Source of the DNA: Saprospiraceae bacterium
GTDB taxonomy: Bacteria; Bacteroidota; Bacteroidia; Chitinophagales; Saprospiraceae
Assembly: GCA_012031785.1 (NCBI GenBank)
Contig: JAAUTG010000001.1
Span: 1,896-65,895 of the forward strand
DNA length: 64,000 nucleotides
Direction: 5' to 3'
In this document: positions 1 to 64,000 of the stretch, one piece after another
Layout of the letters: each line of letters starts with the position of its first letter
Position numbering within the stretch: position 1 is the first letter of the stretch
Notes under the pieces: generated by a model
Told to the model about the DNA's origin: nothing
Database searches by the model: none
What the model saw: the letters and a program-made list of their open reading frames with translations, nothing else
Translations under genes and position numbers: made by a program

Positions 1-174
1 AAGGACGACAAAGCCAAACTTATTCGCTTCATGTCGAATGATGAGGTGGTTTGCCTCCCAGTAATTTCCAATCTTGATACATGGATTTCACTGACGGGAA
101 ATTTCGTTTCACGCGAAGATGTTTTGGGTTTTTTACCTATACCAGATTATTCCCAGCTAGAACTGGGACTTTAG
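1..174 (+). CDS. hypothetical protein, 3' fragment (start lies left of window)
   Basis: Frame 1 is open from base 1 to TAG 172-174. Same strand as the following early genes. Confidence 0.35.
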   Translation, partial: KDDKAKLIRFMSNDEVVCLPVISNLDTWISLTGNFVSREDVLGFLPIPDYSQLELGL

Positions 175-190
175 AAAGGATAAAGAAAGT

Positions 191-460
191 ATGTTCATCA
201 CTATTCAAGATACCAAAGAAGGGCTAGTCTTAATGGCTGGTGATTTTTCTATTGGGGTAGAACAAACCCAGCTTCTGGGGAAGTTCGTCTTATTATCTGA
301 TAACCAAACGACTGGGAAGGTTGCCTCAATTTCTTTTGAAACTGGTGAGCAGCCAACGTTTCTCATCGAATTCCTAGGCGGACGGAAAGTTGTTCGCAAA
401 GATCAAATCGCCCAAACCATTACCCTGTCGGCGTTTATGGAAAAACAGGGGTTGAGTTGA
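191..460 (+). CDS. hypothetical protein
   Basis: 89-codon ORF with ATG start. Its stop overlaps the next ORF start (translational coupling). Confidence 0.5.
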   Translation: MFITIQDTKEGLVLMAGDFSIGVEQTQLLGKFVLLSDNQTTGKVASISFETGEQPTFLIEFLGGRKVVRKDQIAQTITLSAFMEKQGLS

Positions 461-870
461 TTTGTATTGCGGATATGCGAAAGCTGTTCGCTATCACAGG
501 CGCAATGCGTCGCAGTGATGGAACTTTTCGTGGCACATCTGGTGTTGATTGGTTAGGTCAGGTCTATAACGACCTGATCTTCACGGTTACACCAGATGTG
601 ATCCACGTGGTTGGAATGGTACACCATCCAGAATTCCACCCACTAGCAGTGGAGTTTGAAGACAGCGCGGCACAATTGTCGGCTGTCAAGGTTGGTGATA
701 CTGTTTTATTTGAAAATTCTCCCCTTGAAAAGAAGATCGAATGGGTTAATGAAGTTAACTATGGAGTGACGATGCGGTTTGAAATCCCAAAAATCATCAG
801 CTTTCCACTAGATCGTCTAATTTTTTACGGAGAGGGTTCATGGTGGGTGAGAAATCACCCCCTGTTCTAA
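457..870 (+). CDS. hypothetical protein (start uncertain: TTG 457 or ATG 475)
   Basis: 137-codon ORF in the operon-like + strand series. Confidence 0.5.
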   Translation: MICIADMRKLFAITGAMRRSDGTFRGTSGVDWLGQVYNDLIFTVTPDVIHVVGMVHHPEFHPLAVEFEDSAAQLSAVKVGDTVLFENSPLEKKIEWVNEVNYGVTMRFEIPKIISFPLDRLIFYGEGSWWVRNHPLF

Positions 871-881
871 ACTACGCGATG

Positions 882-890
882 TGGTATAAT
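882..890 (+). promoter_or_regulatory. extended -10 promoter element TGgTATAAT upstream of ssb
   Basis: gatgTGgTATAATagg lies 26 nt upstream of the ssb ATG. No good -35 element is present. Confidence 0.35.
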
Positions 891-915
891 AGGTTCATTG
901 ATAATTGGAGGTAGT

Positions 916-1385
916 ATGAGTAGCTCAATCACAATCTATGGTAATGTTTCCAAAATGAAAGACCTTGAATTTCTGGATAGCGGAGTGGCGCGGCTGAGCG
1001 TCCAGGTTGCAGTGTCCCTTCGGGGACGGCAAAATAGCGATGGAAAGTGGGATAACCCCACACAGTTTTACACCGTCACTGTGTGGGGGAAGCAAGCGGA
1101 GACAATCGCTGATACATGGAATGTCGGAGATCAAGTCATGGCAGTTGGCGTTGATCCTGTCTCCTCTCCCTATATCCGAAACGACGGGACTGCCGCCGCA
1201 AATATCGCTTTTTCTGCGTCTCATATTCAACGCGAAAAAAGGCGAAAGGTGCTGCTGAGGTTGACCAGTCAAATCAGCCACGCCAGCAACAACCTCCGCA
1301 ATCTAACCGCCGCCAACCTCAGCAGCAGGCTGAACCAGATGATAGTGGGTTCGACTATGACCATGTTGATGATATTCCGTTTTAA
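916..1385 (+). CDS. ssb: single-stranded DNA-binding protein, reading frame interrupted at an A6 run (about 1235-1240)
   Basis: Frame 1 encodes an OB-fold-like N-terminus (ITIYGNVSKMKDLEF...FYTVTVWGKQAE...GDQVMAVG), preceded by the RBS ggagg. The -1 frame from about 1239 encodes KAKGAAEVDQSNQPRQQQPPQSNRRQPQQQAEPDDSGFDYDHVDDIPF*, the typical Gln/Pro-rich linker plus acidic DDIPF tail of bacterial and phage SSBs. Confidence 0.85.
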
Positions 1386-1393
1386 CTAGTAGT

Positions 1394-1410
1394 GGGGGGG
1401 CAGCCCTCCC
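1394..1410 (+). terminator. GC stem-loop after ssb (possible RNA 3' end; no U-tract)
   Basis: GGGGGGG-cag-CCCTCCC forms 7 pairs including one G-T. Confidence 0.25.
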
Positions 1411-1435
1411 TGCATTATCAAAACAAGGAGGGAAT

Positions 1436-1984
1436 ATGCAAAATTTGGTAAACCAAGTAAAAAACGCCAACATTTCCGACAATGACAGATCGGAAATTCT
1501 TCGAATTCTGGCAAAGTACACCCCTAGTGGGGGGGGTGCGACCCTTCATGCTGACGGCTCAGCCCGCAATGGATCAGGGTTGAACTATGTAGGTATTGGA
1601 GGGGTAATCCATATCAGGGGTGAACTAGAGACAGTTTACAGTCAGGCTGTGCTATCCTGCCCAGCAACGAACAATACCGCCGAATTATTGGCGATTGAGT
1701 TCGGGCTGAATTATCTGTCAGACAAAGTCACTGAATTCGACACGATACGGGTTTTTTCCGACAGCCAATTCGCTGTTGGGGTTTTGACCACGTGGACAGC
1801 AAAAGATGCCCACAACCGTATAATTGTGGGGCGAATTCAGAAAATCACCAATGCGATGGCACTTAGCGGTGTTTCCGTGAAATACCAACGTACTGATGAC
1901 AGTAACAAGTACATCAAAATGGCGCACCACAACGCCAAAGACGGTTTAGAAAAAGGAGATGTTGAATATGGAAATGACAACTGA
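1436..1984 (+). CDS. RNase H (type 1 / RNase HI-like)
   Basis: Catalytic-residue pattern HADGSA...TNNTAELLAIEFGL...VFSDSQFAV...NKYIKMAHHNAKDG. RBS aaggaggg precedes the ATG. Confidence 0.75.
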   Translation: MQNLVNQVKNANISDNDRSEILRILAKYTPSGGGATLHADGSARNGSGLNYVGIGGVIHIRGELETVYSQAVLSCPATNNTAELLAIEFGLNYLSDKVTEFDTIRVFSDSQFAVGVLTTWTAKDAHNRIIVGRIQKITNAMALSGVSVKYQRTDDSNKYIKMAHHNAKDGLEKGDVEYGNDN

Positions 1985-2276
1985 ACAACGATTGGTGCTA
2001 TACTGGAATTGGCTGCGGAATGGGGATCAAGTAACAGGAATTTCCGTAGCGGTAGCGTCGGTAGTCGCAGAAATTCTTTTGGGCAAGTATGAAGATGACC
2101 GCACGACCTATGCTGAAGCAGCAGTGAAGTTCCTTGAACTGCTGTTCACGGAGGAAGACTGGGGGCAATTCAGTGTCAATGCAATAGCAACAATGCTAGA
2201 ATGTAACACGGTGCTTGAAGTTTACAACATCATGAATGAAAATCTGGGTCAGAGCAAAAAAGATGTCGCTGACTAG
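1959..2276 (+). CDS. hypothetical protein
   Basis: 105-codon ORF. RBS aaaggag lies upstream of the ATG cluster at 1959-1974. Confidence 0.4.
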   Translation: MLNMEMTTEQRLVLYWNWLRNGDQVTGISVAVASVVAEILLGKYEDDRTTYAEAAVKFLELLFTEEDWGQFSVNAIATMLECNTVLEVYNIMNENLGQSKKDVAD

Positions 2277-3186
2277 CCTACTAGATCGGATTGTTGATGA
2301 GCTAGTTCCTGAAGCGGAACTACGGCATCTCACTGGGGTGTGTAACGATATTAATGCACGCCTCAGTGAGGCGGCTAGAAGCCAAATCCCCGACGGGGTG
2401 AACTTTAACCTATACCCGCATAATATGGTAGGTACAGCCGTATCGTACATTATTCGGTTCTATCTATCTGGTTTTGATCCTGCGGTGGCTGCAAGTGGGA
2501 TCGGGGTAGAGGCTTGGGAGTTGCTACAATCTAAAAGCCGTCAACACAACTCTCTTCACACTATAAAAGGGCTGACGCGGCTATTCGATGAGCGCGACCC
2601 AGAGAAATTGGCGCACATGAGCATGATCCTTGCCGTGCTGGAAAAGTACCATCGTAGCGCAATGCGCCTTGGTGAAGATTTCAACCTGGATAATATGACA
2701 CGGGCTACTTTCCCGCCTAGTATCTATTCCAGCGTTATCCAAGACATTACTGGGGTTTACCAGCACTTCACTAATCGGGTTGAACCTGATAAAGATCAAT
2801 TTCCTATTGGGTTCGATTTGAACCCAGTCTTTGACAAGTCCGCCGACTATGGCGGGGCAGATTGTCCGATGGCAAATTGGGGAAACGTGTGGATATTCCG
2901 CACGTCTATGAAGAAAAGCCCGTGCGACGTGCATTTTTTAGTTAAAGCATTGGCATATGCCGCATTCAACGCGGAAGATGACCTTTTTGAGGATATGCGT
3001 GATGCACAGACTATTCACCTTGTTTTTCCGCGTCATGCGGTAAAGCTAGAAATGCCAGCCTGGTCGGTATCGTCAAATTTTGATCTGATAACAGATACGC
3101 TTACAGCGTGGAAGCCAATGAGTAACAAGCCGCGTTCCCGCCCACTCTTTGAGCAAAATATGCGGGATAGTTATTGGGGCGTATAG
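2263..3186 (+). CDS. hypothetical protein
   Basis: Long ORF. I prefer the internal ATG at 2263 (MSLTSLL), which overlaps the previous stop by 14 nt, over the ORF-track start at 2236. Confidence 0.5.
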   Translation: MSLTSLLDRIVDELVPEAELRHLTGVCNDINARLSEAARSQIPDGVNFNLYPHNMVGTAVSYIIRFYLSGFDPAVAASGIGVEAWELLQSKSRQHNSLHTIKGLTRLFDERDPEKLAHMSMILAVLEKYHRSAMRLGEDFNLDNMTRATFPPSIYSSVIQDITGVYQHFTNRVEPDKDQFPIGFDLNPVFDKSADYGGADCPMANWGNVWIFRTSMKKSPCDVHFLVKALAYAAFNAEDDLFEDMRDAQTIHLVFPRHAVKLEMPAWSVSSNFDLITDTLTAWKPMSNKPRSRPLFEQNMRDSYWGV

Positions 3187-3219
3187 TCCCTACAGTCAGT
3201 GTTAAAAAAGGAGAGCAAT

Positions 3220-3840
3220 ATGTTAACAGTGGAAATGCTAAACACCAAGAAGATCATCGGCGTGATGCTAGACATCATATATAAAAAAATCATTGAAGAC
3301 CCTGCAACGTTTTACAATCTGTTTTTTGTTGAAGGCAAAATTTCTGAGAGTAGCTTTCGTTCGCTCTATTATTCCGACGACTATGGGTATCCAGAAGTCC
3401 TGGTTGGGATTAAAGTGCCTGACTTTGTCGTCCACAAGAGCATGGCGGAAATTAATTTGATTTACCGCCGTGAGCGGCAGGCTATCGAAGAATTAGAGAT
3501 GGTGGTATCCATTGCGCGGTATCTTATTGAAGTGGAGGGGTATCGTTTTACTAGAACGGTAAACCTTGACAATAGGGTGCGCTATATCATCATGAAGGAT
3601 GGGCAGCCCCTAGATACGTACAAATCACCAAAGGTGGCGATTATATTCGCCTGCCTGATTGCCTCACAGGGAGGTAACAGTGAGTGCAAGGCTTGGGTTG
3701 AGAAATTGGCGAACTGGATACTTCCACAACTGGATGTTTTCCCGCGCAGAGGAGATATTGTTGTAAAAATCCGTATAAGGCAGATAGCTCATGGTATTTT
3801 CTACCTCAAACTACTTATACGGATAATCAATTGGTTATAG
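3220..3840 (+). CDS. hypothetical protein
   Basis: ATG 3220 is preceded by aaaaggagagc. The ORF-track start at 3199 is a GTG inside the RBS region. Confidence 0.5.
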   Translation: MLTVEMLNTKKIIGVMLDIIYKKIIEDPATFYNLFFVEGKISESSFRSLYYSDDYGYPEVLVGIKVPDFVVHKSMAEINLIYRRERQAIEELEMVVSIARYLIEVEGYRFTRTVNLDNRVRYIIMKDGQPLDTYKSPKVAIIFACLIASQGGNSECKAWVEKLANWILPQLDVFPRRGDIVVKIRIRQIAHGIFYLKLLIRIINWL

Positions 3841-3864
3841 ATACCTATCGGGAAGAAGAAGCAA

Positions 3865-4344
3865 ATGAGGTTGATAGCGTTCAAGATAGCGAATGAATTC
3901 ATCACCAAGTCTGATCCAATCACGATGGTGGAATTAATATCTGGGGTTCGCACGCGCCCAGAGGATATTGCGCGTGTACAGTCGGAAATAACCGAATGGC
4001 TTCGGTTTCCGATTGAAGCTCATGCCGAACGATTGGATTCTTTACAAGGATTTGACCATACCGAATGGCGAACCCTCTCCCGAAACAAGAAACCAGTTCC
4101 ACAGAACTATTTTTGGGTTTGGCAAGAAGGAAATCGTCCATTTGGAGGTATCCGCCAGTGGAGTGGCTCCCCCTTGATTTTCAAGGGGGCTTATCGGTTT
4201 TACACCGCGAAACATGAAGTTTTTTTGCTCCTTGACAATTCTGGATCATGGTCAATACCAGGGGTGGAGCAGTATCTTAGAGCAACTATGCTGAAAGGCG
4301 GAGAGAGTAACAGACATTGGATTAGACAAATAACTGTGATATAG
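3865..4344 (+). CDS. hypothetical protein
   Basis: 159-codon ORF followed by two hairpins. Confidence 0.5.
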   Translation: MRLIAFKIANEFITKSDPITMVELISGVRTRPEDIARVQSEITEWLRFPIEAHAERLDSLQGFDHTEWRTLSRNKKPVPQNYFWVWQEGNRPFGGIRQWSGSPLIFKGAYRFYTAKHEVFLLLDNSGSWSIPGVEQYLRATMLKGGESNRHWIRQITVI

Positions 4345-4346
4345 TA

Positions 4347-4372
4347 ATGTCAGCCCGACGATGGGCTGTCAT
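4347..4372. terminator. stem-loop between convergent genes
   Basis: ATGTCAGCCC-gacgat-GGGCTGTCAT with one internal mismatch. Confidence 0.4.
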
Positions 4373-4396
4373 GCTTCACTTTATGAACTCAAATGT

Positions 4397-4437
4397 TTGC
4401 CCGTTGCCCCACACTGATTGCAGTGGGGCGCGGGCAA
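4397..4437. terminator. two-tier stem-loop between convergent genes
   Basis: Outer stem TTGCCCG/CGGGCAA, inner stem CCCCAC/GTGGGG. It sits between the 3' ends of 3865..4344 (+) and the HNH gene (-). Confidence 0.45.
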
Positions 4438-4443
4438 TTACAT

Positions 4444-5019
4444 TTACGGGATGTGTTGCCAGGTCTTGCGCCTAACAGCATCCCGTACCGTCGGGTAGGA
4501 AACATTGATCCCATATTCTGCTTTAATCAAATGGGCTATCTTCCGCAATGAGACACCATCTGTATGCCACTGCCGAATAACTGGGATCATATGGTCTTTT
4601 AGCTTGGACATTCCAGAGGCTTCCCCCCTGGGGATGTGTCTACGTTTATCAATGCGATCATATGATCGCTGGACGTTTTCACGATGTGGCAGATACCGCA
4701 AGTTTTCAACATGGTTGTTACGCGGATTGCCGTCTATGTGATCCACTTCACATCCAGATGGTCGTTCCCCGACGTGAGCCAGCAGAACCAGCCCATGCAC
4801 CGTGAAGCATCGCCCCTTACGCTCCCCCTCTGCGGTGAGATACACAAACATGTATCCATTCCGATCCGCCTGCGGCTTCAACAAGCCATAAGCAGGCTTG
4901 CTCCACATTTTAACGTCGCGCCTAACCTCTCCCTGATCGCTAACGCTATAGCGACCCTCAAAACCTGGTACTGGTTTCCACACAAGTATTTCTCCTGTAC
5001 TTTTCACTGTGAAAATCAT
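4444..5019 (-). CDS. HNH homing endonuclease (NUMOD4-like N-terminus plus HNH_3-type core)
   Basis: WKPVPGFEGRYSVSDQGEVRR, then GYMFVYL...FTVHGLVLLAHVG...EVDHIDGNPRNNHVENLRYLPHRENV. It is the only reverse-strand gene in this part of the early block. I prefer the start at MIFTVK (5019) over 5085. Confidence 0.85.
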   Translation of the reverse strand: MIFTVKSTGEILVWKPVPGFEGRYSVSDQGEVRRDVKMWSKPAYGLLKPQADRNGYMFVYLTAEGERKGRCFTVHGLVLLAHVGERPSGCEVDHIDGNPRNNHVENLRYLPHRENVQRSYDRIDKRRHIPRGEASGMSKLKDHMIPVIRQWHTDGVSLRKIAHLIKAEYGINVSYPTVRDAVRRKTWQHIP

Positions 5020-5200
5020 AACACGAAAGTTACAGCAGGTAAACCCTATAGTTACCATAAGTATGGTAGTGGATGGTAAATCCAATTACCAACAACTACA
5101 CCGCAAAAATAAAATACTTCTTTTATTGAATAGGCATTTTTATAAATGAAAAGACCCCGCTTAAATGAGGATGCCAGAACGTTTGCAGGGTCTTCGGTTA

Positions 5201-5229
5201 TTGTTCCAAGGAGTAGCCTGCATTATAAT
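5201..5229 (+). promoter_or_regulatory. candidate sigma70-type promoter TTGTTC-N17-TATAAT
   Basis: Perfect -10 at 5224-5229 and a weak -35 at 5201-5206, about 30 nt upstream of the gene at 5261. Confidence 0.35.
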
Positions 5230-5260
5230 AGCTATTCCTCTAGTTCGCAAGGAGTGAACC

Positions 5261-5695
5261 ATGAACATAAAACAAAATGTGAGTTTCCCAGTGATGAATT
5301 TGGGATTGAAGGACTTTCAGCAATGGCGACTGTCTATTAACTCTGGAGATTATCACTTCAGTGTTAAGACGGTTGCGTTTGCTATTGATGCAAGAGGTCA
5401 AATGCCATTTTGGGCAGGATATGGAGCAGTGTCTATCTTAGCTGCTCTGCAAGTTTACGCAAAGAAAGATTTCGCAGGCGGGAACGTGCGCGGTACGGGC
5501 AAAAGAGTGAATGGAACAGATGACCAGGCGTTCATGTTTGCCCCACCGTATATCGTAAACAGCATTAAATCACCACTAGGTGAAAATAACGCCATCTTTT
5601 TATCCAGCCGCTTCGCAAATCCAACCTTGAGTAAACTTGATGAGGCTGCGGGCTGGATACCCGTTTTGGAAACCCATACGACGGAAGCCAGATGA
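5261..5695 (+). CDS. hypothetical protein
   Basis: 144-codon ORF with RBS aaggag and an ATGA overlap with the next gene. Confidence 0.55.
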   Translation: MNIKQNVSFPVMNLGLKDFQQWRLSINSGDYHFSVKTVAFAIDARGQMPFWAGYGAVSILAALQVYAKKDFAGGNVRGTGKRVNGTDDQAFMFAPPYIVNSIKSPLGENNAIFLSSRFANPTLSKLDEAAGWIPVLETHTTEAR

Positions 5696-5916
5696 GCGAC
5701 GATACATTCACGCAGCTTTTCAAGATGGTTCGTCATGTGGCAACTGCCCCGATTAAGACAGAATGGGCAGAAGAAGTCGTGGATGAAGCCAAGTATCGAA
5801 AGCTAGTAATGCCAGCCATCAACTACAACACCAACATTTGGTTGGTGTCTAACAATGCTGATGCCTTTGGGGAAATGATCTCCGATATGGTCAAAGCGAA
5901 GCAAGTCCGATTTTAG
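5692..5916 (+). CDS. hypothetical protein
   Basis: 74-codon ORF coupled to its neighbour by an ATGA overlap. Confidence 0.5.
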   Translation: MSDDTFTQLFKMVRHVATAPIKTEWAEEVVDEAKYRKLVMPAINYNTNIWLVSNNADAFGEMISDMVKAKQVRF

Positions 5917-5933
5917 TCATAAGGAGAAACCTA

Positions 5934-8348
5934 ATGAAAGAAAACATTATGGGAGGTCGTGATGCGAATGTCATCAAAATGGGTTTTTTCGCAACCGATG
6001 AATGGATTTTTCCGCACATAATCAAACACGTTGTACCTTCAAGAAAATCCCTGCCGATGTTAGATGGTAGCGCGGGTGAGGGTGACGTGTTAGCCGCATT
6101 GGCTGATGCCTGGAATTTGAACCCGTATGGAGTTGAGTTAGAATCATCGCGTGGAGAAATTCTACGCACTAAAATTCCGTACTTTCAAGCAATAGTCGGT
6201 AATTTTCTGACTGCCGCAATTACCAATGAGGCATTTGCGTTAATCTACAACAACGCTCCGTATGCGAACGACACAACGGCTGAAGCCGAAAACAAACGGC
6301 TAGAGTATCAATTTTTGAAAGAAAATCGCAAGCTGCTGTATCCATACGGTGGCATCATGGTTAACGTTGTCTACGCACAGCACTTAACCGCGTCGTATTG
6401 CAATTATTTGACCCAGTATTTCAGTGAGGTCAAGGTGATGCGTATTCCCCAGAAACACTTGGGCGAATATATGCAATTGGTTATATTCACCAAGTTGGAT
6501 CGTCAAGGCAAGTTCACCATGAATGGGCGCGGGGCGCAGTTAGCAGAACTGGCTGAATATAACTATCAAGCCAGCAAAAGCGGCATGTCCCTAGATGACA
6601 TGGGCGATGATCCGAAGATTTTCAAGAGCATCGTAGAACGTGATCCGTTGGGCTGGGAGATTGCCGCCCCGACCCGACGTATTACGATGTTCAAATCTGC
6701 GGAGTATGACAGCGACGCAGTAAAAACCTCATTTGAGGTGGCTAATCCAATGAATTCGGTGCAACTTCGTATTAACCGCGAAATCGCGTCCCTGGAAAAT
6801 GAAATCAATACGGTTGTTCCTCCCCAGCCGCATACTTTGGCGATGATGCTATCGGCTACTAATATGCTATCAGATGTTGTACTTGAGACTGATACGCATG
6901 GTCGTGTAATGTTAAAAACGACTGTGTCCCAAGAGCGAATCGAATCGGGGCATCAGGTGTCTGAAACCGCCACCCCAAGTGGGGATCGTGTCCAGAAGGA
7001 GGAATGGTCGGTTGTTACCGCCGACGTTAGCCACGTCTGGATGATGGATCAAGACGGCAGCTTAACTGAAATTGATACGACTATACTCCACAAATTCGTA
7101 AAAGCGAACCTGCCCGAAGTACAGGAAATTGCGAATAGGAAAATTCGGGTTGCCTATAATTTCGACTATTGCGGGCTGCCAGAGCTTGAAGCTCTACTCA
7201 AATCCATTCGGCTTAACAAAGCTGGGCGGCGCAATGGGTTAAAAGGTGTTCAACGACACGTAGTAGCCGCAGCTTACTCAGTGCTAGTCAAAAATAAAGG
7301 CGTTGCGATTGCCGCAGAGCCTGGCTTTGGCAAAACATTCGTTGCGGCTTCGATCCTACAGCTCATGAAATACCGCACTGCCGACGATAGCGATTATGGC
7401 ATCAACAAAATGCTGGGGCGTTATCGGAAACGCCAGGGCGATATTGATATTGTCATTTCACCCCCGCATATCGTCACTAAGTTTGCCGATGAAATTCGGC
7501 TCTCTTTCCCAGAGGCTAACGTCTGGGCGATTTACTCAGGTGCGAAAGGCACTCCGCTACAGCAGTGGCGGAAATTCCGAAATGAAGAAAAAGCCTTACC
7601 CAAAGACGCAATTCGCGTTCTGGTCATTTCACGTGAGTACCTGAAAAGCGGGGAAGGCTGGGAAGCCTCAGTCCGCGCACGTTATAGCCAACGCGGTATT
7701 TTCGCGGAATGCCCCACGACTGGGGAAAATGTACGCGAAAATTATGTTGAAGCTAGCCGCCCCCTTATGCCCAATGAAGTGTCTGGGAAGCGATTGCGCT
7801 TCGGACTGACCAAAATGGGAAAGCCAGAGCGCGGGGTTCGTTCTACTAAATGGGAAGGTTACTACTCTGTTGTAGAGGACATCGCCATTATGGACGAAAA
7901 TCGCGTAGCGGCTGAAGGTCGGGAGTTGTCGAACCTGTTGTTTCACGGTGAAAGTGCCGTGTCCAATGAAGCGGTTCGTCGTATCTGGGCGCGTCATGAG
8001 GCTGCTAAAAAACGCCTCTATCACGAACTCAAAATGGAAGCGACGGTTCATTGCCCGTTTCTCTGGCAAGAAACCCGTACCTTCACCTCAAATTCTGCCT
8101 ATTGGGGATTATCCGCTTCTGAAATGCTTGCGCTGGCAACCGGTAAGCATTATCGGATGTACTCCCCAACACCATCCCACAATAGTGGAAATAAAGTTGA
8201 TGTCGCAGACCTCAGCGCGGTTTTATGGCACTGCGCGGAAAAGGCGAATGCCATCCAAACTATGAGCCAGAAACTGACTTCATGGTTAAGGGGGAGGTTC
8301 GCCGACCAGTACCCGTTTATTCGCTCATTCCGTTTCCTGATCTGCTGA
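5934..8348 (+). CDS. N6-adenine DNA methyltransferase domain fused to the N-terminal half (motifs I, Ia) of an SF2 helicase; frame breaks before motif II
   Basis: MTase motif I LDGSAGEG (6059-6082) and motif IV NNAPY (6249-6263). Helicase Walker A AAEPGFGKT (GFGKT = 7323-7337) and motif Ia DIVISPPHIV. The last roughly 20 codons (RFADQYPFIRSFRFLIC) look like out-of-frame sequence. Confidence 0.75.
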   Translation: MKENIMGGRDANVIKMGFFATDEWIFPHIIKHVVPSRKSLPMLDGSAGEGDVLAALADAWNLNPYGVELESSRGEILRTKIPYFQAIVGNFLTAAITNEAFALIYNNAPYANDTTAEAENKRLEYQFLKENRKLLYPYGGIMVNVVYAQHLTASYCNYLTQYFSEVKVMRIPQKHLGEYMQLVIFTKLDRQGKFTMNGRGAQLAELAEYNYQASKSGMSLDDMGDDPKIFKSIVERDPLGWEIAAPTRRITMFKSAEYDSDAVKTSFEVANPMNSVQLRINREIASLENEINTVVPPQPHTLAMMLSATNMLSDVVLETDTHGRVMLKTTVSQERIESGHQVSETATPSGDRVQKEEWSVVTADVSHVWMMDQDGSLTEIDTTILHKFVKANLPEVQEIANRKIRVAYNFDYCGLPELEALLKSIRLNKAGRRNGLKGVQRHVVAAAYSVLVKNKGVAIAAEPGFGKTFVAASILQLMKYRTADDSDYGINKMLGRYRKRQGDIDIVISPPHIVTKFADEIRLSFPEANVWAIYSGAKGTPLQQWRKFRNEEKALPKDAIRVLVISREYLKSGEGWEASVRARYSQRGIFAECPTTGENVRENYVEASRPLMPNEVSGKRLRFGLTKMGKPERGVRSTKWEGYYSVVEDIAIMDENRVAAEGRELSNLLFHGESAVSNEAVRRIWARHEAAKKRLYHELKMEATVHCPFLWQETRTFTSNSAYWGLSASEMLALATGKHYRMYSPTPSHNSGNKVDVADLSAVLWHCAEKANAIQTMSQKLTSWLRGRFADQYPFIRSFRFLIC

Positions 8349-9934
8349 TTGAAAATCGGCAAAAGATCGTTGAGGTGGTTAATACTTTCGGTAAAGATCG
8401 CCCAACTTCCGATTCTCCTTGGTTTCAACAAAAGCCTGACTATGCACCAAATGCTGGTCTAGCAGCAATCATTGTTAAGGAAATCGGGAAACGCATTCAC
8501 ACACTCATTGCTGACGAAGCGCATGAGTACAAGTCCGATAGTTCGGCTCAAGGCATTGCTTTTAGCCGTATCGCCGAAAAAGCCCGTAAGATCGTTGCGC
8601 TAACTGCCACCCCGAACAATGGACGTGCTGATAGTGCGATCCAGTTGGAGTACGCGATTAACCCAACACGGATGAACGATCATTTTGGTCATAATGGCTC
8701 ATCTACCGCTATGTGGGTCGCACGCATGGGTATCACTGAGGAGTTTTTCACGAACGCCGAAGTCTTAGATTACGGGAAACGAACAGTGAAGATGACCAAG
8801 ACCTCTCCTAAAGTTGGCATTGGCGCAACCCCAGCACAATTGATTTGGGGACTGGATCACTTTATTTATGTCGGGCTTGAGGACATGTCGGCAGAAATGC
8901 CCACAATGGAAGATATTGTCATTCCCGTCATGGTGAACCATGAAATTGCCGTTGAGTATGATAAAGCGGTTTCCTGGTACGAAAGTTATGCCAATGATCG
9001 CAAAAAACGCCTAGGCGATGTGTCTGCCCAAGCGAAACTTAATCACTTCAAGGCGGAGTGGTTAAACGCCTTCTGGAAACCGTACAACTTTACCCACAAT
9101 TTCCGTGAGGAAAAAGGTGGGGAAGTTATTCGAACTGAAGTCAAAACCCCCTACTCTCCAAAGGTCATCAATACGATCTCCAATAAAGAGCAAAAACTCT
9201 TGGAGATTGTTTATGATGAACTAGCGGAAGGTCGCAAGGTAACGGTGTACACCAATACCTCTGGGCATACGGCACATATTGCCGAACTGATCCGCAATGA
9301 AGTCACTCCCAATGTCGTTGAACTTCATATTGATACCTGCAAAACCAATGAACGTGAAGCCTGGTTCAAACGCCAGATGGCTGAAGGTGCGGAGGTTTTG
9401 GTTACGAATATGGATTTGGTCAAGACAGGAATTGACCTTGTCGAAACCCCTACTATCATCTTCTTTGAGCATAGCCCGAATATCTTCACCGTACTGCAAG
9501 CGCGTGGTCGCGCTTGGCGGGCAATTCAAACCGAACCATGTAAAGCCTATTACCTCATCAATTCAATTGATGGGGAGACGATTGATAACCCCGAAGCGGC
9601 GTTGTTGTATTTCAATATTGCCCGCAAGATGGATACCGTTAGATTCCTAACGGGCAAAGGTGAACATGGGGCTATTCAAGCCACTGGTGTCCGCAAGTCC
9701 TTGGATGAGGAATTAGCGGAAATCATCGCTGAAAATGTTGACCTCAACAAAATCGCGCAGGCGTTCAAAAATGCGCGAACCGAAAGCGACTGGATTAGCG
9801 ATGATGAACCTCAGTTGATTGAGGTTGCCGCGCCAGTCCAAGCCGCTCCTAAAGTTGATAAGGTTGTTATGCCCCGTAAGATCGAAGAGGAGATGTTGCC
9901 TTATACGGCTCCCGTCCAGCTTTCACTTTTTTAG
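8225..9934 (+). CDS. SF2 helicase, motifs II-VI; probable continuation of 5934..8348 in the -1 frame
   Basis: LIADEAHEY (DEAH = 8513-8524), LTATPNNG, VTNMDLVKTGIDL, QARGRAWR. This frame is open from 8201 and overlaps the upstream ORF. Confidence 0.8.
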   Translation: MALRGKGECHPNYEPETDFMVKGEVRRPVPVYSLIPFPDLLIENRQKIVEVVNTFGKDRPTSDSPWFQQKPDYAPNAGLAAIIVKEIGKRIHTLIADEAHEYKSDSSAQGIAFSRIAEKARKIVALTATPNNGRADSAIQLEYAINPTRMNDHFGHNGSSTAMWVARMGITEEFFTNAEVLDYGKRTVKMTKTSPKVGIGATPAQLIWGLDHFIYVGLEDMSAEMPTMEDIVIPVMVNHEIAVEYDKAVSWYESYANDRKKRLGDVSAQAKLNHFKAEWLNAFWKPYNFTHNFREEKGGEVIRTEVKTPYSPKVINTISNKEQKLLEIVYDELAEGRKVTVYTNTSGHTAHIAELIRNEVTPNVVELHIDTCKTNEREAWFKRQMAEGAEVLVTNMDLVKTGIDLVETPTIIFFEHSPNIFTVLQARGRAWRAIQTEPCKAYYLINSIDGETIDNPEAALLYFNIARKMDTVRFLTGKGEHGAIQATGVRKSLDEELAEIIAENVDLNKIAQAFKNARTESDWISDDEPQLIEVAAPVQAAPKVDKVVMPRKIEEEMLPYTAPVQLSLF

Positions 9935-10439
9935 TCTTCCTTGTGATGATCGTTACGTCATCATCGGAGACTTCTCCCGTCAATTGGGCGGCGTAATCGG
10001 CTTCAGTGCCAGTTGCCCGCCCAGCTTCTGCTTTCATGGGATTAACTACTGTCTCCAATAGAAATGCCCCAATATTCAATCTGGCGGTAGGTGTCGTTTT
10101 ATCGCTTAGAGCATCCCTTACCATCTTTTCAATGATGCGTGGATACATTTCAGCCGCGTATAGTTCTGCGGCACTCTGGCTGGCGACAATAGGGCTAATG
10201 TATAGGTCGTATAGTAGCGACCAAAGCCCGTTCTCACGCCACCTATGAAGCGCAGAACGCATTCCTGCGGCTGTCATCCCAATCTCATTTGCAATTTCTA
10301 TTTTCGTCATCCCCGTTTCTGGGGAATTCGCCAACAAAACAATGACACGCAATGCTTTGATGATCTCATCTACATCATACTTATCAGCAATATGCTGAGG
10401 TATCTCCAAGGCTTGCGAATTTTTTTCTATGTCAGACAT
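9867..10439 (-). CDS. helix-turn-helix DNA-binding protein (putative regulator)
   Basis: MTKIEIANEIGMTAAGMRSALHRW is HTH-like. Reverse orientation. Its 3' end overlaps the helicase 3' end by 68 nt. Confidence 0.5.
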   Translation of the reverse strand: MSDIEKNSQALEIPQHIADKYDVDEIIKALRVIVLLANSPETGMTKIEIANEIGMTAAGMRSALHRWRENGLWSLLYDLYISPIVASQSAAELYAAEMYPRIIEKMVRDALSDKTTPTARLNIGAFLLETVVNPMKAEAGRATGTEADYAAQLTGEVSDDDVTIITRKTKKVKAGREPYKATSPLRSYGA

Positions 10440-10472
10440 ACGTCACCTTTCTTTTCGACTATAATATCACAC

Positions 10473-10502
10473 TGGACAGAAAACTATGAAGTGTGGTATC
10501 AT
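10473..10502 (+). promoter_or_regulatory. sigma70-type promoter TGGACA-N18-TGgTATCAT
   Basis: -35 at 10473-10478 and extended -10 at 10494-10502, about 28 nt upstream of ATG 10530. Confidence 0.5.
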
Positions 10503-10529
10503 TAGTTAATAGACAATTGGAGGAATAAT

Positions 10530-11611
10530 ATGAAAAAAATTGCGGAAGATTTTTTCGCAGCGTATCAACGGCAGCTATTCAATCGTTTGCCCTATGTGTT
10601 TGTTGACAATTATGTTGATGACCCAGAAGGAAAAGACCCCCATCGAATTAACGCCTCTGCATAGGTAAATGTCCGCTCCAGGAATTTCGTAAGCGGCAAA
10701 ACGCCCCAAAGAATTGCCCACAATCAGTCGCTGAACTGCTTCCATCCTTTCAGCGCATGGCTCAAGGTGAAATGGACGCTATTCCCCTCCAATCCGCACT
10801 GGTAAACAGGTGGGGAGACTATTCACAGCAGATGAATATCCCCAGAACTCAGAAGGGAAAGCGCCTTTCCCAGGTTTTAAGTGAAATCGGAAAGACTGAG
10901 GGGGCTGCCTTGGAAGCTCCGATCTATTATAGATTTGATGGAGTGGAGGTATCAGGCAGAGCCGACGGGTGGGTATCTACTCAAGAATATGAGTGCGTTT
11001 TTGAGTTCAAAAGAACGGATATGCCATCAAATAGCCCAGAAGAATTTGGGGTAATCCCTTTGAAGGAATCGTACCTAATGCAGACAATGGCTTATCTGCT
11101 TGGTACTGGCGTGCGATATGGCGCGATTGGTATCCAGACACGAACACTCACGAACCTGTGGGTGGTAGATAGCCTGGAAAAGAAGGTATTCGGCTATCGC
11201 CAGATAGGTGATAAAATTATAGAGATTGAACCACGCAACCAAGGGATCGTGCGGTTGGTTGATGAACAAGTTATCCGAAACCTAGCATATGAGCAATATG
11301 CTTATATGTCTGGACAAACAGAAGAATGTCCGATCCCCGATCCATTCAACGATAGTGAGCGCGGGTGGCTATGTTATTCACGGGTTGGGGGCAAGTACCC
11401 CAGCGTGCGTAAAACTGATCCGCAAGACGAAGATGCCGTTCGGGTCGAAAATAAAGAAAATCGGTCAGGCAATGAATGGCTCATACCCGTGAACGTTACG
11501 TCAAACTGTGAATGGAACTGTCATTTCGTAAATCGCGCAGAAGAAAAGAAAATGTACCAGGCTAGTAGCGGGCGACGCTTCATCGGAAAGGAAAATGCGC
11601 CAAATGATTAA
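10530..11611 (+). CDS. Cas4/RecB-family PD-(D/E)XK exonuclease, reading frame interrupted near 10652-10664
   Basis: GRADGWV...VFEFKR...YLMQTMAYL (D, ExK and QxxxY motifs). C-terminal Cys residues (CPIPD...LCYS...NCEWNC). The N-terminal Cys motif IGKCPLQEF lies in the main frame between a TAA at 10649-10651 and the first ATG at 10757, with no start codon of its own. The 44-codon ORF 10530-10664 ends ...HRINASA* one frame away. Confidence 0.75.
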
Positions 11612-12053
11612 CTTAGATATAGATGCCAAAGAGTTGTCTAACATTATCAAGGCTTGGGAGGATTCTAAGCCACCGAAGGATCGAACGCCTGCCGCGCAAA
11701 AGAAAGAACGCGACAACTCATTGACGTTGCGCGACCTCACGATCTTGAAAGCATGTGTAGACATCTTTATTGCGACGGGGAAAGCTCCGACGCAAAAAGA
11801 ACTCTATCAAGGAAGGGGCATTGATAGATTCGTTGATGCCAATAATCTCCCTAAGTATTACATGGGCAGCAGAAATGGCGGATTAAATTCCGCGTCAACC
11901 TTGATTAAAGCAATCAAGAAGCTCCAAGTGCGTGAATTGGTGGACTACCGCAGTTATTGCCCGACTGCGGAAGGCATTCGGGTGGCGGGTCTGTTTTGGC
12001 AAAGCCATCTTGAAAATGGGCAAAAACTTCCATTCGGCTATACAATAGCTTAG
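11595..12053 (+). CDS. putative winged-helix DNA-binding protein
   Basis: 152-codon ORF. LTLRDLTILKACVDIFIATGKAPTQKELY resembles LexA/MarR-type wHTH N-termini. Confidence 0.4.
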   Translation: MRQMINLDIDAKELSNIIKAWEDSKPPKDRTPAAQKKERDNSLTLRDLTILKACVDIFIATGKAPTQKELYQGRGIDRFVDANNLPKYYMGSRNGGLNSASTLIKAIKKLQVRELVDYRSYCPTAEGIRVAGLFWQSHLENGQKLPFGYTIA

Positions 12054-12073
12054 TAAATCCCAAGGAGGGACTT

Positions 12074-12739
12074 ATGGCGATCCAGATTTTATCAGCACTA
12101 GAACTACCGTTTTCTACGGACTACCTTGAATTCAAGCCTGGTGCAAAAGGAAAACAGGGTACTCCAAACGACGGCAAAGCCATGCCCTTGGCTTATATTG
12201 ATGCGCGGGCGGTGATGTACCGCATTCAGTCTGTTTTTGGTTACAACTATGAAATCAAGAACACCTTTATCGGTGGCGAAAAATCAGTTGTTCAATCTGA
12301 AATTCGCGTCTTGATGCCCACGTCTGCCACCTGGCAATCCTACTCTGCCGTTGTGGAAGTTGACTGGAAGGATACTGAACCAGTCAAGACGGCAGAAAGT
12401 CAAGCGTTGAAGCGTGCTGCTGGCTACTTGGGGATTGGGCGTTATCTGTATGACAACCGCTCTCCCTGGGCAGAGTTTGATGGTTATCGGTTCAAAAACG
12501 AACCCGTACTCCGACTACCACCAGATGCGATGTCCGCAAGCGACCTAAAAGCCTTGCGGGAAAGCCTGGGTGTTTCCATAGAGGCACTGACCGCCGCGCT
12601 AACATTCTTCCAGTCAACCGTCAAGACGGATCGCTACACACTGTTGGCAAAGTTTATGGTAGAGGTTGCACCCTATCTGAGCGGGCTAGATGGTACGAAG
12701 GCGTTCAACCTGCTTGGAAGTGGCAATAATAATGAATAA
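12074..12739 (+). CDS. Rad52/Rad22-family single-strand annealing protein
   Basis: AYIDARAVMYRIQSVFG...W and TAESQALKRAAGYLGIGRYLYD are hallmark Rad52_Rad22 motifs. Confidence 0.8.
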   Translation: MAIQILSALELPFSTDYLEFKPGAKGKQGTPNDGKAMPLAYIDARAVMYRIQSVFGYNYEIKNTFIGGEKSVVQSEIRVLMPTSATWQSYSAVVEVDWKDTEPVKTAESQALKRAAGYLGIGRYLYDNRSPWAEFDGYRFKNEPVLRLPPDAMSASDLKALRESLGVSIEALTAALTFFQSTVKTDRYTLLAKFMVEVAPYLSGLDGTKAFNLLGSGNNNE

Positions 12740-13205
12740 GGCGAAAGACAAAGCAGAGGCAGTAGCAATACTGTCGTTCCAGAAAGCGGGGTGGAAACCC
12801 CGCACTTCGCCTCAATATGGTGGACTGGAAAAGGGAGAACCAGACTTATTCTGTATCTCCCCAACTGGAAAAGGATTGGCTGTGGAGGTCAAAAACGGGA
12901 GCGCGAATGAAGGCAACCTTCGTTTTTATACCCGCTTATGGAAACCAGATCAGCGTATCTGGGCGGCTAACCATCCCCGCATTTGGCGCATGTTTCTTTG
13001 TCTAGGGAAAGATTATACAGGCAGGGAAATTGCCGCATGGCTGATGCCTTACTGGTTTTGGAATAGTGCCATTACTGAGTGCAGTAAGTCAATCCATTAC
13101 GATTGGCTTATCAAAAGCGCAAAAGACCACCTTCTTCAGCCGCAGGTTTCCATTAGCGGCTTTTTCTTTCAAATCCCAGAGAAGGAGGGCTACTATGGGG
13201 ATTAA
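12732..13205 (+). CDS. VRR-NUC / Holliday-junction-resolvase-like PD-(D/E)XK nuclease
   Basis: GEPDLFCISPTGKGLAVEVKNG (D...ExK core). The ATG at 12732 overlaps the stop of the annealase gene. Confidence 0.55.
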   Translation: MNKAKDKAEAVAILSFQKAGWKPRTSPQYGGLEKGEPDLFCISPTGKGLAVEVKNGSANEGNLRFYTRLWKPDQRIWAANHPRIWRMFLCLGKDYTGREIAAWLMPYWFWNSAITECSKSIHYDWLIKSAKDHLLQPQVSISGFFFQIPEKEGYYGD

Positions 13206-13791
13206 GGATACCTTGGTAGCGGAAGCCACAAAGATCGTTTTGGAGGAACACCCTGGAGTTAATGCTGACGAACCGATGGTTCACGCCAAAATCCTAGTAG
13301 AGGCAGTTGGGCTAGGCGGTGCGGCTATATCTAGTATAGGGCTTGACCTCTACGCGCTGCTCAAGGAGCAGCTTGGGCTTAAGTTGCATCATACCCTTGG
13401 AGAAACTGATAATTTTCTGGAGTTTGTATCCTTAACGTACTCTACCAGGGAGGGTTACACAACCATCTGGCGCGTAGCTAAGGCGTTAGTCACGCTAGTT
13501 CAGTATTGGACTGGCGATGATCCGAACAGTAAGCAGTTGTCGAACATCATGAATATTCCCAAGGACTTTTACAATCTAGCAGACGATCAAAAACGAAAAA
13601 TCGTTGCCGATGTCATGAGCGGCGACCTGGATAGAGATGAAATGATCCTAACTGTAAAAAGTGGAGGCGCGTTAATCAAGGGGACATACAAAATCTCACA
13701 GGTCGGAGACGATTTTCAAATCGTGATTACGTGCAGCCCAATTGTTTGGGATAGCATGAAGCCGCGTATCAGTAAGTTTTTAGAAGAATAG
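13195..13791 (+). CDS. hypothetical protein
   Basis: ATG 13195 is preceded by gaaggaggg. The ORF-track start at 13066 lies inside the previous gene. Confidence 0.5.
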   Translation: MGIKDTLVAEATKIVLEEHPGVNADEPMVHAKILVEAVGLGGAAISSIGLDLYALLKEQLGLKLHHTLGETDNFLEFVSLTYSTREGYTTIWRVAKALVTLVQYWTGDDPNSKQLSNIMNIPKDFYNLADDQKRKIVADVMSGDLDRDEMILTVKSGGALIKGTYKISQVGDDFQIVITCSPIVWDSMKPRISKFLEE

Positions 13792-13800
13792 GAGGGAACT

Positions 13801-14907
13801 ATGGGCGCAGATTTTGAGAGAGCGCGGAACATTCCCATTACTTCCATCATGGAGGCGATGGGTCATACTGGAAAGTCTTCGGGTGGATGGGTAATGTATA
13901 ATTGCCCATTGCACCAGGATGATAAACCGTCATTTGCGGTTTCACAAGTGACTAACCGTTGCACTTGCTTTGGCGGATGTGGTTTGGAACATTCATCGTC
14001 AATTGATTTAGTCATGGCTCTGATGGGGTTAAGTGAGAAAGAAGCGGTGGAATATCTGCTGAATGGAAAAATAACCCCAGCGACGGGTTTCAAAGCGGGA
14101 TACAAAAGCATCCCAAGTGAAACCGCCCCACTATCGAAGATTGACCCAACACTGAAAAACCCACGACTTGCGGATCAATACTTCGGTGCGCGTGGCATCA
14201 CACAAGAGTGGCGTAGCGCACTGAAGTTTGGAACAAGTGTCAATTTCAGTCAAAAATGGACTGATTTAGGTGGTACAGTTCACGAATGGTCAACGCGACG
14301 TTACACGCTGCCAGACTTCATCAACGGAACAGTTCGCCAAGTTGAAATGCGTCGTGACGATGCTGATGCGATGCGATATTTTAATGAAGAGCTAAGTGAA
14401 GCTGACCGTCGGCTAGTTACGGAGGCAATGCAAGCCAGTGGAATTGACCACGTGGCAGAATTCCTTGCTGGTCAACGATACCTAAGATGGAAATCTCCAC
14501 ATAAACCCTCTATTTGGGGTGCGTGGTTGTTGATCGGTCAAGATGGACGACCAAAAGAACTGCCTTACATCTTCATAACTGAGGGCAAGATTTGCGCCGC
14601 GTCTATTTTATCCCAAGGATACCCTGCAATAGCCCACAAAACCACGTTTGGGGTTAATCTTGGGGCGGCTCTGCGTGGAGTTAACAACATTTTCATCGTT
14701 CGGGATCGCGGAGATGCACGTATTGCAGATAACACATTTAGTGAAATCCCTACCAGTGGGAAAACTGTCATGATTCTTGATCCGCTTCATGGATACGGCG
14801 ATAGCAATGATATGGTGAAAGATGCCAAATGGCGTGATTTCCTCCAAACGTTCCCAATGGGTCAGGTTATCTCTCCAATAGATAATCTCATAAAAGAGGT
14901 GTGGTAA
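13801..14907 (+). CDS. DNA primase (DnaG-type CHC2 zinc finger plus Toprim-like C-terminus)
   Basis: NCPLHQDDKPSFAVSQVTNRCTCFGGCG...IDLVMALMGLSEKEAVEYL matches the CHC2 primase zinc-binding region. IFIVRDRGDA is Toprim-like. Confidence 0.8.
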   Translation: MGADFERARNIPITSIMEAMGHTGKSSGGWVMYNCPLHQDDKPSFAVSQVTNRCTCFGGCGLEHSSSIDLVMALMGLSEKEAVEYLLNGKITPATGFKAGYKSIPSETAPLSKIDPTLKNPRLADQYFGARGITQEWRSALKFGTSVNFSQKWTDLGGTVHEWSTRRYTLPDFINGTVRQVEMRRDDADAMRYFNEELSEADRRLVTEAMQASGIDHVAEFLAGQRYLRWKSPHKPSIWGAWLLIGQDGRPKELPYIFITEGKICAASILSQGYPAIAHKTTFGVNLGAALRGVNNIFIVRDRGDARIADNTFSEIPTSGKTVMILDPLHGYGDSNDMVKDAKWRDFLQTFPMGQVISPIDNLIKEVW

Positions 14908-15341
14908 TGGTCGTCACATGGAAAGGCATCAACGATGCGATCAACGCCGTGTACGCCAACAACTCTCAATACCCGGCTGATGCAGGGTTTGACCTCATGG
15001 CGTACATGGAAACGAATGTTGTTATTGGCGTTGGAGAGCAGGCGATGTTTTCTACGGGGGTGAACTTTTCTTTTTCAGAAGAATGCGTTGGGCTAATCTT
15101 GCCCCGTTCATCCATGAATAAGCGCGGAATCATATCCAGAATCGGGGTCATTGATAGTGGGTATGTCAATGAACAGTGTGGAATTGCCGTCATGCTGCAA
15201 AACCAAGGAGATGTTACAGTTAAAATTCATCCCCTTGATAAGATCGCACAACTGGTTGTTGTTCCACGTTTCCGTTTCATAAATGGCAATGTTGCCGCAG
15301 GGGAACGCGGTAGCAATGGATTTGGTAGTACAGGAAGATAG
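14907..15341 (+). CDS. dut: dUTP diphosphatase
   Basis: ADAGFDL, GLILPRSSMNKRGI, GVIDSGY and ERGSNGFGSTG are the trimeric dUTPase motifs. The ATG shares an A with the primase TAA. Confidence 0.85.
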   Translation: MVVTWKGINDAINAVYANNSQYPADAGFDLMAYMETNVVIGVGEQAMFSTGVNFSFSEECVGLILPRSSMNKRGIISRIGVIDSGYVNEQCGIAVMLQNQGDVTVKIHPLDKIAQLVVVPRFRFINGNVAAGERGSNGFGSTGR

Positions 15342-15349
15342 GAGAAATC

Positions 15350-16860
15350 ATGAGATCAATGAGTCAAGAAGAGAAGGCAATGTTACGCAAGTTCCTAGCA
15401 GATTTAATTTGCTGGGAAACCGACACTGACCAACCCGCCCAATATCTACTGGATATTCATCCGAAGCATCGCATCTATTCTGAAATGTTGGACACGCCAG
15501 ACCTCAAATTTGAACGAACAGTATTGGAAATTTTAGAGTTCATGGCAGACACCAATTCAAATCTACCAACAGCAGCTAATGTTCGCGCAGCACTGCGTGG
15601 ATATGGGTATCAACCAGAGGAACTGGATAACATCGCGCTTTTTAAGGGGCAAATCCGAACACCCGCGCTTAATGCGCTTGGACTGCACCGAAAAATGGGG
15701 CTGATTATCATCCAGCAGACGCTGGAGAGACTTATCGCCGACATGGATAAAAGCCCGTCGGCAGCGAAGGGATACGAAAAGCAGTCAACGCATTGCTTAA
15801 AGTTGCTCCGCGCACCGATACAGCCAAAGCTGAAATGCCAACCATCTCTGACCAAATCAAGAGAGACTTGGATGAAACTTATAAAGCCCTGACCAAAGGG
15901 CAACACGTCGGATTGAAACCATTCATTCCAGGTTGGGCAGATGTTCAACCTAGACTGAAAACCGACAAGATGATTGTCGTGAATACAGGAACGAATGGCG
16001 GAAAAACGACCTTTGCATGGCTATTCGCCAGATCAGTGGTGGAGCAAGGACATCGCTGCGTTTACTTCTCTTTCGAAACGCCCGTAAGTGAAATTGTTTC
16101 ACGGGAATTCGCAACGCTGGCAGATGTAGATACCAGCGTCATAGATGGCGGCATTTACTATATAACAAACAGTGAGGGGGTACGGGAGCGACGTATTCTA
16201 GTTCCAGAAACGCTATCAAATGTGCGCGAAGTACATAATAAATGGATGGCTTCAGTCACTTCGCGCTTTGAGCCATATGATGCTGTATCAATGTCATTGG
16301 CGGAGATAATCGCCGTAGTGAAGTCTGCGCGGGCGCGTAGCGACATTGAGGGTATCGAAACCTGGGTGGTTATAGACTACCTCCAAGCAACACTTTACAG
16401 CCAATTCAGCCAAGACCAAACGGCTGGCACAAACGCCGCCGCGAATTGGGTCAAAAACTCTATTCACGGCGAATTGGGTGTCGGTGTTCTTGTGATGTCC
16501 CAAGGACAAGATGACCCGATGAATTGGATGCCCCGTTTTGGAAACGATATCAAAAATCGGGCGCAGGTGTTTATTCACATATTGCGCCTCCCCGCCAAAG
16601 AAGACGAATTTGCGTTTGAGTTTGACGAAAACGGATGGATTTTTGATCCACAAACAGGTAGTCGGATACCTGTGCGGGATAGGTTTGGAAACCATCGGAA
16701 GATCGCGCCGAAAGGTGTCCGTAATAGCGCATATGCGGAACTGCATATCCTCAAAGCGAAAGGGGCTGGGGCGATTGTTCCGATTTACATGCCCAATGAC
16801 AGATTAGAGATTTCTGGATCATTTGAGGACATGAAACCAAAAGGCTGGGGAGAGAAATAA
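15350..16860 (+). CDS. dnaB: DnaB-type replicative helicase, reading frame interrupted near 15751-15800
   Basis: ORF 15350-15892 is the N-terminal domain-like part. The -1 frame (open from 15751) carries the linker plus RecA-like core: MIVVNTGTNGGKTTFAW (Walker A), CVYFSFETPVSEI and WVVIDYLQ. Confidence 0.8.
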
Positions 16861-16874
16861 TTTCACAGTGAAGC

Positions 16875-16896
16875 AGGAGGTTGTAATAAACCTCCT
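16875..16896 (+). terminator. perfect 8-bp stem-loop after dnaB (AGGAGGTT-gtaata-AACCTCCT), no U-tract
   Basis: Read directly from the sequence. The function (terminator, RNA stabiliser or SD-sequestering element) is unknown. Confidence 0.3.
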
Positions 16897-16934
16897 ATGA
16901 TGTTACAATTGGTTCAATGAAAAGGAGTATAGAC

Positions 16935-17600
16935 ATGACTGAAACACAAAAGTTGCAAGATTTATTAGCCAATGAAGCCTCCGCCAGGGCTTCTATCAAT
17001 CTGACAGAAACGGCGCGGAAAGAAATGCGCCAACGTCTTGCGATAAAAATGAAAGGTATCGTCGGAGAAGAAGGGCGTAAATCGCTCTTGTTGGAGTTGG
17101 GGGTAAGTAGCTCAAAGCAGTTGAATGACCAAATGCTGGTTAGCCTGCTCTGGGTCGCAAACCAGTATCCCCAGTTGATTTCGGCTGTGGCAGATGAAAT
17201 CAAACATCGTCCATCACAAATTGACTTCGATACGGTTGTAAACGAAAAATTCGAAGAGTTTGTGGATTGGACAGAAGCGGATCATTTTGTTGCAAACAAC
17301 GAAGCGGATGGAATTGACGATCAACCACAACAGTTTTTTCCACCTTACCTGCAAAACGAAGTGGATAAGTTCAATGAGGTTTTAGACAAGTTATCGGCGG
17401 ATGGTTCTACTCACCCAGAATATGGGGTGCTGAAACTGAATGAAAGGCAATATGCAATTGTAATTGTGATTGCGAACTTAATTATTAACGTCTTCAAGCA
17501 ATTTAGCGAATTGCCTGAAGAAGAGTATTTTCGGATTTATTTAACTATGAAATCTATAATGATCGGAGTTGTGTTATACATGGAGGGAAGAGATGGCTAA
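16935..17600 (+). CDS. hypothetical protein
   Basis: ATG 16935 lies after aaaaggag. Acidic central region. Confidence 0.5.
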   Translation: MTETQKLQDLLANEASARASINLTETARKEMRQRLAIKMKGIVGEEGRKSLLLELGVSSSKQLNDQMLVSLLWVANQYPQLISAVADEIKHRPSQIDFDTVVNEKFEEFVDWTEADHFVANNEADGIDDQPQQFFPPYLQNEVDKFNEVLDKLSADGSTHPEYGVLKLNERQYAIVIVIANLIINVFKQFSELPEEEYFRIYLTMKSIMIGVVLYMEGRDG

Positions 17601-17886
17601 ACATGAACATCCAGTGCAGAGCCAGTTACAATCTGGGTTTAACACAATTATTAATCACAAGCATTTGTGGGACGGCATGTCGTTGCAGAACGCGGCGATG
17701 TTGTGGTCGGAAAAAAACCAAAACCAGATAATCTTGCAATTTGAAGAAGGCGCAGTGGTTATCTATCTGTTGCCGAATGGCAAGTGGCGTGCCGTCGGGT
17801 CATTAAATGAACATACGATGGCGGCAAAGGCGTTGGTAGACGGGCTATCTTTTTTGAAAGAAGATACGCAATGGATAACCTTATGA
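17593..17886 (+). CDS. hypothetical protein
   Basis: ATG 17593 lies after ggagggaagag. Confidence 0.5.
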   Translation: MAKHEHPVQSQLQSGFNTIINHKHLWDGMSLQNAAMLWSEKNQNQIILQFEEGAVVIYLLPNGKWRAVGSLNEHTMAAKALVDGLSFLKEDTQWITL

Positions 17887-18017
17887 ACAATCCAGTCAGA
17901 AATGCTGTTCTTGCTGGGTTGAAAGCTAATCCAAAAAAGCCGAAATCTCAGGTGAAATCACCTCAAGAGAAAACGGCTAACAAGGGGGCAGATAAGCCCC
18001 AAGGAGCAATGTTATGA
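17883..18017 (+). CDS. hypothetical small basic protein (44 aa)
   Basis: Not in the ORF track (under 60 aa). ATGA overlaps at both ends fit translational coupling. Confidence 0.35.
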   Translation: MNNPVRNAVLAGLKANPKKPKSQVKSPQEKTANKGADKPQGAML

Positions 18018-18184
18018 AAGTCACATTAGCGGTGCTACAAGCTCTTAAAGAACCAAAAACGATGCAGGAGCTTTTAGTTGCAGTTCCATTTGAAGAGTGG
18101 CAGATAAAAGCTGCTGTCCGATTACTTCAAGCAGAAGGGAGGGTTGTCCGAAATGGCATATACCTGGCGACAAGCCCAAGCTAA
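18014..18184 (+). CDS. hypothetical small protein (56 aa), possibly winged-helix
   Basis: Not in the ORF track. MKVTLAVLQALKEPKTMQELLVAVPFEEWQIKAAVRLLQAEGRVV. Confidence 0.35.
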   Translation: MKVTLAVLQALKEPKTMQELLVAVPFEEWQIKAAVRLLQAEGRVVRNGIYLATSPS

Positions 18185-18362
18185 AACGGACATTTCCGAC
18201 GAACAACTAGAACCTGTTGTCAGCACCCCGACTGGAAGTGTTGTCATAGCACAAAACTCAGTCGTTACGGTTATGGGAGAACATGACAATAAATATAAAA
18301 TCCTCACGCCAGGCGGAAATGTTGCATGGCTAGACATGGAGTTGTTATGGATACTGGAATGA
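18144..18362 (+). CDS. hypothetical protein (start uncertain)
   Basis: 72-codon ORF overlapping its neighbours. Confidence 0.35.
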   Translation: MSEMAYTWRQAQAKTDISDEQLEPVVSTPTGSVVIAQNSVVTVMGEHDNKYKILTPGGNVAWLDMELLWILE

Positions 18363-18544
18363 TTTATATGGTTATGATAACTGGCATTGACCAGAATCAG
18401 ATCAAAAGTTGGATTGAGCAAGCCCCAGAAGGGGCTACTGTTTCACTAGCAAACGCGCATGAAGTCCTTACGCCGATCTTGCAGCAAGCGCAATTAGCAC
18501 AAGACCTTACCCGCATCTTAAATAATCAAGAGGAAGAATTATAG
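18326..18544 (+). CDS. hypothetical protein (start uncertain)
   Basis: 72-codon ORF. Confidence 0.35.
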   Translation: MARHGVVMDTGMIYMVMITGIDQNQIKSWIEQAPEGATVSLANAHEVLTPILQQAQLAQDLTRILNNQEEEL

Positions 18545-18573
18545 GCTAAAAGCCAGAAGAAAGGGAAAACAGC

Positions 18574-19458
18574 ATGGAAGAAAGAACAACTGAAGATTTA
18601 TACAAAGAACTCCTTGATCTAGGAGTTCGTCCCAGCACTATTGACGGGGCGTTGGATAAAGCGAAAACTAACGCCCGCCGCAAATTCCACGAAGACACAA
18701 GCGCAAAAAAATCGCGGACGACCAAGCTATTTGACGCAGCCACCGAAGTCATTGTCTTGGCGATCCAAGCAATTTCGATTGCCATTATCGGGGTAATTGT
18801 GGTCATCGGAATACCAGCATCAATGATTTCAATCGTGATTGCGGAAGCCTTGGCTATTGTCAAGGGATTGCGCGTCCTTGATCCAGAATTGGCTATATGG
18901 CTTGCCATTGCGATTGTTATCTCATATGTTGTCATTCTTGTCGTGAAAGTAACTCATGATGATGACAAGGATGAGGTTATGAGCCAGTACTCACTCCGTA
19001 TTACGTGGAATTGGATGCTATATTTTGTTGGGGTCAAGAAAGATTGGCAGCCGATCCGCTTGACTCTAACACGCAAACAGCGCGTTGGGCGGGTTACGCG
19101 CCTATTTCAATCTGTGATCCTTATCTTGGGTATGTTAGGGCGGGTATATCACAAGCTGCAAGAAGAGGGGCTAGAAGATCATTCGTGGATAGACAATATT
19201 AGATATTTGGCGCAACAATCCAGCTTGTCTGAATTGTCCGCTTACATAGCGTCATTCATGATGATAGCCGCGTTCATCTTCGGTTTAGATTTTATGGTGC
19301 TGTTTGTCCACGCTTTTTATAAGAAGGTAGCTGTCCGCGATTTTTTATCGGACGGCGGAGATGTCTCCGACTATATGGCGGAGGCAGAGATGGAGGCACT
19401 CAAAAAGATGTTGCTCATCCGCAAGGCAAATCTGGGAAAGAGGTCATTGAACTCTTAA
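18574..19458 (+). CDS. multi-pass membrane protein
   Basis: Several long hydrophobic stretches (VIVLAIQAISIAIIGVIVVIGIPASMISIVIAEALAIV, LAIWLAIAIVISYVVILVV, IASFMMIAAFIFGLDFMVLFV). Confidence 0.55.
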   Translation: MEERTTEDLYKELLDLGVRPSTIDGALDKAKTNARRKFHEDTSAKKSRTTKLFDAATEVIVLAIQAISIAIIGVIVVIGIPASMISIVIAEALAIVKGLRVLDPELAIWLAIAIVISYVVILVVKVTHDDDKDEVMSQYSLRITWNWMLYFVGVKKDWQPIRLTLTRKQRVGRVTRLFQSVILILGMLGRVYHKLQEEGLEDHSWIDNIRYLAQQSSLSELSAYIASFMMIAAFIFGLDFMVLFVHAFYKKVAVRDFLSDGGDVSDYMAEAEMEALKKMLLIRKANLGKRSLNS

Positions 19459-19466
19459 CCCAGATA

Positions 19467-19715
19467 TTGGCAGCCATCAAGGAGCAGCCACCAGTGAGGA
19501 TTGAAGGAGTTTCCCTGGAAAAGAGAGATGAGAAGCAATCGAAGCCAAAAACCTCTAAGGTGATGATGAGAGTGGTTGAGTGGATCAAAGAAAACGATCC
19601 AGGGGCTACCAAGTCCCCGCCACAGGCAACGCTCCCTTATAGCCAAATAATTTCGGAAACAGGAGCATCAAAAGGCACTGTTCACAATGCGTGGACTTAT
19701 ATCAAAGGAGAGTAA
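19467..19715 (+). CDS. small HTH-like protein
   Basis: C-terminal YSQIISETGASKGTVHNAWTYIKG resembles an HTH. Confidence 0.4.
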   Translation: MAAIKEQPPVRIEGVSLEKRDEKQSKPKTSKVMMRVVEWIKENDPGATKSPPQATLPYSQIISETGASKGTVHNAWTYIKGE

Positions 19716-19718
19716 ACT

Positions 19719-20327
19719 ATGAACACAAAGGGACTTATGAAACTTGGAATACTGATCCAAGAGTACGGTATTCCAGTCGGAGTGCTGATCCAAGACCTTC
19801 AAATTACAGGAAAGAATGACATGGGATTGCGGATGTCAATCCGAATGTTCGATGGCATCGAACACGGGAAGGCGCGTATATACACGACGGCTGGCACACT
19901 GCAAAAAATCAACCTACAGGCGAAGTTTGAATATCGCGTTGAAAACAATGTGGTTAAACCGTATCGCCCAAAGGCAATGGACTTTCAGGCTTGGCGCGAC
20001 CCCATGTCGGGCAACAAGGAGTCGAATTTTGAACATCGCTATTATATCCGCAGCCCACAGCCGCCGCCTGTGTCACATCGGCGCACCGTGACTGGCTGGG
20101 GAACTGATGCCCATCCAGATGATGTATGGGACACAGCGATCAACATTGCTTCACGGTTCGTCCATATTGAATACCTGTCTGAAATGTATTCAAGTTTGGA
20201 CTTGCTATATAACGTCTTGTTCCAGATGCCATACGGTGGTGGAACAATCGCGCATCATATAATTGCTGAGATTTTGCACAATTGCGGCTATGTCACCATA
20301 CCCACAATGGCTAAATTTGCCGTATAA
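19719..20327 (+). CDS. hypothetical protein
   Basis: 202-codon ORF. Confidence 0.5.
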   Translation: MNTKGLMKLGILIQEYGIPVGVLIQDLQITGKNDMGLRMSIRMFDGIEHGKARIYTTAGTLQKINLQAKFEYRVENNVVKPYRPKAMDFQAWRDPMSGNKESNFEHRYYIRSPQPPPVSHRRTVTGWGTDAHPDDVWDTAINIASRFVHIEYLSEMYSSLDLLYNVLFQMPYGGGTIAHHIIAEILHNCGYVTIPTMAKFAV

Positions 20328-20356
20328 TAAAACAAAACGGTAAATATGGAGAGAAT

Positions 20357-20656
20357 ATGGCTGCAACGACAGTTGTTCTAACCCAGTCAGTGACTGAGTA
20401 TATGGAAAGTGGAGATTACATCAGCGTGTATGCGGCAATTGCTGCCGCCGCCCCTAGCTTTATGAGCGGATTTACCACCGTCATCATCAGTGGGGTAGAC
20501 GGCACGTATAGTGATGTCGTCAAGGTTTTTGACGATGGACTTAAAAAGTTGTTCATCACAAATGCTGCTGGCGATGAGCCTACTATCACGTGGGATGCCT
20601 CTGTATGTCGCATCCAAATTGGCGCAGGTCGCCTGGTGGATGCCACGCTGTTTTAA
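20357..20656 (+). CDS. hypothetical protein
   Basis: 99-codon ORF, last gene of the + strand block. Confidence 0.5.
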   Translation: MAATTVVLTQSVTEYMESGDYISVYAAIAAAAPSFMSGFTTVIISGVDGTYSDVVKVFDDGLKKLFITNAAGDEPTITWDASVCRIQIGAGRLVDATLF

Positions 20657-20675
20657 TTTTTCACAGTGAAATAAC

Positions 20676-20707
20676 AAAAGCCCCCGTGTAAGGGGGCTTT
20701 TTGTTTT
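20676..20707. terminator. bidirectional rho-independent terminator
   Basis: AAAAGCCCCC-gtgtaa-GGGGGCTTTT followed by TGTTTT. A/T runs on both sides. It lies exactly between the convergent + and - blocks. Confidence 0.8.
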
Positions 20708-20719
20708 CCAGCCAACTGG

Positions 20720-21223
20720 TTAAATCTGGGCTTTAAGCACAGCCCACGTGTCTGCAATTTCTTGTCGCAGGAAATCAATAGCGTCCTGCGAAATCTCTAC
20801 ACCCCGCACCTGCGCCTCTGCCTTGAACTTGTTGAGCGCAGCCGTTGAGAACTGTTTCAGGTCGTCTGAGTATTCATTAAAGGCTTCAGTCACGACCAAG
20901 CTCACGACGCGCTGGATGGCATCAGATTGCCGCTTCCCTACCGCATCGTTGAGCATATCAATCACCCACGCCCGAAGACTTAAAATCAGGAAGGTCGCAG
21001 AAATGCCCGTCATGGCATAAATGAGATTGAGGAACTCCCCTACAATTTCCAAAAACTTAACCTGATAGTCGCCCTCTGCTTCAACCACGACGGTGGTTTC
21101 GCCAGGAGCGGAAGAGGCAACTTCGGCAGTGTCTTCTGGGGTGACATCTTGCGCGGACGCAACCACAGGGAAAACGGCGATCAATACAATAAAAAATAAC
21201 AAAATCAGGCTTTTGAATTTCAT
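20720..21223 (-). CDS. secreted or membrane protein with signal-peptide-like N-terminus
   Basis: MKFKSLILLFFIVLIAVFPVVASAQD plus a second hydrophobic segment. Last gene of the late operon. A lysis role is possible but unsupported. Confidence 0.5.
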   Translation of the reverse strand: MKFKSLILLFFIVLIAVFPVVASAQDVTPEDTAEVASSAPGETTVVVEAEGDYQVKFLEIVGEFLNLIYAMTGISATFLILSLRAWVIDMLNDAVGKRQSDAIQRVVSLVVTEAFNEYSDDLKQFSTAALNKFKAEAQVRGVEISQDAIDFLRQEIADTWAVLKAQI

Positions 21224-21227
21224 GGAC

Positions 21228-21866
21228 TTACTCCTTTTCGATTTCTTTGCTAGTAGTTATATCTTCCCCAAGTTTACCACCTAACTTGGCGTATTCCAAG
21301 AGGATAGTTCTAACCTTATCTTCGATCAGCGTGTGTAGCCCATCACTATTATCTTTGATTGCGGCAATCATGCGATCCACTTGGGTTCGCAATGCGGTTT
21401 CGTTTGCCAACACTATGCGCTGCATAGCGTCTTCAATGTGTTGAGTTTCAGTTGCTTGGTTGGTGATAACTCTAGCAATAGCATCATTTGACGCTGCTTG
21501 AGTTTGTAGCACGTGTTCCACTCCCCGCGTCACATTTGTAAGACGCTCAATCATCGTCTGTATCACACCCAATGTTTCCGATTGGGTTAGTTGACTTGAT
21601 TTGAGGATTTCGGATATGCCCTGCGTTGAAGCCGCCAGCGTTTCAACGTTTTTAACACTAGTGTCCAGCGTGTCTTGTGACCTTGTATAAATCTTCATGG
21701 CGATCTTAGTCGCCCCACTGAAATGTACTACAATCGCCAGCGTGATTGCCAAGGAAATACTTGCAATTCCAGCCTCAATTAATGTATTTACCAGTGAATT
21801 TTCCACATCACACCACCCATCCATACAGTCCAGCATATTCTCCGCCCGAACCTGGCATATATTCAA
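21228..21866 (-). CDS. membrane-anchored coiled-coil-like protein (start uncertain, 21824-21866)
   Basis: N-terminal hydrophobic helix IEAGIASISLAITLAIVVHF, then a polar helical region. Confidence 0.45.
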   Translation of the reverse strand: MNICQVRAENMLDCMDGWCDVENSLVNTLIEAGIASISLAITLAIVVHFSGATKIAMKIYTRSQDTLDTSVKNVETLAASTQGISEILKSSQLTQSETLGVIQTMIERLTNVTRGVEHVLQTQAASNDAIARVITNQATETQHIEDAMQRIVLANETALRTQVDRMIAAIKDNSDGLHTLIEDKVRTILLEYAKLGGKLGEDITTSKEIEKE

Positions 21867-22176
21867 TCATAACACAGATATTGGATAGCCGTGTTTGTGG
21901 CTGGGACGTGTACTCTATTATAGCACTAATATCTGATAATCGCGTATCAATTGCCTCTGAGTATTCGACAATCACAAATGCGGATGAAATAACAACTCCA
22001 TCCGAAACCATTGTTACTTCATCAGCCGCTACAGATAGCTCAATAATCGCAAATATATCACGCAGATGCGAATATACTGGTCGCTTGTACTCAATAACAG
22101 TAACCGTGCTTGCTGAGCGCGTAACAATACCTAGCAAGTATTCGGCAACTGAAATAATGGCTGAAACAATAACCAT
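21808..22176 (-). CDS. repeat protein with recurring IEY/IEL motifs
   Basis: VIEY...AIIEL...VIVEY...AIIEY...VMIEY recur at about 19-aa spacing. TAATG coupling links it to the upstream gene. Confidence 0.45.
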   Translation of the reverse strand: MVIVSAIISVAEYLLGIVTRSASTVTVIEYKRPVYSHLRDIFAIIELSVAADEVTMVSDGVVISSAFVIVEYSEAIDTRLSDISAIIEYTSQPQTRLSNICVMIEYMPGSGGEYAGLYGWVV

Positions 22177-23222
22177 TAGGATTGCTCACTGGTTACACCG
22201 ACCTCAATCGCTTGGACATTGGCTTCTGTCCAGGCTGCTGAAGTGTTTGGATCAGTTGCCCATCTGGAAACAATAGCTTTCCATGCAGTTGAGATTGTCC
22301 CAAAAATCGGCGTAGGCTCACTGGTTGTTGCGCCACTTTTAATCGTCGGGTTAACGTCATTAACCCCTGCCCCAGTATTCATAGCGGAAACCTGGATTGA
22401 AACCGCGCTAATGGTTGCACCAGCAGGAATGTCCACTGGTGGAATAGTGAACAATGACTGATGATTATCAGTTGACGTTTGTAGGTACGAATTACCTGCA
22501 TCAGCCATTCCATTGGAATTCAGTAATTGTCCGACATTGCTTCCTGTGTCAACCCCGCCGCGTGTCCAGTCTTGGACAGAACCATTAGCCAATGGTCTGA
22601 CGATGATGAATTCGGGTTGACCAATCCACGTATTATCAACACTTCCAGACGTGTCGTTTACTAGGATGTTGTCGTATAACCCAAGTGCGCCAGTATTCCG
22701 ATCTCCTAGGCTAAACCCGTTAAATACTTGGCTACTTTGCACGGTATCGCCTGTAAAATCAATGGAAATAACGCCATTGATTTTCAAAACGAACCGACCA
22801 TTAGAATTAAGGGGTTTATTCCAAATCTCAATGCAATCCCATTGATTTGGGGTTAATGCGACTGATCCAATAGCAACGTACCCCGTTCCACGATAAATCA
22901 TTGGGTAGCCACTTGAATTCCATCGAACATTGAAGTCAGACCCACCAAACATAATATAATGTTGTCCTGTATCGTATAAATTACCGTTTCGATACATAAG
23001 ACTCATGTATATCTCTGATTTGTCGGGGAGCGTTTTGATTAACCAGTAATTACGACCTGCTATATAGCACTTATCTCCTGACCTTGGATTAATCCCGCTA
23101 ATGTATAACGAAGATGATGGATCGTAATATCCCGTCTGGTCGTACCCACTTCCAGTAGCTGGGTTATCCCAAATCTCCTGTAAATTTTTCTCTGCTGCTA
23201 GTGCTTGAAAAATTCGCGCCAT
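22176..23222 (-). CDS. tail fibre / receptor-binding-like protein
   Basis: ATG 23222 (MARIFQALAAEK) lies after an RBS. Called by its position after the fibre gene. The ORF-track 5' extension to 23372 overlaps the upstream gene. Confidence 0.4.
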   Translation of the reverse strand: MARIFQALAAEKNLQEIWDNPATGSGYDQTGYYDPSSSLYISGINPRSGDKCYIAGRNYWLIKTLPDKSEIYMSLMYRNGNLYDTGQHYIMFGGSDFNVRWNSSGYPMIYRGTGYVAIGSVALTPNQWDCIEIWNKPLNSNGRFVLKINGVISIDFTGDTVQSSQVFNGFSLGDRNTGALGLYDNILVNDTSGSVDNTWIGQPEFIIVRPLANGSVQDWTRGGVDTGSNVGQLLNSNGMADAGNSYLQTSTDNHQSLFTIPPVDIPAGATISAVSIQVSAMNTGAGVNDVNPTIKSGATTSEPTPIFGTISTAWKAIVSRWATDPNTSAAWTEANVQAIEVGVTSEQS

Positions 23223-23233
23223 TTTTTTATCCT

Positions 23234-24988
23234 TTATTGAACTACTTGTGAGCAGATTACATGCACGGTCATGTTTTGACCTGCGGCAGTATCTACCTCT
23301 GCCATAATGTATTCTGCATCTGAAAACGCGGAAACATCTATTGAAGTCGTTGAGCCAGTGTCGCCCGAACATGCAGGTCTATTGGCTTGATTGCTGAAGA
23401 TGGTTACACCATTCTTGTGGATGTCCACTACTGCGCCATTCGCGCCGTCGCCATAAACCATTACTTTGGTAATAGTTAAAGTCCGCCCCGTTTGATTATA
23501 AATGCGAATATTATTTCCGCCGACCTCAACTGTGCCTGGGAAATAAAATATAAAGGTTTGCATAATCGTCAATGGCGTTGGCGATCCCGTTGGGTTTTTC
23601 CATTCAGCACGGCTGTTAGCCGTGTCATAAGTTAATACCTGACCATCATCAGGTGTTTCATTCAGGACTGAAATGCCTTGGATTTTATTAGCATTCCACT
23701 GGGCAGTATCTTTACCAACCTGAGTAGCTGTTACCCCGTGAGGGTTTGCGCTACTGGTTAAGTGAGAGTCTATTTGGGCGTGAGTATTTGTCCCACGATT
23801 TTGCAAATCGTTATGATCTACGGATGACCCATCAACCGTGAGTGTGGCGGGTGTCCACTCACCCGACTGAAATGCCATTATTTGCCCCTCTGAGGGCGTA
23901 TCTGTGGCTATCGGGTTAGATTGTAGCTGTGCTGCGTTAAAAACCGCGTCAGAGGCAAAATCGGCGGTATCTACGCTGATTTCAGTTGAGGTTGTGCCTG
24001 TGAAATTGATCCCGTTTCCAGGGGTTAACAAGCTGGTCAGTAAGCTATGAAAGTTAATGAATTTAGGCAGACCAGCCTCATATGATAGTACCTGATTGGA
24101 TAATGGTGCATCAATCGTGATTGCCGCGCCATCCAAATAGGTAATCATTTCGCCGTTTGAACCTATAGGAATTGTGCCGCTCAGTATCTCCCAAGATGGC
24201 AATTGCCCTGTACCGTTTGAAACCAGCGCAGCCCCCTGAGTGACTGATGGGGGTAAGATATAAACTTTGCCTGTTGCATCATACATTAACAGACTACCTG
24301 CTGAACCCGATGCTAGTTTGGATAGCGATATTCCAGCCGTTTCCGATATATGTGTATTGGAAATAGCCCCAGCAGGGATAGTTGGCTCAGACGGAATACC
24401 GCCGCCTGAAATAAATGATATTGATTGAACGCTGCGCCAATGCGACCATCCAGATGATTTTCCAACAGGATTGACAGACCTGATCCTGAACCAGTAGGTT
24501 TCGGCTTCACCGCGTCCCTGTATTAAGTAATAGCTACCGTAGACGCTTACGGTTTGGGTGGAAAGTGTAGCCAAGTCGCTTCCTTCCCCCCACTCTATCG
24601 TGAATGAAAACGGTAAGCCAATCGCCGCTCCCCACGATAATCCAACAATTCCCCCTGAGAACATGACAGCCTTCACCCCAATCGGTGGGGCAATATTATC
24701 ACCAGATAGTATTGGGGGTTTATTGGCTGATCCATCTGGGGAATATGCTAGCATCAGGATTGGTAGGGATTGCCCGTCTATCTTGGCGAAAACAGCAAGG
24801 TCTTTAGGTTTCACAGTGAAACCAGCCTGGACTAAAACCGTCTTGAATGCGTTGCTGCCGATGGTTCTGACTTTTATGCTGTCCGCGCCGACGCTTTCCA
24901 CAACACCAACCTCAAGGAATACGCGCTGCTGCTCATTAGCGATCTTCCGTATCGCAGATATGGCTTGTTTTCCATCATTGGGCGGCAT
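23234..24988 (-). CDS. tail fibre protein with fibronectin type III-like segment
   Basis: LSWGAAIGLPFSFTIEWGEG...YWFRIRSVNPVGKSSGWS is FN3-like. Gly/Ser/Thr-rich fibre-like remainder. Confidence 0.5.
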   Translation of the reverse strand: MPPNDGKQAISAIRKIANEQQRVFLEVGVVESVGADSIKVRTIGSNAFKTVLVQAGFTVKPKDLAVFAKIDGQSLPILMLAYSPDGSANKPPILSGDNIAPPIGVKAVMFSGGIVGLSWGAAIGLPFSFTIEWGEGSDLATLSTQTVSVYGSYYLIQGRGEAETYWFRIRSVNPVGKSSGWSHWRSVQSISFISGGGIPSEPTIPAGAISNTHISETAGISLSKLASGSAGSLLMYDATGKVYILPPSVTQGAALVSNGTGQLPSWEILSGTIPIGSNGEMITYLDGAAITIDAPLSNQVLSYEAGLPKFINFHSLLTSLLTPGNGINFTGTTSTEISVDTADFASDAVFNAAQLQSNPIATDTPSEGQIMAFQSGEWTPATLTVDGSSVDHNDLQNRGTNTHAQIDSHLTSSANPHGVTATQVGKDTAQWNANKIQGISVLNETPDDGQVLTYDTANSRAEWKNPTGSPTPLTIMQTFIFYFPGTVEVGGNNIRIYNQTGRTLTITKVMVYGDGANGAVVDIHKNGVTIFSNQANRPACSGDTGSTTSIDVSAFSDAEYIMAEVDTAAGQNMTVHVICSQVVQ

Positions 24989-26189
24989 AAGTATATTTCC
25001 TTCCGTTGATGTTCATCATGATTGAATTGGCTGTGATTTCAACAGAAAAGGTTTCGACAAAGTATTTTCCTTCAGACGTTGCGAACAAATCCTCTGGCTC
25101 CAAAAACGGATTGAACGGAATCGTCATTGAAACGACCTCAGATTCCGCCCTGGTTACATGGAATATGTTCTCAGCCTCAATAGAGGCTTCATCTTCAGTA
25201 AACACATTCGGATTGTTGACCTCCATAAATCTTCGCCCGATTTTTCTAATATCATCTGAAACGAAGTCGGAGTAAGAATACGCCGACCAGACACGGACGT
25301 GTGTGACTAATTTTCTGAAATCTGTCGTTTTCTGAAAGTTGCTAATTTCGCTATGAGTGATAACCCATTCAGGATTTTGTTGCTGGGGACGCAACACCAT
25401 TAGCGTTCCGTCAGCGCGAACAAAATATTTAATATATCGCTCTCCGACGGCACGCATAACAGCCGACATTCCATTTTCACCAGGGTCTAACGTCAACCAC
25501 TCTACGGGGATATTGAAGACTGAATGGTATGGTTTGTTCCATCGGAATTCCGAATTTTCGCCCTCAACCTGCCATCCCATCTGATAACCAAGTGACATTG
25601 TTCCAATCCGTTGAGAATAAGCGGTTATCAGCCGCCCGTTCAACCAAACGCCGATTTGGAAAAACACATCATCTTGGTCTGCGGAGTATTGGTACTCACG
25701 ATAAAGCACCTGGGCATCTACCAACTGGCTGAAATCTACATACCGAATTGGAAATGACTGAAGCAAAGAGACAACGCCATTGATCTTTCGGTATATGTTG
25801 ATGCGCTTGGTATATCCAACCGCTTCAGTTCCGTCTATTTCAACCATAAACCAGTCCGTGTCGGCTTTCGCCTTAAAGACCAACCTAACCAGACCGTTCA
25901 TTTGAAATTCGATGACACTACCGTGCGGCATATAAATACCGCCAGGCGAATCAATAGATAACGCGCTATGCGTTACCCCATCCTCACCAACACCGTGAAG
26001 ACCATACTCATCCAGTGATATTCCACCAGACATATTCCACATGTCTTCATCTAACCAAGGGTTTTCTTCGCCCTTTCCAAACCTGACTGAGTGGATACCA
26101 GAATATGCAGCCATCGTTTGAAATACATCCCGAATTGTCAAGGGATGCTCAGACGCAGCTAGCAAGGATTGGGCAAAGTGAACTGGCAT
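24975..26189 (-). CDS. tail/baseplate structural protein
   Basis: 404-codon ORF. Called by position only. Confidence 0.4.
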   Translation of the reverse strand: MPVHFAQSLLAASEHPLTIRDVFQTMAAYSGIHSVRFGKGEENPWLDEDMWNMSGGISLDEYGLHGVGEDGVTHSALSIDSPGGIYMPHGSVIEFQMNGLVRLVFKAKADTDWFMVEIDGTEAVGYTKRINIYRKINGVVSLLQSFPIRYVDFSQLVDAQVLYREYQYSADQDDVFFQIGVWLNGRLITAYSQRIGTMSLGYQMGWQVEGENSEFRWNKPYHSVFNIPVEWLTLDPGENGMSAVMRAVGERYIKYFVRADGTLMVLRPQQQNPEWVITHSEISNFQKTTDFRKLVTHVRVWSAYSYSDFVSDDIRKIGRRFMEVNNPNVFTEDEASIEAENIFHVTRAESEVVSMTIPFNPFLEPEDLFATSEGKYFVETFSVEITANSIMMNINGRKYTYAAQ

Positions 26190-26190
26190 C

Positions 26191-26388
26191 TTATTCGATG
26201 ACCATAATTTCGCTGGTTTCGGTATTATACGGCGCGGGGTCTATGCGACAGAACCGCACACCTTCGTCGTTTTCGCATTCGACAAAATCAGTAGGCGAAA
26301 GATCACGGGCATATGTTTCGTCCCAAATCTCAATTACTAAATCTTGCGGAAGGGCTTTAAGCACATTCATCAGTTGTTCGACAGTCAT
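26191..26388 (-). CDS. hypothetical small protein
   Basis: 65-codon ORF coupled to its neighbours. Confidence 0.4.
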   Translation of the reverse strand: MTVEQLMNVLKALPQDLVIEIWDETYARDLSPTDFVECENDEGVRFCRIDPAPYNTETSEIMVIE

Positions 26389-27896
26389 GAGAGTCTCCTT
26401 ATTAGAGGTACAATTTTTACAACGTCTATCTTTCCAAACACTAGGTTGAAATCCCCTGTTTTGTCCATAAAGGATTTACCTGACGTGTTTGAAAATATTA
26501 TACCATCCTTACCAGCGATATAGATGTTCCTGTAATTACGAATGGAAAACATCCCCATCGTGTATATACCATCCAGATCAGTTTCGACAATGACGCTTCC
26601 ATTACCGCCCTTGGCTAAGGAAACCAAAAAGAATTTTGACTTAGTGGGCGATTGGTATTCTGGTTGAGGAACACCCACCATCAATAGTTTGGTGGCATCA
26701 GAGCCAAAATTTTCGATACCATTGTAACTGGCTGGCATCCAAATCTGATCGCCATCATAAATGTGATATCCAGCCATCCATTGTGGAAATTCTGCTGGGG
26801 CGTGTTCTTCGTAATAGCTCAACGTGCTGAAGTCATTCTCAAACCAGTAATATGAAGCAAGTATTTTGCCTTCTTTCCCAAGTAGGCTTAATGGCAGCAT
26901 GTCTGAAGCTGACGCAAATCCAACTAATCCATATAAACTATCTGGTGAGTTATTGGGCTGATTAGAGATTGTTTTGTTCCAAACGCGAACCGCGCCAATT
27001 GGCATCCATTCACCGTAGAGATTATTATACGCAGACTCATCACCGATGAGGTTCATAGCATCATCATACTCCTCCGACGTGCCATAGACACGCCCATTTG
27101 CTGCCGCCCGAATAATCCCGATACCATAATCATCAACATCCATCCCCATAGACGTGTTTGGGGCGTTTCCAAACAACTCTGTATGAGACACTGCTTCAAT
27201 ACGGTTAATATAGGTGGTCTTTGCACGCCCCCCTCCCCCTGGAAACATCAGGGTAAGCTGCATTGTACCCGCCCACGCGCCAGAAATTCTGTTTCCATCA
27301 ATATAGAAACTACCAGAAAGAAAATCAGCGAACCACTTGGGGAGATTATTTCCAACATGAACTCTAGGTATCCAGCAGGTTCCAGACGGTGATTTTGTGC
27401 CATCCGATGGAACACCAGAGCCGTTTGGATAGTTCGTGCAATTCACATACAGTGATATTCCACCAGTTCCACTGCCCGCCGTTGCACTTAGCGGGCGCGT
27501 CGTGTCGTTATATATATTCGCACCCCACTGAATATTCGTCCAAGTTAACCCCTTCCATCCCCACTGGTGCTTATTCCAATACACTTCGTCAAAAATCATT
27601 TTTTTGACATGGCACTGAGCTTTTGCGGTAATGGTGAATATGGTCGGGCTAGACTGATCGCCCATATCTGTTTGATTTGAAGCTCCACCTACTGATCTAG
27701 TTACGACCACGTATTCATTTTCAAATGTCGTTCCGTCGAAAGTCACATCAAACGACACCTCTTGCAACTCTTGCCCGCCACCATCTTGCTGGCAATAAAT
27801 AACGCATCCGCCCTCTTCACCATCCAGTGCGCGGATGATGTCGTAATCATCTACCCCCGTATCAAATAAAAAAGTCCCATGTTCTAGGTGTGGCAT
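26385..27896 (-). CDS. tail structural protein
   Basis: 503-codon ORF. Called by position only. Confidence 0.4.
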   Translation of the reverse strand: MPHLEHGTFLFDTGVDDYDIIRALDGEEGGCVIYCQQDGGGQELQEVSFDVTFDGTTFENEYVVVTRSVGGASNQTDMGDQSSPTIFTITAKAQCHVKKMIFDEVYWNKHQWGWKGLTWTNIQWGANIYNDTTRPLSATAGSGTGGISLYVNCTNYPNGSGVPSDGTKSPSGTCWIPRVHVGNNLPKWFADFLSGSFYIDGNRISGAWAGTMQLTLMFPGGGGRAKTTYINRIEAVSHTELFGNAPNTSMGMDVDDYGIGIIRAAANGRVYGTSEEYDDAMNLIGDESAYNNLYGEWMPIGAVRVWNKTISNQPNNSPDSLYGLVGFASASDMLPLSLLGKEGKILASYYWFENDFSTLSYYEEHAPAEFPQWMAGYHIYDGDQIWMPASYNGIENFGSDATKLLMVGVPQPEYQSPTKSKFFLVSLAKGGNGSVIVETDLDGIYTMGMFSIRNYRNIYIAGKDGIIFSNTSGKSFMDKTGDFNLVFGKIDVVKIVPLIRRLS

Positions 27897-30489
27897 TCAC
27901 ATCCTCACACCAATAAACTGCCTTGGATGTGAGTAAATACAACCCCAATTCTGCACCAGTACCCAACAGGTATTGAGAAAATGGATCAAATACAAAATCA
28001 CGTATGATCTCCTCTGGATCACTATCAAACTCTGATCCGAACACAACTGGCGACCAGCTTGGACTATACGCCGAAAAATTATCAGTCCTAGCCAATACGT
28101 CGCCATTGTGGGCGAATGCCGTGCCACTCCCTTTCGATGGTTGTTGAGGATCATGGATTGTCCCCGCAGCACCATCGCCAGGGTCTATTTCATATCCGAC
28201 GCTATCCCAACTGAACCCAGGTAAGGAAAAGTCGAATGGCGGAATATCGAAGGATGGCAAAATCAACGGCGGTAATGTTGGGAAATTTAGACCAGAAATA
28301 TCCCAAGCATCAGAGGATGACCTAGCACTACCCAAATACCCAAGTCCACCAACCTCAATCATAACTGGTGTCGGAACGCCGATATGCCACTGCTGTATTG
28401 TTAATTGACTAGCAGATGGTATGACGTAAAAATCCATCAATCCACTGAATAAGGAAAATGGCGACCAGGTTATACCGTCAGTAGACCTAAAAAATAGGAC
28501 TTTGTTATAACGAATTTGAACACGCAAGTAAATCCACGTTCCAATCGGGATGTCCTCTTCATCTGCTGGATGGATGAAGACCTCACCACCAACAACTTGA
28601 ATGACTTCCCAGCGTTTATGGGTTTCAGTCATGATGTACCGAATCGCCCAGTAGTTATCCTTGTCGTAGAGCTTGAATACTAATCCAAAGTACTCATCCG
28701 CTACTGGACTTGGCGTAGGGGATGCAGATGCTAATTCAGCAGAATAATTCGCAACATCTGCCCAACTAGCCCCACTGTCTATATTGTCCCAATCTCCGCG
28801 TTGATCGGTTGATCCCGACCATATGAACACGGTAAATCCACTTTCATTGGTTCGCCACTCACCTTGGGTGTAGCTACCCTGTGGCGGGGTGAATGCGTCA
28901 ATATTTTCACCAGTGTCATCGCTAATTTTCATAGCCGCTTGAATAAAACCATTCCAGACACGGGTTTTGTAGGTACTGATCGCGCTGGCTGGATGCTCAT
29001 TTGATAGCAGGATCAATTGATTGGATTTTGTTGTCCATGAACCTTCGTTTGTTTTGGTATGGCGTAATCCACCATAGCCCGTGAGTTCGTCATCCTCAAA
29101 GTCATCTGACCCAATTACACCTAATTCCCACTCAGCCACTTCGTAGGCTGGACGGCGATCCGTCATCCATGATAATTTATCACGATATGACAGCCTGAAT
29201 TCCTTCACGGGAACGGTATCTGACTGATTTAGTTGATCCACTTCATCAGTACCAACCAAGACGCGAATTGGAGTTCCGTTGATGACATAGCCTAAATAAT
29301 GCTTCAGCAGGTAAACACCTGGCTCTGAAAACATTGTCTCAAGTTGGAACTTCGATAATTCATTAGCGGGAGAAACTGACCCGCTAGCAGTATTGCCAAA
29401 ATTTCGGCTATATCTAGCAATATAATGACTAATGTCCTGGATGAGCGAATCTGCCGTATTGCCGAAATAATCGGTTGATAACCCCCGATAAGTATTCCTA
29501 GAACTGATGAGGTAGATATAATCTCCTTTTGCGCCCACGAAGCACCCAGCCGTGAAAAAGTCTGTTGGGACGTGGATTGGTTGTTCCCAGTGGATACCGT
29601 CGGCGGACTTATATATCTGTACAGATCGAACATAGTGTGACTTGCTGCCATCAACACCATAAGCCGTCGCGTACAACACCCCATTGATTTTGCTCAGGTT
29701 TAGATAGTAACGACCTATCCAGATGTTGTTCTCATCAAAGCGTTCAATGTTATAGTGATCGGAAATAGTTGTTCCTTTCACCGTGAAACAAATTAGACCA
29801 CCTGCTTGGTAATGGATGAGTTTGATTTTTGTATCTTCAGTTGCCAGCGACACCGTTGATGGCAATGGGGTTGTCATAATTAAGCTATCGTATTCGCCCA
29901 TATCGGCTGCGCCAAAGCCGTTTATAGGATGACTCCAGAATACCTCCAAGCTAGTTGTCAATCCGCCATTGACAACAGAAATGCGGCTATTGTTGCTGTT
30001 CAGATTGGTCTTATCTATGACGTAGGCGCGGTCACTTGATACCGCAGAAACACGATAGGTACTTGCGTGCAAAACAGATGATAAAACTGTTGGCGTTGTT
30101 AATAGAGAACTGACGATTTCATATCGAACTAACTGGCAATCATAGCCCGTACCGACTTTGTTAAATAAAAACAGGTACAGCTTTTCTGCGTTGTCATCAT
30201 AAAAAAAGTCTGGCGGGCAGTCTGTGATTTCGGCATAAGTGTCTACAACGTCCCATGTACCATCAGATTCGTCCATTTTATACAGATCGCCATGATGGGC
30301 GCGAAATATACCAATCGGGGATACCGACACCCCAAATGGTGCATCTGGAGTGTCAGCCACTTCTTCTGAAAGTGGTTCAAATTCAGGATTATACTTCATT
30401 GCCAATAGCTGGTAGGTTGGCTTAAATCGCGCCGCCACTAAGAGGTTGTATTGCTCTTCAGTTAATCCAGAAATATCCCAAGTTATCAT
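27862..30489 (-). CDS. large tail-tip protein with Asp-box (BNR) motifs
   Basis: SADGIHWEQ and STDGITWSPF match SxDxGxxW. Tal-like position, two genes after the tape-measure slot. Confidence 0.5.
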   Translation of the reverse strand: MITWDISGLTEEQYNLLVAARFKPTYQLLAMKYNPEFEPLSEEVADTPDAPFGVSVSPIGIFRAHHGDLYKMDESDGTWDVVDTYAEITDCPPDFFYDDNAEKLYLFLFNKVGTGYDCQLVRYEIVSSLLTTPTVLSSVLHASTYRVSAVSSDRAYVIDKTNLNSNNSRISVVNGGLTTSLEVFWSHPINGFGAADMGEYDSLIMTTPLPSTVSLATEDTKIKLIHYQAGGLICFTVKGTTISDHYNIERFDENNIWIGRYYLNLSKINGVLYATAYGVDGSKSHYVRSVQIYKSADGIHWEQPIHVPTDFFTAGCFVGAKGDYIYLISSRNTYRGLSTDYFGNTADSLIQDISHYIARYSRNFGNTASGSVSPANELSKFQLETMFSEPGVYLLKHYLGYVINGTPIRVLVGTDEVDQLNQSDTVPVKEFRLSYRDKLSWMTDRRPAYEVAEWELGVIGSDDFEDDELTGYGGLRHTKTNEGSWTTKSNQLILLSNEHPASAISTYKTRVWNGFIQAAMKISDDTGENIDAFTPPQGSYTQGEWRTNESGFTVFIWSGSTDQRGDWDNIDSGASWADVANYSAELASASPTPSPVADEYFGLVFKLYDKDNYWAIRYIMTETHKRWEVIQVVGGEVFIHPADEEDIPIGTWIYLRVQIRYNKVLFFRSTDGITWSPFSLFSGLMDFYVIPSASQLTIQQWHIGVPTPVMIEVGGLGYLGSARSSSDAWDISGLNFPTLPPLILPSFDIPPFDFSLPGFSWDSVGYEIDPGDGAAGTIHDPQQPSKGSGTAFAHNGDVLARTDNFSAYSPSWSPVVFGSEFDSDPEEIIRDFVFDPFSQYLLGTGAELGLYLLTSKAVYWCEDVNATPRTWDFFI

Positions 30490-32456
30490 TCAGACACCTT
30501 TAAGATTGACGGGTGAACATTTGGAACACCGTTATAAACCGTGCCACGATATAACGTTTGATGGTATTCGCGTGCATATTCCCAGACGGCGCGACTAATG
30601 GTGTAATTTGGTGGAGAGCCAGCCACCATTGAAACTAATCCCCAATGCGTTATATCATCTGGCGCGTATGAGATACTTGCCGCGCCTGCAAATTCCCGCC
30701 AGTTAATCCCATCCAATGAAAAGTGTGGGAAAATTCCCAATTGAGGAACTTCGCCTGACAGGTATTTTGAAACATGCAGCCGAATATAAACAGATGACAC
30801 TAGCCCGCCACTCATCGCCACATTAATCAATGGGGAAACAGATTTGGTCGTCCAGTTTGTATAATGCTCCCCGAACAACTGAGATATACCCGTACTGCGG
30901 ATTATTCGCAGTCCGAATGCAAAAAACACGTTCCCAGATGCGGACTGATTGCCACCAATCCAAATACCAGCAGCAGGATCAGTCGTATATGGAAACTGGG
31001 AAGGAATTGAGATTTTTGTTTCTAGGTAGGAAAAGCTACTATCTGGATCAAGGTCTAACGGGCTGAAAGCAAGCGGTCTTTGCAAAGCGCGTATTCCAAT
31101 CGCCTCTGCAAATCCTTCTACAAATGTCGCACCAGCAGCGTCAGCAATCGTTATTTCAGGAATAGCATTGGTGTAGTGCTTTGCGTGGAATGCCTCAGTC
31201 GTGGTTACACCCACCTCTGTCCACCCGCTCATATCATCGTCAAAACGATCTAAGTAATCATCACTGTCAGATGCTTCGATTAAGGAGTGGATCAGGCTAG
31301 TTTGGGATGTCCCAAATGGAGAAGCCTCTAGTGACGTTAGTCTTCCACCGATATTATCCAGGGCATCTTGAACCGTTGGTTCATGTGGGCTAAATGCGCC
31401 ATTATCTCCATATTGAACATTCTCAGCCGACGGGATTGCCGCACCCTCCACTACGGTCAACCTGGCGACCAAAAAATCAATAGCCTCTTTAACTGATGAC
31501 GGAACATTTCCGTTCCATTCAGCTTCATTTGCTACGGTTAGGGTTACTGTTGAGGCATCCACTGTACCTGCTATAACATCGCCGATCATTTCGGCTAGCA
31601 TGTCCAACGCGATCTTTACCGTTGTCGGGCTTCCCGACCAGTCCCCAGGGGTCGTGGGAGAAAAGGTAATAGCGTCTGAGGCATGTGAGTGAGACGTTGC
31701 AGCCGCACCAATATCGGCAAGTGTGGCATTTTTCCAAACACCGCCAATATATGAGAGGACATTTTGCGCGGTGGGTGTCGTGATAGTCGCATCGCTCAAA
31801 TCGTTGAGTGCGATAATCGGTGAACCCGCGTTATACCACCGTTGGGTTACGGCGTTGTAGATCAATACATTGCCATCAGACAATGTTCCCAATTCAACAT
31901 CTGTTAAAGTCGCTAGGCTTGCCACTGACGATCCTCCTGTCGGTATTCCCGTTGGGTTTAATGGGTTTGATCCCGTAAATCTTGCTGTGCCAAATTGGGT
32001 GTAATCAAGCAACTCAATCTGGCATTTGAATGCGCTATATGTGATGCCTTCAATTGGCTCAATTTTACCAACTGAAGATAGAACCATTGTTCGGACGAAG
32101 GTCGTATGATCCTCATCGTCGTTTGGATGCACCTGCGGCACAAAATACACCACATGATTTAGCATTTGATAAATTTGATGATATTGTTCCAGTGCGCTAT
32201 ATCCAGGGACTGGATTACCGCTACTATCTACGATACTACGAAATGATAATGAGATAATCCAGTTTTCGTAAACAACTGGGTTTCCATCCTCATCGGTTAG
32301 TGTGTGTACATGCGGAGTGCCATCCAGCGCACGCCGAAACTCCGACGAACCCTGGGCAACAGGTGTCATATCATATGTTTTTAAGCGCAAGTTCGGCGCA
32401 TACGACGGTGCGCCAGATAATTGCCACCCTAGATGGATATGATTTTGGAAAGGCAT
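30486..32456 (-). CDS. distal-tail-protein-position gene with one Asp-box motif
   Basis: 656 codons. SLDGINWREF motif. The Dit-like assignment comes from gene order only. Confidence 0.4.
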   Translation of the reverse strand: MPFQNHIHLGWQLSGAPSYAPNLRLKTYDMTPVAQGSSEFRRALDGTPHVHTLTDEDGNPVVYENWIISLSFRSIVDSSGNPVPGYSALEQYHQIYQMLNHVVYFVPQVHPNDDEDHTTFVRTMVLSSVGKIEPIEGITYSAFKCQIELLDYTQFGTARFTGSNPLNPTGIPTGGSSVASLATLTDVELGTLSDGNVLIYNAVTQRWYNAGSPIIALNDLSDATITTPTAQNVLSYIGGVWKNATLADIGAAATSHSHASDAITFSPTTPGDWSGSPTTVKIALDMLAEMIGDVIAGTVDASTVTLTVANEAEWNGNVPSSVKEAIDFLVARLTVVEGAAIPSAENVQYGDNGAFSPHEPTVQDALDNIGGRLTSLEASPFGTSQTSLIHSLIEASDSDDYLDRFDDDMSGWTEVGVTTTEAFHAKHYTNAIPEITIADAAGATFVEGFAEAIGIRALQRPLAFSPLDLDPDSSFSYLETKISIPSQFPYTTDPAAGIWIGGNQSASGNVFFAFGLRIIRSTGISQLFGEHYTNWTTKSVSPLINVAMSGGLVSSVYIRLHVSKYLSGEVPQLGIFPHFSLDGINWREFAGAASISYAPDDITHWGLVSMVAGSPPNYTISRAVWEYAREYHQTLYRGTVYNGVPNVHPSILKVSE

Positions 32457-33934
32457 TATTGGTATCCTCTATATGCGTTGTCTAGCAACATTTTACCATA
32501 AGGGTCTTCGGCTTGGGTTATCGCATTAAACGTTTGCTGCGAAACAGGCTTATTGGCAATGCGATCCAGCAATTCGATCATCTTATCCAGGCGTTTCAGC
32601 ATCTCAGGATCGCTGCCGCGCAAAACCAATGCTCCATCATGAGGAACGACAAATTCACCACGATGCACAATGCCAGCAGGTTCGGATTTCAAGCCGTGTC
32701 CCGTAAAACCACCGCTTTCAAATCCTAACAATTGGCTTGTGGTTGGTTTCTCCCATGCAAACAAGTTACGATCACCGACCTCACCACCACCATATTTCTG
32801 GAAGGAGACGCGACCAAGCGTGGCGGGTTGGCTAGCCACTGTTTGACTATCACGAATTGCGTTCTGAAGTTGCGTGTTGTAGTTCGCTGCTACATTTGAA
32901 TACGCCTTGGCTAGCGAATTGTTGTAATTGACGGTGTTCGCGTTTATCGTGGCGTTCATTCCATTGATTGCAGAGTTCATTTGGTTCTGCATTTCGTTGA
33001 CCATCGCTTGTTGGCTATTAGAAACTGCACCCAACTGAGCATTGAAATTTGCCACCATTGAACCAAATGCGTTATTCGCAGATTGAGCCATGTTGTTAAG
33101 CATCTCAGGCAATACCTGACCAAAGAAGACTTGCATATCAGCTTGCCGCCGCATTGTTTCTTGGCTGATTTGGAATTCACGCTGCCAGATTTGTTCAGCA
33201 ATAATCATTTGCTGCTGCTGGCGCATCAGTGTTGCTTCATTGATCTGCATACTGATGTCCTGCTGCAAGCGTGTCATTTCACGCTCACGCATTTGCCATT
33301 CTAGCCGCTCTTGGAACATCTGCCGATCAAATTGCATACGCTCCTGTTGCATTTGCTTATCTTCTTCAAAGTAGCGTTTATTTAGCTCAACACGCTCATC
33401 TTCCCACCCTTTTTGCTCTTGAATACGATCACGTGAGGCTTCAGAGCCTTCGCGCCGTAGATTTTCTGACACGACTGCGCGGTCACGATTACGCAACATG
33501 ATCCGACGATCACGTCCACGCGCAAATCGTAGGTTTTCATCATAATCTTCCATACTCCAGCCGAATTGAAGCTGCGCCCCAGTTTCGGAACGTGTCCAGT
33601 CCTCCATCTGCCACTGGAAACGCTTCTCACGTTGGTAATCGCCGATACGAAATTCGGTCTCTTGGCGGGCATATGACATTTGGGCTTGTTTTTCTTGTTG
33701 CCCAAACCCAAATTCTTGTTGTCGAATTTGCATATTTAGCATCGCGTCTTCGATAGCACGTGATCCAATCACACTTTGTTGTTGCCCTGTGATTGGGTTA
33801 GCAAACGAACCCCCGTAGGTAAATGCTTTCTGCATCCCAAGTTGGGATATTTGAAGCCCCATTTGCCATTCTTGCATCCCGTATTGTTGTTGATGAGCAA
33901 ATTGGGTTAATTGGGTTTTCCCCATGCCCTTCAT
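32456..33934 (-). CDS. Gln/Met/Arg-rich coiled-coil protein with tape-measure-type C-terminal motif
   Basis: ESGGFTGHGLKSEPAGIVHRGEFVVP resembles the GGxTGxG...AGxVHxGExV motif I recall from tape measure C-termini. ATGA coupling links it to the giant gene. Confidence 0.45.
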   Translation of the reverse strand: MKGMGKTQLTQFAHQQQYGMQEWQMGLQISQLGMQKAFTYGGSFANPITGQQQSVIGSRAIEDAMLNMQIRQQEFGFGQQEKQAQMSYARQETEFRIGDYQREKRFQWQMEDWTRSETGAQLQFGWSMEDYDENLRFARGRDRRIMLRNRDRAVVSENLRREGSEASRDRIQEQKGWEDERVELNKRYFEEDKQMQQERMQFDRQMFQERLEWQMREREMTRLQQDISMQINEATLMRQQQQMIIAEQIWQREFQISQETMRRQADMQVFFGQVLPEMLNNMAQSANNAFGSMVANFNAQLGAVSNSQQAMVNEMQNQMNSAINGMNATINANTVNYNNSLAKAYSNVAANYNTQLQNAIRDSQTVASQPATLGRVSFQKYGGGEVGDRNLFAWEKPTTSQLLGFESGGFTGHGLKSEPAGIVHRGEFVVPHDGALVLRGSDPEMLKRLDKMIELLDRIANKPVSQQTFNAITQAEDPYGKMLLDNAYRGYQ

Positions 33935-36900
33935 CGGATCGGATGGGTCGTAGATAACATCAGACTTGAGGTCTTCGAAGCTGATAATCCAGTCCGATAA
34001 TCCATTGTCGGGGCTAATTTACGTCCAGATGGCATCCTGATGTTATCAAGGGAAAGTCCAAGACTATCTAAACCTTCCAGCCCCCCCTGAAAAGCGCGGG
34101 AGAACATCATCTGGTCGCCACCAAGGAAGCGTTGGAGTTGAACCATCCCCAACTGGCTCATATCTGCATTCCCAAAACCAAATGCCAATGCACCAGTTCC
34201 CTCAACGCCCATTCCCATAAGCGTGCTAGACAGGGATGATATACGGGATTGCTGAAATGGTGTGTAGCCAGCGTCTGTTACCATTTGACCAAACGCTAGC
34301 GATTGCTGACTACTCAGCCCCATGTTAAACCCAAGGTTCGACATATTGGCAAAGGATTGCATTTGAAGTGGACTACTATACTGTTTTGCCATGCCGCCCG
34401 CAAATGCCATAGCTTCCTGACCACCCATACCCATGCCATACGCAAGGTTAGCAAATGTGCTGACAGCCTGGGCTTGCGGTTGAGATGTCAGTCCTTGGTT
34501 GACCAGCATACCGCCAACTGCCATCGCGTCAGATGCGTCTACACCCATCCCAAAGGCAGTGTTGGCAAATCCACTTGCTAGACCAACATCGCGTTGGTTT
34601 ACAATACCCCTGCGGGTTAGGTTTTCGGCTATCTGAAGCGACGTTTGACCATCCAAGCCCATTTCATAAGCGGTGGTCGAAAAAGCTCTGTATGCCCGCG
34701 AATACTGTTCCCCGCGTTGCGATTTGCGGGCTGCGGCAGCCATATCGCGTTCTGTTGGTTCAATGGCTAGCTGCTCATACAGTCCCATATAATTTGATGC
34801 GCGTTCAAATCTCAGGGGATCGTCAACTAGATCATCAAACGCGGTCATACCGCGCCCACCATACCCTAAGCCGTACCGTTCAGTCATGGCGGTGACAGAT
34901 GCAGCCCGTTGCGCTTGCTGATCGGTCATGTTAAACATGCGATCTCTGGCTTGGTTCATCGTCGCCATTTCTTCCGCAGAGCCGCTACCTGTCCAGTAAT
35001 AGCGACTAGCGTCCAAAATAGAGCCAGTTCCCATCTGCAATTGACGACCAAATAAGCCTCCAACCATTCCTGATCGGCTGCCAAGTAAGTCTGAAAACGA
35101 CTGTGATTGCGTATTTAATTGAAGGCTCTGCGTTAACTGTAAGGCAGCTTGTGATTGAGCCTCATTTAGATTTGTGAAACTGGTTGGGATGTCCAGTGCG
35201 GAGAAATTATAGCCCATCCCAGCACCGATGCCAGCCGCTTGCACGGCAAATTCTCCTTGGACACCACTTAATCCAGCAACTTGTCTAAATAGTCGGTCAT
35301 TGGTGTTACCATACCGCATTTCAAGCTGAGATAAAGATCGCAAGTTATTAGCCTGAGCCTCACTGACACTTAACCCCATCTGCGTAGTTGCATCCAGGAG
35401 CGGTTGCATACCCTGGCTATCTATCCCTTGGGCATAGTATATAGATGAACGGTTCGCAACAACTTCGGTCATTAAATCTTGAATACTTTCAGGCTTGCCA
35501 GACAGCGCAGACATCACACCGACGCTACTTGAAAGATCAAGCGCAGAGCGGGAGGTGATGTTCATCCCTTGGTTAACTACTCTTCCAGCTTGGCGGATAG
35601 CACTATCAGAAACATAATCGCCAAATGCGTGAGGAAGCAGGTTGTCAATAATCTCCTTCACCTTATCTGGATCATCAATGAATTGGCGCAGGTTGCTACC
35701 AATACCCGCCATACGCTGGTAATTAGACACTTCCTGAGTAATTGAAGGAGCTAATTTATCAAAAGCAGACGAACCTATATATGGACTTAAGCGATCAATT
35801 TCCATGATCTCAATACCCATTGCCTCACGGGTATTACCACCTGCGTAAAGGCTACTCATTGCTCCTTGGTAGTTTGCGATACCCTCTTTACCAAGCCCTG
35901 TTCTTTCGCCGATTAAAGTTGCATTTCTTGCATAGTTTACATAGGATGACGATTCCTGCCTTGGTGCAGCAAGGGTTGTTCGTAAGCGATTGCGATACTC
36001 ACCAATCTCAACCGTTGATACATCGTTTTGCTCAGCAAATTCAATATCATCATCTAGCAAGTGATATTTACGCTCATACTCTTCACGGACGCGATCCTTA
36101 ACGCCTTGAGAACGAACACCGGTCAATTCAAAATCAGTCCCAAGAAAGCGGTTCGATGCGGCTAATCCAATATCGGTTGCCATCCAACTCAAATTTCCGC
36201 TTTGCGTAAAAGCCTCTTCAATCATTTCCATTTCTGACAGACCACCAAATTCGGATGCGCCAGAAAGTTGATTATAGACCAAATTACCTGCGGACAAACC
36301 CGCGCTACCAGCAGCCGCCACCATAGAGGCTTGACCAAATGTCTTGCCAGCACCCAAAAATCCTGACTGTGACAACATTTGCGAACCCATCAAGCCCATG
36401 CCAAATATCGCAGTAGAACGTTTCGCGCCTTCAACAATACGTCCTGCATCAGCACTGCCTAACAAATCAGACATACCTTGCATGATAGGCAAGTACATTT
36501 CAGCAGCCGCCCGCGCCTGAAACATTTCAGCCCGTTCAGCCGCAAACCGTTGCTTGCGAATATCGCCACGTTCACCAATGCCAAGCATGGCGTAAATATC
36601 TTCTGTACCCTCAAATTCACGGATAGACTTAAGGCTTTCCCCGACTGTTTGTTGGTACAGGTGGCGGGCGGCTGATCCCGCATAATACGCACCGACAACG
36701 CCCCTAAATGCACGTTCCCCGAAGGGGCTTTCTTGTGTTAATTGCCCCAAATCCATTCGGATGTCAGCGTCCGCCAAAGCTGCTTGATATGGAGCAATTG
36801 CCCCAGCCACACCACGAACCGATTTGCCGTCCGCATTCATCTCACGCCCGTATAGCGTGTACCAATCCTTGAAATCCCGTGATTTCGCTAGGTCTTCAGG

Positions 36901-39900
36901 CGTTGCTTCAGCCGCCGATTTCCCTGTGAAAAGCTGAATAGCTTCATCTTTAGTGAGTTGGGAAACAGACTTTCCACCAAACATATCTTCACGCTGACGC
37001 GCAGTCTTTTCGTCCATCTGGGCAGTCACAGCCTGGACAGTTTCAGATAGATCAATCAGCTTCGTGACCATCTTGTGTTGCTCACGGGTCAGCTTAGTGG
37101 CTTCTGGTAGCTTTGCAATGAGCTCTTTGAATTCAGCGTTCAATTCCTTCAGCCCAGTCGCAGCAGGGAGTAGGTCTAATCCACCAGCACCTAACCCCAT
37201 AGCGGCTGCGTTTTGATTAAGGACACCCTCCGCCCCAACGCCACCCATAGCCCGCAATCCTAGAGCCATTTTCTGGTTAAGGGTCATGGATTGCTTGACG
37301 GTCATCATTGATTTTGCATGGGCTGGTGTGGCAACGCGGTCAGGCAGTTCACGGGTTGCCAGATGCAGCGTCTCAGGCGTGTAACCCGCTTCTCTGTAAA
37401 ACTCACCCGAATACGCATTGAACGCAGCCGCTAACTGGTCAATGGATTCAATTTCATCATCAGAAAATACTGAGCCAGCGTCATGCCCTGGTAAGTATGG
37501 CAGCAGGACTTCCTTTGATTTGCTAAGGAACATCCGCTCTTCGGCATTTAGAGAACCTTGCTTCGCCCGTTTTCTGAGATTTCTAAAACGATCAGATGTG
37601 CTATCAAGAAACGATTGTGCTGCTTTTGCTTGTTTGGAGGTCTGAATATTACGACCTTCAGGCGAAGCATAGGCTTCGATGTCCGTTGCTAATTCATAGG
37701 AACGTTTATCCATATCCCGATCCGCGTGGACATAGAAGGTTTTTTCTTCCTGAGCAACTGCCATCCCAGCTTGAACACCCTTGAATACAGCGTGGTAGAC
37801 TTCTCCAGCCGATGGACTTCTACCGCTACCCCTACCTGGACGCTCAGGCGGCTCAGGTGTCAAAGTTGTTTCATCGGGAGGCTCTGAAGGAGGCTCTGAA
37901 GGGGGCTCTAAGTAACGCTTTCCTTCTGTCGGATGCTTTAGTGGGCGACTTCTTTCACTACTAACGGGGCGTGAGACAATCTTTCCGCTTGCATCCCGAT
38001 CAAGGTATTGCCCTGCTTCGGTAGGAGGAATGCTGCTGTAGTCAATTGGCTCAAAACCCTCAATTGGAGTATTCCCCCGTTGCCATGCGGGAACAAAATC
38101 TTCAGGCATATTATAAGCGTGAGTACCCCGTTTCCATGCGGGGATAATATTATCGGGTATGTTATAATCTTGTGGCTTATCGTCAATTAGTTGGCTTAAT
38201 CCGACCATGCCGCCCAGGTTTAATGCCGCTTCTGGTTTGACTGGCGGGGAGGCTTCAATAATGCCATCTGGTCTAACAACCGCGCTTGGTCTTGGTGCAT
38301 TGGGTAACAGTATTTGTGGCTTAGCTGGCTGAGGCTCAACAGGTCTGAGTGTTACCAGATTTTCGGCTGGAAGAATGGGCGATGACGTACCTCCTAAATT
38401 GGCTAAAGATAACTCTCTGACAGGGGGAGATTGCTCAATTCCAACCGCCTCACCACCAGCTAGCCTTGAAATATCTAAGGTAGATTTAGTGGCTTGACTA
38501 GCTGCCCGTTGCTCTTGAATTTCTGCTGGCGTGGGTGTATATCCAACATCTGCCAGCTTTTGGTCAACGGCTATTTTGCTAATACCACCTTCTTCCCCAG
38601 CTTCAACACCACCTACGATGCCGACACGGGAAAGTAGCTGACGTGTCCCCTTGAAAAAGGAGCTAAACGCGCCAGAAATCTGCTGGGTCATAGAGGCAGA
38701 TGATCGTTCATCCACCGTCGGTGGGCGATCTAGGTACGCTACACGCATAACTTTGGCAACTTCACGCGCCATACGGGTTGCAGACTTCATAAATGGGTTG
38801 GCAGACGTTTCGATCCAATCAAACTTACTACTGCCCTCCCGCCGCATTTCAGCACGGGCATTTGCCGCACCCATAATGCCTGTGTACATAACACCGCCGC
38901 GTTCAGCATCCAAGTTGGCGTATTCCGCCGCATTGCGAACGCCCCTCATTCTGAATGAGCCAAACAGTTGTTGCATAGCGCGTCCGCGCACTGCCTCAGT
39001 CGTTTCACCCGACTGGGATGCGATAATATCCGCGTTGCGGATGTTCATTAACGCATCAGAGGTCGCTTGTACCTGGTTATACAACGCCCCGCCCTCAGCC
39101 ATGTAGCCGACATTGTTTTCAGCATCGGCATTGGATACCTCCGCCAATCTTTCCAGTGGAATAAGCTGGGCGGCAAATGATAGCGCAGATGTCCGTCGGT
39201 ACTCATCGTCGGAGGCTTCTCTAGCGGCTAGGTAATCCGCTTCTGTTTCGAAGTCACCACGTTGAGGCATTGCCGTAGTAGCTGCTGTTTCGATCATATT
39301 CTGAACAAAATCAGCATCGCTGGCAAACGTTTCATATTTCTTACTACCAGCACGTTCGCCCTCTTGGATGGTGGCATACTGGAGCGGGTTTTTGCTATCG
39401 CGCATTGGAATAGCAATGCGACCACCTTCGCGGAAGATAGCTTGCGTTGACATATCGTACATGCGTAAGAACCCTGGGTCGCCCAAAACTTCACGATCCA
39501 AGGATGATTGATACGCGCTTACTGCCTTATAAGAAGTCGCCTCTGATACGATATTTGATAAATGCGTGCCTGGTAAACCCTGCCCGCCATAAAGGTTTTT
39601 GGCAGCGACATTTTGAAGCTGTGCCATTGCCATGATCCGACGACCACGATGTTCGGCATTATACTGTTGACCAATTTGCGCGGCTGCCGCTTTCTCTTCT
39701 TCGGTATAAGCGGCGTAAAGCTGGTCATCCGTTTTATACCCTTTTTCTTGGGAATTTTTGGCAGTATCAGTTGCCATCCTGCTGGGTCTGCGCTCTGCTG
39801 CTTCCTCTACCTGCTTATACCATTCTGAAAACGGCATGTTCTTAGCAGCTTTAGCTAATTGACGGGGCGATATTCGTCGCACATTGCCGCCACGCCATTT

Positions 39901-42900
39901 ACCACGTTTGTCTGTAACCCAGTTCAAAATACCGCGTGATTCGTCCCCATCGAAGTCGCCCGCTAGAACCTGCGCGACAATCGGATTGAAGACCATATTC
40001 TTGCCAGGGTTCAGAAGCCCCTTCACAACCTGAGACTTCTCTGCGACCAAATCTTCGTAAATGCCTATTTTAAGCCCAACGTTGTTATGGAATGGCGAAA
40101 CCTCTGGGAAGCGTTTTGCGCTGAGGGTTAACTGCTCTCTTCCACGACCATTAACGATACGTCGGAGTTCTTTAGCGGCAGAGCTTTGGTCTTCCCACTG
40201 ATCCAATCCAGTCAACTCCATCAGAAATTGCTCTGACATGACTGTCATATTTTCAGGCACGCTGCCCGCGCCGTGCGCCTTGCCGCCGATATTTACAACC
40301 GAAAATCCAAGGACATCTTTCATGACTTCAGCCGATGAAAAATGTTCCCCTTGAGTTTCCAATGCGCCTTTGATCGCTTGGTCGTTCGCTAGGGCAAATT
40401 GGTGCAATTCCTCATCTGAGATTACACCCTGAGTATGAGCTTGTTTAGCGTCATGGTATTTAGCTTGGGCTTCCATTGCCTCAATAACAGATTGCCCAAC
40501 ACCGCTAACCATTTTATCGTCATCGCTGATCGTCGTGAATGAAGCCGCTATCGCCCCACCCATGATGTTAACTTGCTCACCAGATGAGGTTTGCAGCGAC
40601 ATTGCGTCGCCACGCTCCATTCCATAGGCTTTAGCAACCATTTTTCGTTGATAATCAGCACTTTCTTTGCCATACAAAGATGCAACTTCAGATTGTGCCA
40701 TTCTATAAGTATCAATATCAAATGGATTAACACTATCGCCTGTTGATAGTCTGTGCTGCTTTCCAGTAGGCGTGTCCACTGTTTGACCAGTGATACCACT
40801 CCCTTCGAAGTTACTGGCGTATGCGCGGAATGCGGTTAACGATGGATCATCCAGTTGTCCAGTTTTAGACTGGTTCATCAGTGCCTGGAAAAGTTGCGGG
40901 TTATCCTGATACATCCAAAACGCGCTCTCAGCCGTCACGCGCCCCATTGGGCGACGACCCTCCCACCGCGCCTGCTCTAACTGATTGACATTGTAAACAG
41001 CATCATTCATAGTCACATCAACATTGGTTGCCCCAACGGAGGACTTAAGACCAATACGTTTACCATCTTTGTCATATCGGAAGAATTGTGCGTCTGTAAA
41101 CATCTGAGCAGATTGCTGCGGTTTGCCAGTCACTGTTTCAGCCGTGCTGATGGTGTTAGCTGACGAACCCATCATCATTTGATGCAGGTTCGATATACGA
41201 TCCTCACCAGTGCCAGCTTGACGCTCAATCTGCTCAGTGGCTAACTTAAATGCAATTCCACGATCTGTTATGTTGCGCTGTGACATTATCTGATCGGTCA
41301 TACTATCAGCTAGCAAGCCAGTCAAGTGCTGTTCATACTCATGAACACCTACTGTTTCTTTGATCTGTTTGATTTCGCCCTGACTGTACATCCAGTCGGT
41401 TGCGGCTAAACCAAATAGGTTTGACATGACTGGTGAAATTTGCCCAGACACTTGGTTGGCATTAAGGGCTGCCATGACATGCCCAGTTTTAGTAGGATCG
41501 AATTTATCAATACCTTCAATCCCAGCCGCCCGCAAATCCGCAGGGGATAACTGGCGCAGCAAATCCATTTCATCACGCGCAACCTGTGCAATTGCTGCAT
41601 CAGATTTTTTAGCTGCGCGATTGAATTGCGCGATTTGCTTAGCGGCTTGTTTCACGGTGAAGTTCGCTTCAAACCCTTTATGGGCAAAAGTCATCATGTC
41701 TTTTGCCGATGGGAGCGCAGAAACACTTTCAACGCCCGCGCCATATTGGTCGAAATAGGCAGCGTCACGGAATTGACCTTCACCTTTGTCTTTGTATTTA
41801 TAGGCGACCTGATCCGTATATACTTGGTACTTAATCTTTTGAGCATCTTCGCCGTTTTTGGTGATGTTTTCCACGCCCTCAATGGCGACCATCGTTCCGC
41901 GTGCTTTTCGCCCTGTCATGCGCTCAAAATCAGACATTGAGCCGCCATATTTATAACCTTCGCCAATCGGGGGTAAACCGCCCTCATCCGAATCAGTGAA
42001 GAATAATTTTTCGGCTATGTCAGCGTTGGGAGCGACTACCCGTGTAAAATCACGTACCCCGTAAGTCGGTAAGGTCATGCGCTGACCTTCTGGAATGCCT
42101 AGCTTAGATGTCCTGAAGGCTGATTGCATAATAAAGCCCGTTGTCGGAGCAGATTGTCCCGTCACTGCGCCAGTTATCCCACCTTCAGTAAACTGGGACG
42201 TGAACTCAGGCAAGAGCATCCCCACCCCAGCAGCAGCGCGAACGTTTGTGCCAGAAATATCCAATTGTTGAATACGCTTGATTTTGTTGACGTAAAAGTC
42301 ATAAACGGGACTACCTTGCTCATCCCGAACAATTTGCATATTTCCTTTTTCGTCAGCTTGACGACGTATTCGCTTGGTGAAGCCCGCTTCCCCCAGCAAT
42401 CCGCGCAGTCCAAATGCGTGCTGACTATTACGGCGCATATAAATGCTTTCGCCTTTTTCACGGGCAGCATCTACCGCCGACCAAATTTGCTCATTGTTTC
42501 GTTTTTCACCGATGCCCCCAGCTTCGGCTGGCATTGATCTTCCGACAAAAAAAGATCGTGAGAGGCGACGACGCTCAGTCGGTGTATAGCCTGTCCAGTT
42601 GACGTGCATCAAGCCAAAATTCGACAGCGCATTCCAGAGATTGGGTTTTCGCCCCTCAGTGTCTGGACTTAGGCTGTTTTCAATCCCCATTTTAAGAACC
42701 TGAACGGGATTGACGATTGTACCGTCGTCTTTAACCATCGAAGGCACGATGTTTAAGCCACTGTAATTGTCCTCAGACATGACACCCCATGTGCCATACC
42801 TAGAATCATGGAATAATTTGTAATTTTCCATTGCTTGCTGACCGTCTTCAGTCCGCCGCAATCGTCCAAATTCGACATATGGAACTGAAGCCCCAGCACG

Positions 42901-44715
42901 ATCACCTTCATTTGGTAATCCAATATCGCCATATTGAACTGGCGACACAAACACACTATTGCCAAGCGATTGACGTAGATATTCAGATGCGCCCTCTAGC
43001 CCGCGCTCACTGGCGGCTTCGTCATACATCGCGGATGCACCCCGAACAGACTGACCACGACTAGTGTCCAGTCTCCGTTGCACAATCTCTGGAATGGCGG
43101 TGCTTTGGGCTTCTTCAACCACTTCCGACATTCGATCAAATCGCGCTTGGGCGCGTTCAAACGCTGATCGTATTTTAGAGGGGATGATGTGTTCTTGCGG
43201 AAGTTCAGGTGCAGCATATTGTTGCGGGAGCGGTGCTAACTGCTCCGCGCCAAGAACACGACCACTGAATGTATTTACGCCAGCAGCGTTCATGGAGCCT
43301 TCGTGAGTAGCAGGCTCTCCGCTACTAATTTTGGCATTTACATATGCCTGAGCGCGTTTTGTGCGTTCAATTTGTTCATTTTGAACATTTTGAACACTTT
43401 CACGCTTCAATTTATTGGCGCTCTCTACGGAAATATGACCTTCGCCGTCATCCATATAGAAGCCAGTCTTTGAGATGAAACGCCCGTACTGCCAGTCCCG
43501 CCTATTTTTAACCTTAGCGGTTCGTCCTTCAATGCCGCCCCTAAAAAATTCCTGCGACTTAACAATATCCCCTTCAGGGGAAATGAGTTGGACGATCTGA
43601 GATGGGGCTAACCCAGATTTCGTATCCCAACTTGAAAAATCACCAGCATCTACCGTCGTCGTGAATGTCGTTGCTGGGCTGCCGTCTTCCGTTGCGATGA
43701 GGTGCTGTAAATGAAATTCTTGTCCAGTTTCACGATGCCGTGCCATGAGCAGTGTTTTTTGATGTACACGCTCATATGGTGTCGTTTCCTTTTGCGATTG
43801 GTCTTGGACTTTTTTATACCTGTTTTCGCGATAGATTTCATAATCGCCTAACCCGTACTTTTCTTGGATTTGGCTATCTGAGAGTTTATTAGCATCACTA
43901 TCAAGAACTTGCTCCTCTACCACTGAGTAAATTTGGCGAACAGTATATTGGCTTTTATAGTCATCCCATGATGGGGCAGAATAATAAGCTGCCCCCATGT
44001 TGATATGCTCAAGACCAGCCGACTGGATCAAAATGTCCCGATCTGCTTGAGGAACATCCATCCCAGCTATTTTGCGATGCGTTCCAACAGGGTCTTTCGC
44101 TGCCGCTTCCTGTAGCCCGCCCAGGGTGGTAGTTAGCCCGCCTAAATGCAGTTCCCGTACACCTGAACGCGAAACGCCAAGTTGATTAATCGGGATTTCG
44201 TCCCGCTCAGCACCAGCCGCCATCGCTTCGTAAGCGGCTCTTGTATCTTTTCGCCTTTGATAATCGGCAGAGGGTGATAGGTATCCATAAGGCTCTTGCT
44301 GCGCTGCGTCAGTTGCTGGCTGAACAGGAGACGATAGCTTTGGAGTAAAGGATTGCGACGAAAATGATGGGGAATCATTCCCTGGATAAGGGGGAGTAAT
44401 CGGATCAGGGACGATTGAGTTTGCCGCTAATAATGGAATGCTTGGAGCATCGCTAGCAGATTGAGAAAATGCCGCAATTGATGTCAGGTTTGGTAAACCC
44501 GCCTCATCAACTGTCTGGCTGATAGACTGGTCAGTGACACCAGACCAATCAAACCTAGCCGACACTTCTGGTAATGCGCGGGATTTACGTTGCGCTGGCG
44601 TTTTACAGTTGTCGCAATAGACCCTATTGCCATGTCCAGTTACGGGCGCACCGCAATTTTTACATTGCCTCATTTTGAAGTTTTCGCGCCTCCCACTCAG
44701 CTTGACGCGCAGCAT
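33931..44715 (-). CDS. giant tape-measure-slot protein (3,594 codons): N-terminal zinc ribbon, about 2,270-aa cargo region with a DFDGD double-psi beta-barrel polymerase-like signature, Pro-rich linker, about 1,300-aa TMP-like C-terminus
   Basis: Uninterrupted ORF immediately downstream of the G/GT chaperones. CKNCGAPVTGHGNRVYCDNCK. RFPEVSPFHNNVGLKIGIY...NMVFNPIVAQVLAGDFDGDESRGILNWV (DFDGD = 39943-39957). EPPSEPPSEPP linker near 37830-37915. Gly/Ala/Met-rich hydrophobic C-terminal third with FANxAxGMG repeats. An alternative start is ATG 44673. Confidence 0.85.
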   Translation of the reverse strand: MLRVKLSGRRENFKMRQCKNCGAPVTGHGNRVYCDNCKTPAQRKSRALPEVSARFDWSGVTDQSISQTVDEAGLPNLTSIAAFSQSASDAPSIPLLAANSIVPDPITPPYPGNDSPSFSSQSFTPKLSSPVQPATDAAQQEPYGYLSPSADYQRRKDTRAAYEAMAAGAERDEIPINQLGVSRSGVRELHLGGLTTTLGGLQEAAAKDPVGTHRKIAGMDVPQADRDILIQSAGLEHINMGAAYYSAPSWDDYKSQYTVRQIYSVVEEQVLDSDANKLSDSQIQEKYGLGDYEIYRENRYKKVQDQSQKETTPYERVHQKTLLMARHRETGQEFHLQHLIATEDGSPATTFTTTVDAGDFSSWDTKSGLAPSQIVQLISPEGDIVKSQEFFRGGIEGRTAKVKNRRDWQYGRFISKTGFYMDDGEGHISVESANKLKRESVQNVQNEQIERTKRAQAYVNAKISSGEPATHEGSMNAAGVNTFSGRVLGAEQLAPLPQQYAAPELPQEHIIPSKIRSAFERAQARFDRMSEVVEEAQSTAIPEIVQRRLDTSRGQSVRGASAMYDEAASERGLEGASEYLRQSLGNSVFVSPVQYGDIGLPNEGDRAGASVPYVEFGRLRRTEDGQQAMENYKLFHDSRYGTWGVMSEDNYSGLNIVPSMVKDDGTIVNPVQVLKMGIENSLSPDTEGRKPNLWNALSNFGLMHVNWTGYTPTERRRLSRSFFVGRSMPAEAGGIGEKRNNEQIWSAVDAAREKGESIYMRRNSQHAFGLRGLLGEAGFTKRIRRQADEKGNMQIVRDEQGSPVYDFYVNKIKRIQQLDISGTNVRAAAGVGMLLPEFTSQFTEGGITGAVTGQSAPTTGFIMQSAFRTSKLGIPEGQRMTLPTYGVRDFTRVVAPNADIAEKLFFTDSDEGGLPPIGEGYKYGGSMSDFERMTGRKARGTMVAIEGVENITKNGEDAQKIKYQVYTDQVAYKYKDKGEGQFRDAAYFDQYGAGVESVSALPSAKDMMTFAHKGFEANFTVKQAAKQIAQFNRAAKKSDAAIAQVARDEMDLLRQLSPADLRAAGIEGIDKFDPTKTGHVMAALNANQVSGQISPVMSNLFGLAATDWMYSQGEIKQIKETVGVHEYEQHLTGLLADSMTDQIMSQRNITDRGIAFKLATEQIERQAGTGEDRISNLHQMMMGSSANTISTAETVTGKPQQSAQMFTDAQFFRYDKDGKRIGLKSSVGATNVDVTMNDAVYNVNQLEQARWEGRRPMGRVTAESAFWMYQDNPQLFQALMNQSKTGQLDDPSLTAFRAYASNFEGSGITGQTVDTPTGKQHRLSTGDSVNPFDIDTYRMAQSEVASLYGKESADYQRKMVAKAYGMERGDAMSLQTSSGEQVNIMGGAIAASFTTISDDDKMVSGVGQSVIEAMEAQAKYHDAKQAHTQGVISDEELHQFALANDQAIKGALETQGEHFSSAEVMKDVLGFSVVNIGGKAHGAGSVPENMTVMSEQFLMELTGLDQWEDQSSAAKELRRIVNGRGREQLTLSAKRFPEVSPFHNNVGLKIGIYEDLVAEKSQVVKGLLNPGKNMVFNPIVAQVLAGDFDGDESRGILNWVTDKRGKWRGGNVRRISPRQLAKAAKNMPFSEWYKQVEEAAERRPSRMATDTAKNSQEKGYKTDDQLYAAYTEEEKAAAAQIGQQYNAEHRGRRIMAMAQLQNVAAKNLYGGQGLPGTHLSNIVSEATSYKAVSAYQSSLDREVLGDPGFLRMYDMSTQAIFREGGRIAIPMRDSKNPLQYATIQEGERAGSKKYETFASDADFVQNMIETAATTAMPQRGDFETEADYLAAREASDDEYRRTSALSFAAQLIPLERLAEVSNADAENNVGYMAEGGALYNQVQATSDALMNIRNADIIASQSGETTEAVRGRAMQQLFGSFRMRGVRNAAEYANLDAERGGVMYTGIMGAANARAEMRREGSSKFDWIETSANPFMKSATRMAREVAKVMRVAYLDRPPTVDERSSASMTQQISGAFSSFFKGTRQLLSRVGIVGGVEAGEEGGISKIAVDQKLADVGYTPTPAEIQEQRAASQATKSTLDISRLAGGEAVGIEQSPPVRELSLANLGGTSSPILPAENLVTLRPVEPQPAKPQILLPNAPRPSAVVRPDGIIEASPPVKPEAALNLGGMVGLSQLIDDKPQDYNIPDNIIPAWKRGTHAYNMPEDFVPAWQRGNTPIEGFEPIDYSSIPPTEAGQYLDRDASGKIVSRPVSSERSRPLKHPTEGKRYLEPPSEPPSEPPDETTLTPEPPERPGRGSGRSPSAGEVYHAVFKGVQAGMAVAQEEKTFYVHADRDMDKRSYELATDIEAYASPEGRNIQTSKQAKAAQSFLDSTSDRFRNLRKRAKQGSLNAEERMFLSKSKEVLLPYLPGHDAGSVFSDDEIESIDQLAAAFNAYSGEFYREAGYTPETLHLATRELPDRVATPAHAKSMMTVKQSMTLNQKMALGLRAMGGVGAEGVLNQNAAAMGLGAGGLDLLPAATGLKELNAEFKELIAKLPEATKLTREQHKMVTKLIDLSETVQAVTAQMDEKTARQREDMFGGKSVSQLTKDEAIQLFTGKSAAEATPEDLAKSRDFKDWYTLYGREMNADGKSVRGVAGAIAPYQAALADADIRMDLGQLTQESPFGERAFRGVVGAYYAGSAARHLYQQTVGESLKSIREFEGTEDIYAMLGIGERGDIRKQRFAAERAEMFQARAAAEMYLPIMQGMSDLLGSADAGRIVEGAKRSTAIFGMGLMGSQMLSQSGFLGAGKTFGQASMVAAAGSAGLSAGNLVYNQLSGASEFGGLSEMEMIEEAFTQSGNLSWMATDIGLAASNRFLGTDFELTGVRSQGVKDRVREEYERKYHLLDDDIEFAEQNDVSTVEIGEYRNRLRTTLAAPRQESSSYVNYARNATLIGERTGLGKEGIANYQGAMSSLYAGGNTREAMGIEIMEIDRLSPYIGSSAFDKLAPSITQEVSNYQRMAGIGSNLRQFIDDPDKVKEIIDNLLPHAFGDYVSDSAIRQAGRVVNQGMNITSRSALDLSSSVGVMSALSGKPESIQDLMTEVVANRSSIYYAQGIDSQGMQPLLDATTQMGLSVSEAQANNLRSLSQLEMRYGNTNDRLFRQVAGLSGVQGEFAVQAAGIGAGMGYNFSALDIPTSFTNLNEAQSQAALQLTQSLQLNTQSQSFSDLLGSRSGMVGGLFGRQLQMGTGSILDASRYYWTGSGSAEEMATMNQARDRMFNMTDQQAQRAASVTAMTERYGLGYGGRGMTAFDDLVDDPLRFERASNYMGLYEQLAIEPTERDMAAAARKSQRGEQYSRAYRAFSTTAYEMGLDGQTSLQIAENLTRRGIVNQRDVGLASGFANTAFGMGVDASDAMAVGGMLVNQGLTSQPQAQAVSTFANLAYGMGMGGQEAMAFAGGMAKQYSSPLQMQSFANMSNLGFNMGLSSQQSLAFGQMVTDAGYTPFQQSRISSLSSTLMGMGVEGTGALAFGFGNADMSQLGMVQLQRFLGGDQMMFSRAFQGGLEGLDSLGLSLDNIRMPSGRKLAPTMDYRTGLSASKTSSLMLSTTHPIR

Positions 44716-45043
44716 TACGCGCCTTCATACTATTATAATCGTTTTCACCTTGGATGACAGCATCGAACTCACGCATCATATAGTGATATTGATCTTCGTA
44801 TCCGCCTGCACGATATAAACATCCAAGTTGTTCAAGTTTTTTAAGTAAGTAGAAGGCTTCTGGAAAGTCTGGAGCGTCGCTATCATCCAGGTAAGTTGTC
44901 AAATGCTCTTTTGAGTCGAAACTCCTTCTATCACGGGCAGAAAGAGCGGTGAGAGTGTCCTGGCGGACACTCTCAAGGTACTCTTCAAATTCTAGCTTTT
45001 TTTTCCAGAGAAATCCCACTCTGGATTGACTGAAGTGCAGCAA
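44660..45043 (-). CDS. tail assembly chaperone, -1 frame extension (T part of G/GT)
   Basis: This frame is open across the A8 run and lies -1 relative to 44992..45408. It has no convincing independent RBS. Confidence 0.65.
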   Translation of the reverse strand: MLHFSQSRVGFLWKKKLEFEEYLESVRQDTLTALSARDRRSFDSKEHLTTYLDDSDAPDFPEAFYLLKKLEQLGCLYRAGGYEDQYHYMMREFDAVIQGENDYNSMKARNAARQAEWEARKLQNEAM

Positions 45044-45408
45044 TCATACACCTCATCAAATTCTTCTGGAGACAGGACATCCAGACAGCGCATGAAAGCA
45101 GCTTTCGATGTGGTGTCAAACCACGAATTTCCGTCGTCATCAGTTAAATTACTTGAGACGAAAGTCGTCCAAATTCGTTCTGATCGCAAGGCTTCCATGT
45201 TGACTGACTTTTCGATGACAATCTCACCATCATCATCTTCGGCTTTGAACACTTGCCGTTGGTCGGCAGTAAGTTGGGCGATCCGACGCTTATCACCTTG
45301 AGTTGCTTGACGAAAGGTAATAGTGGGGACATCTCCATCGTCAGTCTCAAACGACACCAGATTGAAAGTTTGTTGAGTAGGTGCTAACCCTTTGCTTTTA
45401 CGCGCCAT
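44992..45408 (-). CDS. tail assembly chaperone (G)
   Basis: 138 codons between the tail tube gene and the tape-measure slot. It ends ...DFSGKKS* at the slippery run. Confidence 0.7.
   Translation of the reverse strand: MARKSKGLAPTQQTFNLVSFETDDGDVPTITFRQATQGDKRRIAQLTADQRQVFKAEDDDGEIVIEKSVNMEALRSERIWTTFVSSNLTDDDGNSWFDTTSKAAFMRCLDVLSPEEFDEVYDCCTSVNPEWDFSGKKS
44995..45006 (-). promoter_or_regulatory. programmed -1 ribosomal frameshift site GGA_AAA_AAA_AGC (A8)
   Basis: The A_AAA_AAA heptamer is in the zero frame of G. A slip gives ...DFSGKKKLEFEEYLES... continuing to 44660. Confidence 0.7.
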
Positions 45409-45425
45409 CTTGTTTTTCCTGTTTA

Positions 45426-47006
45426 TTAGCTATGCGTTACAGTAATTGTATCACTGAACACATTGTCGTTGCCATCCACAATAGAGATATTCACAGGGAT
45501 GACGCTAGTAGCATCAGAGCCAGCGGTGCGGGCATAGGCGATTTCGCGAAGCAGCGTTTGCAAAATAGCGGCAGTCATATTCGATGTGAAGGTAGCCACC
45601 AGCCGCGTACCAGCACCATCACCAGGTTGGTAAAAGTTAGCTACAACCTTGGAAGTTGCGGTGTGGGTCACGTCGCCGTTGCTGGCAATCGTAAAGGCAG
45701 TCGCCAATAAGGACAAGGTATCAGTTACGGTGAGCGTACCCGCGCTTGGTGTCCCGAAATAGGCGATTAGCTTACCGTTGTCAAGGGTTGCGTCCCCGAA
45801 TACAGTGGCAAACGTTGCCGCCGCATCTAAGGCAACCTTATCACCAGCGACCTCACTGAAAGCTAGACCAGCAGCAAACCCTGTGCCAGTAAACCCGTTT
45901 GGCAGGTCGTAGAAGGCATCGTTTTGACCATTGTATAGGTCAACGTTAAAATAGTCGCCAGTTTCTGGCTTCAGGAAGCTAACCGTATAATTCTGAACCA
46001 GGAAACCGCCGCCTTGTTCTTGGGGAGGGCTTTCCTCAGCTAGGGTGACACGATTACCAACAAAGGAAATCGTGTATGGGATAACGGTTGAGCCGATCTT
46101 CATTGGCGCGGAATAATCTGCGCGGAAGGCTTCCACGCCACCTGTGGTATCTTTGAGCATGGGCATAACGCTGAAGTCTTCACCATCTGGGTGACTAGTA
46201 AAGATTTCACGGTGAAGATCATCGTGTTGATATTTATAGGTAAAGCGGGCGGTTACTGGGTGGAATAGGGAGATAAAATCATCTGGCTTAAAGCTGCCAG
46301 ACACCATTTCTTGAGCGGGCGTGGTCGGGTTATTCATGATTTCAATAACCATGTTCAGGATGGGATATTTCCGCCCAAAGATTTTGAAGTTGCCTGAGCC
46401 ACTGTCTGGCACAGTAAAGGTTTTCTCATGGGTCGTATTCACAGTATCCCAATCGGGATTGCTGCGGAACTTGGCATCACGGGCTTGATACATGATTGTT
46501 ACAGCCAATTTGCCGCTAGCGGGGATCATGATCCGCATCCCAGTGATGATGCCATCAACGCCGATTTCACCGCTACTATCCACCATTGTCCGACCAGGGA
46601 CTAGCTTTCGCATAGACACCCAGGGTAGGCGGAATTGGTTGGTGGTTTTGTGGGCAAAGCGGTGGCGGTTCACACCTGGTACGGCACTGCCATCTGGAGC
46701 AGTATCCGCAGTGAAGCTATGCTGCCCTAATGTCGCCAGGAGCAACAGCCCAAAATAACCTTCAAGACGCGGCAACATATCTAATTGCCCGCCAAAGTAG
46801 AAGGAGGTTTTGTATGCCCCATCAGGCACAGCCTCCCCATCCAATTCAGGCGGAAAGTTCGGTTGGAGTTGGATCGCGCCCATTTGTTGCTGCGGGACGC
46901 GCATCTTCACCCAATTGACGTGGCTTTCGTCAAACACGCCAGTATCGCCGTACTTGCCAGGCTGAAGACCAAAATTAAAACGTACATCTTGACTTGCTAC
47001 TGTCAT
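45426..47006 (-). CDS. major tail (tube) protein candidate with Ig-like C-terminal region
   Basis: 526 codons directly upstream of the chaperones, and no sheath/tube pair is present. The C-terminus is beta-rich and Ig-like. Called by position. Confidence 0.45.
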   Translation of the reverse strand: MTVASQDVRFNFGLQPGKYGDTGVFDESHVNWVKMRVPQQQMGAIQLQPNFPPELDGEAVPDGAYKTSFYFGGQLDMLPRLEGYFGLLLLATLGQHSFTADTAPDGSAVPGVNRHRFAHKTTNQFRLPWVSMRKLVPGRTMVDSSGEIGVDGIITGMRIMIPASGKLAVTIMYQARDAKFRSNPDWDTVNTTHEKTFTVPDSGSGNFKIFGRKYPILNMVIEIMNNPTTPAQEMVSGSFKPDDFISLFHPVTARFTYKYQHDDLHREIFTSHPDGEDFSVMPMLKDTTGGVEAFRADYSAPMKIGSTVIPYTISFVGNRVTLAEESPPQEQGGGFLVQNYTVSFLKPETGDYFNVDLYNGQNDAFYDLPNGFTGTGFAAGLAFSEVAGDKVALDAAATFATVFGDATLDNGKLIAYFGTPSAGTLTVTDTLSLLATAFTIASNGDVTHTATSKVVANFYQPGDGAGTRLVATFTSNMTAAILQTLLREIAYARTAGSDATSVIPVNISIVDGNDNVFSDTITVTHS

Positions 47007-47010
47007 TTTT

Positions 47011-47202
47011 TTAACTCCATTCTATGGTGGTGACAACTTCGACAAGGATTTCACCCTTCCAAATGAAGTTGCCTTCGCCACCCTTTTCTTGCAAAAACGA
47101 TTCTAAAACTTCAACAGCGTGAGGATATTCCCCAAAGTCATCAACGATAGCGGGTAATGGCATTTTCATCAATGCCGCAATAGCCCTAGAATAGACTACC
47201 AT
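47011..47202 (-). CDS. small head-tail joining protein candidate
   Basis: ATG 47202 overlaps the TGGTAG end of the upstream gene. The ORF-track extension to 47280 is probably not translated. Confidence 0.4.
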   Translation of the reverse strand: MVVYSRAIAALMKMPLPAIVDDFGEYPHAVEVLESFLQEKGGEGNFIWKGEILVEVVTTIEWS

Positions 47203-47501
47203 CGCCCGTTCCCTAGCAGCATTACGGATGTTTCGCCGTCGAAATTCATGATTAATTCGATATTGAAATACCGCCGCCAATACCGAATTCCTCCGTCACC
47301 CATTTCTGAAATAATAGCCCCATATGGCTCATCACGCTCAACCACATTTCGTGCGTCAGGTTTTTTCTCCCGCGCTGGATGGATCAATATATTAATGATG
47401 CCGTCTGTTGGATCAGCTTGAAGAAGCCCAGCCCGAAGCATCCCGACCTTTGTTTCATCCGTCACTTGGGCAATCAACAAATCAGATAGGTAATTGACCA
47501 T
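47196..47501 (-). CDS. head-tail joining protein candidate
   Basis: I prefer the start at MVNYLSDLL (47501), which lies after the stop of the upstream gene at 47533. Confidence 0.4.
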   Translation of the reverse strand: MVNYLSDLLIAQVTDETKVGMLRAGLLQADPTDGIINILIHPAREKKPDARNVVERDEPYGAIISEMGDGGIRYWRRYFNIELIMNFDGETSVMLLGNGRW

Positions 47502-47532
47502 ATGGTCAATCAAAACATTGATAATTGAGATG

Positions 47533-48249
47533 CTAGAGGTCAAAGTCGTGAGCCTCCCTATACGCAATCGCCCGATTTTGCCTAGGGAATTGCCCGATTT
47601 CCATTTGATACATATCCATAAACTGCCGTTGTTGCGCCCGAACTGAGTTTCGCTCAGGGTTGCCGCCTTCATTCCACTGGTTAATTGTGGCGTGCTTCAA
47701 GGCAGTTGCTGAAATAGCATAGTATGCCATTGCAAATTGAATAGCTCCAAATGCGAATTCAGGCGGTTCAAGTTCGTCATCATCAGCTACTGGGACATTC
47801 CAATAACGATAGTAACGCATAAAAAATGTTGCCCCAGCCCCCATTGTACTGGTCAGTTTGATTTGGTTGTTTGTCCAAAGAAAGTAACCTTTATCACGGG
47901 ACAAATTAGACCAATCTGTTTCGTGCAACGGGTCAATATAGATGGTCTTGCCGTTTAGAATATAGTAGACCTCACCAGCCACCGTAATGGGTTCGACCAT
48001 ACGCGATGGCAACGGAAAGACCAAGTCGCATTCGAAGTTCCAGCGAACCCCCGCATCGCTTGAGACTGAAGGGGCGATTTTCAAATCACCATCCTGGATG
48101 ATCTGCATATCCCGTGCTGCCGTATGACTAGCAAACAGGTTTACCGCCATTCGGTAACAGTACAGCAAATCATCGTCCGAATAGGTTTTCTTATCGGGAT
48201 CATTCAGCGTGTTGCGCCGAACAAACTTTCGGAAATCGCCCCAAGTCGT
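47533..48249 (-). CDS. head-tail connector/adaptor candidate
   Basis: ATG 48249 lies just after the capsid gene stop. MTTWGDFRKFVRRNTLNDPDKKTYSDDDLLYCYRMAV resembles gp6-like connector N-termini. Confidence 0.45.
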   Translation of the reverse strand, partial: TTWGDFRKFVRRNTLNDPDKKTYSDDDLLYCYRMAVNLFASHTAARDMQIIQDGDLKIAPSVSSDAGVRWNFECDLVFPLPSRMVEPITVAGEVYYILNGKTIYIDPLHETDWSNLSRDKGYFLWTNNQIKLTSTMGAGATFFMRYYRYWNVPVADDDELEPPEFAFGAIQFAMAYYAISATALKHATINQWNEGGNPERNSVRAQQRQFMDMYQMEIGQFPRQNRAIAYREAHDFDL

Positions 48250-48253
48250 CATA

Positions 48254-49621
48254 CTAGGCAGGAACTGCCGCCCCTTTGATACGGTTACGACCAGCAAAGA
48301 ACCCGACTTCCAAAACCTTGGGTTCAAATGGGATGCAGTCGTAATACCCGTCAGTCACAAACCGATACATGGATTTGGTGTCATCCATCGGCTCATGGAT
48401 GTGGAGTTGAGGGGCATTGCCAACACCCATGACCACACCGTCACTCCCGCCAATAAAGGTAGCGGTATGAACGTGCTTTGCTTTGGTCACATAGGCATAG
48501 ACACCCGCCCCAAGGTCAACATTCATATCAACCATGAGGGGCTTATCCAGCACAATCTGCTTAGTCAGCGCGGTGATACCAACAATCCGACGATGTTGAA
48601 GCGTACCTTCCCTAAAATCCACCCCATTGGTGATGCCGTAAGCATCGGTACGGGTTACGTGAATGCTAATGATGTCATTCACAGCCAGGTCGGCTACATC
48701 GTCAACGGTGATGTAGCTCTTGTGAGCAGCAATGCTTTGCCCAACATAGTACGCGCCGTCCACCGCAGTGGTGCTGTCTGTGCCGTCGCCCTCATTGATT
48801 GGGTCAGTGACGGTAGTTTGCGCCACAATATCACCAGAGTTATAAAGGATTGCACGCGGGGTCTGGATAAACCGCACGTTTTGATAGGTGAACTGTTCAC
48901 CCTGGATAATGGCAGATGGGTTGTGATACAGCATCGTCGGCACAAAGCCAGCCGTTCCCAATTCGCCCGTTTCAGATCGAATGCCATAGATCGCACCAGG
49001 AGAGGTGATACACAGAATGTTGCCAATGTTCCCATCTTGGTTAGAAGCGTATGGCACGTCGCGTTCCGACATCCCCAAGTGAATGTCTTTGATGGTTTGG
49101 GTGCTGAGGATGTCACCAGTCCCAATGTCACTAAAGTCCGTACCACTACCATCGCCAAAGAAGCCGTACCCATTGCCAACGGCGACGTTATACAGAAAGG
49201 CATTGCGGGCGACATTGTCCATAATTTCAGTGTTGACTTGCGCCAAGCCAGCTTGAACAATCCGCCGTAACCCGCCCGCACCATTTTGCTGCCAGTAGGT
49301 AATCAGGTCGTCGTACTTGTGATACGAAACCTTTGCGCCGTAGTGCTTGAACGTAATCTTACGGGCAAAGCTATCCATATAGCTGGATGGCAGCCATAAA
49401 TCCCGCAAGCCGATAGGGTCGAAATTCGCATGAGGATAGACCAAAGAAGTGATGGTCATCTCAGGTGCGTTCCATGCCCCGTTATTGAACTGCGTGGTAA
49501 CAAACTTGGCGTAAATCGCCGCACGCTTCCACACTTCGTAAAGCGCAGGAATGTAGACGTTACGTTGGTTTTTATCCACGTTTGCCCAGGGATTAGCTGG
49601 GTAGTATGCGTCAAAAGTCAT
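48254..49621 (-). CDS. major capsid protein candidate
   Basis: 455 codons with a strong RBS (taggaggcaat-ATG), immediately after the scaffold-like gene. Confidence 0.6.
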   Translation of the reverse strand: MTFDAYYPANPWANVDKNQRNVYIPALYEVWKRAAIYAKFVTTQFNNGAWNAPEMTITSLVYPHANFDPIGLRDLWLPSSYMDSFARKITFKHYGAKVSYHKYDDLITYWQQNGAGGLRRIVQAGLAQVNTEIMDNVARNAFLYNVAVGNGYGFFGDGSGTDFSDIGTGDILSTQTIKDIHLGMSERDVPYASNQDGNIGNILCITSPGAIYGIRSETGELGTAGFVPTMLYHNPSAIIQGEQFTYQNVRFIQTPRAILYNSGDIVAQTTVTDPINEGDGTDSTTAVDGAYYVGQSIAAHKSYITVDDVADLAVNDIISIHVTRTDAYGITNGVDFREGTLQHRRIVGITALTKQIVLDKPLMVDMNVDLGAGVYAYVTKAKHVHTATFIGGSDGVVMGVGNAPQLHIHEPMDDTKSMYRFVTDGYYDCIPFEPKVLEVGFFAGRNRIKGAAVPA

Positions 49622-49629
49622 ATTGCCTC

Positions 49630-50286
49630 CTATTTAGAGGTTAGAGCCTCATACGCGGTATACACCTTTTGGTATTCCGCATCGCTCAAACCCCCACCCA
49701 TCAGTTTATTCCAAAGGGTGTCTGCATCTTCGCCGCTTCCCGCAGGCGATCCACTGCCACCAGTGTTAAGCTGTACCGTCGAACCTGAATTCTGGGTACT
49801 TGCGACATTGGTTTTGGTTTCGACTTTGATGGCACGCATATTCTCTAAATAAGTTCTTCGTGCTTCATCATCAGCATCAACCAGGTGGTTCAGCAGCCCT
49901 TTCTCTAATTCTATTTGTAATTCTGGGTACTCAGTCTTTATTGAAGATTGGAACGCTTTTTCCTTGGCGGATTGCTCAATGGTCTTCTGCGCTTCTTCAA
50001 GTTGTGTCTTGTATCCAGATGATGCGGCTTTTAGAGCTTCCGTTTCGGTTTGATACGCCGTGCGAACCGATTCTAGCTCAGTGCGAACAGTTGATAATTC
50101 AGCTACTGCCTGGTCATGATCGGTTTTCAGCTTATTGGTATATCCACGTAAGCCCGACAGTTCCCCGTTAACCCGCTTCAGTTCAGCCTCCTTTTCGGCA
50201 AGCTGACTCCGGAGTGCTTGGAGTAGTTCCTCAGAAACCTTCACGGCTGACACATCGTCTCCGTTAGTGTTGTTCCCATCTGACAT
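49630..50286 (-). CDS. scaffolding protein candidate
   Basis: 218 codons, Glu/Lys/Leu/Ala-rich coiled-coil sequence between the portal and capsid genes. Confidence 0.55.
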   Translation of the reverse strand: MSDGNNTNGDDVSAVKVSEELLQALRSQLAEKEAELKRVNGELSGLRGYTNKLKTDHDQAVAELSTVRTELESVRTAYQTETEALKAASSGYKTQLEEAQKTIEQSAKEKAFQSSIKTEYPELQIELEKGLLNHLVDADDEARRTYLENMRAIKVETKTNVASTQNSGSTVQLNTGGSGSPAGSGEDADTLWNKLMGGGLSDAEYQKVYTAYEALTSK

Positions 50287-50363
50287 TTTTATTTGCTCCT
50301 AATAAAAAACGGGTACGCAAAGACACGTACCCGCTTTCCCTTTTTGGTTAATTTCATTCTACG

Positions 50364-51990
50364 TTATTTTTTGTCCTTGGTCAAATTCTTATCCATTTCA
50401 GGCTTATCATCCTTTGGCTCAGTATCCTTTGGAGACATACTTTGCATTTGCTCAATCTTTTTAGCAGCGTCTTCTTCGATCCGTGCTAACTCTTCTTCGA
50501 TATTTTCTATGTCACCGAAGTCTGATATGGCTTTTTGGCGTGAAGATAGACCAGCATTGTGGCGATTAATAATTTCTGCCGATACCTCCTGACGATCACG
50601 CGCTACAATCGGCTTCCAGTTTTGCACAGTAACACATTGTACCTGAAATTTCAGGTATATCTATGTCAATGTAGGGTATCACCGACTGTTTAACTTGAGC
50701 CATTTTCGAAATTATATAAGCAATGCGATCCATCCCGTCATTCCAATAGGCGCGACGTTCCCGTGCCAGCGATGTCATAGGGAAGAGCGACTGAGAAACG
50801 GCTAAAAAGCTGCGTTGGCTGCCTCCTAAGTCCCCGTATGCCGTATCGGGTACTGAACCCGTTTTTTGAGCTTGGCTGAATACTTTTTCAGGATATTCAG
50901 CTAGTCCTTGGGGTAAATCTGGCGGTTGTTCAGTCCAAACTTTCGGCTCTTTATTGTATGGAGGCAGGGTACTTCCCAGTGAAATAATAGACAGGTTGTC
51001 GCCAAGTGACAATTTGGATGGCGTTTGCCGTATGTCCGTGCCGTACCGCTTTAAGTTTAACGCCCTGCGGATAAAATCACCCTGGTGTTTCAAGGCGGAA
51101 TTATACTCAAACGTTATACCATCCAAAAGATCAACGACGGACATTCCGTAGGGTGTGCCTACCCGTATGTTTGGTATATAAACATATGGCACTTCGCCAA
51201 ATGGGTTGTGGAGGTTTTCATAAATCACCCCATCACGACGCATTGGCTGACCATCTATGTAAATCGAATACCGATCTTCTGTCCAATGCTCAATATAAAT
51301 TGAGTATGTTGCCGTATTCATCGCTGACATTGGCATGTCATTGGCAATAGACCTTGATGGAATACGGTACGCGACATAACATTCAGACAAGCGGTAATAA
51401 TCGTCATCCCGAAAAACAGGAAAGAAATAGTCTGGTGGCAAAACGGACACACTAATTGGGATCGTTCTGTTTTTCAGCCAAGGCGACCAACGGATTCGAT
51501 ATACCGTTCCACCTAGGAATAGGGAGAGGATTGCTCCCTCAAACTGTTGAGTTCGACCACCGCTTTCATGCCAGACAGTGTTAACCACATTGGTTAGCGT
51601 GGTCGCCAGCATTTTAGCTTCTTCCGTCGGCTCTCTCCCAGATGCAAAGGTTCTGGGAGTGTAGGTTGTGGATATGTAAGGCTTGTGGTCTTCTGTCAAT
51701 TCTTCACCAATTAGCATGGCGGCGTGTTTTATTACGTAATCAAAAACAATATTTACTTTCAAAGGAAAGTAATATATTGGCTCTTTTTGTGCAGTAAATC
51801 CTTTCACGCCTGTGAGGACTTCGCCAGTGAAGAAATCCCAATATCGTGTGTATCTAGCGACTTGCTCCGACCATTCTGGAATCGGAAATCCGACGGGCAG
51901 CCGATCCTCATCTAAGGTCATATTCGCTATTCCAAGCCGTCTGGATTTTATCCCCGCTAGACTTGAAAGACTATAGAAATCAGCCCCCAT
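50364..51990 (-). CDS. portal protein, reading frame interrupted near 50640-50660
   Basis: 464-codon ORF directly downstream of terL. The next 87-codon ORF (+1 frame, open from 50658) reads VTVQNWKPIVARDRQEVSAEIINRHNAGLSSRQKAISDFGDIENIEEELARIEED, which resembles the conserved C-terminal region of SPP1 gp6-type portals. Confidence 0.65.
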
Positions 51991-52289
51991 ATTTCATACC
52001 TCCACATAGTAAAAAGGATTGGAGCGAAGTGCCATATCGCCCCAACCAGTCGTAGTAAAACACCAGGAAGAAAGGGAATAGCGACGTATCGCTTCTTTAA
52101 TCATACCTGAATTCATTCTCAAGTACAATCGCAGACAAATACTCAGATGGGTGTCGTGACGGTAATGGAAGCTGGTTTTCAATTAAATATACAGTCGAAA
52201 ATGTTAACATCCGATGCCCAATAAGGTACAAACGTTTTCCAATTACATAGGCAATACGATTTTTCATATTGGATATTTTGGAACTTATC

Positions 52290-54101
52290 TTATAAATCGA
52301 AATCTTCAAATGTGTCATAACGCCCAAGATTATCCTCCTCTATTTGCTCCCCGTACCTGCTTGCGGGTACAACGGGTTCGTTTACGAATTTATCCATTGC
52401 TTCTGCATAGGATGGCTCAAGCCCATACACCAATACCAATAGCGCGGCGACAATATCTTGCTTGATCCCAGTATCGGGTAATTTGTAGCCAGTTATTTGC
52501 TTGATAATAGGCGTAATTTTTGATGGCACTTTCACGTGACCATCTGCAAATATTTTTTTAGCAAGTGTCAAATACCGAAACTTATTCGCTCCACCAAAGT
52601 TGGCTGGCATTGCGCCAATTTCGTTTAACCCAATCGGCAGGGAGTCATAACCCGCCTGGAAGCCAGTCCCGTCGTAAAATGCGCTGGCGTAAGTGCGGTA
52701 CTTAGAATTCAATTCCTTATAGGCGGAAATCCAAGGATTTGGGCTACCCATACCAGACACCCACCAGAATTCAGTCAGTCTAGCTGGTATTGTTGGGAAA
52801 TTCGTTATATTGAAAACCATCAGAACGGGGCTGTTACGTTCTGGGGGGTTCTCTGTGCCAGGATCAGCCACCAACATGTAGACCTGACCAGATTCTGGCG
52901 GGATCGCCCAATGCGTAACCAGATCGCCATTAGCTTCCCAAATATAGTCCTTTAGGCGGCGGTTGATACCTGTGTCATGAAGGTCATCCAGTGTGGGGGA
53001 ACGCATCGCATCAACAGTAGAGGTCGGGAAGATGCTACCAGAACGCTGTGGCGGGCGACCACCTAGATACTGTTCTCTTTTCAAGGGGTTTTCGCCGACA
53101 TTGCGTAGGTAGCGATCAAGATCATAAGGGGTTAAATAGAAGTTGTCTGCCGTGTTGGGAGACGACACGTATATCTCCCGACTACCAGCGACACCCTTCT
53201 CATACAAATCCCACAATTCAACATTGCCGTGATCTTCAGCATTGGCAATCAGGTAGAGCGTTCCAAGCCTGCGCCGTCCGCCAACCATCCCGCGAAAACG
53301 GGTGGAAACGTGTCGCCTCAACTCAGTAAGGTTTTCAACGCCTTCAGCTTGATCTAGTGCTGCGCTGTCGGCGGTAATGGTCAATATTTTTTGACTATCC
53401 CGCTCCATTGAGCGTGTTTCAATCACACTATTATAACCGATCTGACTGCTCCCCAAGAAAAATCGCCAGGGTCTGGTCGTGCGTTTTAATAAAAACTTTT
53501 GTTCATACACGGTATCCGTGATAAGCATATTTGCCAGTTTCGTTCCTTCCTCAGCCTGGTCATTTTTGGGGGCAAGGAGGAGTGAACGATAATGGCGCAG
53601 CGTACCCGCGTAATACAACATTTCGGCTACTGTGTTCAGCGTTTTGCCTGAGCCATAGCCTCCCAAGATAATTCTCAACTCCTGTTTGGCTTTCCGCATA
53701 TCCATGAACCATTTGGGTAGACGAAACCCGTGACGGTGGTGGAAGACAATATCCTGACCTTCCTGCTGGATTCGAAACCTTTTCAAGTGATAGTAATCAT
53801 GCGCGTCATATTTTTCTTTAGTGACGGGCAAATATGCTCCGTTTTCCAGTTCCACAAAGTAATCTGGTTGTGATAGGTCATCCCAAATTTCATAGATAGC
53901 TTCATAGCCATCAATCCAACGCTGAAGAGTGGCTATAAAGGGTGGATAGTCAATCACTTTCAGAATGTCATCTGGGACTGGTCGCCACCATGTTCCAGTG
54001 TATTCCCCCTGGAGAAAGCGATTTAGGAAGAAATTAGGCTGATCGTAACGGATTGACTGCTCAATAATCGCTAGATCAGCCTTATTCAGCTTGTCGGGCA
54101 T
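52290..54101 (-). CDS. terL: terminase large subunit
   Basis: Walker A ILGGYGSGKTLN, an ATPase-then-nuclease layout, 603 codons, and a position upstream of the portal gene. Confidence 0.85.
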   Translation of the reverse strand: MPDKLNKADLAIIEQSIRYDQPNFFLNRFLQGEYTGTWWRPVPDDILKVIDYPPFIATLQRWIDGYEAIYEIWDDLSQPDYFVELENGAYLPVTKEKYDAHDYYHLKRFRIQQEGQDIVFHHRHGFRLPKWFMDMRKAKQELRIILGGYGSGKTLNTVAEMLYYAGTLRHYRSLLLAPKNDQAEEGTKLANMLITDTVYEQKFLLKRTTRPWRFFLGSSQIGYNSVIETRSMERDSQKILTITADSAALDQAEGVENLTELRRHVSTRFRGMVGGRRRLGTLYLIANAEDHGNVELWDLYEKGVAGSREIYVSSPNTADNFYLTPYDLDRYLRNVGENPLKREQYLGGRPPQRSGSIFPTSTVDAMRSPTLDDLHDTGINRRLKDYIWEANGDLVTHWAIPPESGQVYMLVADPGTENPPERNSPVLMVFNITNFPTIPARLTEFWWVSGMGSPNPWISAYKELNSKYRTYASAFYDGTGFQAGYDSLPIGLNEIGAMPANFGGANKFRYLTLAKKIFADGHVKVPSKITPIIKQITGYKLPDTGIKQDIVAALLVLVYGLEPSYAEAMDKFVNEPVVPASRYGEQIEEDNLGRYDTFEDFDL

Positions 54102-54400
54102 TAATCTTCGCTATCTTCAGCGTTGCCCGAAGCGGGCGCATCCTCCACAGTCGGCGGAGCGGATTTCACCCGCTTTCTGGTCGTCGCAACAGGTTGCGGG
54201 GGGCTAGGTTGCTGGATGGTGGTTTTTTCGTAGAAGGTGCTTGTTCCACCTAATACGACAAACTTGATAACCTGGTTGTCTTGCAAGCGGCGAAGCCGAA
54301 ACCCATTGTAATTGATAATGCTGGTCTTTTCAGTCGCGCAGATCGCCTCCAGATGGCTGAAAAGGTTCGGGTCACTTTCTTGCGTAATCGGTGAGTTCAT
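54101..54400 (-). CDS. hypothetical protein (in the position of a small terminase subunit)
   Basis: 99 codons coupled to terL. No motif recognised. Confidence 0.4.
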   Translation of the reverse strand: MNSPITQESDPNLFSHLEAICATEKTSIINYNGFRLRRLQDNQVIKFVVLGGTSTFYEKTTIQQPSPPQPVATTRKRVKSAPPTVEDAPASGNAEDSED

Positions 54401-54660
54401 TTCAGGTCTGCTCCCTCTATACCAGAAAAATCTGGCGAATAAAAACTGCGATAGCCGTCCCTATTAATTTTACCAAACGTGTCTTTTTCTGGTACGTTAG
54501 GGACGGGAACGTAAAAAGTTGTGTCATTATCACGAATAACCCGATAGTATTGCCCATCGGACTTGCGATACATCACAACCACGCCGTTTGAGGCAGAAAC
54601 TTCCGCATCGAATTCAGGGTCAATCCCCTGGAAAAGACGAACATCGCTCATAACACACAC
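54397..54660 (-). CDS. hypothetical protein
   Basis: 87-codon ORF with coupled overlaps. Confidence 0.45.
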   Translation of the reverse strand: MCVMSDVRLFQGIDPEFDAEVSASNGVVVMYRKSDGQYYRVIRDNDTTFYVPVPNVPEKDTFGKINRDGYRSFYSPDFSGIEGADLK

Positions 54661-55430
54661 GCCAGGCGACGTTTGTCAATGCGTCGTTCAATCATCGGTT
54701 TGACATAGACATCTTTTGCCGCGCCGTTGCCCCGATTTAAGTCGTTCAGGGTCAAATCAAACGTCGCTATCATTGTTGGAAACTGAAATTGTTGCCACAA
54801 TTCCAAAAATAGCTTCCCGTTGATCGGGCGACCACTGAACAAGATTTCGATCAGCCAGATCGCATTTTCCTCATCGAAAAAACCGACCAGAGTCACGGGC
54901 TGATTGTATTCATTATTGAGGGCGGCAATCAGTTGTCGCATTTTTTTCCACTGCGGATGCGCTTCACTCAGTGTCGTTTCTGGTTGCTGCCCGCGTTGCT
55001 TTTTCATAGTGAAAATCGGGCGATTCTTCCGATACGTGACACCCAGTAACGGCTCATTCATCAGGTGCGGAGCAGCGTCTTCAGGTAGCATAACCTCAAA
55101 AGGTAATTGCGGAAGATCGTCTTTCACGGGGATTGCGGCATCAATAAACAGTGGGCTTAAGTCATCCCCGTCATTGGCAACTATATCTAGGACGCTCAAC
55201 GGGACTGCAAACTTAGTGGCTACATATTCAATGGTGGTTTTTCCCTTTCGCACTTTGATATTGTGCGAAAGATGCGTTTTCTCATCCAGTGAAAACGCTT
55301 GGTCACTTACAACAACCAAATCACCCTCACCAACCTCAAACACGCAAGTGCATTGTCCCTGTGTGGTATCTACGACGTAGCCATTAATCCCCTTCTGGGG
55401 CGGCATTGTTACACGACCTACGATAATCAC
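54648..55430 (-). CDS. hypothetical protein (start 55430 or 55406)
   Basis: 260-codon ORF. Confidence 0.5.
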   Translation of the reverse strand: MIIVGRVTMPPQKGINGYVVDTTQGQCTCVFEVGEGDLVVVSDQAFSLDEKTHLSHNIKVRKGKTTIEYVATKFAVPLSVLDIVANDGDDLSPLFIDAAIPVKDDLPQLPFEVMLPEDAAPHLMNEPLLGVTYRKNRPIFTMKKQRGQQPETTLSEAHPQWKKMRQLIAALNNEYNQPVTLVGFFDEENAIWLIEILFSGRPINGKLFLELWQQFQFPTMIATFDLTLNDLNRGNGAAKDVYVKPMIERRIDKRRLACVL

Positions 55431-55629
55431 TTGTTTTTTCTCCTGCTAGGATACTGCTTTTCAAGTTAGCGATTGGAATAGCCTTAAATCCATTTCGCTT
55501 GTCTCTATTAGCAATTGTAACATATTGGGACAAGTCCATACCAGCTACTGCCAGCATGTCTACCAGCACCCATTCCTCTATTTCCCCATCGGCATCCAGC
55601 CAGCAATAAATCATATAATCCGCTAGCAT
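55384..55629 (-). CDS. hypothetical protein
   Basis: 81-codon ORF. Confidence 0.4.
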   Translation of the reverse strand: MLADYMIYCWLDADGEIEEWVLVDMLAVAGMDLSQYVTIANRDKRNGFKAIPIANLKSSILAGEKTSDYRRSCNNAAPEGD

Positions 55630-56060
55630 CTTTTTTTCAACTCAGTCTTTTTATCAAGGTATACCCGCACAGTTATATCCCGATAAGTGACATTTCGTCG
55701 AACACGAATGCCTAATTTGGGGCGGGGAACAACTACCCGCATATCCATCCCCTGCCAATCCTCACTCTCAGATGATGTCTTCCACGTAATGAGATGGTGA
55801 GCTACTTTAGACCAGAGCTTGCTTAATATCTGATCCTCAATACCACGACCATAGGCATAATCACGCTGCTGGCGGGTTTGCTCTAATCTAACATATTTCG
55901 ACGGAACACTGGCTGTTTGGGATGGGAACTGTATCTTATATGATGTCTTGCCGATGTCTTTTATAACACCAACTTCTTTTTCTATCTTCCCTAGAAAGAG
56001 ATTGGGCGCGTCCTTGCGCCACTTCTCTATATCTATTGAAACGCTATCCCCTACCCTCAT
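55623..56060 (-). CDS. hypothetical protein
   Basis: I prefer the start at MRVGDSV (56060), which follows ggggtggggag. The ORF-track start at 56153 lies inside the upstream gene. Confidence 0.45.
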   Translation of the reverse strand: MRVGDSVSIDIEKWRKDAPNLFLGKIEKEVGVIKDIGKTSYKIQFPSQTASVPSKYVRLEQTRQQRDYAYGRGIEDQILSKLWSKVAHHLITWKTSSESEDWQGMDMRVVVPRPKLGIRVRRNVTYRDITVRVYLDKKTELKKRC

Positions 56061-56289
56061 CTCCCCACCCCTTCCCCTCATAATTTCCGATAATATCGCT
56101 ATCTGGAACGTATTTCGCGTTATCAGGCAGGTCGTCTGGCACTGGCTGCCCACCCTCCATGCGGATCGAACGCAAATTCACCCGATGTCCATCACATCGC
56201 TTGTTCCTGCACAGCGCAATCGCTGTGTTTCTATTGTGTGACACCCCCATCTGTGTCCCGCAAATTGGGCAAAAATTCATTCTTTGCAT
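56044..56289 (-). CDS. zinc-ribbon protein
   Basis: CPICGTQ...CRNKRCDGH. Confidence 0.5.
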   Translation of the reverse strand: MQRMNFCPICGTQMGVSHNRNTAIALCRNKRCDGHRVNLRSIRMEGGQPVPDDLPDNAKYVPDSDIIGNYEGKGWGDEGRG

Positions 56290-56513
56290 CCTTCCTCAAA
56301 CCATACCGACATGCCGAAAATCTGACTATCTCTTCGATAGACGGTGATCGGCTCATCCAGAATATCAAGACGGACACACTGCGACCTTTCCCCGTTTTTT
56401 GAGGCGGCAAAATCATCTGCCACAAACTTAAACCCAGACGCAACTGCCACGATGATAAGGATAAAAGCCCACCGTGATCGAAACCACCGAAACGATAAAG
56501 ATAACTTATCCAT
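56277..56513 (-). CDS. small membrane protein
   Basis: ATG 56513 lies after taggaggtatt. WAFILIIVAVASGF is a transmembrane-like segment. Confidence 0.45.
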   Translation of the reverse strand: MDKLSLSFRWFRSRWAFILIIVAVASGFKFVADDFAASKNGERSQCVRLDILDEPITVYRRDSQIFGMSVWFEEGCKE

Positions 56514-56521
56514 AATACCTC

Positions 56522-56641
56522 CTAAAACCCCGCTATAAACGCAATTACGACCATCAATAGGCAAACTGCCACACACACACCGAAACACACCACCAATGCC
56601 ACGAAAACGACCTCAAACAAGCTATCTTCACGTTGGTTCAT
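56522..56641 (-). CDS. very small membrane protein (39 aa)
   Basis: MNQREDSLFEVVFVALVVCFGVCVAVCLLMVVIAFIAGF. The RBS is weak. Confidence 0.3.
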   Translation of the reverse strand: MNQREDSLFEVVFVALVVCFGVCVAVCLLMVVIAFIAGF

Positions 56642-56897
56642 TGGTAAACCGCCGATTGCTCCGCTTGCCGCTATAATTCCGATCCGCGCTGGCAAATGGG
56701 TCATAGCCGCTCTTTTTCGCCTCTTCTGAGGAAACAGCTTTTCCGATGATCGTGCGAACGCCATAACGCTCACAAGACTCTGTCAAACAAATGCTGTACT
56801 TAACGCCGTTAATATCTTGCTCCCATTCCATGTTGCCGCATTCAGGGCAAACCAGAATTGCACCAAAAACCTTAGATTGTAGACCGAATTGCGCCAT
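56628..56897 (-). CDS. zinc-ribbon protein
   Basis: ATG 56897 lies after agcaggaggtttt. CPECGN...CLTESCERYG. Confidence 0.5.
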   Translation of the reverse strand: MAQFGLQSKVFGAILVCPECGNMEWEQDINGVKYSICLTESCERYGVRTIIGKAVSSEEAKKSGYDPFASADRNYSGKRSNRRFTNEPT

Positions 56898-56937
56898 AAA
56901 ACCTCCTGCTTGATACGTAGTAGTTCCTTGTTCTTTT

Positions 56938-56966
56938 ATTTTACCAAATTTTTTGTGAGGGGTCAA
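56938..56966 (-). promoter_or_regulatory. near-consensus sigma70-type promoter TTGACC-N17-TGgTAAAAT
   Basis: On the - strand: aaccTTGACCcctcacaaaaaatttggTAAAATaaaag, about 40 nt upstream of ATG 56897. Confidence 0.6.
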
Positions 56967-57092
56967 GGTTTTTGGGGTTTTGTGCGCGATGGGTCTAATT
57001 CAATAGTTAGTTTATAGCCAAAGTGAGCATGGGGCTAACGCGCTACATAGGGTAGCCACTTCATGCTTACTGAGTCCCATAGGAGGATTATC

Positions 57093-57383
57093 ATGGCTGA
57101 AATTTTCTCAATGAGCCAACTGTCAGAGTACGACAATGATGGGAATACCATCGTTGTTAGGGTCAGACAAGTTGGTAGTGACACGCTTGAGTACACTGCG
57201 CGTTTGCGCGGTGTGCCGAAGCACATCGGATCATTCACTTCCCGTTGGGGGGTGAATGAGATCGAAACCGACCAGATCGTTAAGATTGGGTTGGAATTTT
57301 TACAGGAAAACTTGACTGGTACGCATCTGCGTTTCCGCAAGCTATTTCTGGCAGAGGTCGGGGGCAAGCTGTATAAGCTATAG
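57093..57383 (+). CDS. hypothetical protein
   Basis: ATG lies after ataggaggattatc. Confidence 0.5.
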   Translation: MAEIFSMSQLSEYDNDGNTIVVRVRQVGSDTLEYTARLRGVPKHIGSFTSRWGVNEIETDQIVKIGLEFLQENLTGTHLRFRKLFLAEVGGKLYKL

Positions 57384-57398
57384 CCTCAACATTATATC

Positions 57399-57427
57399 GG
57401 GCGGCTGGCGTTTGCTGGTTGACCCTA
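57399..57427 (+). repeat. conserved 29-nt intergenic box, copy 1 (GGCGGCTGGCGTTTGCTGGTTGACCCTAC)
   Basis: Aligns with 58587-58614 and 59617-59644. It abuts the 5' arm of stem-loop A. Confidence 0.7.
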
Positions 57428-57460
57428 CCTGAAATGGGCAAACCTTTGAGAGGTTTCAGG
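57428..57460 (+). promoter_or_regulatory. bipartite intergenic stem-loop A
   Basis: Outer stem CCTGA/TCAGG, 5' bulge AATGGGCA, inner stem AACCT/AGGTT, loop TTGAG. Confidence 0.65.
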
Positions 57461-57505
57461 CAATAACGCCAATATGCCCATTCTAGTCCACAGAAGGAGT
57501 ATTTC

Positions 57506-57694
57506 ATGTGGAATAAGTTTTTGTTCGTCCTGCGACTATGTGTCGCAGGCACCATCTGGGGCATCGCTGGTATCCTGATGGTAATCGCCGACGAACGCCT
57601 GTCGGCAAAGGCATATAGAGCGATGTATTTCCAAGTCGCGCTGTACGCCCTGATGTTTGGGTTTGTGGTAGCTGAAGGGCTACTGCAAACATAA
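57506..57694 (+). CDS. small membrane protein (two hydrophobic helices)
   Basis: RBS gaaggag. FLFVLRLCVAGTIWGIAGILMVI and VALYALMFGFVVA. Confidence 0.5.
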   Translation: MWNKFLFVLRLCVAGTIWGIAGILMVIADERLSAKAYRAMYFQVALYALMFGFVVAEGLLQT

Positions 57695-57709
57695 TCCCCA
57701 TGCGGGGAT

Positions 57710-57744
57710 GCTACCAGTGCGCCAGCCTTCGTGAAGGCGGTAGC
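57710..57744 (+). promoter_or_regulatory. bipartite intergenic stem-loop B
   Basis: Outer stem GCTACC/GGTAGC, bulge AGTGCGCCA, inner stem GCCTT/AAGGC, loop CGTG. Preceded by the GC hairpin ATCCCC-atgc-GGGGAT (57694-57709). Confidence 0.7.
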
Positions 57745-57769
57745 GATCACGATACTGATCGGCGCAATA

Positions 57770-57795
57770 TAGTCATGGGAGGATTTTATCATGAC
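57770..57795 (+). repeat. identical 26-nt translation-initiation module TAGTCATGGGAGGATTTTATCATGAC, copy 1
   Basis: Exact copies also occur at 58675-58700 and 59720-59745. Confidence 0.85.
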
Positions 57796-57997
57796 TGGTT
57801 TCAAATTGTTTTTCTTGTTCGTTCGCTTATACATTGCCCTCATGGGTAATGGCACAGAACAGCCCATCCCGTCAGTTGTGTATGATCGGGTCGCCTCAAC
57901 TGAGGCAATCACCGATATCTACGCTTCTATGGCGGCAGCCCCATCTGGTGTTGTGGAAGAAGAACGAAGTACCTGGCGGGGGCTAGGTACTAAATAG
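57791..57997 (+). CDS. small protein with hydrophobic N-terminus
   Basis: MTGFKLFFLFVRLYIALMG. Confidence 0.5.
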   Translation: MTGFKLFFLFVRLYIALMGNGTEQPIPSVVYDRVASTEAITDIYASMAAAPSGVVEEERSTWRGLGTK

Positions 57998-58027
57998 TTA
58001 GAGAACAGGGTGTGGGATGCCCTGTTT

Positions 58028-58060
58028 CCACCGCGTATCTTCACGTATGTGCCGTGCGGT
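58028..58060 (+). promoter_or_regulatory. bipartite intergenic stem-loop H
   Basis: Outer stem CACCG/CGGTG, bulge CGTATCTT, inner stem CACG/CGTG, loop TATGTGC. Preceded by the hairpin ACAGGG-N9-CCCTGT (58004-58024). Confidence 0.6.
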
Positions 58061-58102
58061 GAAGGCTATGCCTTTGGCATTTAGTCTCTAAGGAGATGAG
58101 TT

Positions 58103-58573
58103 ATGTTCGAAATTAGTTTATTGGTGATCGCAGCTTTAGTCGTTGTGGTCTTGGCGTTGTCATTAGCGGTGTTGTTTCGCCGTGAAAATGATAGGGATAA
58201 CGCTGAGGTATCCGATCTGCAAGCCCGTATTGAACGCCTTCGGGCGGACAACGATCGCCTGATAGACCTGTTGCAGGACACATCAGCCTATGCGTTGGCT
58301 TCCAATGTGGTCACTCTAATGCGTATCGCCGCAAGCCTGGGGTTCAGACCCCAGGTGGAAAAAGGCGAAGACGGTGGTGTTCATATCGTAGCTAACTTCC
58401 CGCATGGGGGGTTTAAGCTCCTACTATTCATCATCCAAGGTGAACAGGTGTTTGCTAATTCCGCAGAGGGGCGGATTGCCGTTCCTCTGGAAGATGGGCT
58501 TATTGATCCACACGGGCTTAATCAGCTTTTGGGATTCAATAAACAACACCAAGACTACTCCGAAGAGGAGTAA
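58103..58573 (+). CDS. membrane-anchored coiled-coil protein
   Basis: N-terminal LLVIAALVVVVLALSLAVLF, then ARIERLRADNDRLIDLL. Confidence 0.5.
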   Translation: MFEISLLVIAALVVVVLALSLAVLFRRENDRDNAEVSDLQARIERLRADNDRLIDLLQDTSAYALASNVVTLMRIAASLGFRPQVEKGEDGGVHIVANFPHGGFKLLLFIIQGEQVFANSAEGRIAVPLEDGLIDPHGLNQLLGFNKQHQDYSEEE

Positions 58574-58586
58574 GTTTTTGGAAACT

Positions 58587-58614
58587 GGGGGACTGGCGTT
58601 TGCTGGTCTACCCT
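58587..58614 (+). repeat. conserved intergenic box, copy 2 (GGGGACTGGCGTTTGCTGGTCTACCCTA)
   Basis: Aligns with copies 1 and 3. Confidence 0.7.
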
Positions 58615-58648
58615 ACTGCCAGTGCATCAGCCTACGTGAGGCGGCAGT
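58615..58648 (+). promoter_or_regulatory. bipartite intergenic stem-loop C
   Basis: Outer stem ACTGCC/GGCAGT, bulge AGTGCATCA, inner stem GCCT/AGGC, loop ACGTG. Confidence 0.7.
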
Positions 58649-58674
58649 GTCATCAAGACCGATAGATGCGAACT

Positions 58675-58700
58675 TAGTCATGGGAGGATTTTATCATGAC
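58675..58700 (+). repeat. 26-nt translation-initiation module, copy 2
   Basis: Exact repeat. Confidence 0.85.
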
Positions 58701-59250
58701 AATCAAAACCAATTTTTTCCAAAACGGCAAAGTTGAAGGCAAGGGGTGGGCGGATCGAAAGTTCCGATCCACCGAATCCATGCCTGCGTTCGACGACATT
58801 GACGATGTTGATGATGCCACCGAAGTTGTTGAGGAGGAAGATGGTGATGACTGGCGGCAATACGCCGTTAGTAGTTCTGAGGACTACGCCCCACCAACGT
58901 GGTTGGAGACTGACGACAGTATCATCTTGTACCTAGACCGCGAACAGGGGCGCGTGTTTTTTACGCGACACCCTGAGCTAGTAACTGGTGAGGTGCTGAA
59001 GCGGGCGAAGTCCATTGATGAGGTGCTTGAGTTTAACGACGCTACCGATTTAGAGTTAGGCTGGGGATCGCTGCCGTTGTTCACCGACGGAGTCCTGGAA
59101 GAACTCCTGAATTGGTCGTTATGGCAGGAGGGCGATTGTTCGTATATCCTACCAATCTACCAACCGCCCAGCCGTGAAGCGAAGTGGTTGTCCAACGCGA
59201 CAACGATAGGTGCTGCGGAATATGCCGCCAGCCTGTTAGGTTTAGTTTAG
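58696..59250 (+). CDS. hypothetical acidic protein
   Basis: 184 codons with an acidic tract FDDIDDVDDATEVVEEEDGDDW. Confidence 0.5.
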   Translation: MTIKTNFFQNGKVEGKGWADRKFRSTESMPAFDDIDDVDDATEVVEEEDGDDWRQYAVSSSEDYAPPTWLETDDSIILYLDREQGRVFFTRHPELVTGEVLKRAKSIDEVLEFNDATDLELGWGSLPLFTDGVLEELLNWSLWQEGDCSYILPIYQPPSREAKWLSNATTIGAAEYAASLLGLV

Positions 59251-59274
59251 TCCGTTGCCCCTGGAAAAGGGGCT

Positions 59275-59308
59275 GCTATCAGTGCATCTGCCTACGTGAG
59301 GCGGTAGC
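59275..59308 (+). promoter_or_regulatory. bipartite intergenic stem-loop D
   Basis: Outer stem GCTATC/GGTAGC (one T-G pair), bulge AGTGCATCT, inner stem GCCT/AGGC, loop ACGTG. Preceded by GCCCCT-ggaaa-AGGGGC (59257-59273). Confidence 0.7.
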
Positions 59309-59352
59309 GTCATTAAGACGAAAAGATGCAAATAGGCATAAGGAGGATTATT

Positions 59353-59601
59353 ATGCCAAACACTTTCAGCAAGCACCAGAATCGGAATACCTTTGTTTGC
59401 GGCTTTTATGAAGTCGCATGGGGGCTTGACCCCCACATTGGATGGTTCTGCGATGTGTTTATCGGGGGTGAGTTAGTTTTGGAATTGTATCCCAAAACTA
59501 ATCGGGAATTATTCAACGCTCTCCATGAGGTGGGCGTTGAAATTACCAAGAAGGGGTTGAAAAACTCCCTCACTGGTAAAAACGGGACGCACTCCCTCTA
59601 A
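59353..59601 (+). CDS. hypothetical protein
   Basis: ATG lies after ataaggaggattatt. Confidence 0.5.
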   Translation: MPNTFSKHQNRNTFVCGFYEVAWGLDPHIGWFCDVFIGGELVLELYPKTNRELFNALHEVGVEITKKGLKNSLTGKNGTHSL

Positions 59602-59616
59602 GTGTGTTCTCAAATT

Positions 59617-59644
59617 AGGCGGCTAGCGTTTGCTGGCTGACCTT
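59617..59644 (+). repeat. conserved intergenic box, copy 3 (AGGCGGCTAGCGTTTGCTGGCTGACCTT)
   Basis: Aligns with copies 1 and 2. Confidence 0.7.
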
Positions 59645-59680
59645 ACGTGCAGTGGGCTAACCTTCGCGTTGGTTGCACGT
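59645..59680 (+). promoter_or_regulatory. bipartite intergenic stem-loop E
   Basis: Outer stem ACGTGC/GCACGT, bulge AGTGGGCT, inner stem AACC/GGTT, loop TTCGCGTT. Followed by an inverted copy of the stem-loop D GC hairpin (59682-59696). Confidence 0.65.
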
Positions 59681-59719
59681 GTCCCTTTTCCAGGGGCAGA
59701 AGCCTAAATCGCCAGCGTT

Positions 59720-59745
59720 TAGTCATGGGAGGATTTTATCATGAC
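59720..59745 (+). repeat. 26-nt translation-initiation module, copy 3
   Basis: Exact repeat. Copies 2 and 3 share 29 nt (TTAGTCATGGGAGGATTTTATCATGACAA). Confidence 0.85.
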
Positions 59746-60280
59746 AAAAATCTACTTGCACCATAATCCAGTTTCCGCTCAGTTCGTCAAAGGGCGCACA
59801 TCGCGCCTTTTGAAAGCCATTGAGAAAGGTGTTGTGCAGGTCGTCCCCTTGGACGGCTTGCCGCCCATATTCAGTGACCCGCGTAAGCGGGAGAGAATGG
59901 AAGTTGGATCGTTGAAGGTGAAAGCCTTCAAGGTTGCTGAGTGTGACTTCACATTTGCCAGTGTTCTGCATATTGGCAAAAATCGAACCACATTCCGTGA
60001 CCAGCTTTTCACGCTAGCCGACAGTATGTGGCTAGTACATGAGAGCGTGAGCAAGGACGATGGCAACCCATTGGAAAATGGGTGGCAGAATCTTCTGACA
60101 CCCTGGGCTATTGCGTGGCTGTATGAGGCGGGTTGCGAAATTATTTGGGTGAATAGCCCGAATAGGGTTGTGGACAACGCTTTCATTGACGGATATACCG
60201 CGCAGTCGTCATGGTTCAAGTCAATCCGCGCCACTGAGCCTATGCAGCTTCCGTCCATGCGGTGTCTCCAGCCAGAATAA
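59741..60280 (+). CDS. hypothetical protein
   Basis: 179-codon ORF. Confidence 0.5.
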   Translation: MTKIYLHHNPVSAQFVKGRTSRLLKAIEKGVVQVVPLDGLPPIFSDPRKRERMEVGSLKVKAFKVAECDFTFASVLHIGKNRTTFRDQLFTLADSMWLVHESVSKDDGNPLENGWQNLLTPWAIAWLYEAGCEIIWVNSPNRVVDNAFIDGYTAQSSWFKSIRATEPMQLPSMRCLQPE

Positions 60281-60310
60281 AAGTATATGCCCCCGCAGGA
60301 GAGGGGGCTG

Positions 60311-60343
60311 CCCTACGTAACTTCAGGTCTTCGTCCTGTAGGG
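60311..60343 (+). promoter_or_regulatory. bipartite intergenic stem-loop F
   Basis: Outer stem CCCTA/TAGGG, bulge CGTAACTT, inner stem CAGG/CCTG, loop TCTTCGT. Preceded by GCCCCC-N8-GGGGGC (60289-60308). Confidence 0.6.
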
Positions 60344-60362
60344 CTTAATCCAAGGAGTTTTA

Positions 60363-60638
60363 ATGATAGATTGGGAAATAGTAGCAGATTCTGAGGACTA
60401 CTGGCTAGACCAGTTGTTCTCAGAGCAAGCTGAGAGTGAATGCCTGGACTTCACGGGAGAAATCCCAGATGAAGCGGGCGGGTTTGACCACTTATTCATC
60501 CTCAGCCAAGAAGATGCGGAGAGACTGTCAGCGTTTGAGGAATGGATCGCTATGTATCCATTTTCATCCTCTGGCAGTACCGCCGCCGCCGCAGTGCTAT
60601 TCTCAAGGGACGACCAGGCGTTTGCGTACCTGGCTTGA
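60363..60638 (+). CDS. small highly acidic protein
   Basis: 91 codons. By my count 21 Asp+Glu against 2 Arg and no Lys. Confidence 0.5.
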   Translation: MIDWEIVADSEDYWLDQLFSEQAESECLDFTGEIPDEAGGFDHLFILSQEDAERLSAFEEWIAMYPFSSSGSTAAAAVLFSRDDQAFAYLA

Positions 60639-60661
60639 TCCCCAAGCCCCGAAAGGGGTTT

Positions 60662-60694
60662 CCCCAAGTATCCAACGTCCGCGCACGTTTGGGG
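60662..60694 (+). promoter_or_regulatory. bipartite intergenic stem-loop G
   Basis: Outer stem CCCCAA/TTGGGG, bulge GTATCCA, inner stem ACGT/ACGT, loop CCGCGC. Preceded by CCCC-gaaa-GGGG (60647-60658) and a degenerate box copy (60617-60645). Confidence 0.6.
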
Positions 60695-60720
60695 AGGTGC
60701 TATACTGAAAGGAGGTGTTA

Positions 60721-61533
60721 ATGCACAAAAAGGAGATCAGAGTGTTCTCACGGCATTCCGAACCGCATAGTAGCGGTTCTCACAACCGTATTTCCGCCGC
60801 CACTGTAGGCGGCTTCACAGTAGCGGGGAAAGACGCTATACGCACCCGCGCCCCAGCATTTCGCGTTTTGTGGGTAGTTACAATAGCCGTACTCCTAAGT
60901 TGCGCCGCGTGCCTAAATTGTGGCGTGGTTGGCAGAATTGCGGCTCAGTCACCACCAGACGGTTACAGTACCGTTGAGGCGTGCTTTGTGACCTGCGTAG
61001 CACCTGTGTTCCAAGCAGGGAAAGACGCAAGCCCAACCAGCACCCGCACGCCTACCAACCAGATTACAGTAACTGAAACCCTGACCCCAACTGCCACACG
61101 CACAACGGTTGGGCTGACGGCACAGCCTACTGTAAGGCTGACGGCTGCGGATACCGTAACCACACCGATCATCCCACCAATTCCCACGCTAGAGGAAATC
61201 CTCCCCCAGGCGACAAGCGTGCCAGATACCAGCGCACGCCCGATGATTACCGTAATCGCCCAGCAGGGGCTGATCGCATACCAATGCCCCGACCAAAGCC
61301 CGTTCGACGTGAAAAGATGTTCGCGTAACAATGCGCTCAACATCGGCTATGGCAGCGTCCACGAACTCAGAACAGACGTTGGTCATTGGTGCGTGAAATC
61401 CCCTGACGGCTACTACCGTGTAGCCGTTGGGCAACCACTTCGCTGGGTGGCTTGGATGCCAGTCTCACGGCGCGAAACCTACCTCCGCTTCCCCGCACCC
61501 AAATTCGACGTTTCATTGTGCTTTTCACCGTGA
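60721..61533 (+). CDS. membrane-anchored protein with Thr/Pro-rich linker
   Basis: ATG lies after gaaaggaggtgtta. VLWVVTIAVLLSCAACL transmembrane-like segment, then TSTRTPTNQITVTETLTPTATRTTV. Confidence 0.5.
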   Translation: MHKKEIRVFSRHSEPHSSGSHNRISAATVGGFTVAGKDAIRTRAPAFRVLWVVTIAVLLSCAACLNCGVVGRIAAQSPPDGYSTVEACFVTCVAPVFQAGKDASPTSTRTPTNQITVTETLTPTATRTTVGLTAQPTVRLTAADTVTTPIIPPIPTLEEILPQATSVPDTSARPMITVIAQQGLIAYQCPDQSPFDVKRCSRNNALNIGYGSVHELRTDVGHWCVKSPDGYYRVAVGQPLRWVAWMPVSRRETYLRFPAPKFDVSLCFSP

Positions 61534-61547
61534 AACACCACATCCCC

Positions 61548-61577
61548 TTGACAAGGGAACTACGGTAATGTTATCAT
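61548..61577 (+). promoter_or_regulatory. sigma70-type promoter TTGACA-N18-TATCAT
   Basis: Consensus -35 at 61548-61553 and -10 at 61572-61577. Confidence 0.6.
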
Positions 61578-61583
61578 CAGGTT

Positions 61584-61684
61584 ACAGTCCCTCCTGACTG
61601 ATAACAGTAGAACGACCCCATTTCTGACCAGTGACCCATAATCCCCAACGCGAAAAGACGTAAAAACTGGTCAGTCTTTTCCTC
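61584..61684 (+). ncRNA. candidate short transcript (about 100 nt) between promoter 61548 and a stem-loop plus T-tract
   Basis: 5' hairpin CAGTC-CCTCCT-GACTG (61585-61600). 9-bp stem CTGACCAGT/ACTGGTCAG (61624-61632 / 61666-61674) followed by TCTTTTCCTCTT. No ORF. Confidence 0.25.
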
Positions 61685-61712
61685 TTGACAAACCTATTCG
61701 CTATGCTATGAT
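61685..61712 (+). promoter_or_regulatory. sigma70-type promoter TTGACA-N16-TGcTATGAT (extended -10)
   Basis: -35 at 61685-61690, TG at 61704-61705, -10 at 61707-61712. Confidence 0.6.
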
Positions 61713-61771
61713 AGTTACATAGACAATCGCTGGGCGATCTGCTGGATAGACTATGGGTTCTGAAACATCGT

Positions 61772-61815
61772 TCCCAGATAACCCAACATAACCCAATATA
61801 TCCCAAGTCACCCAA
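61772..61815 (+). repeat. five tandem 9-10 bp repeats (A/T)CCCA(A/G)
   Basis: TCCCAGATA ACCCAACATA ACCCAATATA TCCCAAGTC ACCCAAGC, followed by the A/T-rich hairpin GCAAAAA...TTTTTGC (61816-61843). Confidence 0.7.
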
Positions 61816-61909
61816 GCAAAAAAATGAAATCTTTTCTTTTTGCGGTTCGCGTAGTTATAACACCTTACCGTATCCAGGGGGAAAGAGTTGAACAAAGGAG
61901 CAGGCTACG

Positions 61910-62311
61910 ATGTTGTACGCAAAAGTTTTAGTAAGGGTGGAACACTCTGGGCATCACGTCCAGTTGTGGTTCGCCGTCGGGAAGAGTGAGTATAATGCAG
62001 CGTGTCCCACCATGTTTAAGGACTTGGGGGATTACCACTATATGGGGGATTGCTTCGTTGGCAATATGTGTAGCGAAAAGATTCTGCGTGAGGAGTGCGA
62101 CGTGGTTTCAATTGAGTACACCGAAACCCACCCAGTGGAGTATACCCACGACTACTGTCGGCGGTATATTTCCGATGAGGAACTGGAATACATAACGTTC
62201 TTCAGCGAAGAAGATGATGTGCGAATGAAGCCTGAAGAGGGTACGCTGGCGTTTGAGACGTGGCAAGCCCGCGCACATCAGATTTATTATGCGAACGATG
62301 GGCGATGCTAG
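61910..62311 (+). CDS. hypothetical protein
   Basis: 133 codons, RBS aaaggag. Confidence 0.5.
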   Translation: MLYAKVLVRVEHSGHHVQLWFAVGKSEYNAACPTMFKDLGDYHYMGDCFVGNMCSEKILREECDVVSIEYTETHPVEYTHDYCRRYISDEELEYITFFSEEDDVRMKPEEGTLAFETWQARAHQIYYANDGRC

Positions 62312-62317
62312 GAGGAT

Positions 62318-62704
62318 ATGAAGATGTACACTATGGAATTACCCTCATCATTTGGTCTGCCGATCAAGTGGACTAAAAAGAATGAAGAGTCGCGATCAAG
62401 CATCTTGGATGAATGTATCGCCCAATATATCCGACTGGACGATCTGGTCGGGATAGATGGAGCAACGGGTAATCATGGTTGCTCAGATTATGCCATTGGA
62501 CGTATCTGGGCGATTGATCGTGATAGCCGCATGGTATCAATTGAGATCGTCGAATGCAATAGTTGCACGTCATGTTGGCAGTGTGGGCATGATGCCGACC
62601 ATATTTTTGCCGAAGTTGGCGACACATGGAAATTATCGTTTGATGAGTTGCGCGTCACAATCAGTTCATCTCTGTGGTCATCCGATATCAGGTGGGAGTG
62701 CTAG
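62318..62704 (+). CDS. hypothetical Cys-rich protein
   Basis: 128 codons, RBS taggagg. CNSCTSCWQCGH. Confidence 0.5.
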   Translation: MKMYTMELPSSFGLPIKWTKKNEESRSSILDECIAQYIRLDDLVGIDGATGNHGCSDYAIGRIWAIDRDSRMVSIEIVECNSCTSCWQCGHDADHIFAEVGDTWKLSFDELRVTISSSLWSSDIRWEC

Positions 62705-62713
62705 CCAGCCTCA

Positions 62714-62729
62714 CAGCCCGCTTCGGCGG
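62714..62729 (+). terminator. UUCG-tetraloop-type hairpin CCCGC-ttcg-GCGGG followed by GTTTGGGGTT
   Basis: Read directly from the sequence. The T-tract is weak. Confidence 0.3.
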
Positions 62730-62760
62730 GGTTTGGGGTTGAAAGTCAAAGGAGTAAGAT

Positions 62761-63267
62761 ATGAATAAAATTCCGTATTTTTTCTACAACCTTAGCGTGG
62801 ACAAGCATGGCACACGGCTGACGTTATTCAATGTTGGTTGGGATGTCTGTCTTGATTTTACGGAGTACGCGGATGCCTTAAACTATTTGGATAAGCAGTG
62901 CCAATTCTTTGAGAGCCGCAAGCCCTGTAAGGAGGTGCGCGTAGAGCGTCGTGAAGACGACTTATCCTACGTGGTCACTGTAGATGGTGAGCAGGCGTTT
63001 GAAGCCAACTCACATACAGAAGCTTGGATCAGAGTGTTCCTGGCTTACGAACCCGTCAATAAAGTGCCTGTTGATTTGCAGTCGGGGATTGCCAAGGTAG
63101 CGGGAACGGCGTACCTAGCAAGAGAAATTCTCTATTACCCAGGCGGTCGTGAAGAAATGTTACTCAACGCTACCGTCACGATGACCTGTAGCACAGAAGC
63201 TGACCGCGAATTCACGGCTTTAACTGAATGGTCAAACCAGGAAAGGGATGATAATGAGCGTAATTAA
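62761..63267 (+). CDS. hypothetical protein, paralogue of the next gene
   Basis: 168 codons. Shares ...YL(D/E)...C...(V/E)R(R/V)(E/D)...Y(V/L)V(T/V)VD... and H(T)EAWIRVFLAYEPVNKVPV / HDAWLDAVTRYKPIHTLPI with 63248..63781. Confidence 0.5.
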   Translation: MNKIPYFFYNLSVDKHGTRLTLFNVGWDVCLDFTEYADALNYLDKQCQFFESRKPCKEVRVERREDDLSYVVTVDGEQAFEANSHTEAWIRVFLAYEPVNKVPVDLQSGIAKVAGTAYLAREILYYPGGREEMLLNATVTMTCSTEADREFTALTEWSNQERDDNERN

Positions 63268-63781
63268 GCAATATTACGAATTCCGCATTTACGCGGAAGT
63301 AAACAACACTGTCTTGGAGATGTTAACAGGGGTTGGGTTATTGAAACGGGTCTTTCCCAATCGCGACCTTTGTTCGGATTACCTTGAAAGCTGCAAACGG
63401 GTGAAACCGTCTGTTAGCGTAAACAGTGTTGTTGTGCAGCGCGTTGACATGGGGGGGCGTTATAGCCACCACGCCTACGTGCTGGTGGTTGACAGGAAAA
63501 CGCTGGATGGGGTGGAGTATGTGGATGTGCATGATGCGTGGCTGGATGCCGTCACGCGCTACAAACCGATCCATACCTTACCGATTGTTGCGGAAATGTA
63601 TTTTTCGGTGAAATTCGGGATTGCGGAGTACGCAATTAAGGTGTCCTTTGCGAAAGGGACGCGCAGTGAGTTATACCATAAGTTGGCGGCGGAAATCCCC
63701 GCAGGAAACGCTAGAAGTTTGGAGGATTATGTCAAAAACGTCCTCTTGATTGAAGCAGAAAGGGCTGAAAATGAACAATAA
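63248..63781 (+). CDS. hypothetical protein, paralogue of the previous gene
   Basis: 177 codons. See the previous entry. Confidence 0.5.
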   Translation: MIMSVIKQYYEFRIYAEVNNTVLEMLTGVGLLKRVFPNRDLCSDYLESCKRVKPSVSVNSVVVQRVDMGGRYSHHAYVLVVDRKTLDGVEYVDVHDAWLDAVTRYKPIHTLPIVAEMYFSVKFGIAEYAIKVSFAKGTRSELYHKLAAEIPAGNARSLEDYVKNVLLIEAERAENEQ

Positions 63782-64000
63782 AATCTTTGCATGGAAGTTG
63801 GGAAAATTAATTAGCGTGCTACCCCAAAATGCACGCGAATGGGCAATAGGAATTGGGGGCGAAATCATCGCAGACGGTGAGCGTCAAGAGGTGTATGACC
63901 ACCTACTAGCCCAATATGGACATACGGCATCAATCCAGACGGATGTCGCCAACTGGCTTGAAGAAAATAATGAGTGGCATCCGATCTGGTGCCTGCCTAC
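63771..64000 (+). CDS. hypothetical protein, 5' fragment (continues right of window)
   Basis: ATG 63771 overlaps the previous gene end. The frame is open to the window edge (MNNKIFAWKLGKLISVLPQNAREW...). Confidence 0.4.
   Translation, partial: MNNKIFAWKLGKLISVLPQNAREWAIGIGGEIIADGERQEVYDHLLAQYGHTASIQTDVANWLEENNEWHPIWCLP

Follow-up and report, generated by a model that had tools for sequence, protein, structure and literature searches.

The closest described system is gp96 of the Thermus phage P23-45 (Oshimavirus), a tape-measure protein fused to a two-barrel virion RNA polymerase (RNAP) (Chaban et al. 2024, PMC10770324). It has 5002 aa. Its part at residues 327-1124 is a two-barrel RNAP that is active, has been crystallised and carries the motif 779-DFDGD-783, and the protein also has a metallopeptidase domain (PMC10770324). 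Its identity as an RNAP was first recognised through the DFDGD motif only (PMC10770324). A tape-measure-fused virion RNAP has so far been described in this one narrow group of Thermus phages only. Further systems for comparison are phi14:2 gp66 (crAss-like phage; PDB 6VR4), a very large virion protein with a DFDxD loop after RxP, and the beta-prime subunit RpoC of E. coli, where the loop reads NADFDGD. The virion RNAP of N4-like phages (gp50) has about 3500 aa, is injected with the DNA and transcribes the early genes; this enzyme of a podovirus is a T7-like right-hand polymerase and not a two-barrel one. N4-related fusions are mentioned in the literature.

The window analysed here is a stretch of 64 kb from a 71-kb contig, which has been binned as a Saprospiraceae MAG. 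A giant ORF occupies the tape-measure slot, and an earlier note on this window had proposed that its product contains a polymerase active site. The giant ORF is found at NCBI as NJL73673.1 (3580 aa, start at M15, 'MAG: hypothetical protein [Saprospiraceae bacterium]'). Minus-strand translation of positions 39919-40113 gives exactly RFPEVSPFHNNVGLKIGIYEDLVAEKSQVVKGLLNPGKNMVFNPIVAQVLAGDFDGDESRGILNW, residues 1535-1599 of the giant ORF, so that both the reading and the placement of DFDGD proposed earlier are borne out; the plus strand of the same stretch is interrupted by stop codons. We read the giant protein as a probable new variant of the tape-measure-fused two-barrel virion RNAP, unrelated to gp96 in sequence, with a probability of roughly 0.65. 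The features of the locus are listed in Table 1.

Table 1. Features of the locus, with positions in the window
Feature	Position	Strand	Residues or size	Remarks
Tail tube protein	45426..47006	minus	526 aa	37% identity, E 7e-90, to a PF18906 Phage_tube_2 protein
Two small overlapping ORFs	44660..45408	minus	138 aa and 127 aa	directly upstream of the giant ORF; gpG/gpGT-like arrangement
Giant ORF, protein in the tape-measure slot	33931..44715	minus	3594 aa	
CxxC...CxxC zinc-ribbon-like element	44605..44664	minus	18-37	N-terminal; weak DUF7563/DZR matches
Conserved module, putative polymerase	39397..42336	minus	about 794-1773	common to three homologues; phmmer and BLASTP
Candidate DPBB-B (second-barrel) loop TDQVAYKYKDKGEG	41776..41817	minus	967-980	K973 and K977 invariant
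Proposed DPBB-A-like segment	39916..40293	minus	1475-1600	read by eye
R1535-F-P1537, '[RK]xP' element	40105..40113	minus	1535-1537	49 residues before DFDGD
DFDGD, candidate Mg2+-binding catalytic loop	39943..39957	minus	1587-1591	kept as DFD[G/A]D in homologues
Bridge-helix-like stretch IGQQYNAEHRGRRIMAMAQ	39619..39675	minus	1681-1699	G, Y, N and R invariant
Trigger-loop-like stretch VSEATSYKAVSAYQSSLD	39496..39549	minus	1723-1740	S, A, Q1736 and D1740 invariant
ORF of 492 aa	32456..33934	minus	492 aa	overlaps the stop codon of the giant ORF (ATGA)

When 1.84 billion representative proteins were searched exhaustively with phmmer, three distant relatives only were found (2959-4304 aa, 26-29% identity, E 2e-22 to 3.5e-18), and the matches of all three fall exactly around the DFDGD motif. 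BLASTP of the module aligned residues 794-1759 of the giant ORF with the homologue P0003, residues 912-1754 with P0004 and residues 566-951 plus 1213-1773 with P0002. Other searches returned nothing. In 50,697 phage records neither blastn nor tblastn gave a match to the motif region, to the C-terminal third or to the putative terminase, and searches for related loci among viral, metagenome and genome contigs using three different alignments gave none either. Three protein-homologue searches were likewise empty, which says little, since the database entry of the query itself was also absent from their results.

In four out of four phages the gene order is tail tube, two overlapping small ORFs and then the giant gene. 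The PF18906 protein used for comparison with the tail tube is the upstream neighbour of the homologue P0005, and in L009 and L010, too, a pair of small ORFs arranged like tail assembly chaperones lies before the giant gene. The 492-aa ORF corresponds to what in the homologues is the C-terminal end of one polypeptide. It carries a tape-measure-type C-terminal motif, GGFTGHG..AGIVHRGEFVVP, which is also found in P0004 (residues 2876-2905) and on which the PHROG tape-measure matches (phrog_339, phrog_24 and phrog_21845) land. Our best explanation is that a siphovirus-like phage has the giant protein as the tape measure of its tail. A crAss-like or N4-like identity was considered and discarded, as the structural module, with tail tube and tape-measure protein, is siphovirus-like.

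The motif DFDGD occurs a single time across the six frames of the window. Despite an identity of 25-30%, the homologues P0002, P0003 and P0004 all keep it as DFD[G/A]D, and no other cluster of invariant columns in an alignment of the 852-residue core is as dense. The motif is under strong constraint, and its origin by chance is unlikely. Very long proteins do repeat short motifs by chance, and the giant protein matches the loose filter described below at a second site; still, only 0.0019 occurrences of DFDGD are expected per protein of this composition, and its invariance at such low identity makes a functionless occurrence extremely improbable. The second match (KHP...DRDMD, residues 2332-2336) sits in a non-conserved Pro-rich region and was discarded. 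A Ca-binding DxDxDG loop or a thrombospondin-type repeat was discarded as well, the pattern being wrong and present in one copy only.

The segment matches the filter [RK]xPx{20,100}DxDxD of Chaban et al. for two-barrel RNAPs (Supplementary Data 4, PMC10770324). Of the wider pattern suggested for it, RxP holds in part: the proline is invariant and the arginine is found in three of the four family members, P0004 having G-Y-P. The NP element likewise exists in all members as N1569-P1570, while the NPIV directly preceding DFDGD is not the invariant one. The trailing Trp is not conserved (W/W/Y/A in the four members). We compared the DPBB-A-like segment by eye with E. coli beta-prime and with Supplementary Fig. 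7 of PMC10770324, an alignment based on structures. Its elements follow in the order NIGGKAHG...PENM...RFP...VGLKIGIYE...NPG...DFDGD...ILNW. Within it NPIVAQVLAGDFDGDE aligns to HPLVCAAYNADFDGDQ of RpoC with identical P-to-D spacing, and the similarity of the segment to beta-prime reaches z=6.3 against shuffles. The two proteins differ in that the giant protein is a single chain, has no match to Pfam RNA_pol_Rpb1 and shows similarity to beta-prime confined to the motif.

The distance from R1535 to D1587 is 52 residues. This comes closer to the spacing of the QDE-1-type (RdRP-like) enzymes than to the 35 residues of beta-prime or the 38-39 of gp96, gp64 and gp66, in agreement with what had been noted before. 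This spacing could speak for a two-barrel polymerase other than a DNA-dependent transcriptase, such as an RdRP like QDE-1, an enzyme resembling primases or a DNA polymerase of the PolD type, and QDE-1 has dual template use. We regard such an enzyme as very improbable. A DnaG-type primase and a DnaB-like helicase are already encoded in the window, the characterised two-barrel enzymes of phage virions are all DNA-dependent RNAPs, and PolD lacks the DFDGD form (NCDGD, Supplementary Fig. 7, PMC10770324).

Two further stretches downstream of DFDGD are conserved. An invariant GQxYN..R (1682-1690) lies 95 residues downstream of the motif and resembles, by eye, the bridge helices of gp96 and gp64 ('AGQ...'). 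An invariant S.A...YQxxLD (1724-1740) lies 150 residues downstream and, again by eye, resembles YQIITD of gp96, IQVAVD of gp64 and GNLVD of QDE-1. By their order and spacing the two may be counterparts of these elements, bridge helix and trigger loop, in gp96 and gp64. For the second barrel no convincing candidate was found, and in the 350 residues upstream no canonical 'KG' lysine stands out. The candidate DPBB-B loop resembles the beta-subunit motif GDKxxxRHGxKG without statistical support and lies 620 residues from DFDGD; its assignment to the second barrel is speculative. An alternative at residues about 905-935 was rejected, its likeness to beta IQPGDKMAGRHGNKG being found in P0004 only and its basic residues not being conserved.

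Sequence and profile searches gave no significant RNAP match: Pfam, suggested by the earlier note, as well as PHROGs and NCBIfam had none for the whole protein or for short segments of all members, and neither had the PDB copy searched by phmmer and hmmsearch with queries of 1200 aa, 852 columns and 137 columns. With hhalign, only 24-33 columns around DFDGD align to the gp96 family, at a probability of about 1% (P 0.05). No significant alignment was obtained to gp96, taken as family or as single sequence, or to gp64, gp66, RpoB or RpoC, and reversed decoys score similarly outside DFDGD. The structural check, also suggested before, gave low-confidence models. AlphaFold2 models of the 852-aa core and of a 306-aa crop, with 4-5 sequences only, reached pLDDT values of 41 and 34, respectively, and of about 26 at the motif. 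In a Foldseek search of the PDB with the weak model about 40 of the top 50 matches are RNAP beta-prime chains, none of them significant (best E 0.66, TM 0.09); a search of BFVD returned helical tape-measure-like noise only. The two-barrel RNAP fold of the module is a prediction.

These results bear on the view that the module is some other tape-measure domain, e.g. an envelope hydrolase, a nuclease or a Ca2+/Mg2+ structural loop, in which DFDGD is a metal site that only looks like that of an RNAP. It would fit the missing profile and fold evidence for a barrel and the lack of a clear second barrel. Enzymatic domains are moreover frequent in tape-measure proteins, the metallopeptidase domain of gp96 being one. 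With the pentapeptide masked, no similarity to RNAPs remains significant, which also fits; this test has little power because proven RNAPs mostly fail it against each other. On the other hand, no hydrolase, nuclease or Ca-binding family was matched in Pfam, NCBIfam or PHROGs, and the motif is neither DxDxDG nor repeated. Features that fit the layout of an RNAP are the [RK]xP element, a beta-strand-like stretch h-x-h-x-h-E and, farther downstream, the invariant GQ... and YQxxLD, and the one characterised case of DFDGD within a tape-measure protein among known proteins is an RNAP. We consider a domain of another kind rather unlikely.

The polymerase active site proposed earlier is partly supported, by the motif, its constraint, the tape-measure slot and the filter. 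The accompanying remark that its author was aware of no tape-measure protein with such a barrel is outdated, because P23-45 gp96 has been published with crystal structures and activity (PMC10770324). The likeness to gp96 covers several levels. Both are giant proteins that a long-tailed phage encodes in its tape-measure slot, both have the identical pentapeptide DFDGD preceded by [RK]xP, and in both the enzyme-like module is N-terminal with the tape-measure part after it. Neither is detected as an RNAP by ordinary sequence searches. The two proteins nevertheless have no detectable homology (nothing by tblastn against phages, about 1% by hhalign). Here some 500-800 residues of variable N-terminal sequence come before the module, whereas the active fragment of gp96 is 327-1124; the R-to-D spacing is 52 as against 38, the tape-measure protein appears to be divided between two ORFs, and the source is a metagenome bin other than Thermus (Saprospiraceae MAG). 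A second, non-virion RNAP like gp64 is not seen in the window, and about 7 kb of the contig lie outside it. No other RNAP candidate was found in the 64 kb by motif and filter scans (no further ORF with D[FY]DxD or [RK]xP..DxDxD), in line with the earlier reading.

The protein gp66 of phi14:2 shares the likely host phylum, Bacteroidota, with this phage, if the MAG binning reflects the host. It differs in belonging to a podovirus-like particle, in not being a tape-measure protein, in its motif DFDID and in having no sequence similarity to the giant protein by tblastn or hhalign. With gp50 of N4 the giant protein would share the size class and the proposed injection with the DNA for early transcription, while no similarity between the two was found.

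In the preferred reading, that of a tape-measure-fused virion RNAP, the module of about 1000 residues in the N-terminal third (~794-1773) would be a single-chain two-barrel RNA polymerase, in which D1587, D1589 and D1591 hold the catalytic Mg2+. By analogy with P23-45 gp96, the giant protein would be packed within the tail tube and, at infection, be expelled into the cell envelope and cytoplasm. The expelled polymerase could there transcribe the first-entering phage genes without the host RNA polymerase, as proposed on the same analogy.

If this is true, the locus represents a second lineage of such fusions, unrelated in sequence and from a different environment and probably a different host phylum. 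It would suggest that a tape-measure protein which couples DNA ejection to early transcription independent of the host is a solution of general use and not an oddity of thermophiles. It would also be a very divergent new branch within the superfamily of two-barrel polymerases, helping to define the minimal needs for a working fold and for passage through the tail tube. Motif scanning of giant tail proteins can bring to light such enzymes in cases that escape profile searches.

A more far-reaching version, which we hold to be improbable, is that the module founds an unrecognised family of two-barrel RNAPs beyond the reach of existing profiles, became part of a tape-measure protein in an event independent of the Thermus case, and is the only RNAP of the phage, acting on phage-specific signals. 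Fusion of a tape-measure protein with an RNAP would then be a recurrent strategy among long-tailed phages. Repeated cassettes are located at 57.4-59.8 kb of the window, and twelve TTTCAC-N-GTGAAA palindromes are dispersed. Both would be candidates for such signals, and the palindromes could serve as hairpin signals like the N4 promoters.

We assign a probability of about 0.65 to the reading that a minus-strand ORF of 3594 aa (33931..44715, the giant protein) carries a polymerase module. Translation of the minus strand of window:39919-40113 returned exactly the 65-residue peptide in which the earlier note had proposed a polymerase active site; the peptide belongs to this ORF, and the plus strand of the same stretch contains stop codons. 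DFDGD has an expected count of 0.0019 given the giant protein's own composition and is found once in the six frames of the window; no other D[FY..]D[G..]D-type motif occurs in any window ORF of at least 150 aa. With R1535-F-P1537 located 52 residues upstream, the giant protein matches the filter [RK]xPx{20,100}DxDxD, used in the two-barrel RNAP survey of Chaban et al. (PMC10770324), at R1535...D1587. The same loose [RK]xP...DxDxD filter also returned KHP...DRDMD (residues 2332-2336, window 37708-37722), which was rejected as a polymerase loop and is most likely a chance match given its Pro-rich, non-conserved context. This match shows that the filter by itself is unspecific in very long proteins.

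Sequence searches show the giant protein to be extremely isolated: its motif region is covered by no Pfam or PHROG family, and no match was obtained by blastn/tblastn against 50,697 phage records or by a PDB sequence search. When residues 990-2189 were searched exhaustively with phmmer against 1.84 billion representative proteins, the only matches besides the protein itself were three relatives, all from Logan assemblies (P0002, 3597 aa; P0003, 4304 aa; P0004, 2959 aa), with E-values of 2e-22 to 3.5e-18 and 26-29% identity. The matches were centred on residues about 1182-1765, and by BLASTP the module common to the family extends over about 794-1773. No further family members turned up in scans of collections of viral, metagenome and genome contigs. 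Each of the four members has DFD[G/A]D (positions 1587, 1208, 1335 and 1091), which forms the densest cluster of invariant columns (4/7) in the 852-residue core alignment, followed by IGQxYN. P1537 and N1569-P1570 are also invariant. Of the RxP...W pattern described previously, the proline holds throughout the family and the arginine in three of four members; the tryptophan after the motif is not conserved.

The family alignment was compared by eye with the structure-based alignments of PMC10770324. From NIGGKAHG (1475) to ILNW (1599), the elements of DPBB-A, the double-psi beta-barrel bearing the DxDxD loop, appear in the expected order: a first strand containing G-[KR], then RxP, a strand of the form h-x-h-x-h-E (compare GIQAFE of beta-prime) and finally the loop. 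Downstream, GQxYN..R resembles the bridge helix 'AGQ...' of gp96 and gp64, the tape-measure-fused and the second, non-virion RNAP of Thermus phage P23-45, and YQxxLD resembles the trigger-loop starts of gp96 (YQIITD), gp64 (IQVAVD) and QDE-1 (GNLVD). For both stretches the spacing lies inside the range seen in gp64 and QDE-1; all these likenesses were judged by eye. No convincing second barrel, DPBB-B, was found; the best candidate resembles the beta motif GDKxxxRHGxKG and has no statistical support.

Profile searches found no RNAP, either with Pfam on each member's short segment (E up to 10), with profiles of 852 and 137 positions run against PDB by hmmsearch, or with NCBIfam. AlphaFold2 gave a pLDDT of 41 and a pTM of 0.29 with the 4-sequence core alignment (about 26 at the motif), and a pLDDT of 34 for a 306-residue crop (5 sequences). 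With the first of these models, Foldseek found nothing significant in PDB (best E 0.66, TM about 0.09) and only tape-measure-like helical noise in BFVD. Bacterial RNAP beta-prime chains made up about 40 of the top 50 PDB matches, all non-significant, which is suggestive but may merely mirror shared ADFDGD letters. We consider it rather unlikely that DFDGD marks another metal-dependent domain; a polymerase of different specificity and chance share the probability that remains.

Direct comparisons with known polymerases centre on the loop. Using hhalign, DFDGD of the giant protein was placed on DFDGD of the gp96 family in register, over 24-33 columns only (probability 1%, P 0.05, score 26 versus 15 for a reversed decoy). 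Local alignment with E. coli beta-prime paired NPIVAQVLAGDFDGDE with HPLVCAAYNADFDGDQ at equal P-to-D spacing and z=6.3 against shuffles; with the pentapeptide masked, z was 0.3. The masked test mostly fails (z -0.9 to 2.2) also among the structurally proven two-barrel RNAPs gp96, gp64, beta-prime and gp66 (the virion RNAP of crAss-like phi14:2), and failure here is therefore no evidence against membership.

The window is phage DNA. The giant protein is deposited as NJL73673.1, 'MAG: hypothetical protein [Saprospiraceae bacterium]', and its 71,201-bp contig, placed within that MAG, carries a replication and a structural module and lacks cellular genes. The contig looks like a whole or nearly whole phage genome, probably binned with its host or mis-binned.

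Positions of the motifs, gene modules and repeats
Feature	Position	Strand	Details
DFDGD	nt 39943-39957	-	residues 1587-1591 of giant protein
GQxYN..R	residues 1682-1690		+95 residues from loop; invariant; bridge-helix-like, by eye
S.A...YQxxLD	residues 1724-1740		+150 residues from loop; invariant; trigger-loop-start-like, by eye
TDQVAYKYKDKGEG	residues 967-980		best DPBB-B candidate; 620 residues upstream of loop; invariant K973, K977
Plus-strand block	1 to 20 kb	+	DnaG-like primase, DnaB-like helicase, helicase, methyltransferase, Rad52, RNase H
Structural module	20 to 57 kb	-	portal, head, tail tube, small ORF pair, giant ORF, tail/fibre-like proteins
Portal	structural module	-	phrog_64
Major head protein	structural module	-	phrog_1357
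Tail tube, 526 aa	structural module	-	37% identical, E 7e-90, to PF18906 Phage_tube_2 protein of related phage
Two small ORFs, 138 aa + 127 aa	44660-45408		52-nt overlap; between tail tube and giant genes
Tail and fibre-like proteins	structural module	-	
Cassette 47-nt element	57400, 58588, 59618
Cassette 60-nt element	57706, 58613, 59273		internal inverted repeat CTGCC..GGCAG
Cassette RBS/start TTAGTCATGGGAGGATTTTATCATGAC	57769, 58674, 59719		near-identical
TTTCAC-N-GTGAAA	5002, 7941, 16861, 20659, 24809, 29776, 36919, 41650, 46205, 55002, 58175, 61523

The two small ORFs are arranged as gpG/gpGT chaperones, and a pair of equal size and overlap lies upstream of the homologues in loci L009 and L010, consistent with frameshift-linked tail assembly chaperones. 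The giant gene of each of the three homologues likewise comes after the gene for a tube-like protein and an overlapping pair of small ORFs. A 492-aa ORF (32456..33934) shares homology with the C-terminus of the homologues, each of which is a single polypeptide, and its motif GGFTGHG..AGIVHRGEFVVP matches tape-measure PHROGs, as does the same motif in P0004 (residues 2876-2905). Together with the gene order, this homology and these matches support well the earlier assignment to the tape-measure slot. The tape-measure protein is here encoded by two ORFs (3594 aa + 492 aa) with an ATGA stop/start overlap at 33931-33934, the second in the -1 frame, while both parts are joined in one polypeptide in 3/3 homologues. 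Either the split is real and the two ORFs are translationally coupled, or an indel arose in the assembly. At its N-terminus the giant protein has a zinc-ribbon-like CxxC-x12-CxxC element (residues 18-37, window 44605-44664) with weak Pfam DUF7563/DZR matches, not seen by eye in the N-termini of the three homologues; the N-terminal 500-800 residues are variable among family members.

The earlier remark that no tape measure protein with such a barrel had been described is outdated. In P23-45 gp96, a tape-measure protein of 5002 aa, residues 327-1124 form an active two-barrel RNAP (779-DFDGD-783), and this enzyme uses a short repeated promoter to transcribe the pre-early genes (Chaban et al., Nat Commun 2024, PMC10770324). 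If our proposal holds, the working mode is alike, but the giant protein lies outside the gp96 family (tests for homology came out negative), and it is neither crAss-like nor N4-like. In literature to mid-2026 we found no tape-measure-RNAP fusion besides gp96, and the specific lineage of the giant protein appears undescribed.

By analogy with gp96, the tail tube would contain the giant protein, which would be the first to be ejected on infection; once in the cytoplasm, the polymerase module would transcribe the leading genome end without relying on host RNAP. Whereas P23-45 has gp64 as a second RNAP, the 64-kb window shows no second phage RNAP, in agreement with the earlier note.

Two kinds of repeats are candidate early-gene signals. 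Three repeated cassettes at 57.4-59.8 kb (window 57400-59750) precede small plus-strand genes and may be regulatory units of early genes. The palindromic 13-mer TTTCAC-N-GTGAAA has 12 copies with at most one mismatch (0.2 expected; 12 reached in 0/100 shuffles), with no conserved flanks across the copies. It may be bound by a dimeric phage protein or act as a small hairpin signal. The sites are spaced roughly 5 kb apart, mostly within coding regions of both gene modules.

What the first reader, a model, noticed from the sequence alone, without database searches (positions are those of the whole stretch)
57428..60694. Eight intergenic copies of one irregular stem-loop architecture with compensatory stem changes
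Each of eight consecutive intergenic spacers upstream of small + strand genes (starts 57506, 57791, 58103, 58696, 59353, 59741, 60363, 60721) contains the same design. There is an outer stem of 5-7 bp, a 7-9 nt unpaired bulge on the 5' side only, an inner stem of 4-5 bp stacked directly on the outer stem on the 3' side, and a 4-8 nt loop. The coordinates are A 57428-57460, B 57710-57744, H 58028-58060, C 58615-58648, D 59275-59308, E 59645-59680, F 60311-60343 and G 60662-60694. Stem sequences differ but stay complementary (GCTACC/GGTAGC, ACTGCC/GGCAGT, GCTATC/GGTAGC with G-U, CCCCAA/TTGGGG, CACCG/CGGTG and others). The bulges fall into three families: AGTGC(G/A)(C/T)C(A/T) in B, C and D; A(A/G)TGGGC(A/T) in A and E; CGTA(A/T)CTT in F and H, with GTATCCA in G. 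Covariation with a preserved geometry argues for a selected RNA or single-stranded DNA structure. Established parallels exist. T7 early mRNA is cut by host RNase III at intergenic irregular hairpins with an internal loop. N4 virion RNAP uses DNA hairpin promoters. Lambda nut sites are a box followed by a hairpin. I did not spot sigma70-like promoters inside 57.4-60.7 kb, so a processed polycistronic early transcript is my leading guess. Recognition by the polymerase-like virion protein is the more exciting alternative.
Basis: partly seen in the sequence, partly recalled or inferred. Interest (0 to 1): 0.8.

Follow-up and report, generated by a model that had tools for sequence, protein, structure and literature searches.

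The report
Ribozyme-like pseudoknots between phage early genes
Every gap between the early genes of this uncultured phage holds a small hairpin followed by an RNA fold built like the hepatitis-delta-type self-cutting ribozyme, so the phage probably cuts its long early transcript into single-gene messages without host enzymes.

Summary
The eight irregular stem-loops are real, are not chance, and covary.

In 7 of 8 copies it pairs with a segment downstream of the hairpin, and C-N-R-A sits 0-2 nt before that segment.

The element order is P1, P2, P3 hairpin, P1', L4/P4, CNRA, P2'. P1 is 5-7 bp and P3 is 3-4 bp. The loop reads U-N4-G in 8/8 copies, and a 2-nt P1.1 is possible. This is the nested double pseudoknot of HDV-like self-cleaving ribozymes.

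A GC-rich hairpin ends 0-2 nt before each predicted cut site. The closest relative (TerL 44% identical) has five more copies with different stems. One of them weakly hits Rfam's HDV-F-prausnitzii model.

Best reading: a ribozyme array cuts a polycistronic early transcript into messages with structured ends.

Caveats:
- G at +1, held to be invariant, is present in only 3/8 copies.
- Rfam and a theta-ribozyme model do not detect the window copies.
- Copy G lacks a clear 3' half.
- Nothing has been tested at the bench.

RNase III sites and hairpin promoters fit poorly.

The parts
57399..57425 (+). HP1-A: simple hairpin GGGCGGCUGGC-GUUU-GCUGGUUGACCC. It ends 2 nt before the predicted cut site.
   Evidence: The stem has 4 G-U pairs, so it forms only in + sense RNA. 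Near-identical copies precede C and E (family D1).
57428..57482 (+). Copy A, HDV-like double pseudoknot. P1 57428-32/57456-60, P2 57433-40/57475-82 (8 bp), P3 57441-44/57452-55, L3 UUUGAGA, J4/2 CCAAUA (57469-74). Predicted cut between 57427 and 57428.
   Evidence: (P2 shuffle p = 0.0005)
57694..57709 (+). HP1-B: AUCCCC-AUGC-GGGGAU. It starts in the stop codon and abuts P1 with 0 nt between.
57710..57766 (+). Copy B. P1 GCUACC/GGUAGC, P2 UGCGCC/GGCGCA, P3 GCC/GGC, L3 UUCGUGAA, P1.1 UC/GA, J4/2 CUGAUC (C57755). Predicted cut between 57709 and 57710.
   Evidence: (p = 0.019)
58004..58026 (+). HP1-H: AACAGGG-UGUGGGAUG-CCCUGUU.
58029..58097 (+). Copy H. P1 CACCGC/GCGGUG, P2 AUCUUC/GGAGAU (one G-U; the 3' strand is the Shine-Dalgarno region), P3 ACG/CGU, L3 UAUGUGC, L4/P4 24 nt, J4/2 CUAA (C58088). 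Predicted cut between 58028 and 58029.
58587..58613 (+). HP1-C: same family as HP1-A.
58615..58670 (+). Copy C. P1 ACUGCC/GGCAGU, P2 UGCAUC/GAUGCG, P3 GCC/GGC, L3 UACGUGA, P1.1 AC/GU, J4/2 CCGAUA (58659-64). Predicted cut between 58614 and 58615.
59257..59273 (+). HP1-D: GCCCCU-GGAAA-AGGGGC.
59275..59330 (+). Copy D. P1 GCUAUC/GGUAGC, P2 UGCAUCU/AGAUGCA (7 bp), P3 GCC/GGC, L3 UACGUGA, P1.1 AC/GU, J4/2 CGAAA (C59319). Predicted cut between 59274 and 59275.
   Evidence: (p = 0.0115). The whole-spacer MFE itself picks P2+P3.
59617..59643 (+). HP1-E: same family as HP1-A.
59645..59706 (+). Copy E. P1 ACGUGC/GCACGU, P2 UGGGCU/AGCCUA (one G-U), P3 AACC/GGUU, L3 UUCGCGUU, P4 hairpin CCCUUUUCCAGGGG, J4/2 CAGA (C59697). 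Predicted cut between 59644 and 59645.
60289..60308 (+). HP1-F: GCCCCC-GCAGGAGA-GGGGGC.
60310..60359 (+). Copy F, minimal form. P1 GCCCUAC/GUAGGGC (7 bp), P2 AACUUC/GGAGUU (one G-U; the 3' strand is the Shine-Dalgarno region), P3 AGG/CCU, L3 UCUUCGU, L4 AAU, J4/2 CCAA (60350-53). No P1.1 pairing. Predicted cut between 60309 and 60310.
60646..60659 (+). HP1-G: GCCCC-GAAA-GGGGU.
60661..60697 (+). Copy G, core only. P1 UCCCCAA/UUGGGGA (7 bp), P3 ACG/CGU, L3 UCCGCGCA, P1.1 CC/GG. No convincing P2 3' strand or C-N-R-A; the best candidate is AGUAU/AUACU preceded by GGUGCU. Possibly decayed.
   Evidence: (not found by the descriptor)
57093..61533 (+). Row of nine small + strand genes (ATGs 57093, 57506, 57791, 58103, 58696, 59353, 59741, 60363, 60721). 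Its eight internal spacers carry the modules.
   Evidence: No sigma70-like + strand promoter inside the row.

Best explanation
Each early spacer encodes a two-part RNA module. The first part is a GC-rich hairpin (HP1). The second, 0-2 nt later, is an HDV-like nested double pseudoknot.

Shown in silico. The 'bulge' is the 5' strand of P2. The inner hairpin is P3 plus L3. The 3' strand of P2 lies downstream, after a short linker or a P4 hairpin and a J4/2 that begins with C.

Inferred mechanism:
1. The nine genes from 57093 to 61533 are transcribed as one RNA.
2. As each module emerges it folds. The J4/2 cytosine and a bound metal ion catalyse attack of the 2'-OH of the nucleotide just 5' of P1, which is U in 6 of 8 copies.
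3. The upstream message is released ending in HP1 with a 2',3'-cyclic phosphate.
4. The downstream message starts with a 5'-OH inside a compact fold, followed by its own Shine-Dalgarno sequence and ORF.

The outcome would be host-independent maturation of monocistronic early mRNAs with protected ends. It would do what RNase III cuts do for T7 early RNA.

In copies F and H the P2 3' strand is the Shine-Dalgarno sequence itself, so the fold may also gate translation. This is speculative.
For: 1. P2. The bulge is complementary to a downstream segment: 8 bp in A, 6 in B, 7 in D, and 6, 6 and 8 bp in L001 copies. Matched bulge/downstream pairs average 5.46 Watson-Crick bp, against 3.96 for mismatched pairs. 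Shuffle p values are 0.0005-0.04 for six copies.

2. Descriptor scan. I wrote an HDV-type descriptor requiring P1 >=5 bp, P2 >=5 bp, P3 3-5 bp, L3 starting with U, P1' abutting P3', and C-N-R-A 0-2 nt before P2'. It finds 7 of the 8 copies with scores of 26-31. Only two weaker hits (score 23) occur elsewhere on the + strand.
   - Random 64 kb sequence gives 1.85 hits per strand.
   - Decoys with A, G or U in place of the C give 1-5 per strand.
   - Shuffled spacers match in 0-0.3% of cases, which predicts 0.007 of 8.

3. C-N-R-A precedes P2' in 12 of 13 copies. L3 has U at position 1 and G at position 6 in 13 of 13. These correspond to the catalytic C and to the U-G reverse wobble in L3 described in PMC10879173 and PMC3774820.

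4. Covariation. P1 (6 pairs), P2 (5) and P3 (3) are 100% paired, each with changes on both sides. The covariation score is 1.05, against 0.245 for shuffles (0 of 500 reach it) and 0.07-0.16 for slid partners. P1.1 is paired in 65% of cells.

5. Relatives. L001, the closest relative (TerL 44% identical), has the same HP1 plus pseudoknot module in five early spacers with different stems. Its copy at 550-619 aligns full-length to Rfam RF02682, the HDV ribozyme of F. prausnitzii, at 27.3 bits.

6. Resemblance to published ribozymes. The segment layout and several linkers match published minimal HDV-like and theta ribozymes of tailed phages. Examples are GCC|U|UC|..|GGC with P1.1 GA, L4 AUAACG, and J4/2 CCGA, CUGA or CCAA.

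7. HP1 ends 0-2 nt from the predicted cut site in all eight copies. Theta ribozymes likewise abut a structured tRNA 3' end.

8. Active phage and nematode HDV-like ribozymes have a P1.1 with only one Watson-Crick pair (PMC13635239). The weak P1.1 of several copies is therefore not disqualifying.
Against: - G at +1, with a G-U or G-C pair at the base of P1, is described as invariant or essential for active HDV-like ribozymes (PMC8495972). Here +1 is G only in B, D and F. It is A in C and E, C in A and H, and U in G.
- No Rfam HDV family hits the window, even at E <= 10.
- A covariance model built from 26 published theta ribozymes gives only 8.5 bits (E = 3.8) for copy C and 10 bits for L1e.
- P2 in E, F and H needs a G-U pair and has only 4 contiguous Watson-Crick pairs.
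- Copy G lacks a recognisable P2' and J4/2. Copy F has no P1.1.
- J4/2 is up to 6 nt long.
- I partly defined the stems by searching for complementarity, so the pair counts lean towards the model.
- Only two genomes carry the module. Twenty-two other relatives show no enrichment.
- MFE z-scores are unremarkable.
- There are no RNA-end or cleavage data.
Confidence: 0.55

Rival explanations
1. HDV-fold RNAs that no longer self-cleave, or never did. They would be structured 5'-leader pseudoknots acting as mRNA stabilisers, as translation elements, or as binding sites for a phage or host protein.
For: G at +1 is missing in 5 of 8 copies, and that base is reported as invariant in active ribozymes. 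The P2 3' strand overlaps the Shine-Dalgarno sequence in F and H. HDV-like ribozymes of retrotransposons are also credited with translation-initiation and protein-binding roles (PMC6765202). Sequence models do not recognise the copies.
Against: The catalytic-position C, the N-R-A after it and the U...G in L3 are kept in 12-13 of 13 copies, while the stems change freely. That pattern is hard to explain without active-site selection. The 0-2 nt coupling to an upstream hairpin makes most sense if a 3' end is created there.
Confidence: 0.2
2. Host RNase III (or another host endonuclease) processing sites, as in T7 early mRNA.
For: The elements are intergenic irregular hairpins in every spacer of a row with no internal promoter. 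The expected outcome, monocistronic mRNAs ending in hairpins, is the same.
Against: The helices total only 10-12 bp. From my own knowledge, E. coli-type RNase III substrates span about two helical turns. The model does not explain P2 pairing, C-N-R-A, the L3 signature or P1.1.
Confidence: 0.07
3. Recombination cassettes: repeated spacer modules that spread by recombination between early genes, like the promoter-early stem-loop cassettes of T4-type phages. The structure would be incidental or terminator-like.
For: Spacer parts are shared in a mosaic way. HP1 is shared by A, C and E. The hairpin is shared by B, C and D. An identical ribosome-binding stretch, TTAGTCATGGGAGGATTTTATCATGAC, is shared by B, C and E.
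Against: Copies that share no sequence (F, G, H and the L001 copies) keep the same fold and the same few unpaired bases. Shuffling can coexist with ribozyme function and does not replace it.
Confidence: 0.08
4. DNA hairpin promoters read by the giant virion protein, as N4 virion RNA polymerase reads hairpins.
For: The window has a 3594-aa late-region protein with a GDFDGD motif. D-F-D-x-D is invariant in its five detectable homologs. No sigma70-like promoter lies in the row.
Against: The loops are 7-8 nt, whereas the N4 type has 3 nt (my own knowledge). The conserved structure continues 15-40 nt beyond the hairpin as a pseudoknot. The HP1 stems of A, C and E need four G-U pairs, so they cannot form on the template strand. 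The distance from hairpin to start codon varies from 19 to 60 nt.
Confidence: 0.04
5. ops/JUMPstart-like antitermination sites that recruit an RfaH-type factor.
For: Copy D hits Rfam JUMPstart RF01707 (CAGUGCA...GGCGGUAGCGUC) at 18.1 bits, E = 2.2. B and D contain GGCGGTAGCG.
Against: The score is far below the gathering score of 35. The matching bases are the P1 3' strand, which covaries with its partner and is entirely different in A, E, F, G and H.
Confidence: 0.02

Closest known systems
Minimal HDV-like ('theta') ribozymes of tailed phages (Kienbeck et al. 2024, PMC10879173)
   Same: Same order of elements and similar sizes: P1 6-7 bp, P2 about 6-7 bp, P3 3 bp, 7-nt L3 starting with U, 2-nt P1.1, short L4 or small P4, and J4/2 of the CUAA, CCGA, CUGA or CCAA type. 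The cut site directly abuts an upstream structured RNA. They occur in Caudoviricetes, in sense with neighbouring genes.
   Different: Theta ribozymes follow tRNAs, whereas this window has no tRNA. All published sequences start with G and have L3 U-NC-NCGY. Here +1 varies and L3 is often U-NN-GUGA. Published phage contigs in the list I read carry one or two copies several kb apart, not eight in 3.3 kb. A covariance model of 26 theta sequences does not detect these copies.
drz-Fpra-1, the HDV-like ribozyme of Faecalibacterium prausnitzii (Rfam RF02682)
   Same: L001 copy L1e aligns over the whole model (27.3 bits). It shares CACC-UCUNCGU-GGUG and GCU-R-AGAUGU around P3/L3 and J4/2-P2'.
   Different: The score is below the gathering score of 44, and the window copies are not hit. 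drz-Fpra-1 is a single element upstream of glmM (PMC6765202), not an array.
[quoted passage not shown]
   Same: The logic is the same: the ribozyme sits at the 5' end of a coding RNA and frees it from a longer co-transcript. For L1Tc that co-transcript is polycistronic. Primary sequence is very free apart from the catalytic C and a few other bases (PMC6765202, PMC3774820).
   Different: These are eukaryotic mobile elements with one ribozyme per element. They have no paired upstream hairpin.
Clustered hammerhead ribozymes flanking prophage genes (Perreault et al. 2011, PMC3088659)
   Same: Several self-cleaving ribozymes lie within one polycistronic bacterial or phage RNA. They were shown to cut about 2 kb transcripts into the expected pieces.
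   Different: They belong to a different ribozyme class, come in two or three copies, and do not sit at every gene boundary.
RNase III sites of T7 early mRNA
   Same: An irregular intergenic hairpin lies in each early spacer. Processing leaves messages that end in a hairpin (my own knowledge).
   Different: T7 sites need a host enzyme and about 20 bp of helix. Here the helices are short, and the conserved features are those of a self-cleaving fold.

Membership tests
HDV-like self-cleaving ribozymes | Nested double pseudoknot in the order P1 5', P2 5', P3 hairpin, P1 3', (P4), J4/2, P2 3' | tested here: met
   7 of 8 window copies and 5 of 5 L001 copies fit. P1, P2 and P3 are 100% paired with changes on both sides. 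Copy G lacks a clear P2 3' strand.
HDV-like self-cleaving ribozymes | P1 of at least 6 bp whose 3' strand directly follows the P3 3' strand (PMC8495972, PMC3774820) | tested here: met
   P1 is 6-7 bp in B, C, D, E, F, G and H. Copy A has 5 bp, or 7 bp in an alternative register. No nucleotide lies between P3' and P1' in any copy.
HDV-like self-cleaving ribozymes | Short P3 with an L3 that carries a U and a conserved G forming a reverse wobble (PMC3774820) | tested here: met
   P3 is 3-4 bp. L3 is 7-8 nt with U at position 1 and G at position 6 in 13 of 13 copies. The pairing geometry itself cannot be tested.
HDV-like self-cleaving ribozymes | Cytosine at the first position of J4/2 (the catalytic C75 equivalent), followed by N-R-A | tested here: met
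   C-N-R-A lies 0-2 nt before P2' in 7 of 8 window copies and 5 of 5 L001 copies. Decoys with A, G or U in that position stay at background level.
HDV-like self-cleaving ribozymes | Two-base-pair P1.1 between L3 and the two nucleotides after P1 3' | tested here: inconclusive
   Two Watson-Crick pairs in B, C, D, G and L1d. One pair in A, E, H, L1a and L1b. A wobble only in L1c and L1e. None in F. Overall 65% of cells are paired. Active natural ribozymes with one Watson-Crick pair exist.
HDV-like self-cleaving ribozymes | G at +1 forming the wobble (or G-C) pair at the base of P1, stated to be invariant or essential (PMC8495972) | tested here: not met
   +1 is G in B, D and F only. It is A in C and E, C in A and H, and U in G. 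Close homologs B, C and D swap G-C for A-U at this pair. All published descriptor-derived sequences start with G, which is partly by construction.
HDV-like self-cleaving ribozymes | Match to curated sequence/structure models (Rfam HDV families) | tested here: not met
   No hit in the window at gathering score or at E <= 10. Only L001 copy L1e reaches 27.3 bits against RF02682, whose gathering score is 44. HDV-like ribozymes are known for very low sequence conservation (PMC4870747).
HDV-like self-cleaving ribozymes | Site-specific self-scission giving 5'-OH and 2',3'-cyclic phosphate ends, abolished by C-to-U in J4/2 | not testable with these tools
   Needs in vitro transcription and cleavage assays, or end-specific RNA-seq.
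Theta ribozymes (tRNA-associated subfamily) | Cut site within +/-5 nt of a tRNA 3' end, plus the refined descriptor (G1, P3 RCY, L3 U-NC-NCGY) | tested here: not met
   No tRNA in the window. The theta covariance model R1 gives at most 8.5 bits here. L3 and +1 deviate from the descriptor.
RNase III processing sites (T7 type) | About two turns of mostly double-stranded RNA interrupted by an internal loop (my own knowledge) | tested here: not met
   P1 plus P3 total 10-12 bp.
N4-type hairpin promoters for virion RNA polymerase | 5-7 bp stem with a 3-nt loop, formed in template-strand DNA at a fixed distance from the start site (my own knowledge) | tested here: not met
   Loops are 7-8 nt. The stems of HP1 in A, C and E are G-U dependent. 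The distance to the ATG varies.
Intrinsic terminators | GC-rich hairpin followed by a U tract | tested here: not met
   On the + strand the terminator scan of 56.5-61.6 kb lists two sites. One lies at the end of gene 58103-58573. The other is the P3 3'/P1 3' part of copy E followed by UCCCUUUUCC. None corresponds to HP1, and no U tract follows HP1 or P1' in any other copy.

The most novel reading that the evidence does not exclude
A phage operon in which every cistron boundary is cut by its own HDV-like ribozyme. This would be a self-contained 'ribozyme punctuation' system that matures early mRNAs, which may be made by a virion-borne polymerase, without any host RNase. It would include catalytically active natural variants that lack the supposedly invariant G at +1. 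In two copies the Shine-Dalgarno sequence is a strand of the ribozyme, so RNA folding would also time translation.
Probability: 0.35. Interest if true: 0.85.

Novelty: new variant of a known kind. Interest (0 to 1): 0.7.

Why it matters
The biological role of most bacterial and phage self-cleaving ribozymes is still open. Reviews only suggest that they might process polycistronic RNAs, and hundreds of phage HDV-like hits not linked to tRNAs are listed as 'function unknown'.

An array of eight copies, one at each boundary of an early operon and each paired with a 3'-end hairpin, would give that idea a concrete and easily testable case. It would be a natural counterpart of the ribozyme insulators used in synthetic operons, and a host-independent analogue of T7's RNase III processing.

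If the copies without G at +1 do cleave, the accepted sequence requirements of the HDV fold are too strict. Descriptor searches that demand G1 would then be missing part of the family.

Tried and rejected
- DNA search of the region against 50,697 phage records found nothing, and a protein search with the first 1000 aa of the giant protein also found nothing.
- Exact-match lookup of an early protein found nothing.
- Single-protein TerL scan of IMG/VR found nothing.
- TerL-profile scans of IMG/VR and JGI metagenomes returned 37 loci, all <=40% identical. None carries the module.
- Exact-pattern scans of IMG/VR for the HP1 motif and for the B/C/D hairpin gave 0 hits.
- Rfam at gathering score gave nothing.
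- The theta-ribozyme covariance model R1 gave only non-significant hits, although copy C and L1e ranked at or near the top. A first MAFFT alignment of 83 theta sequences was unusable because P1 lengths differ.
- Whole-spacer MFE z-scores are uninformative because the fold is pseudoknotted.
- Giant protein: no Pfam, PHROG or PDB hit by sequence or by profile. The word-index homolog search found nothing. AlphaFold on residues 1300-2100 with a 5-sequence alignment gave pLDDT 34.5, so I did not run a fold search.
- The AAAGTGARCA motif is not repeated in the window.
- I considered and rejected sigma54-like and sigma70-like readings of the GGCGTTTGCTGG and TTAGTC motifs. The spacing is wrong and they lie too close to the Shine-Dalgarno sequence.

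Full report
**Setting**

The window is a phage-like contig. Its TerL (52290-54101, - strand) is identical to a protein on a 71-kb NCBI contig binned as 'Saprospiraceae bacterium'. The - strand from about 20.7 to 57 kb carries terminase, portal, a major-head-like protein and a 3594-aa ORF.

From 57093 a row of nine small + strand genes runs to 61533. The finding concerns the eight spacers inside that row. The window has no tRNA and no Rfam hit at gathering score. The region has no DNA match among 50,697 phage records.

Yes. The eight elements are at the stated coordinates with the stated stems. Folding them singly returns the outer stem, 5' bulge and inner hairpin for B, C, E and G. It returns close variants for A, F and H.

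The shape is not rare in a loose scan, which gives about 45 hits per strand in 64 kb. That predicts 0.19 of 8 spacers, against 6 of 8 found by the same strict script. The other two (D and G) fail only through greedy extension into terminal G-U pairs.

Whole-spacer folding energies are not unusual, with z-scores from -2.4 to +0.2. The case rests on architecture and covariation, not on stability.

First, each irregular hairpin is preceded by another, simple GC-rich hairpin (HP1). HP1 starts just after the stop codon and ends 0-2 nt before the outer stem. In A, C and E, HP1 is a near-identical GGCGGCUGGC-GUUU-GCUGGUUGACC with four G-U pairs. It can therefore form only in + sense RNA.

Second, the 'bulge' is complementary to a segment downstream of the hairpin:

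| Copy | Bulge strand / downstream strand |
|---|---|
| A | AAUGGGCA / UGCCCAUU |
| B | UGCGCC / GGCGCA |
| C | UGCAUC / GAUGCG |
| D | UGCAUCU / AGAUGCA |
| E | UGGGCU / AGCCUA |
| F | AACUUC / GGAGUU |
| H | AUCUUC / GGAGAU |

Matched bulge/downstream pairs give 5.46 contiguous Watson-Crick pairs on average. Mismatched, non-homologous pairs give 3.96. Shuffle p values are 0.0005 (A), 0.019 (B), 0.0115 (D) and 0.01-0.04 for three L001 copies. C, E, F and H are not individually significant on Watson-Crick pairs alone.

The bulge sequence is free to vary as long as its partner follows.

**The fold**

Reading 5' to 3', each element runs as follows:

1. outer-stem 5' strand (P1)
2. bulge (P2 5')
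3. inner hairpin (P3 plus L3)
4. outer-stem 3' strand (P1'), abutting P3'
5. two nucleotides that can pair with L3 positions 2-3 (P1.1)
6. a linker of 3-24 nt, which is a hairpin in E
7. a junction beginning C-N-R-A
8. P2 3'

This is the nested double pseudoknot of HDV-like self-cleaving ribozymes. In that family the cut falls at the first nucleotide of P1, and the catalytic cytosine is the first base of J4/2 (PMC4908430, PMC10879173).

The published, delimited theta/minimal HDV-like sequences of tailed phages have the same layout. They share pieces as specific as GCC|U|UC|..|GGC with P1.1 partner GA, L4 AUAACG, and J4/2 CCGA, CUGA or CCAA.

**Statistical tests of the fold**

I wrote a descriptor for this fold and applied the decoy control used by Kienbeck et al., replacing the catalytic C by A, G or U.

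- On the window's + strand the C version gives nine hits. Seven are copies A, B, H, C, D, E and F, with scores of 26-31. Two weaker hits (score 23) lie elsewhere (13428-13488 and 29858-29922).
- The - strand gives three hits. The decoys give 1-5 per strand. Random 64-kb sequences average 1.85.
- Shuffled spacers match in 0-0.3% of trials, which predicts 0.007 of 8.
- C-N-R-A lies 0-2 nt before P2' in 12 of 13 copies. L3 has U at position 1 and G at position 6 in all 13. This matches the conserved L3 G that forms a reverse wobble with an L3 U (PMC3774820).

For a pair count I joined manually delimited segments of the 13 copies with constant spacers, a technical device that forces an ungapped alignment. 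P1 (6 pairs), P2 (5) and P3 (3) are 100% paired, and every pair shows changes on both sides. The covariation score is 1.05, against 0.245 in shuffles (0 of 500 reach it) and 0.07-0.16 when the partners are slid. P1.1 is paired in 65% of cells.

Because the stems, P2 above all, were defined by looking for complementarity, these counts lean towards the model. The descriptor, decoy and shuffle tests are the less biased evidence.

**Relatives**

TerL homologs are few and distant. The closest is L001, at 44% identity, from a Logan assembly. It has the same gene order, including a 3587-aa protein. It carries HP1 plus the pseudoknot in five early spacers, with unrelated stems but the same L3 (UCUGCGU, UUCGCGU, UUUGUGA) and the same J4/2 (CCGA, CUGA, CACA).

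On L001's early-sense strand the descriptor gives 5 hits with C, against 0-2 for the decoys.

An Rfam scan of L001-L003 returns RF02682, the HDV ribozyme of F. prausnitzii. The hit is full-length and sits exactly on copy L1e (550-619, - strand), at 27.3 bits against a gathering score of 44 (E = 0.55).

Twenty-two other relatives (TerL <=40% identical) show no enrichment: 17 hits with C against 19-23 for the decoys. Their early spacers hold other conserved hairpins. The module is therefore lineage-restricted.

**Negative and discordant results**

- Rfam's HDV families do not hit the window copies even at E <= 10.
- A covariance model built only from 26 published theta ribozymes gives 8.5 bits (E = 3.8) for copy C and 10 bits for L1e. 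These rank at or near the top but are not significant.
- Most important, G at +1 is described as the one invariant base of the substrate strand, and the G-U pair there as essential (PMC8495972). Here +1 is G only in B, D and F. The close homologs B, C and D swap G-C for A-U at that pair.
- Copy G keeps a very canonical core (P1 of 7 bp, P3 ACG/CGU, L3 UCCGCGCA, P1.1 CC/GG) but has no convincing P2' or J4/2.
- Copy F has no P1.1.

One mitigating point concerns P1.1. Active phage (Ackermannviridae) and nematode HDV-like ribozymes have only one Watson-Crick pair there (PMC13635239).

A second mitigating point concerns G1. Every natural example found by descriptor was required to start with G. Its invariance in nature is therefore partly an ascertainment effect, and this last step is my inference.

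**Mechanism proposed**

The fold and its conserved unpaired bases are shown in silico. Everything that follows is inferred.

The row 57093-61533 has no sigma70-like + strand promoter. Two good promoter-like sites lie just after it: TTGACA-18-TATCAT at 61548-61577 and TTGACA-16-TATGAT at 61685-61712 (read). I therefore take the row to be one transcript.

Each module would cut itself between HP1 and P1. The upstream message would end in HP1 with a cyclic phosphate. The downstream message would begin with a 5'-OH inside the ribozyme fold, followed by its own Shine-Dalgarno sequence and ORF.

This resembles three known cases:
- Theta ribozymes trim the 3' end of an abutting tRNA.
- HDV-like ribozymes free retrotransposon mRNAs from co-transcripts.
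- Clustered hammerheads cut prophage polycistronic RNAs.

In F and H the P2 3' strand is the Shine-Dalgarno sequence, so folding may also gate translation. That is speculative.

**Rivals**

- *A non-cleaving HDV-fold leader* is the main rival because of the missing G1. It does not explain why the catalytic-position C and the neighbouring bases are kept.
- *RNase III sites* fit the outcome but not the anatomy: the helices are 10-12 bp and four conserved features go unexplained.
- *N4-like hairpin promoters* are contradicted by the loop size, the extension into a pseudoknot and the G-U dependence.
- *The JUMPstart/ops resemblance* of copies B and D (18.1 bits, E = 2.2) lies in a covarying stem strand and is absent from the other copies.
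- *Cassette shuffling* of spacer parts is visible and is compatible with the ribozyme reading.

**Verdict**

I file the elements as working like HDV-like ribozymes. Five defining features were tested: four are met and P1.1 is inconclusive. G1 and the curated-model match are not met, and catalysis could not be tested.

An eight-copy array that punctuates an operon and is coupled to 3' hairpins has no counterpart in the literature I could search. I rate it a new variant of a known kind, with interest 0.7.

Noticed in passing
window 33931-44715 (- strand): The 3594-aa ORF has no Pfam, PHROG or PDB match. It carries GDFDGD at residue 1587. D-F-D-x-D is invariant in its only five detectable homologs, all 2959-4304 aa long. 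The motif is reminiscent of the metal-binding loop of two-barrel RNA polymerases, such as the virion polymerases of crAss-like phages (my own knowledge). AlphaFold on residues 1300-2100 failed (pLDDT 34.5).
   Followed up: partly
window 57020-57071: This is the leader of the first early gene. AAAGUGAGCAUG (57020-57031) can pair with CAUGCUUACU (57062-57071) around a small hairpin, GCUAC-AUAGG-GUAGC. An AAGTGA(A/G)C motif also lies upstream of the first early gene in L001, L002 and L003. It occurs only once in the window. It is a candidate early promoter and/or 5'-end stabiliser for the primary transcript.
   Followed up: partly
window 57484-57490, 57771-57777, 58084-58090, 58676-58682, 59333-59339, 59721-59727, 60344-60350, 60701-60707; also L001 early spacers: A TTAGTC/TTAATC-like box lies 3-8 nt upstream of the Shine-Dalgarno sequence of every early gene in the window and in L001. 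In F and H it is part of the ribozyme linker L4. In the other copies it lies after P2 3'. It is too close to the Shine-Dalgarno sequence to be a -10 box. Its function is unexplained.
   Followed up: no
window 57769-57797, 58674-58702, 59719-59747; 57400-57446, 58588-58634, 59618-59664: Spacer parts are shared in a mosaic pattern. An identical ribosome-binding stretch, TTAGTCATGGGAGGATTTTATCATGAC, occurs in B, C and E. Near-identical HP1 occurs in A, C and E. Similar hairpins occur in B, C and D. This suggests recombination between spacer modules, reminiscent of the T4 promoter-early stem-loop cassettes.
   Followed up: no
window 61548-61577 and 61685-61712: Two strong sigma70-like promoters (TTGACA-18-TATCAT and TTGACA-16-TATGAT) sit in the 375-nt gap after the last early gene, ahead of the next + strand genes. 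None occurs inside the ribozyme-bearing row.
   Followed up: partly
window 59280-59311 (copy D) and 57739-57748 (copy B): The P1 3' strand reads GGCGGUAGCG(U). Together with CAGUGCA upstream, this gives a weak Rfam JUMPstart (ops) hit (18.1 bits, E = 2.2). It is probably coincidence, because the strand covaries and differs in the other copies.
   Followed up: yes
L002 5200-9700 (- strand genes): This more distant relative (TerL 37-38% identical) has different conserved spacer elements. They include a hairpin with loop UGACGUUAAAC and three-way structures with T-arm-like GGUUCGAUUCC. There is also a weak tRNA-like mascRNA hit at 6959-7026 (19.2 bits, E = 2.4). U-tract terminators are present as well. 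It may use a different way of punctuating early transcripts. ARAGORN finds no tRNA there.
   Followed up: partly
whole window: The source contig is deposited as a 'Saprospiraceae bacterium' MAG contig, but it is a complete-looking phage genome segment with strong GGAGG ribosome-binding sites. The binning therefore says little about the host.
   Followed up: no
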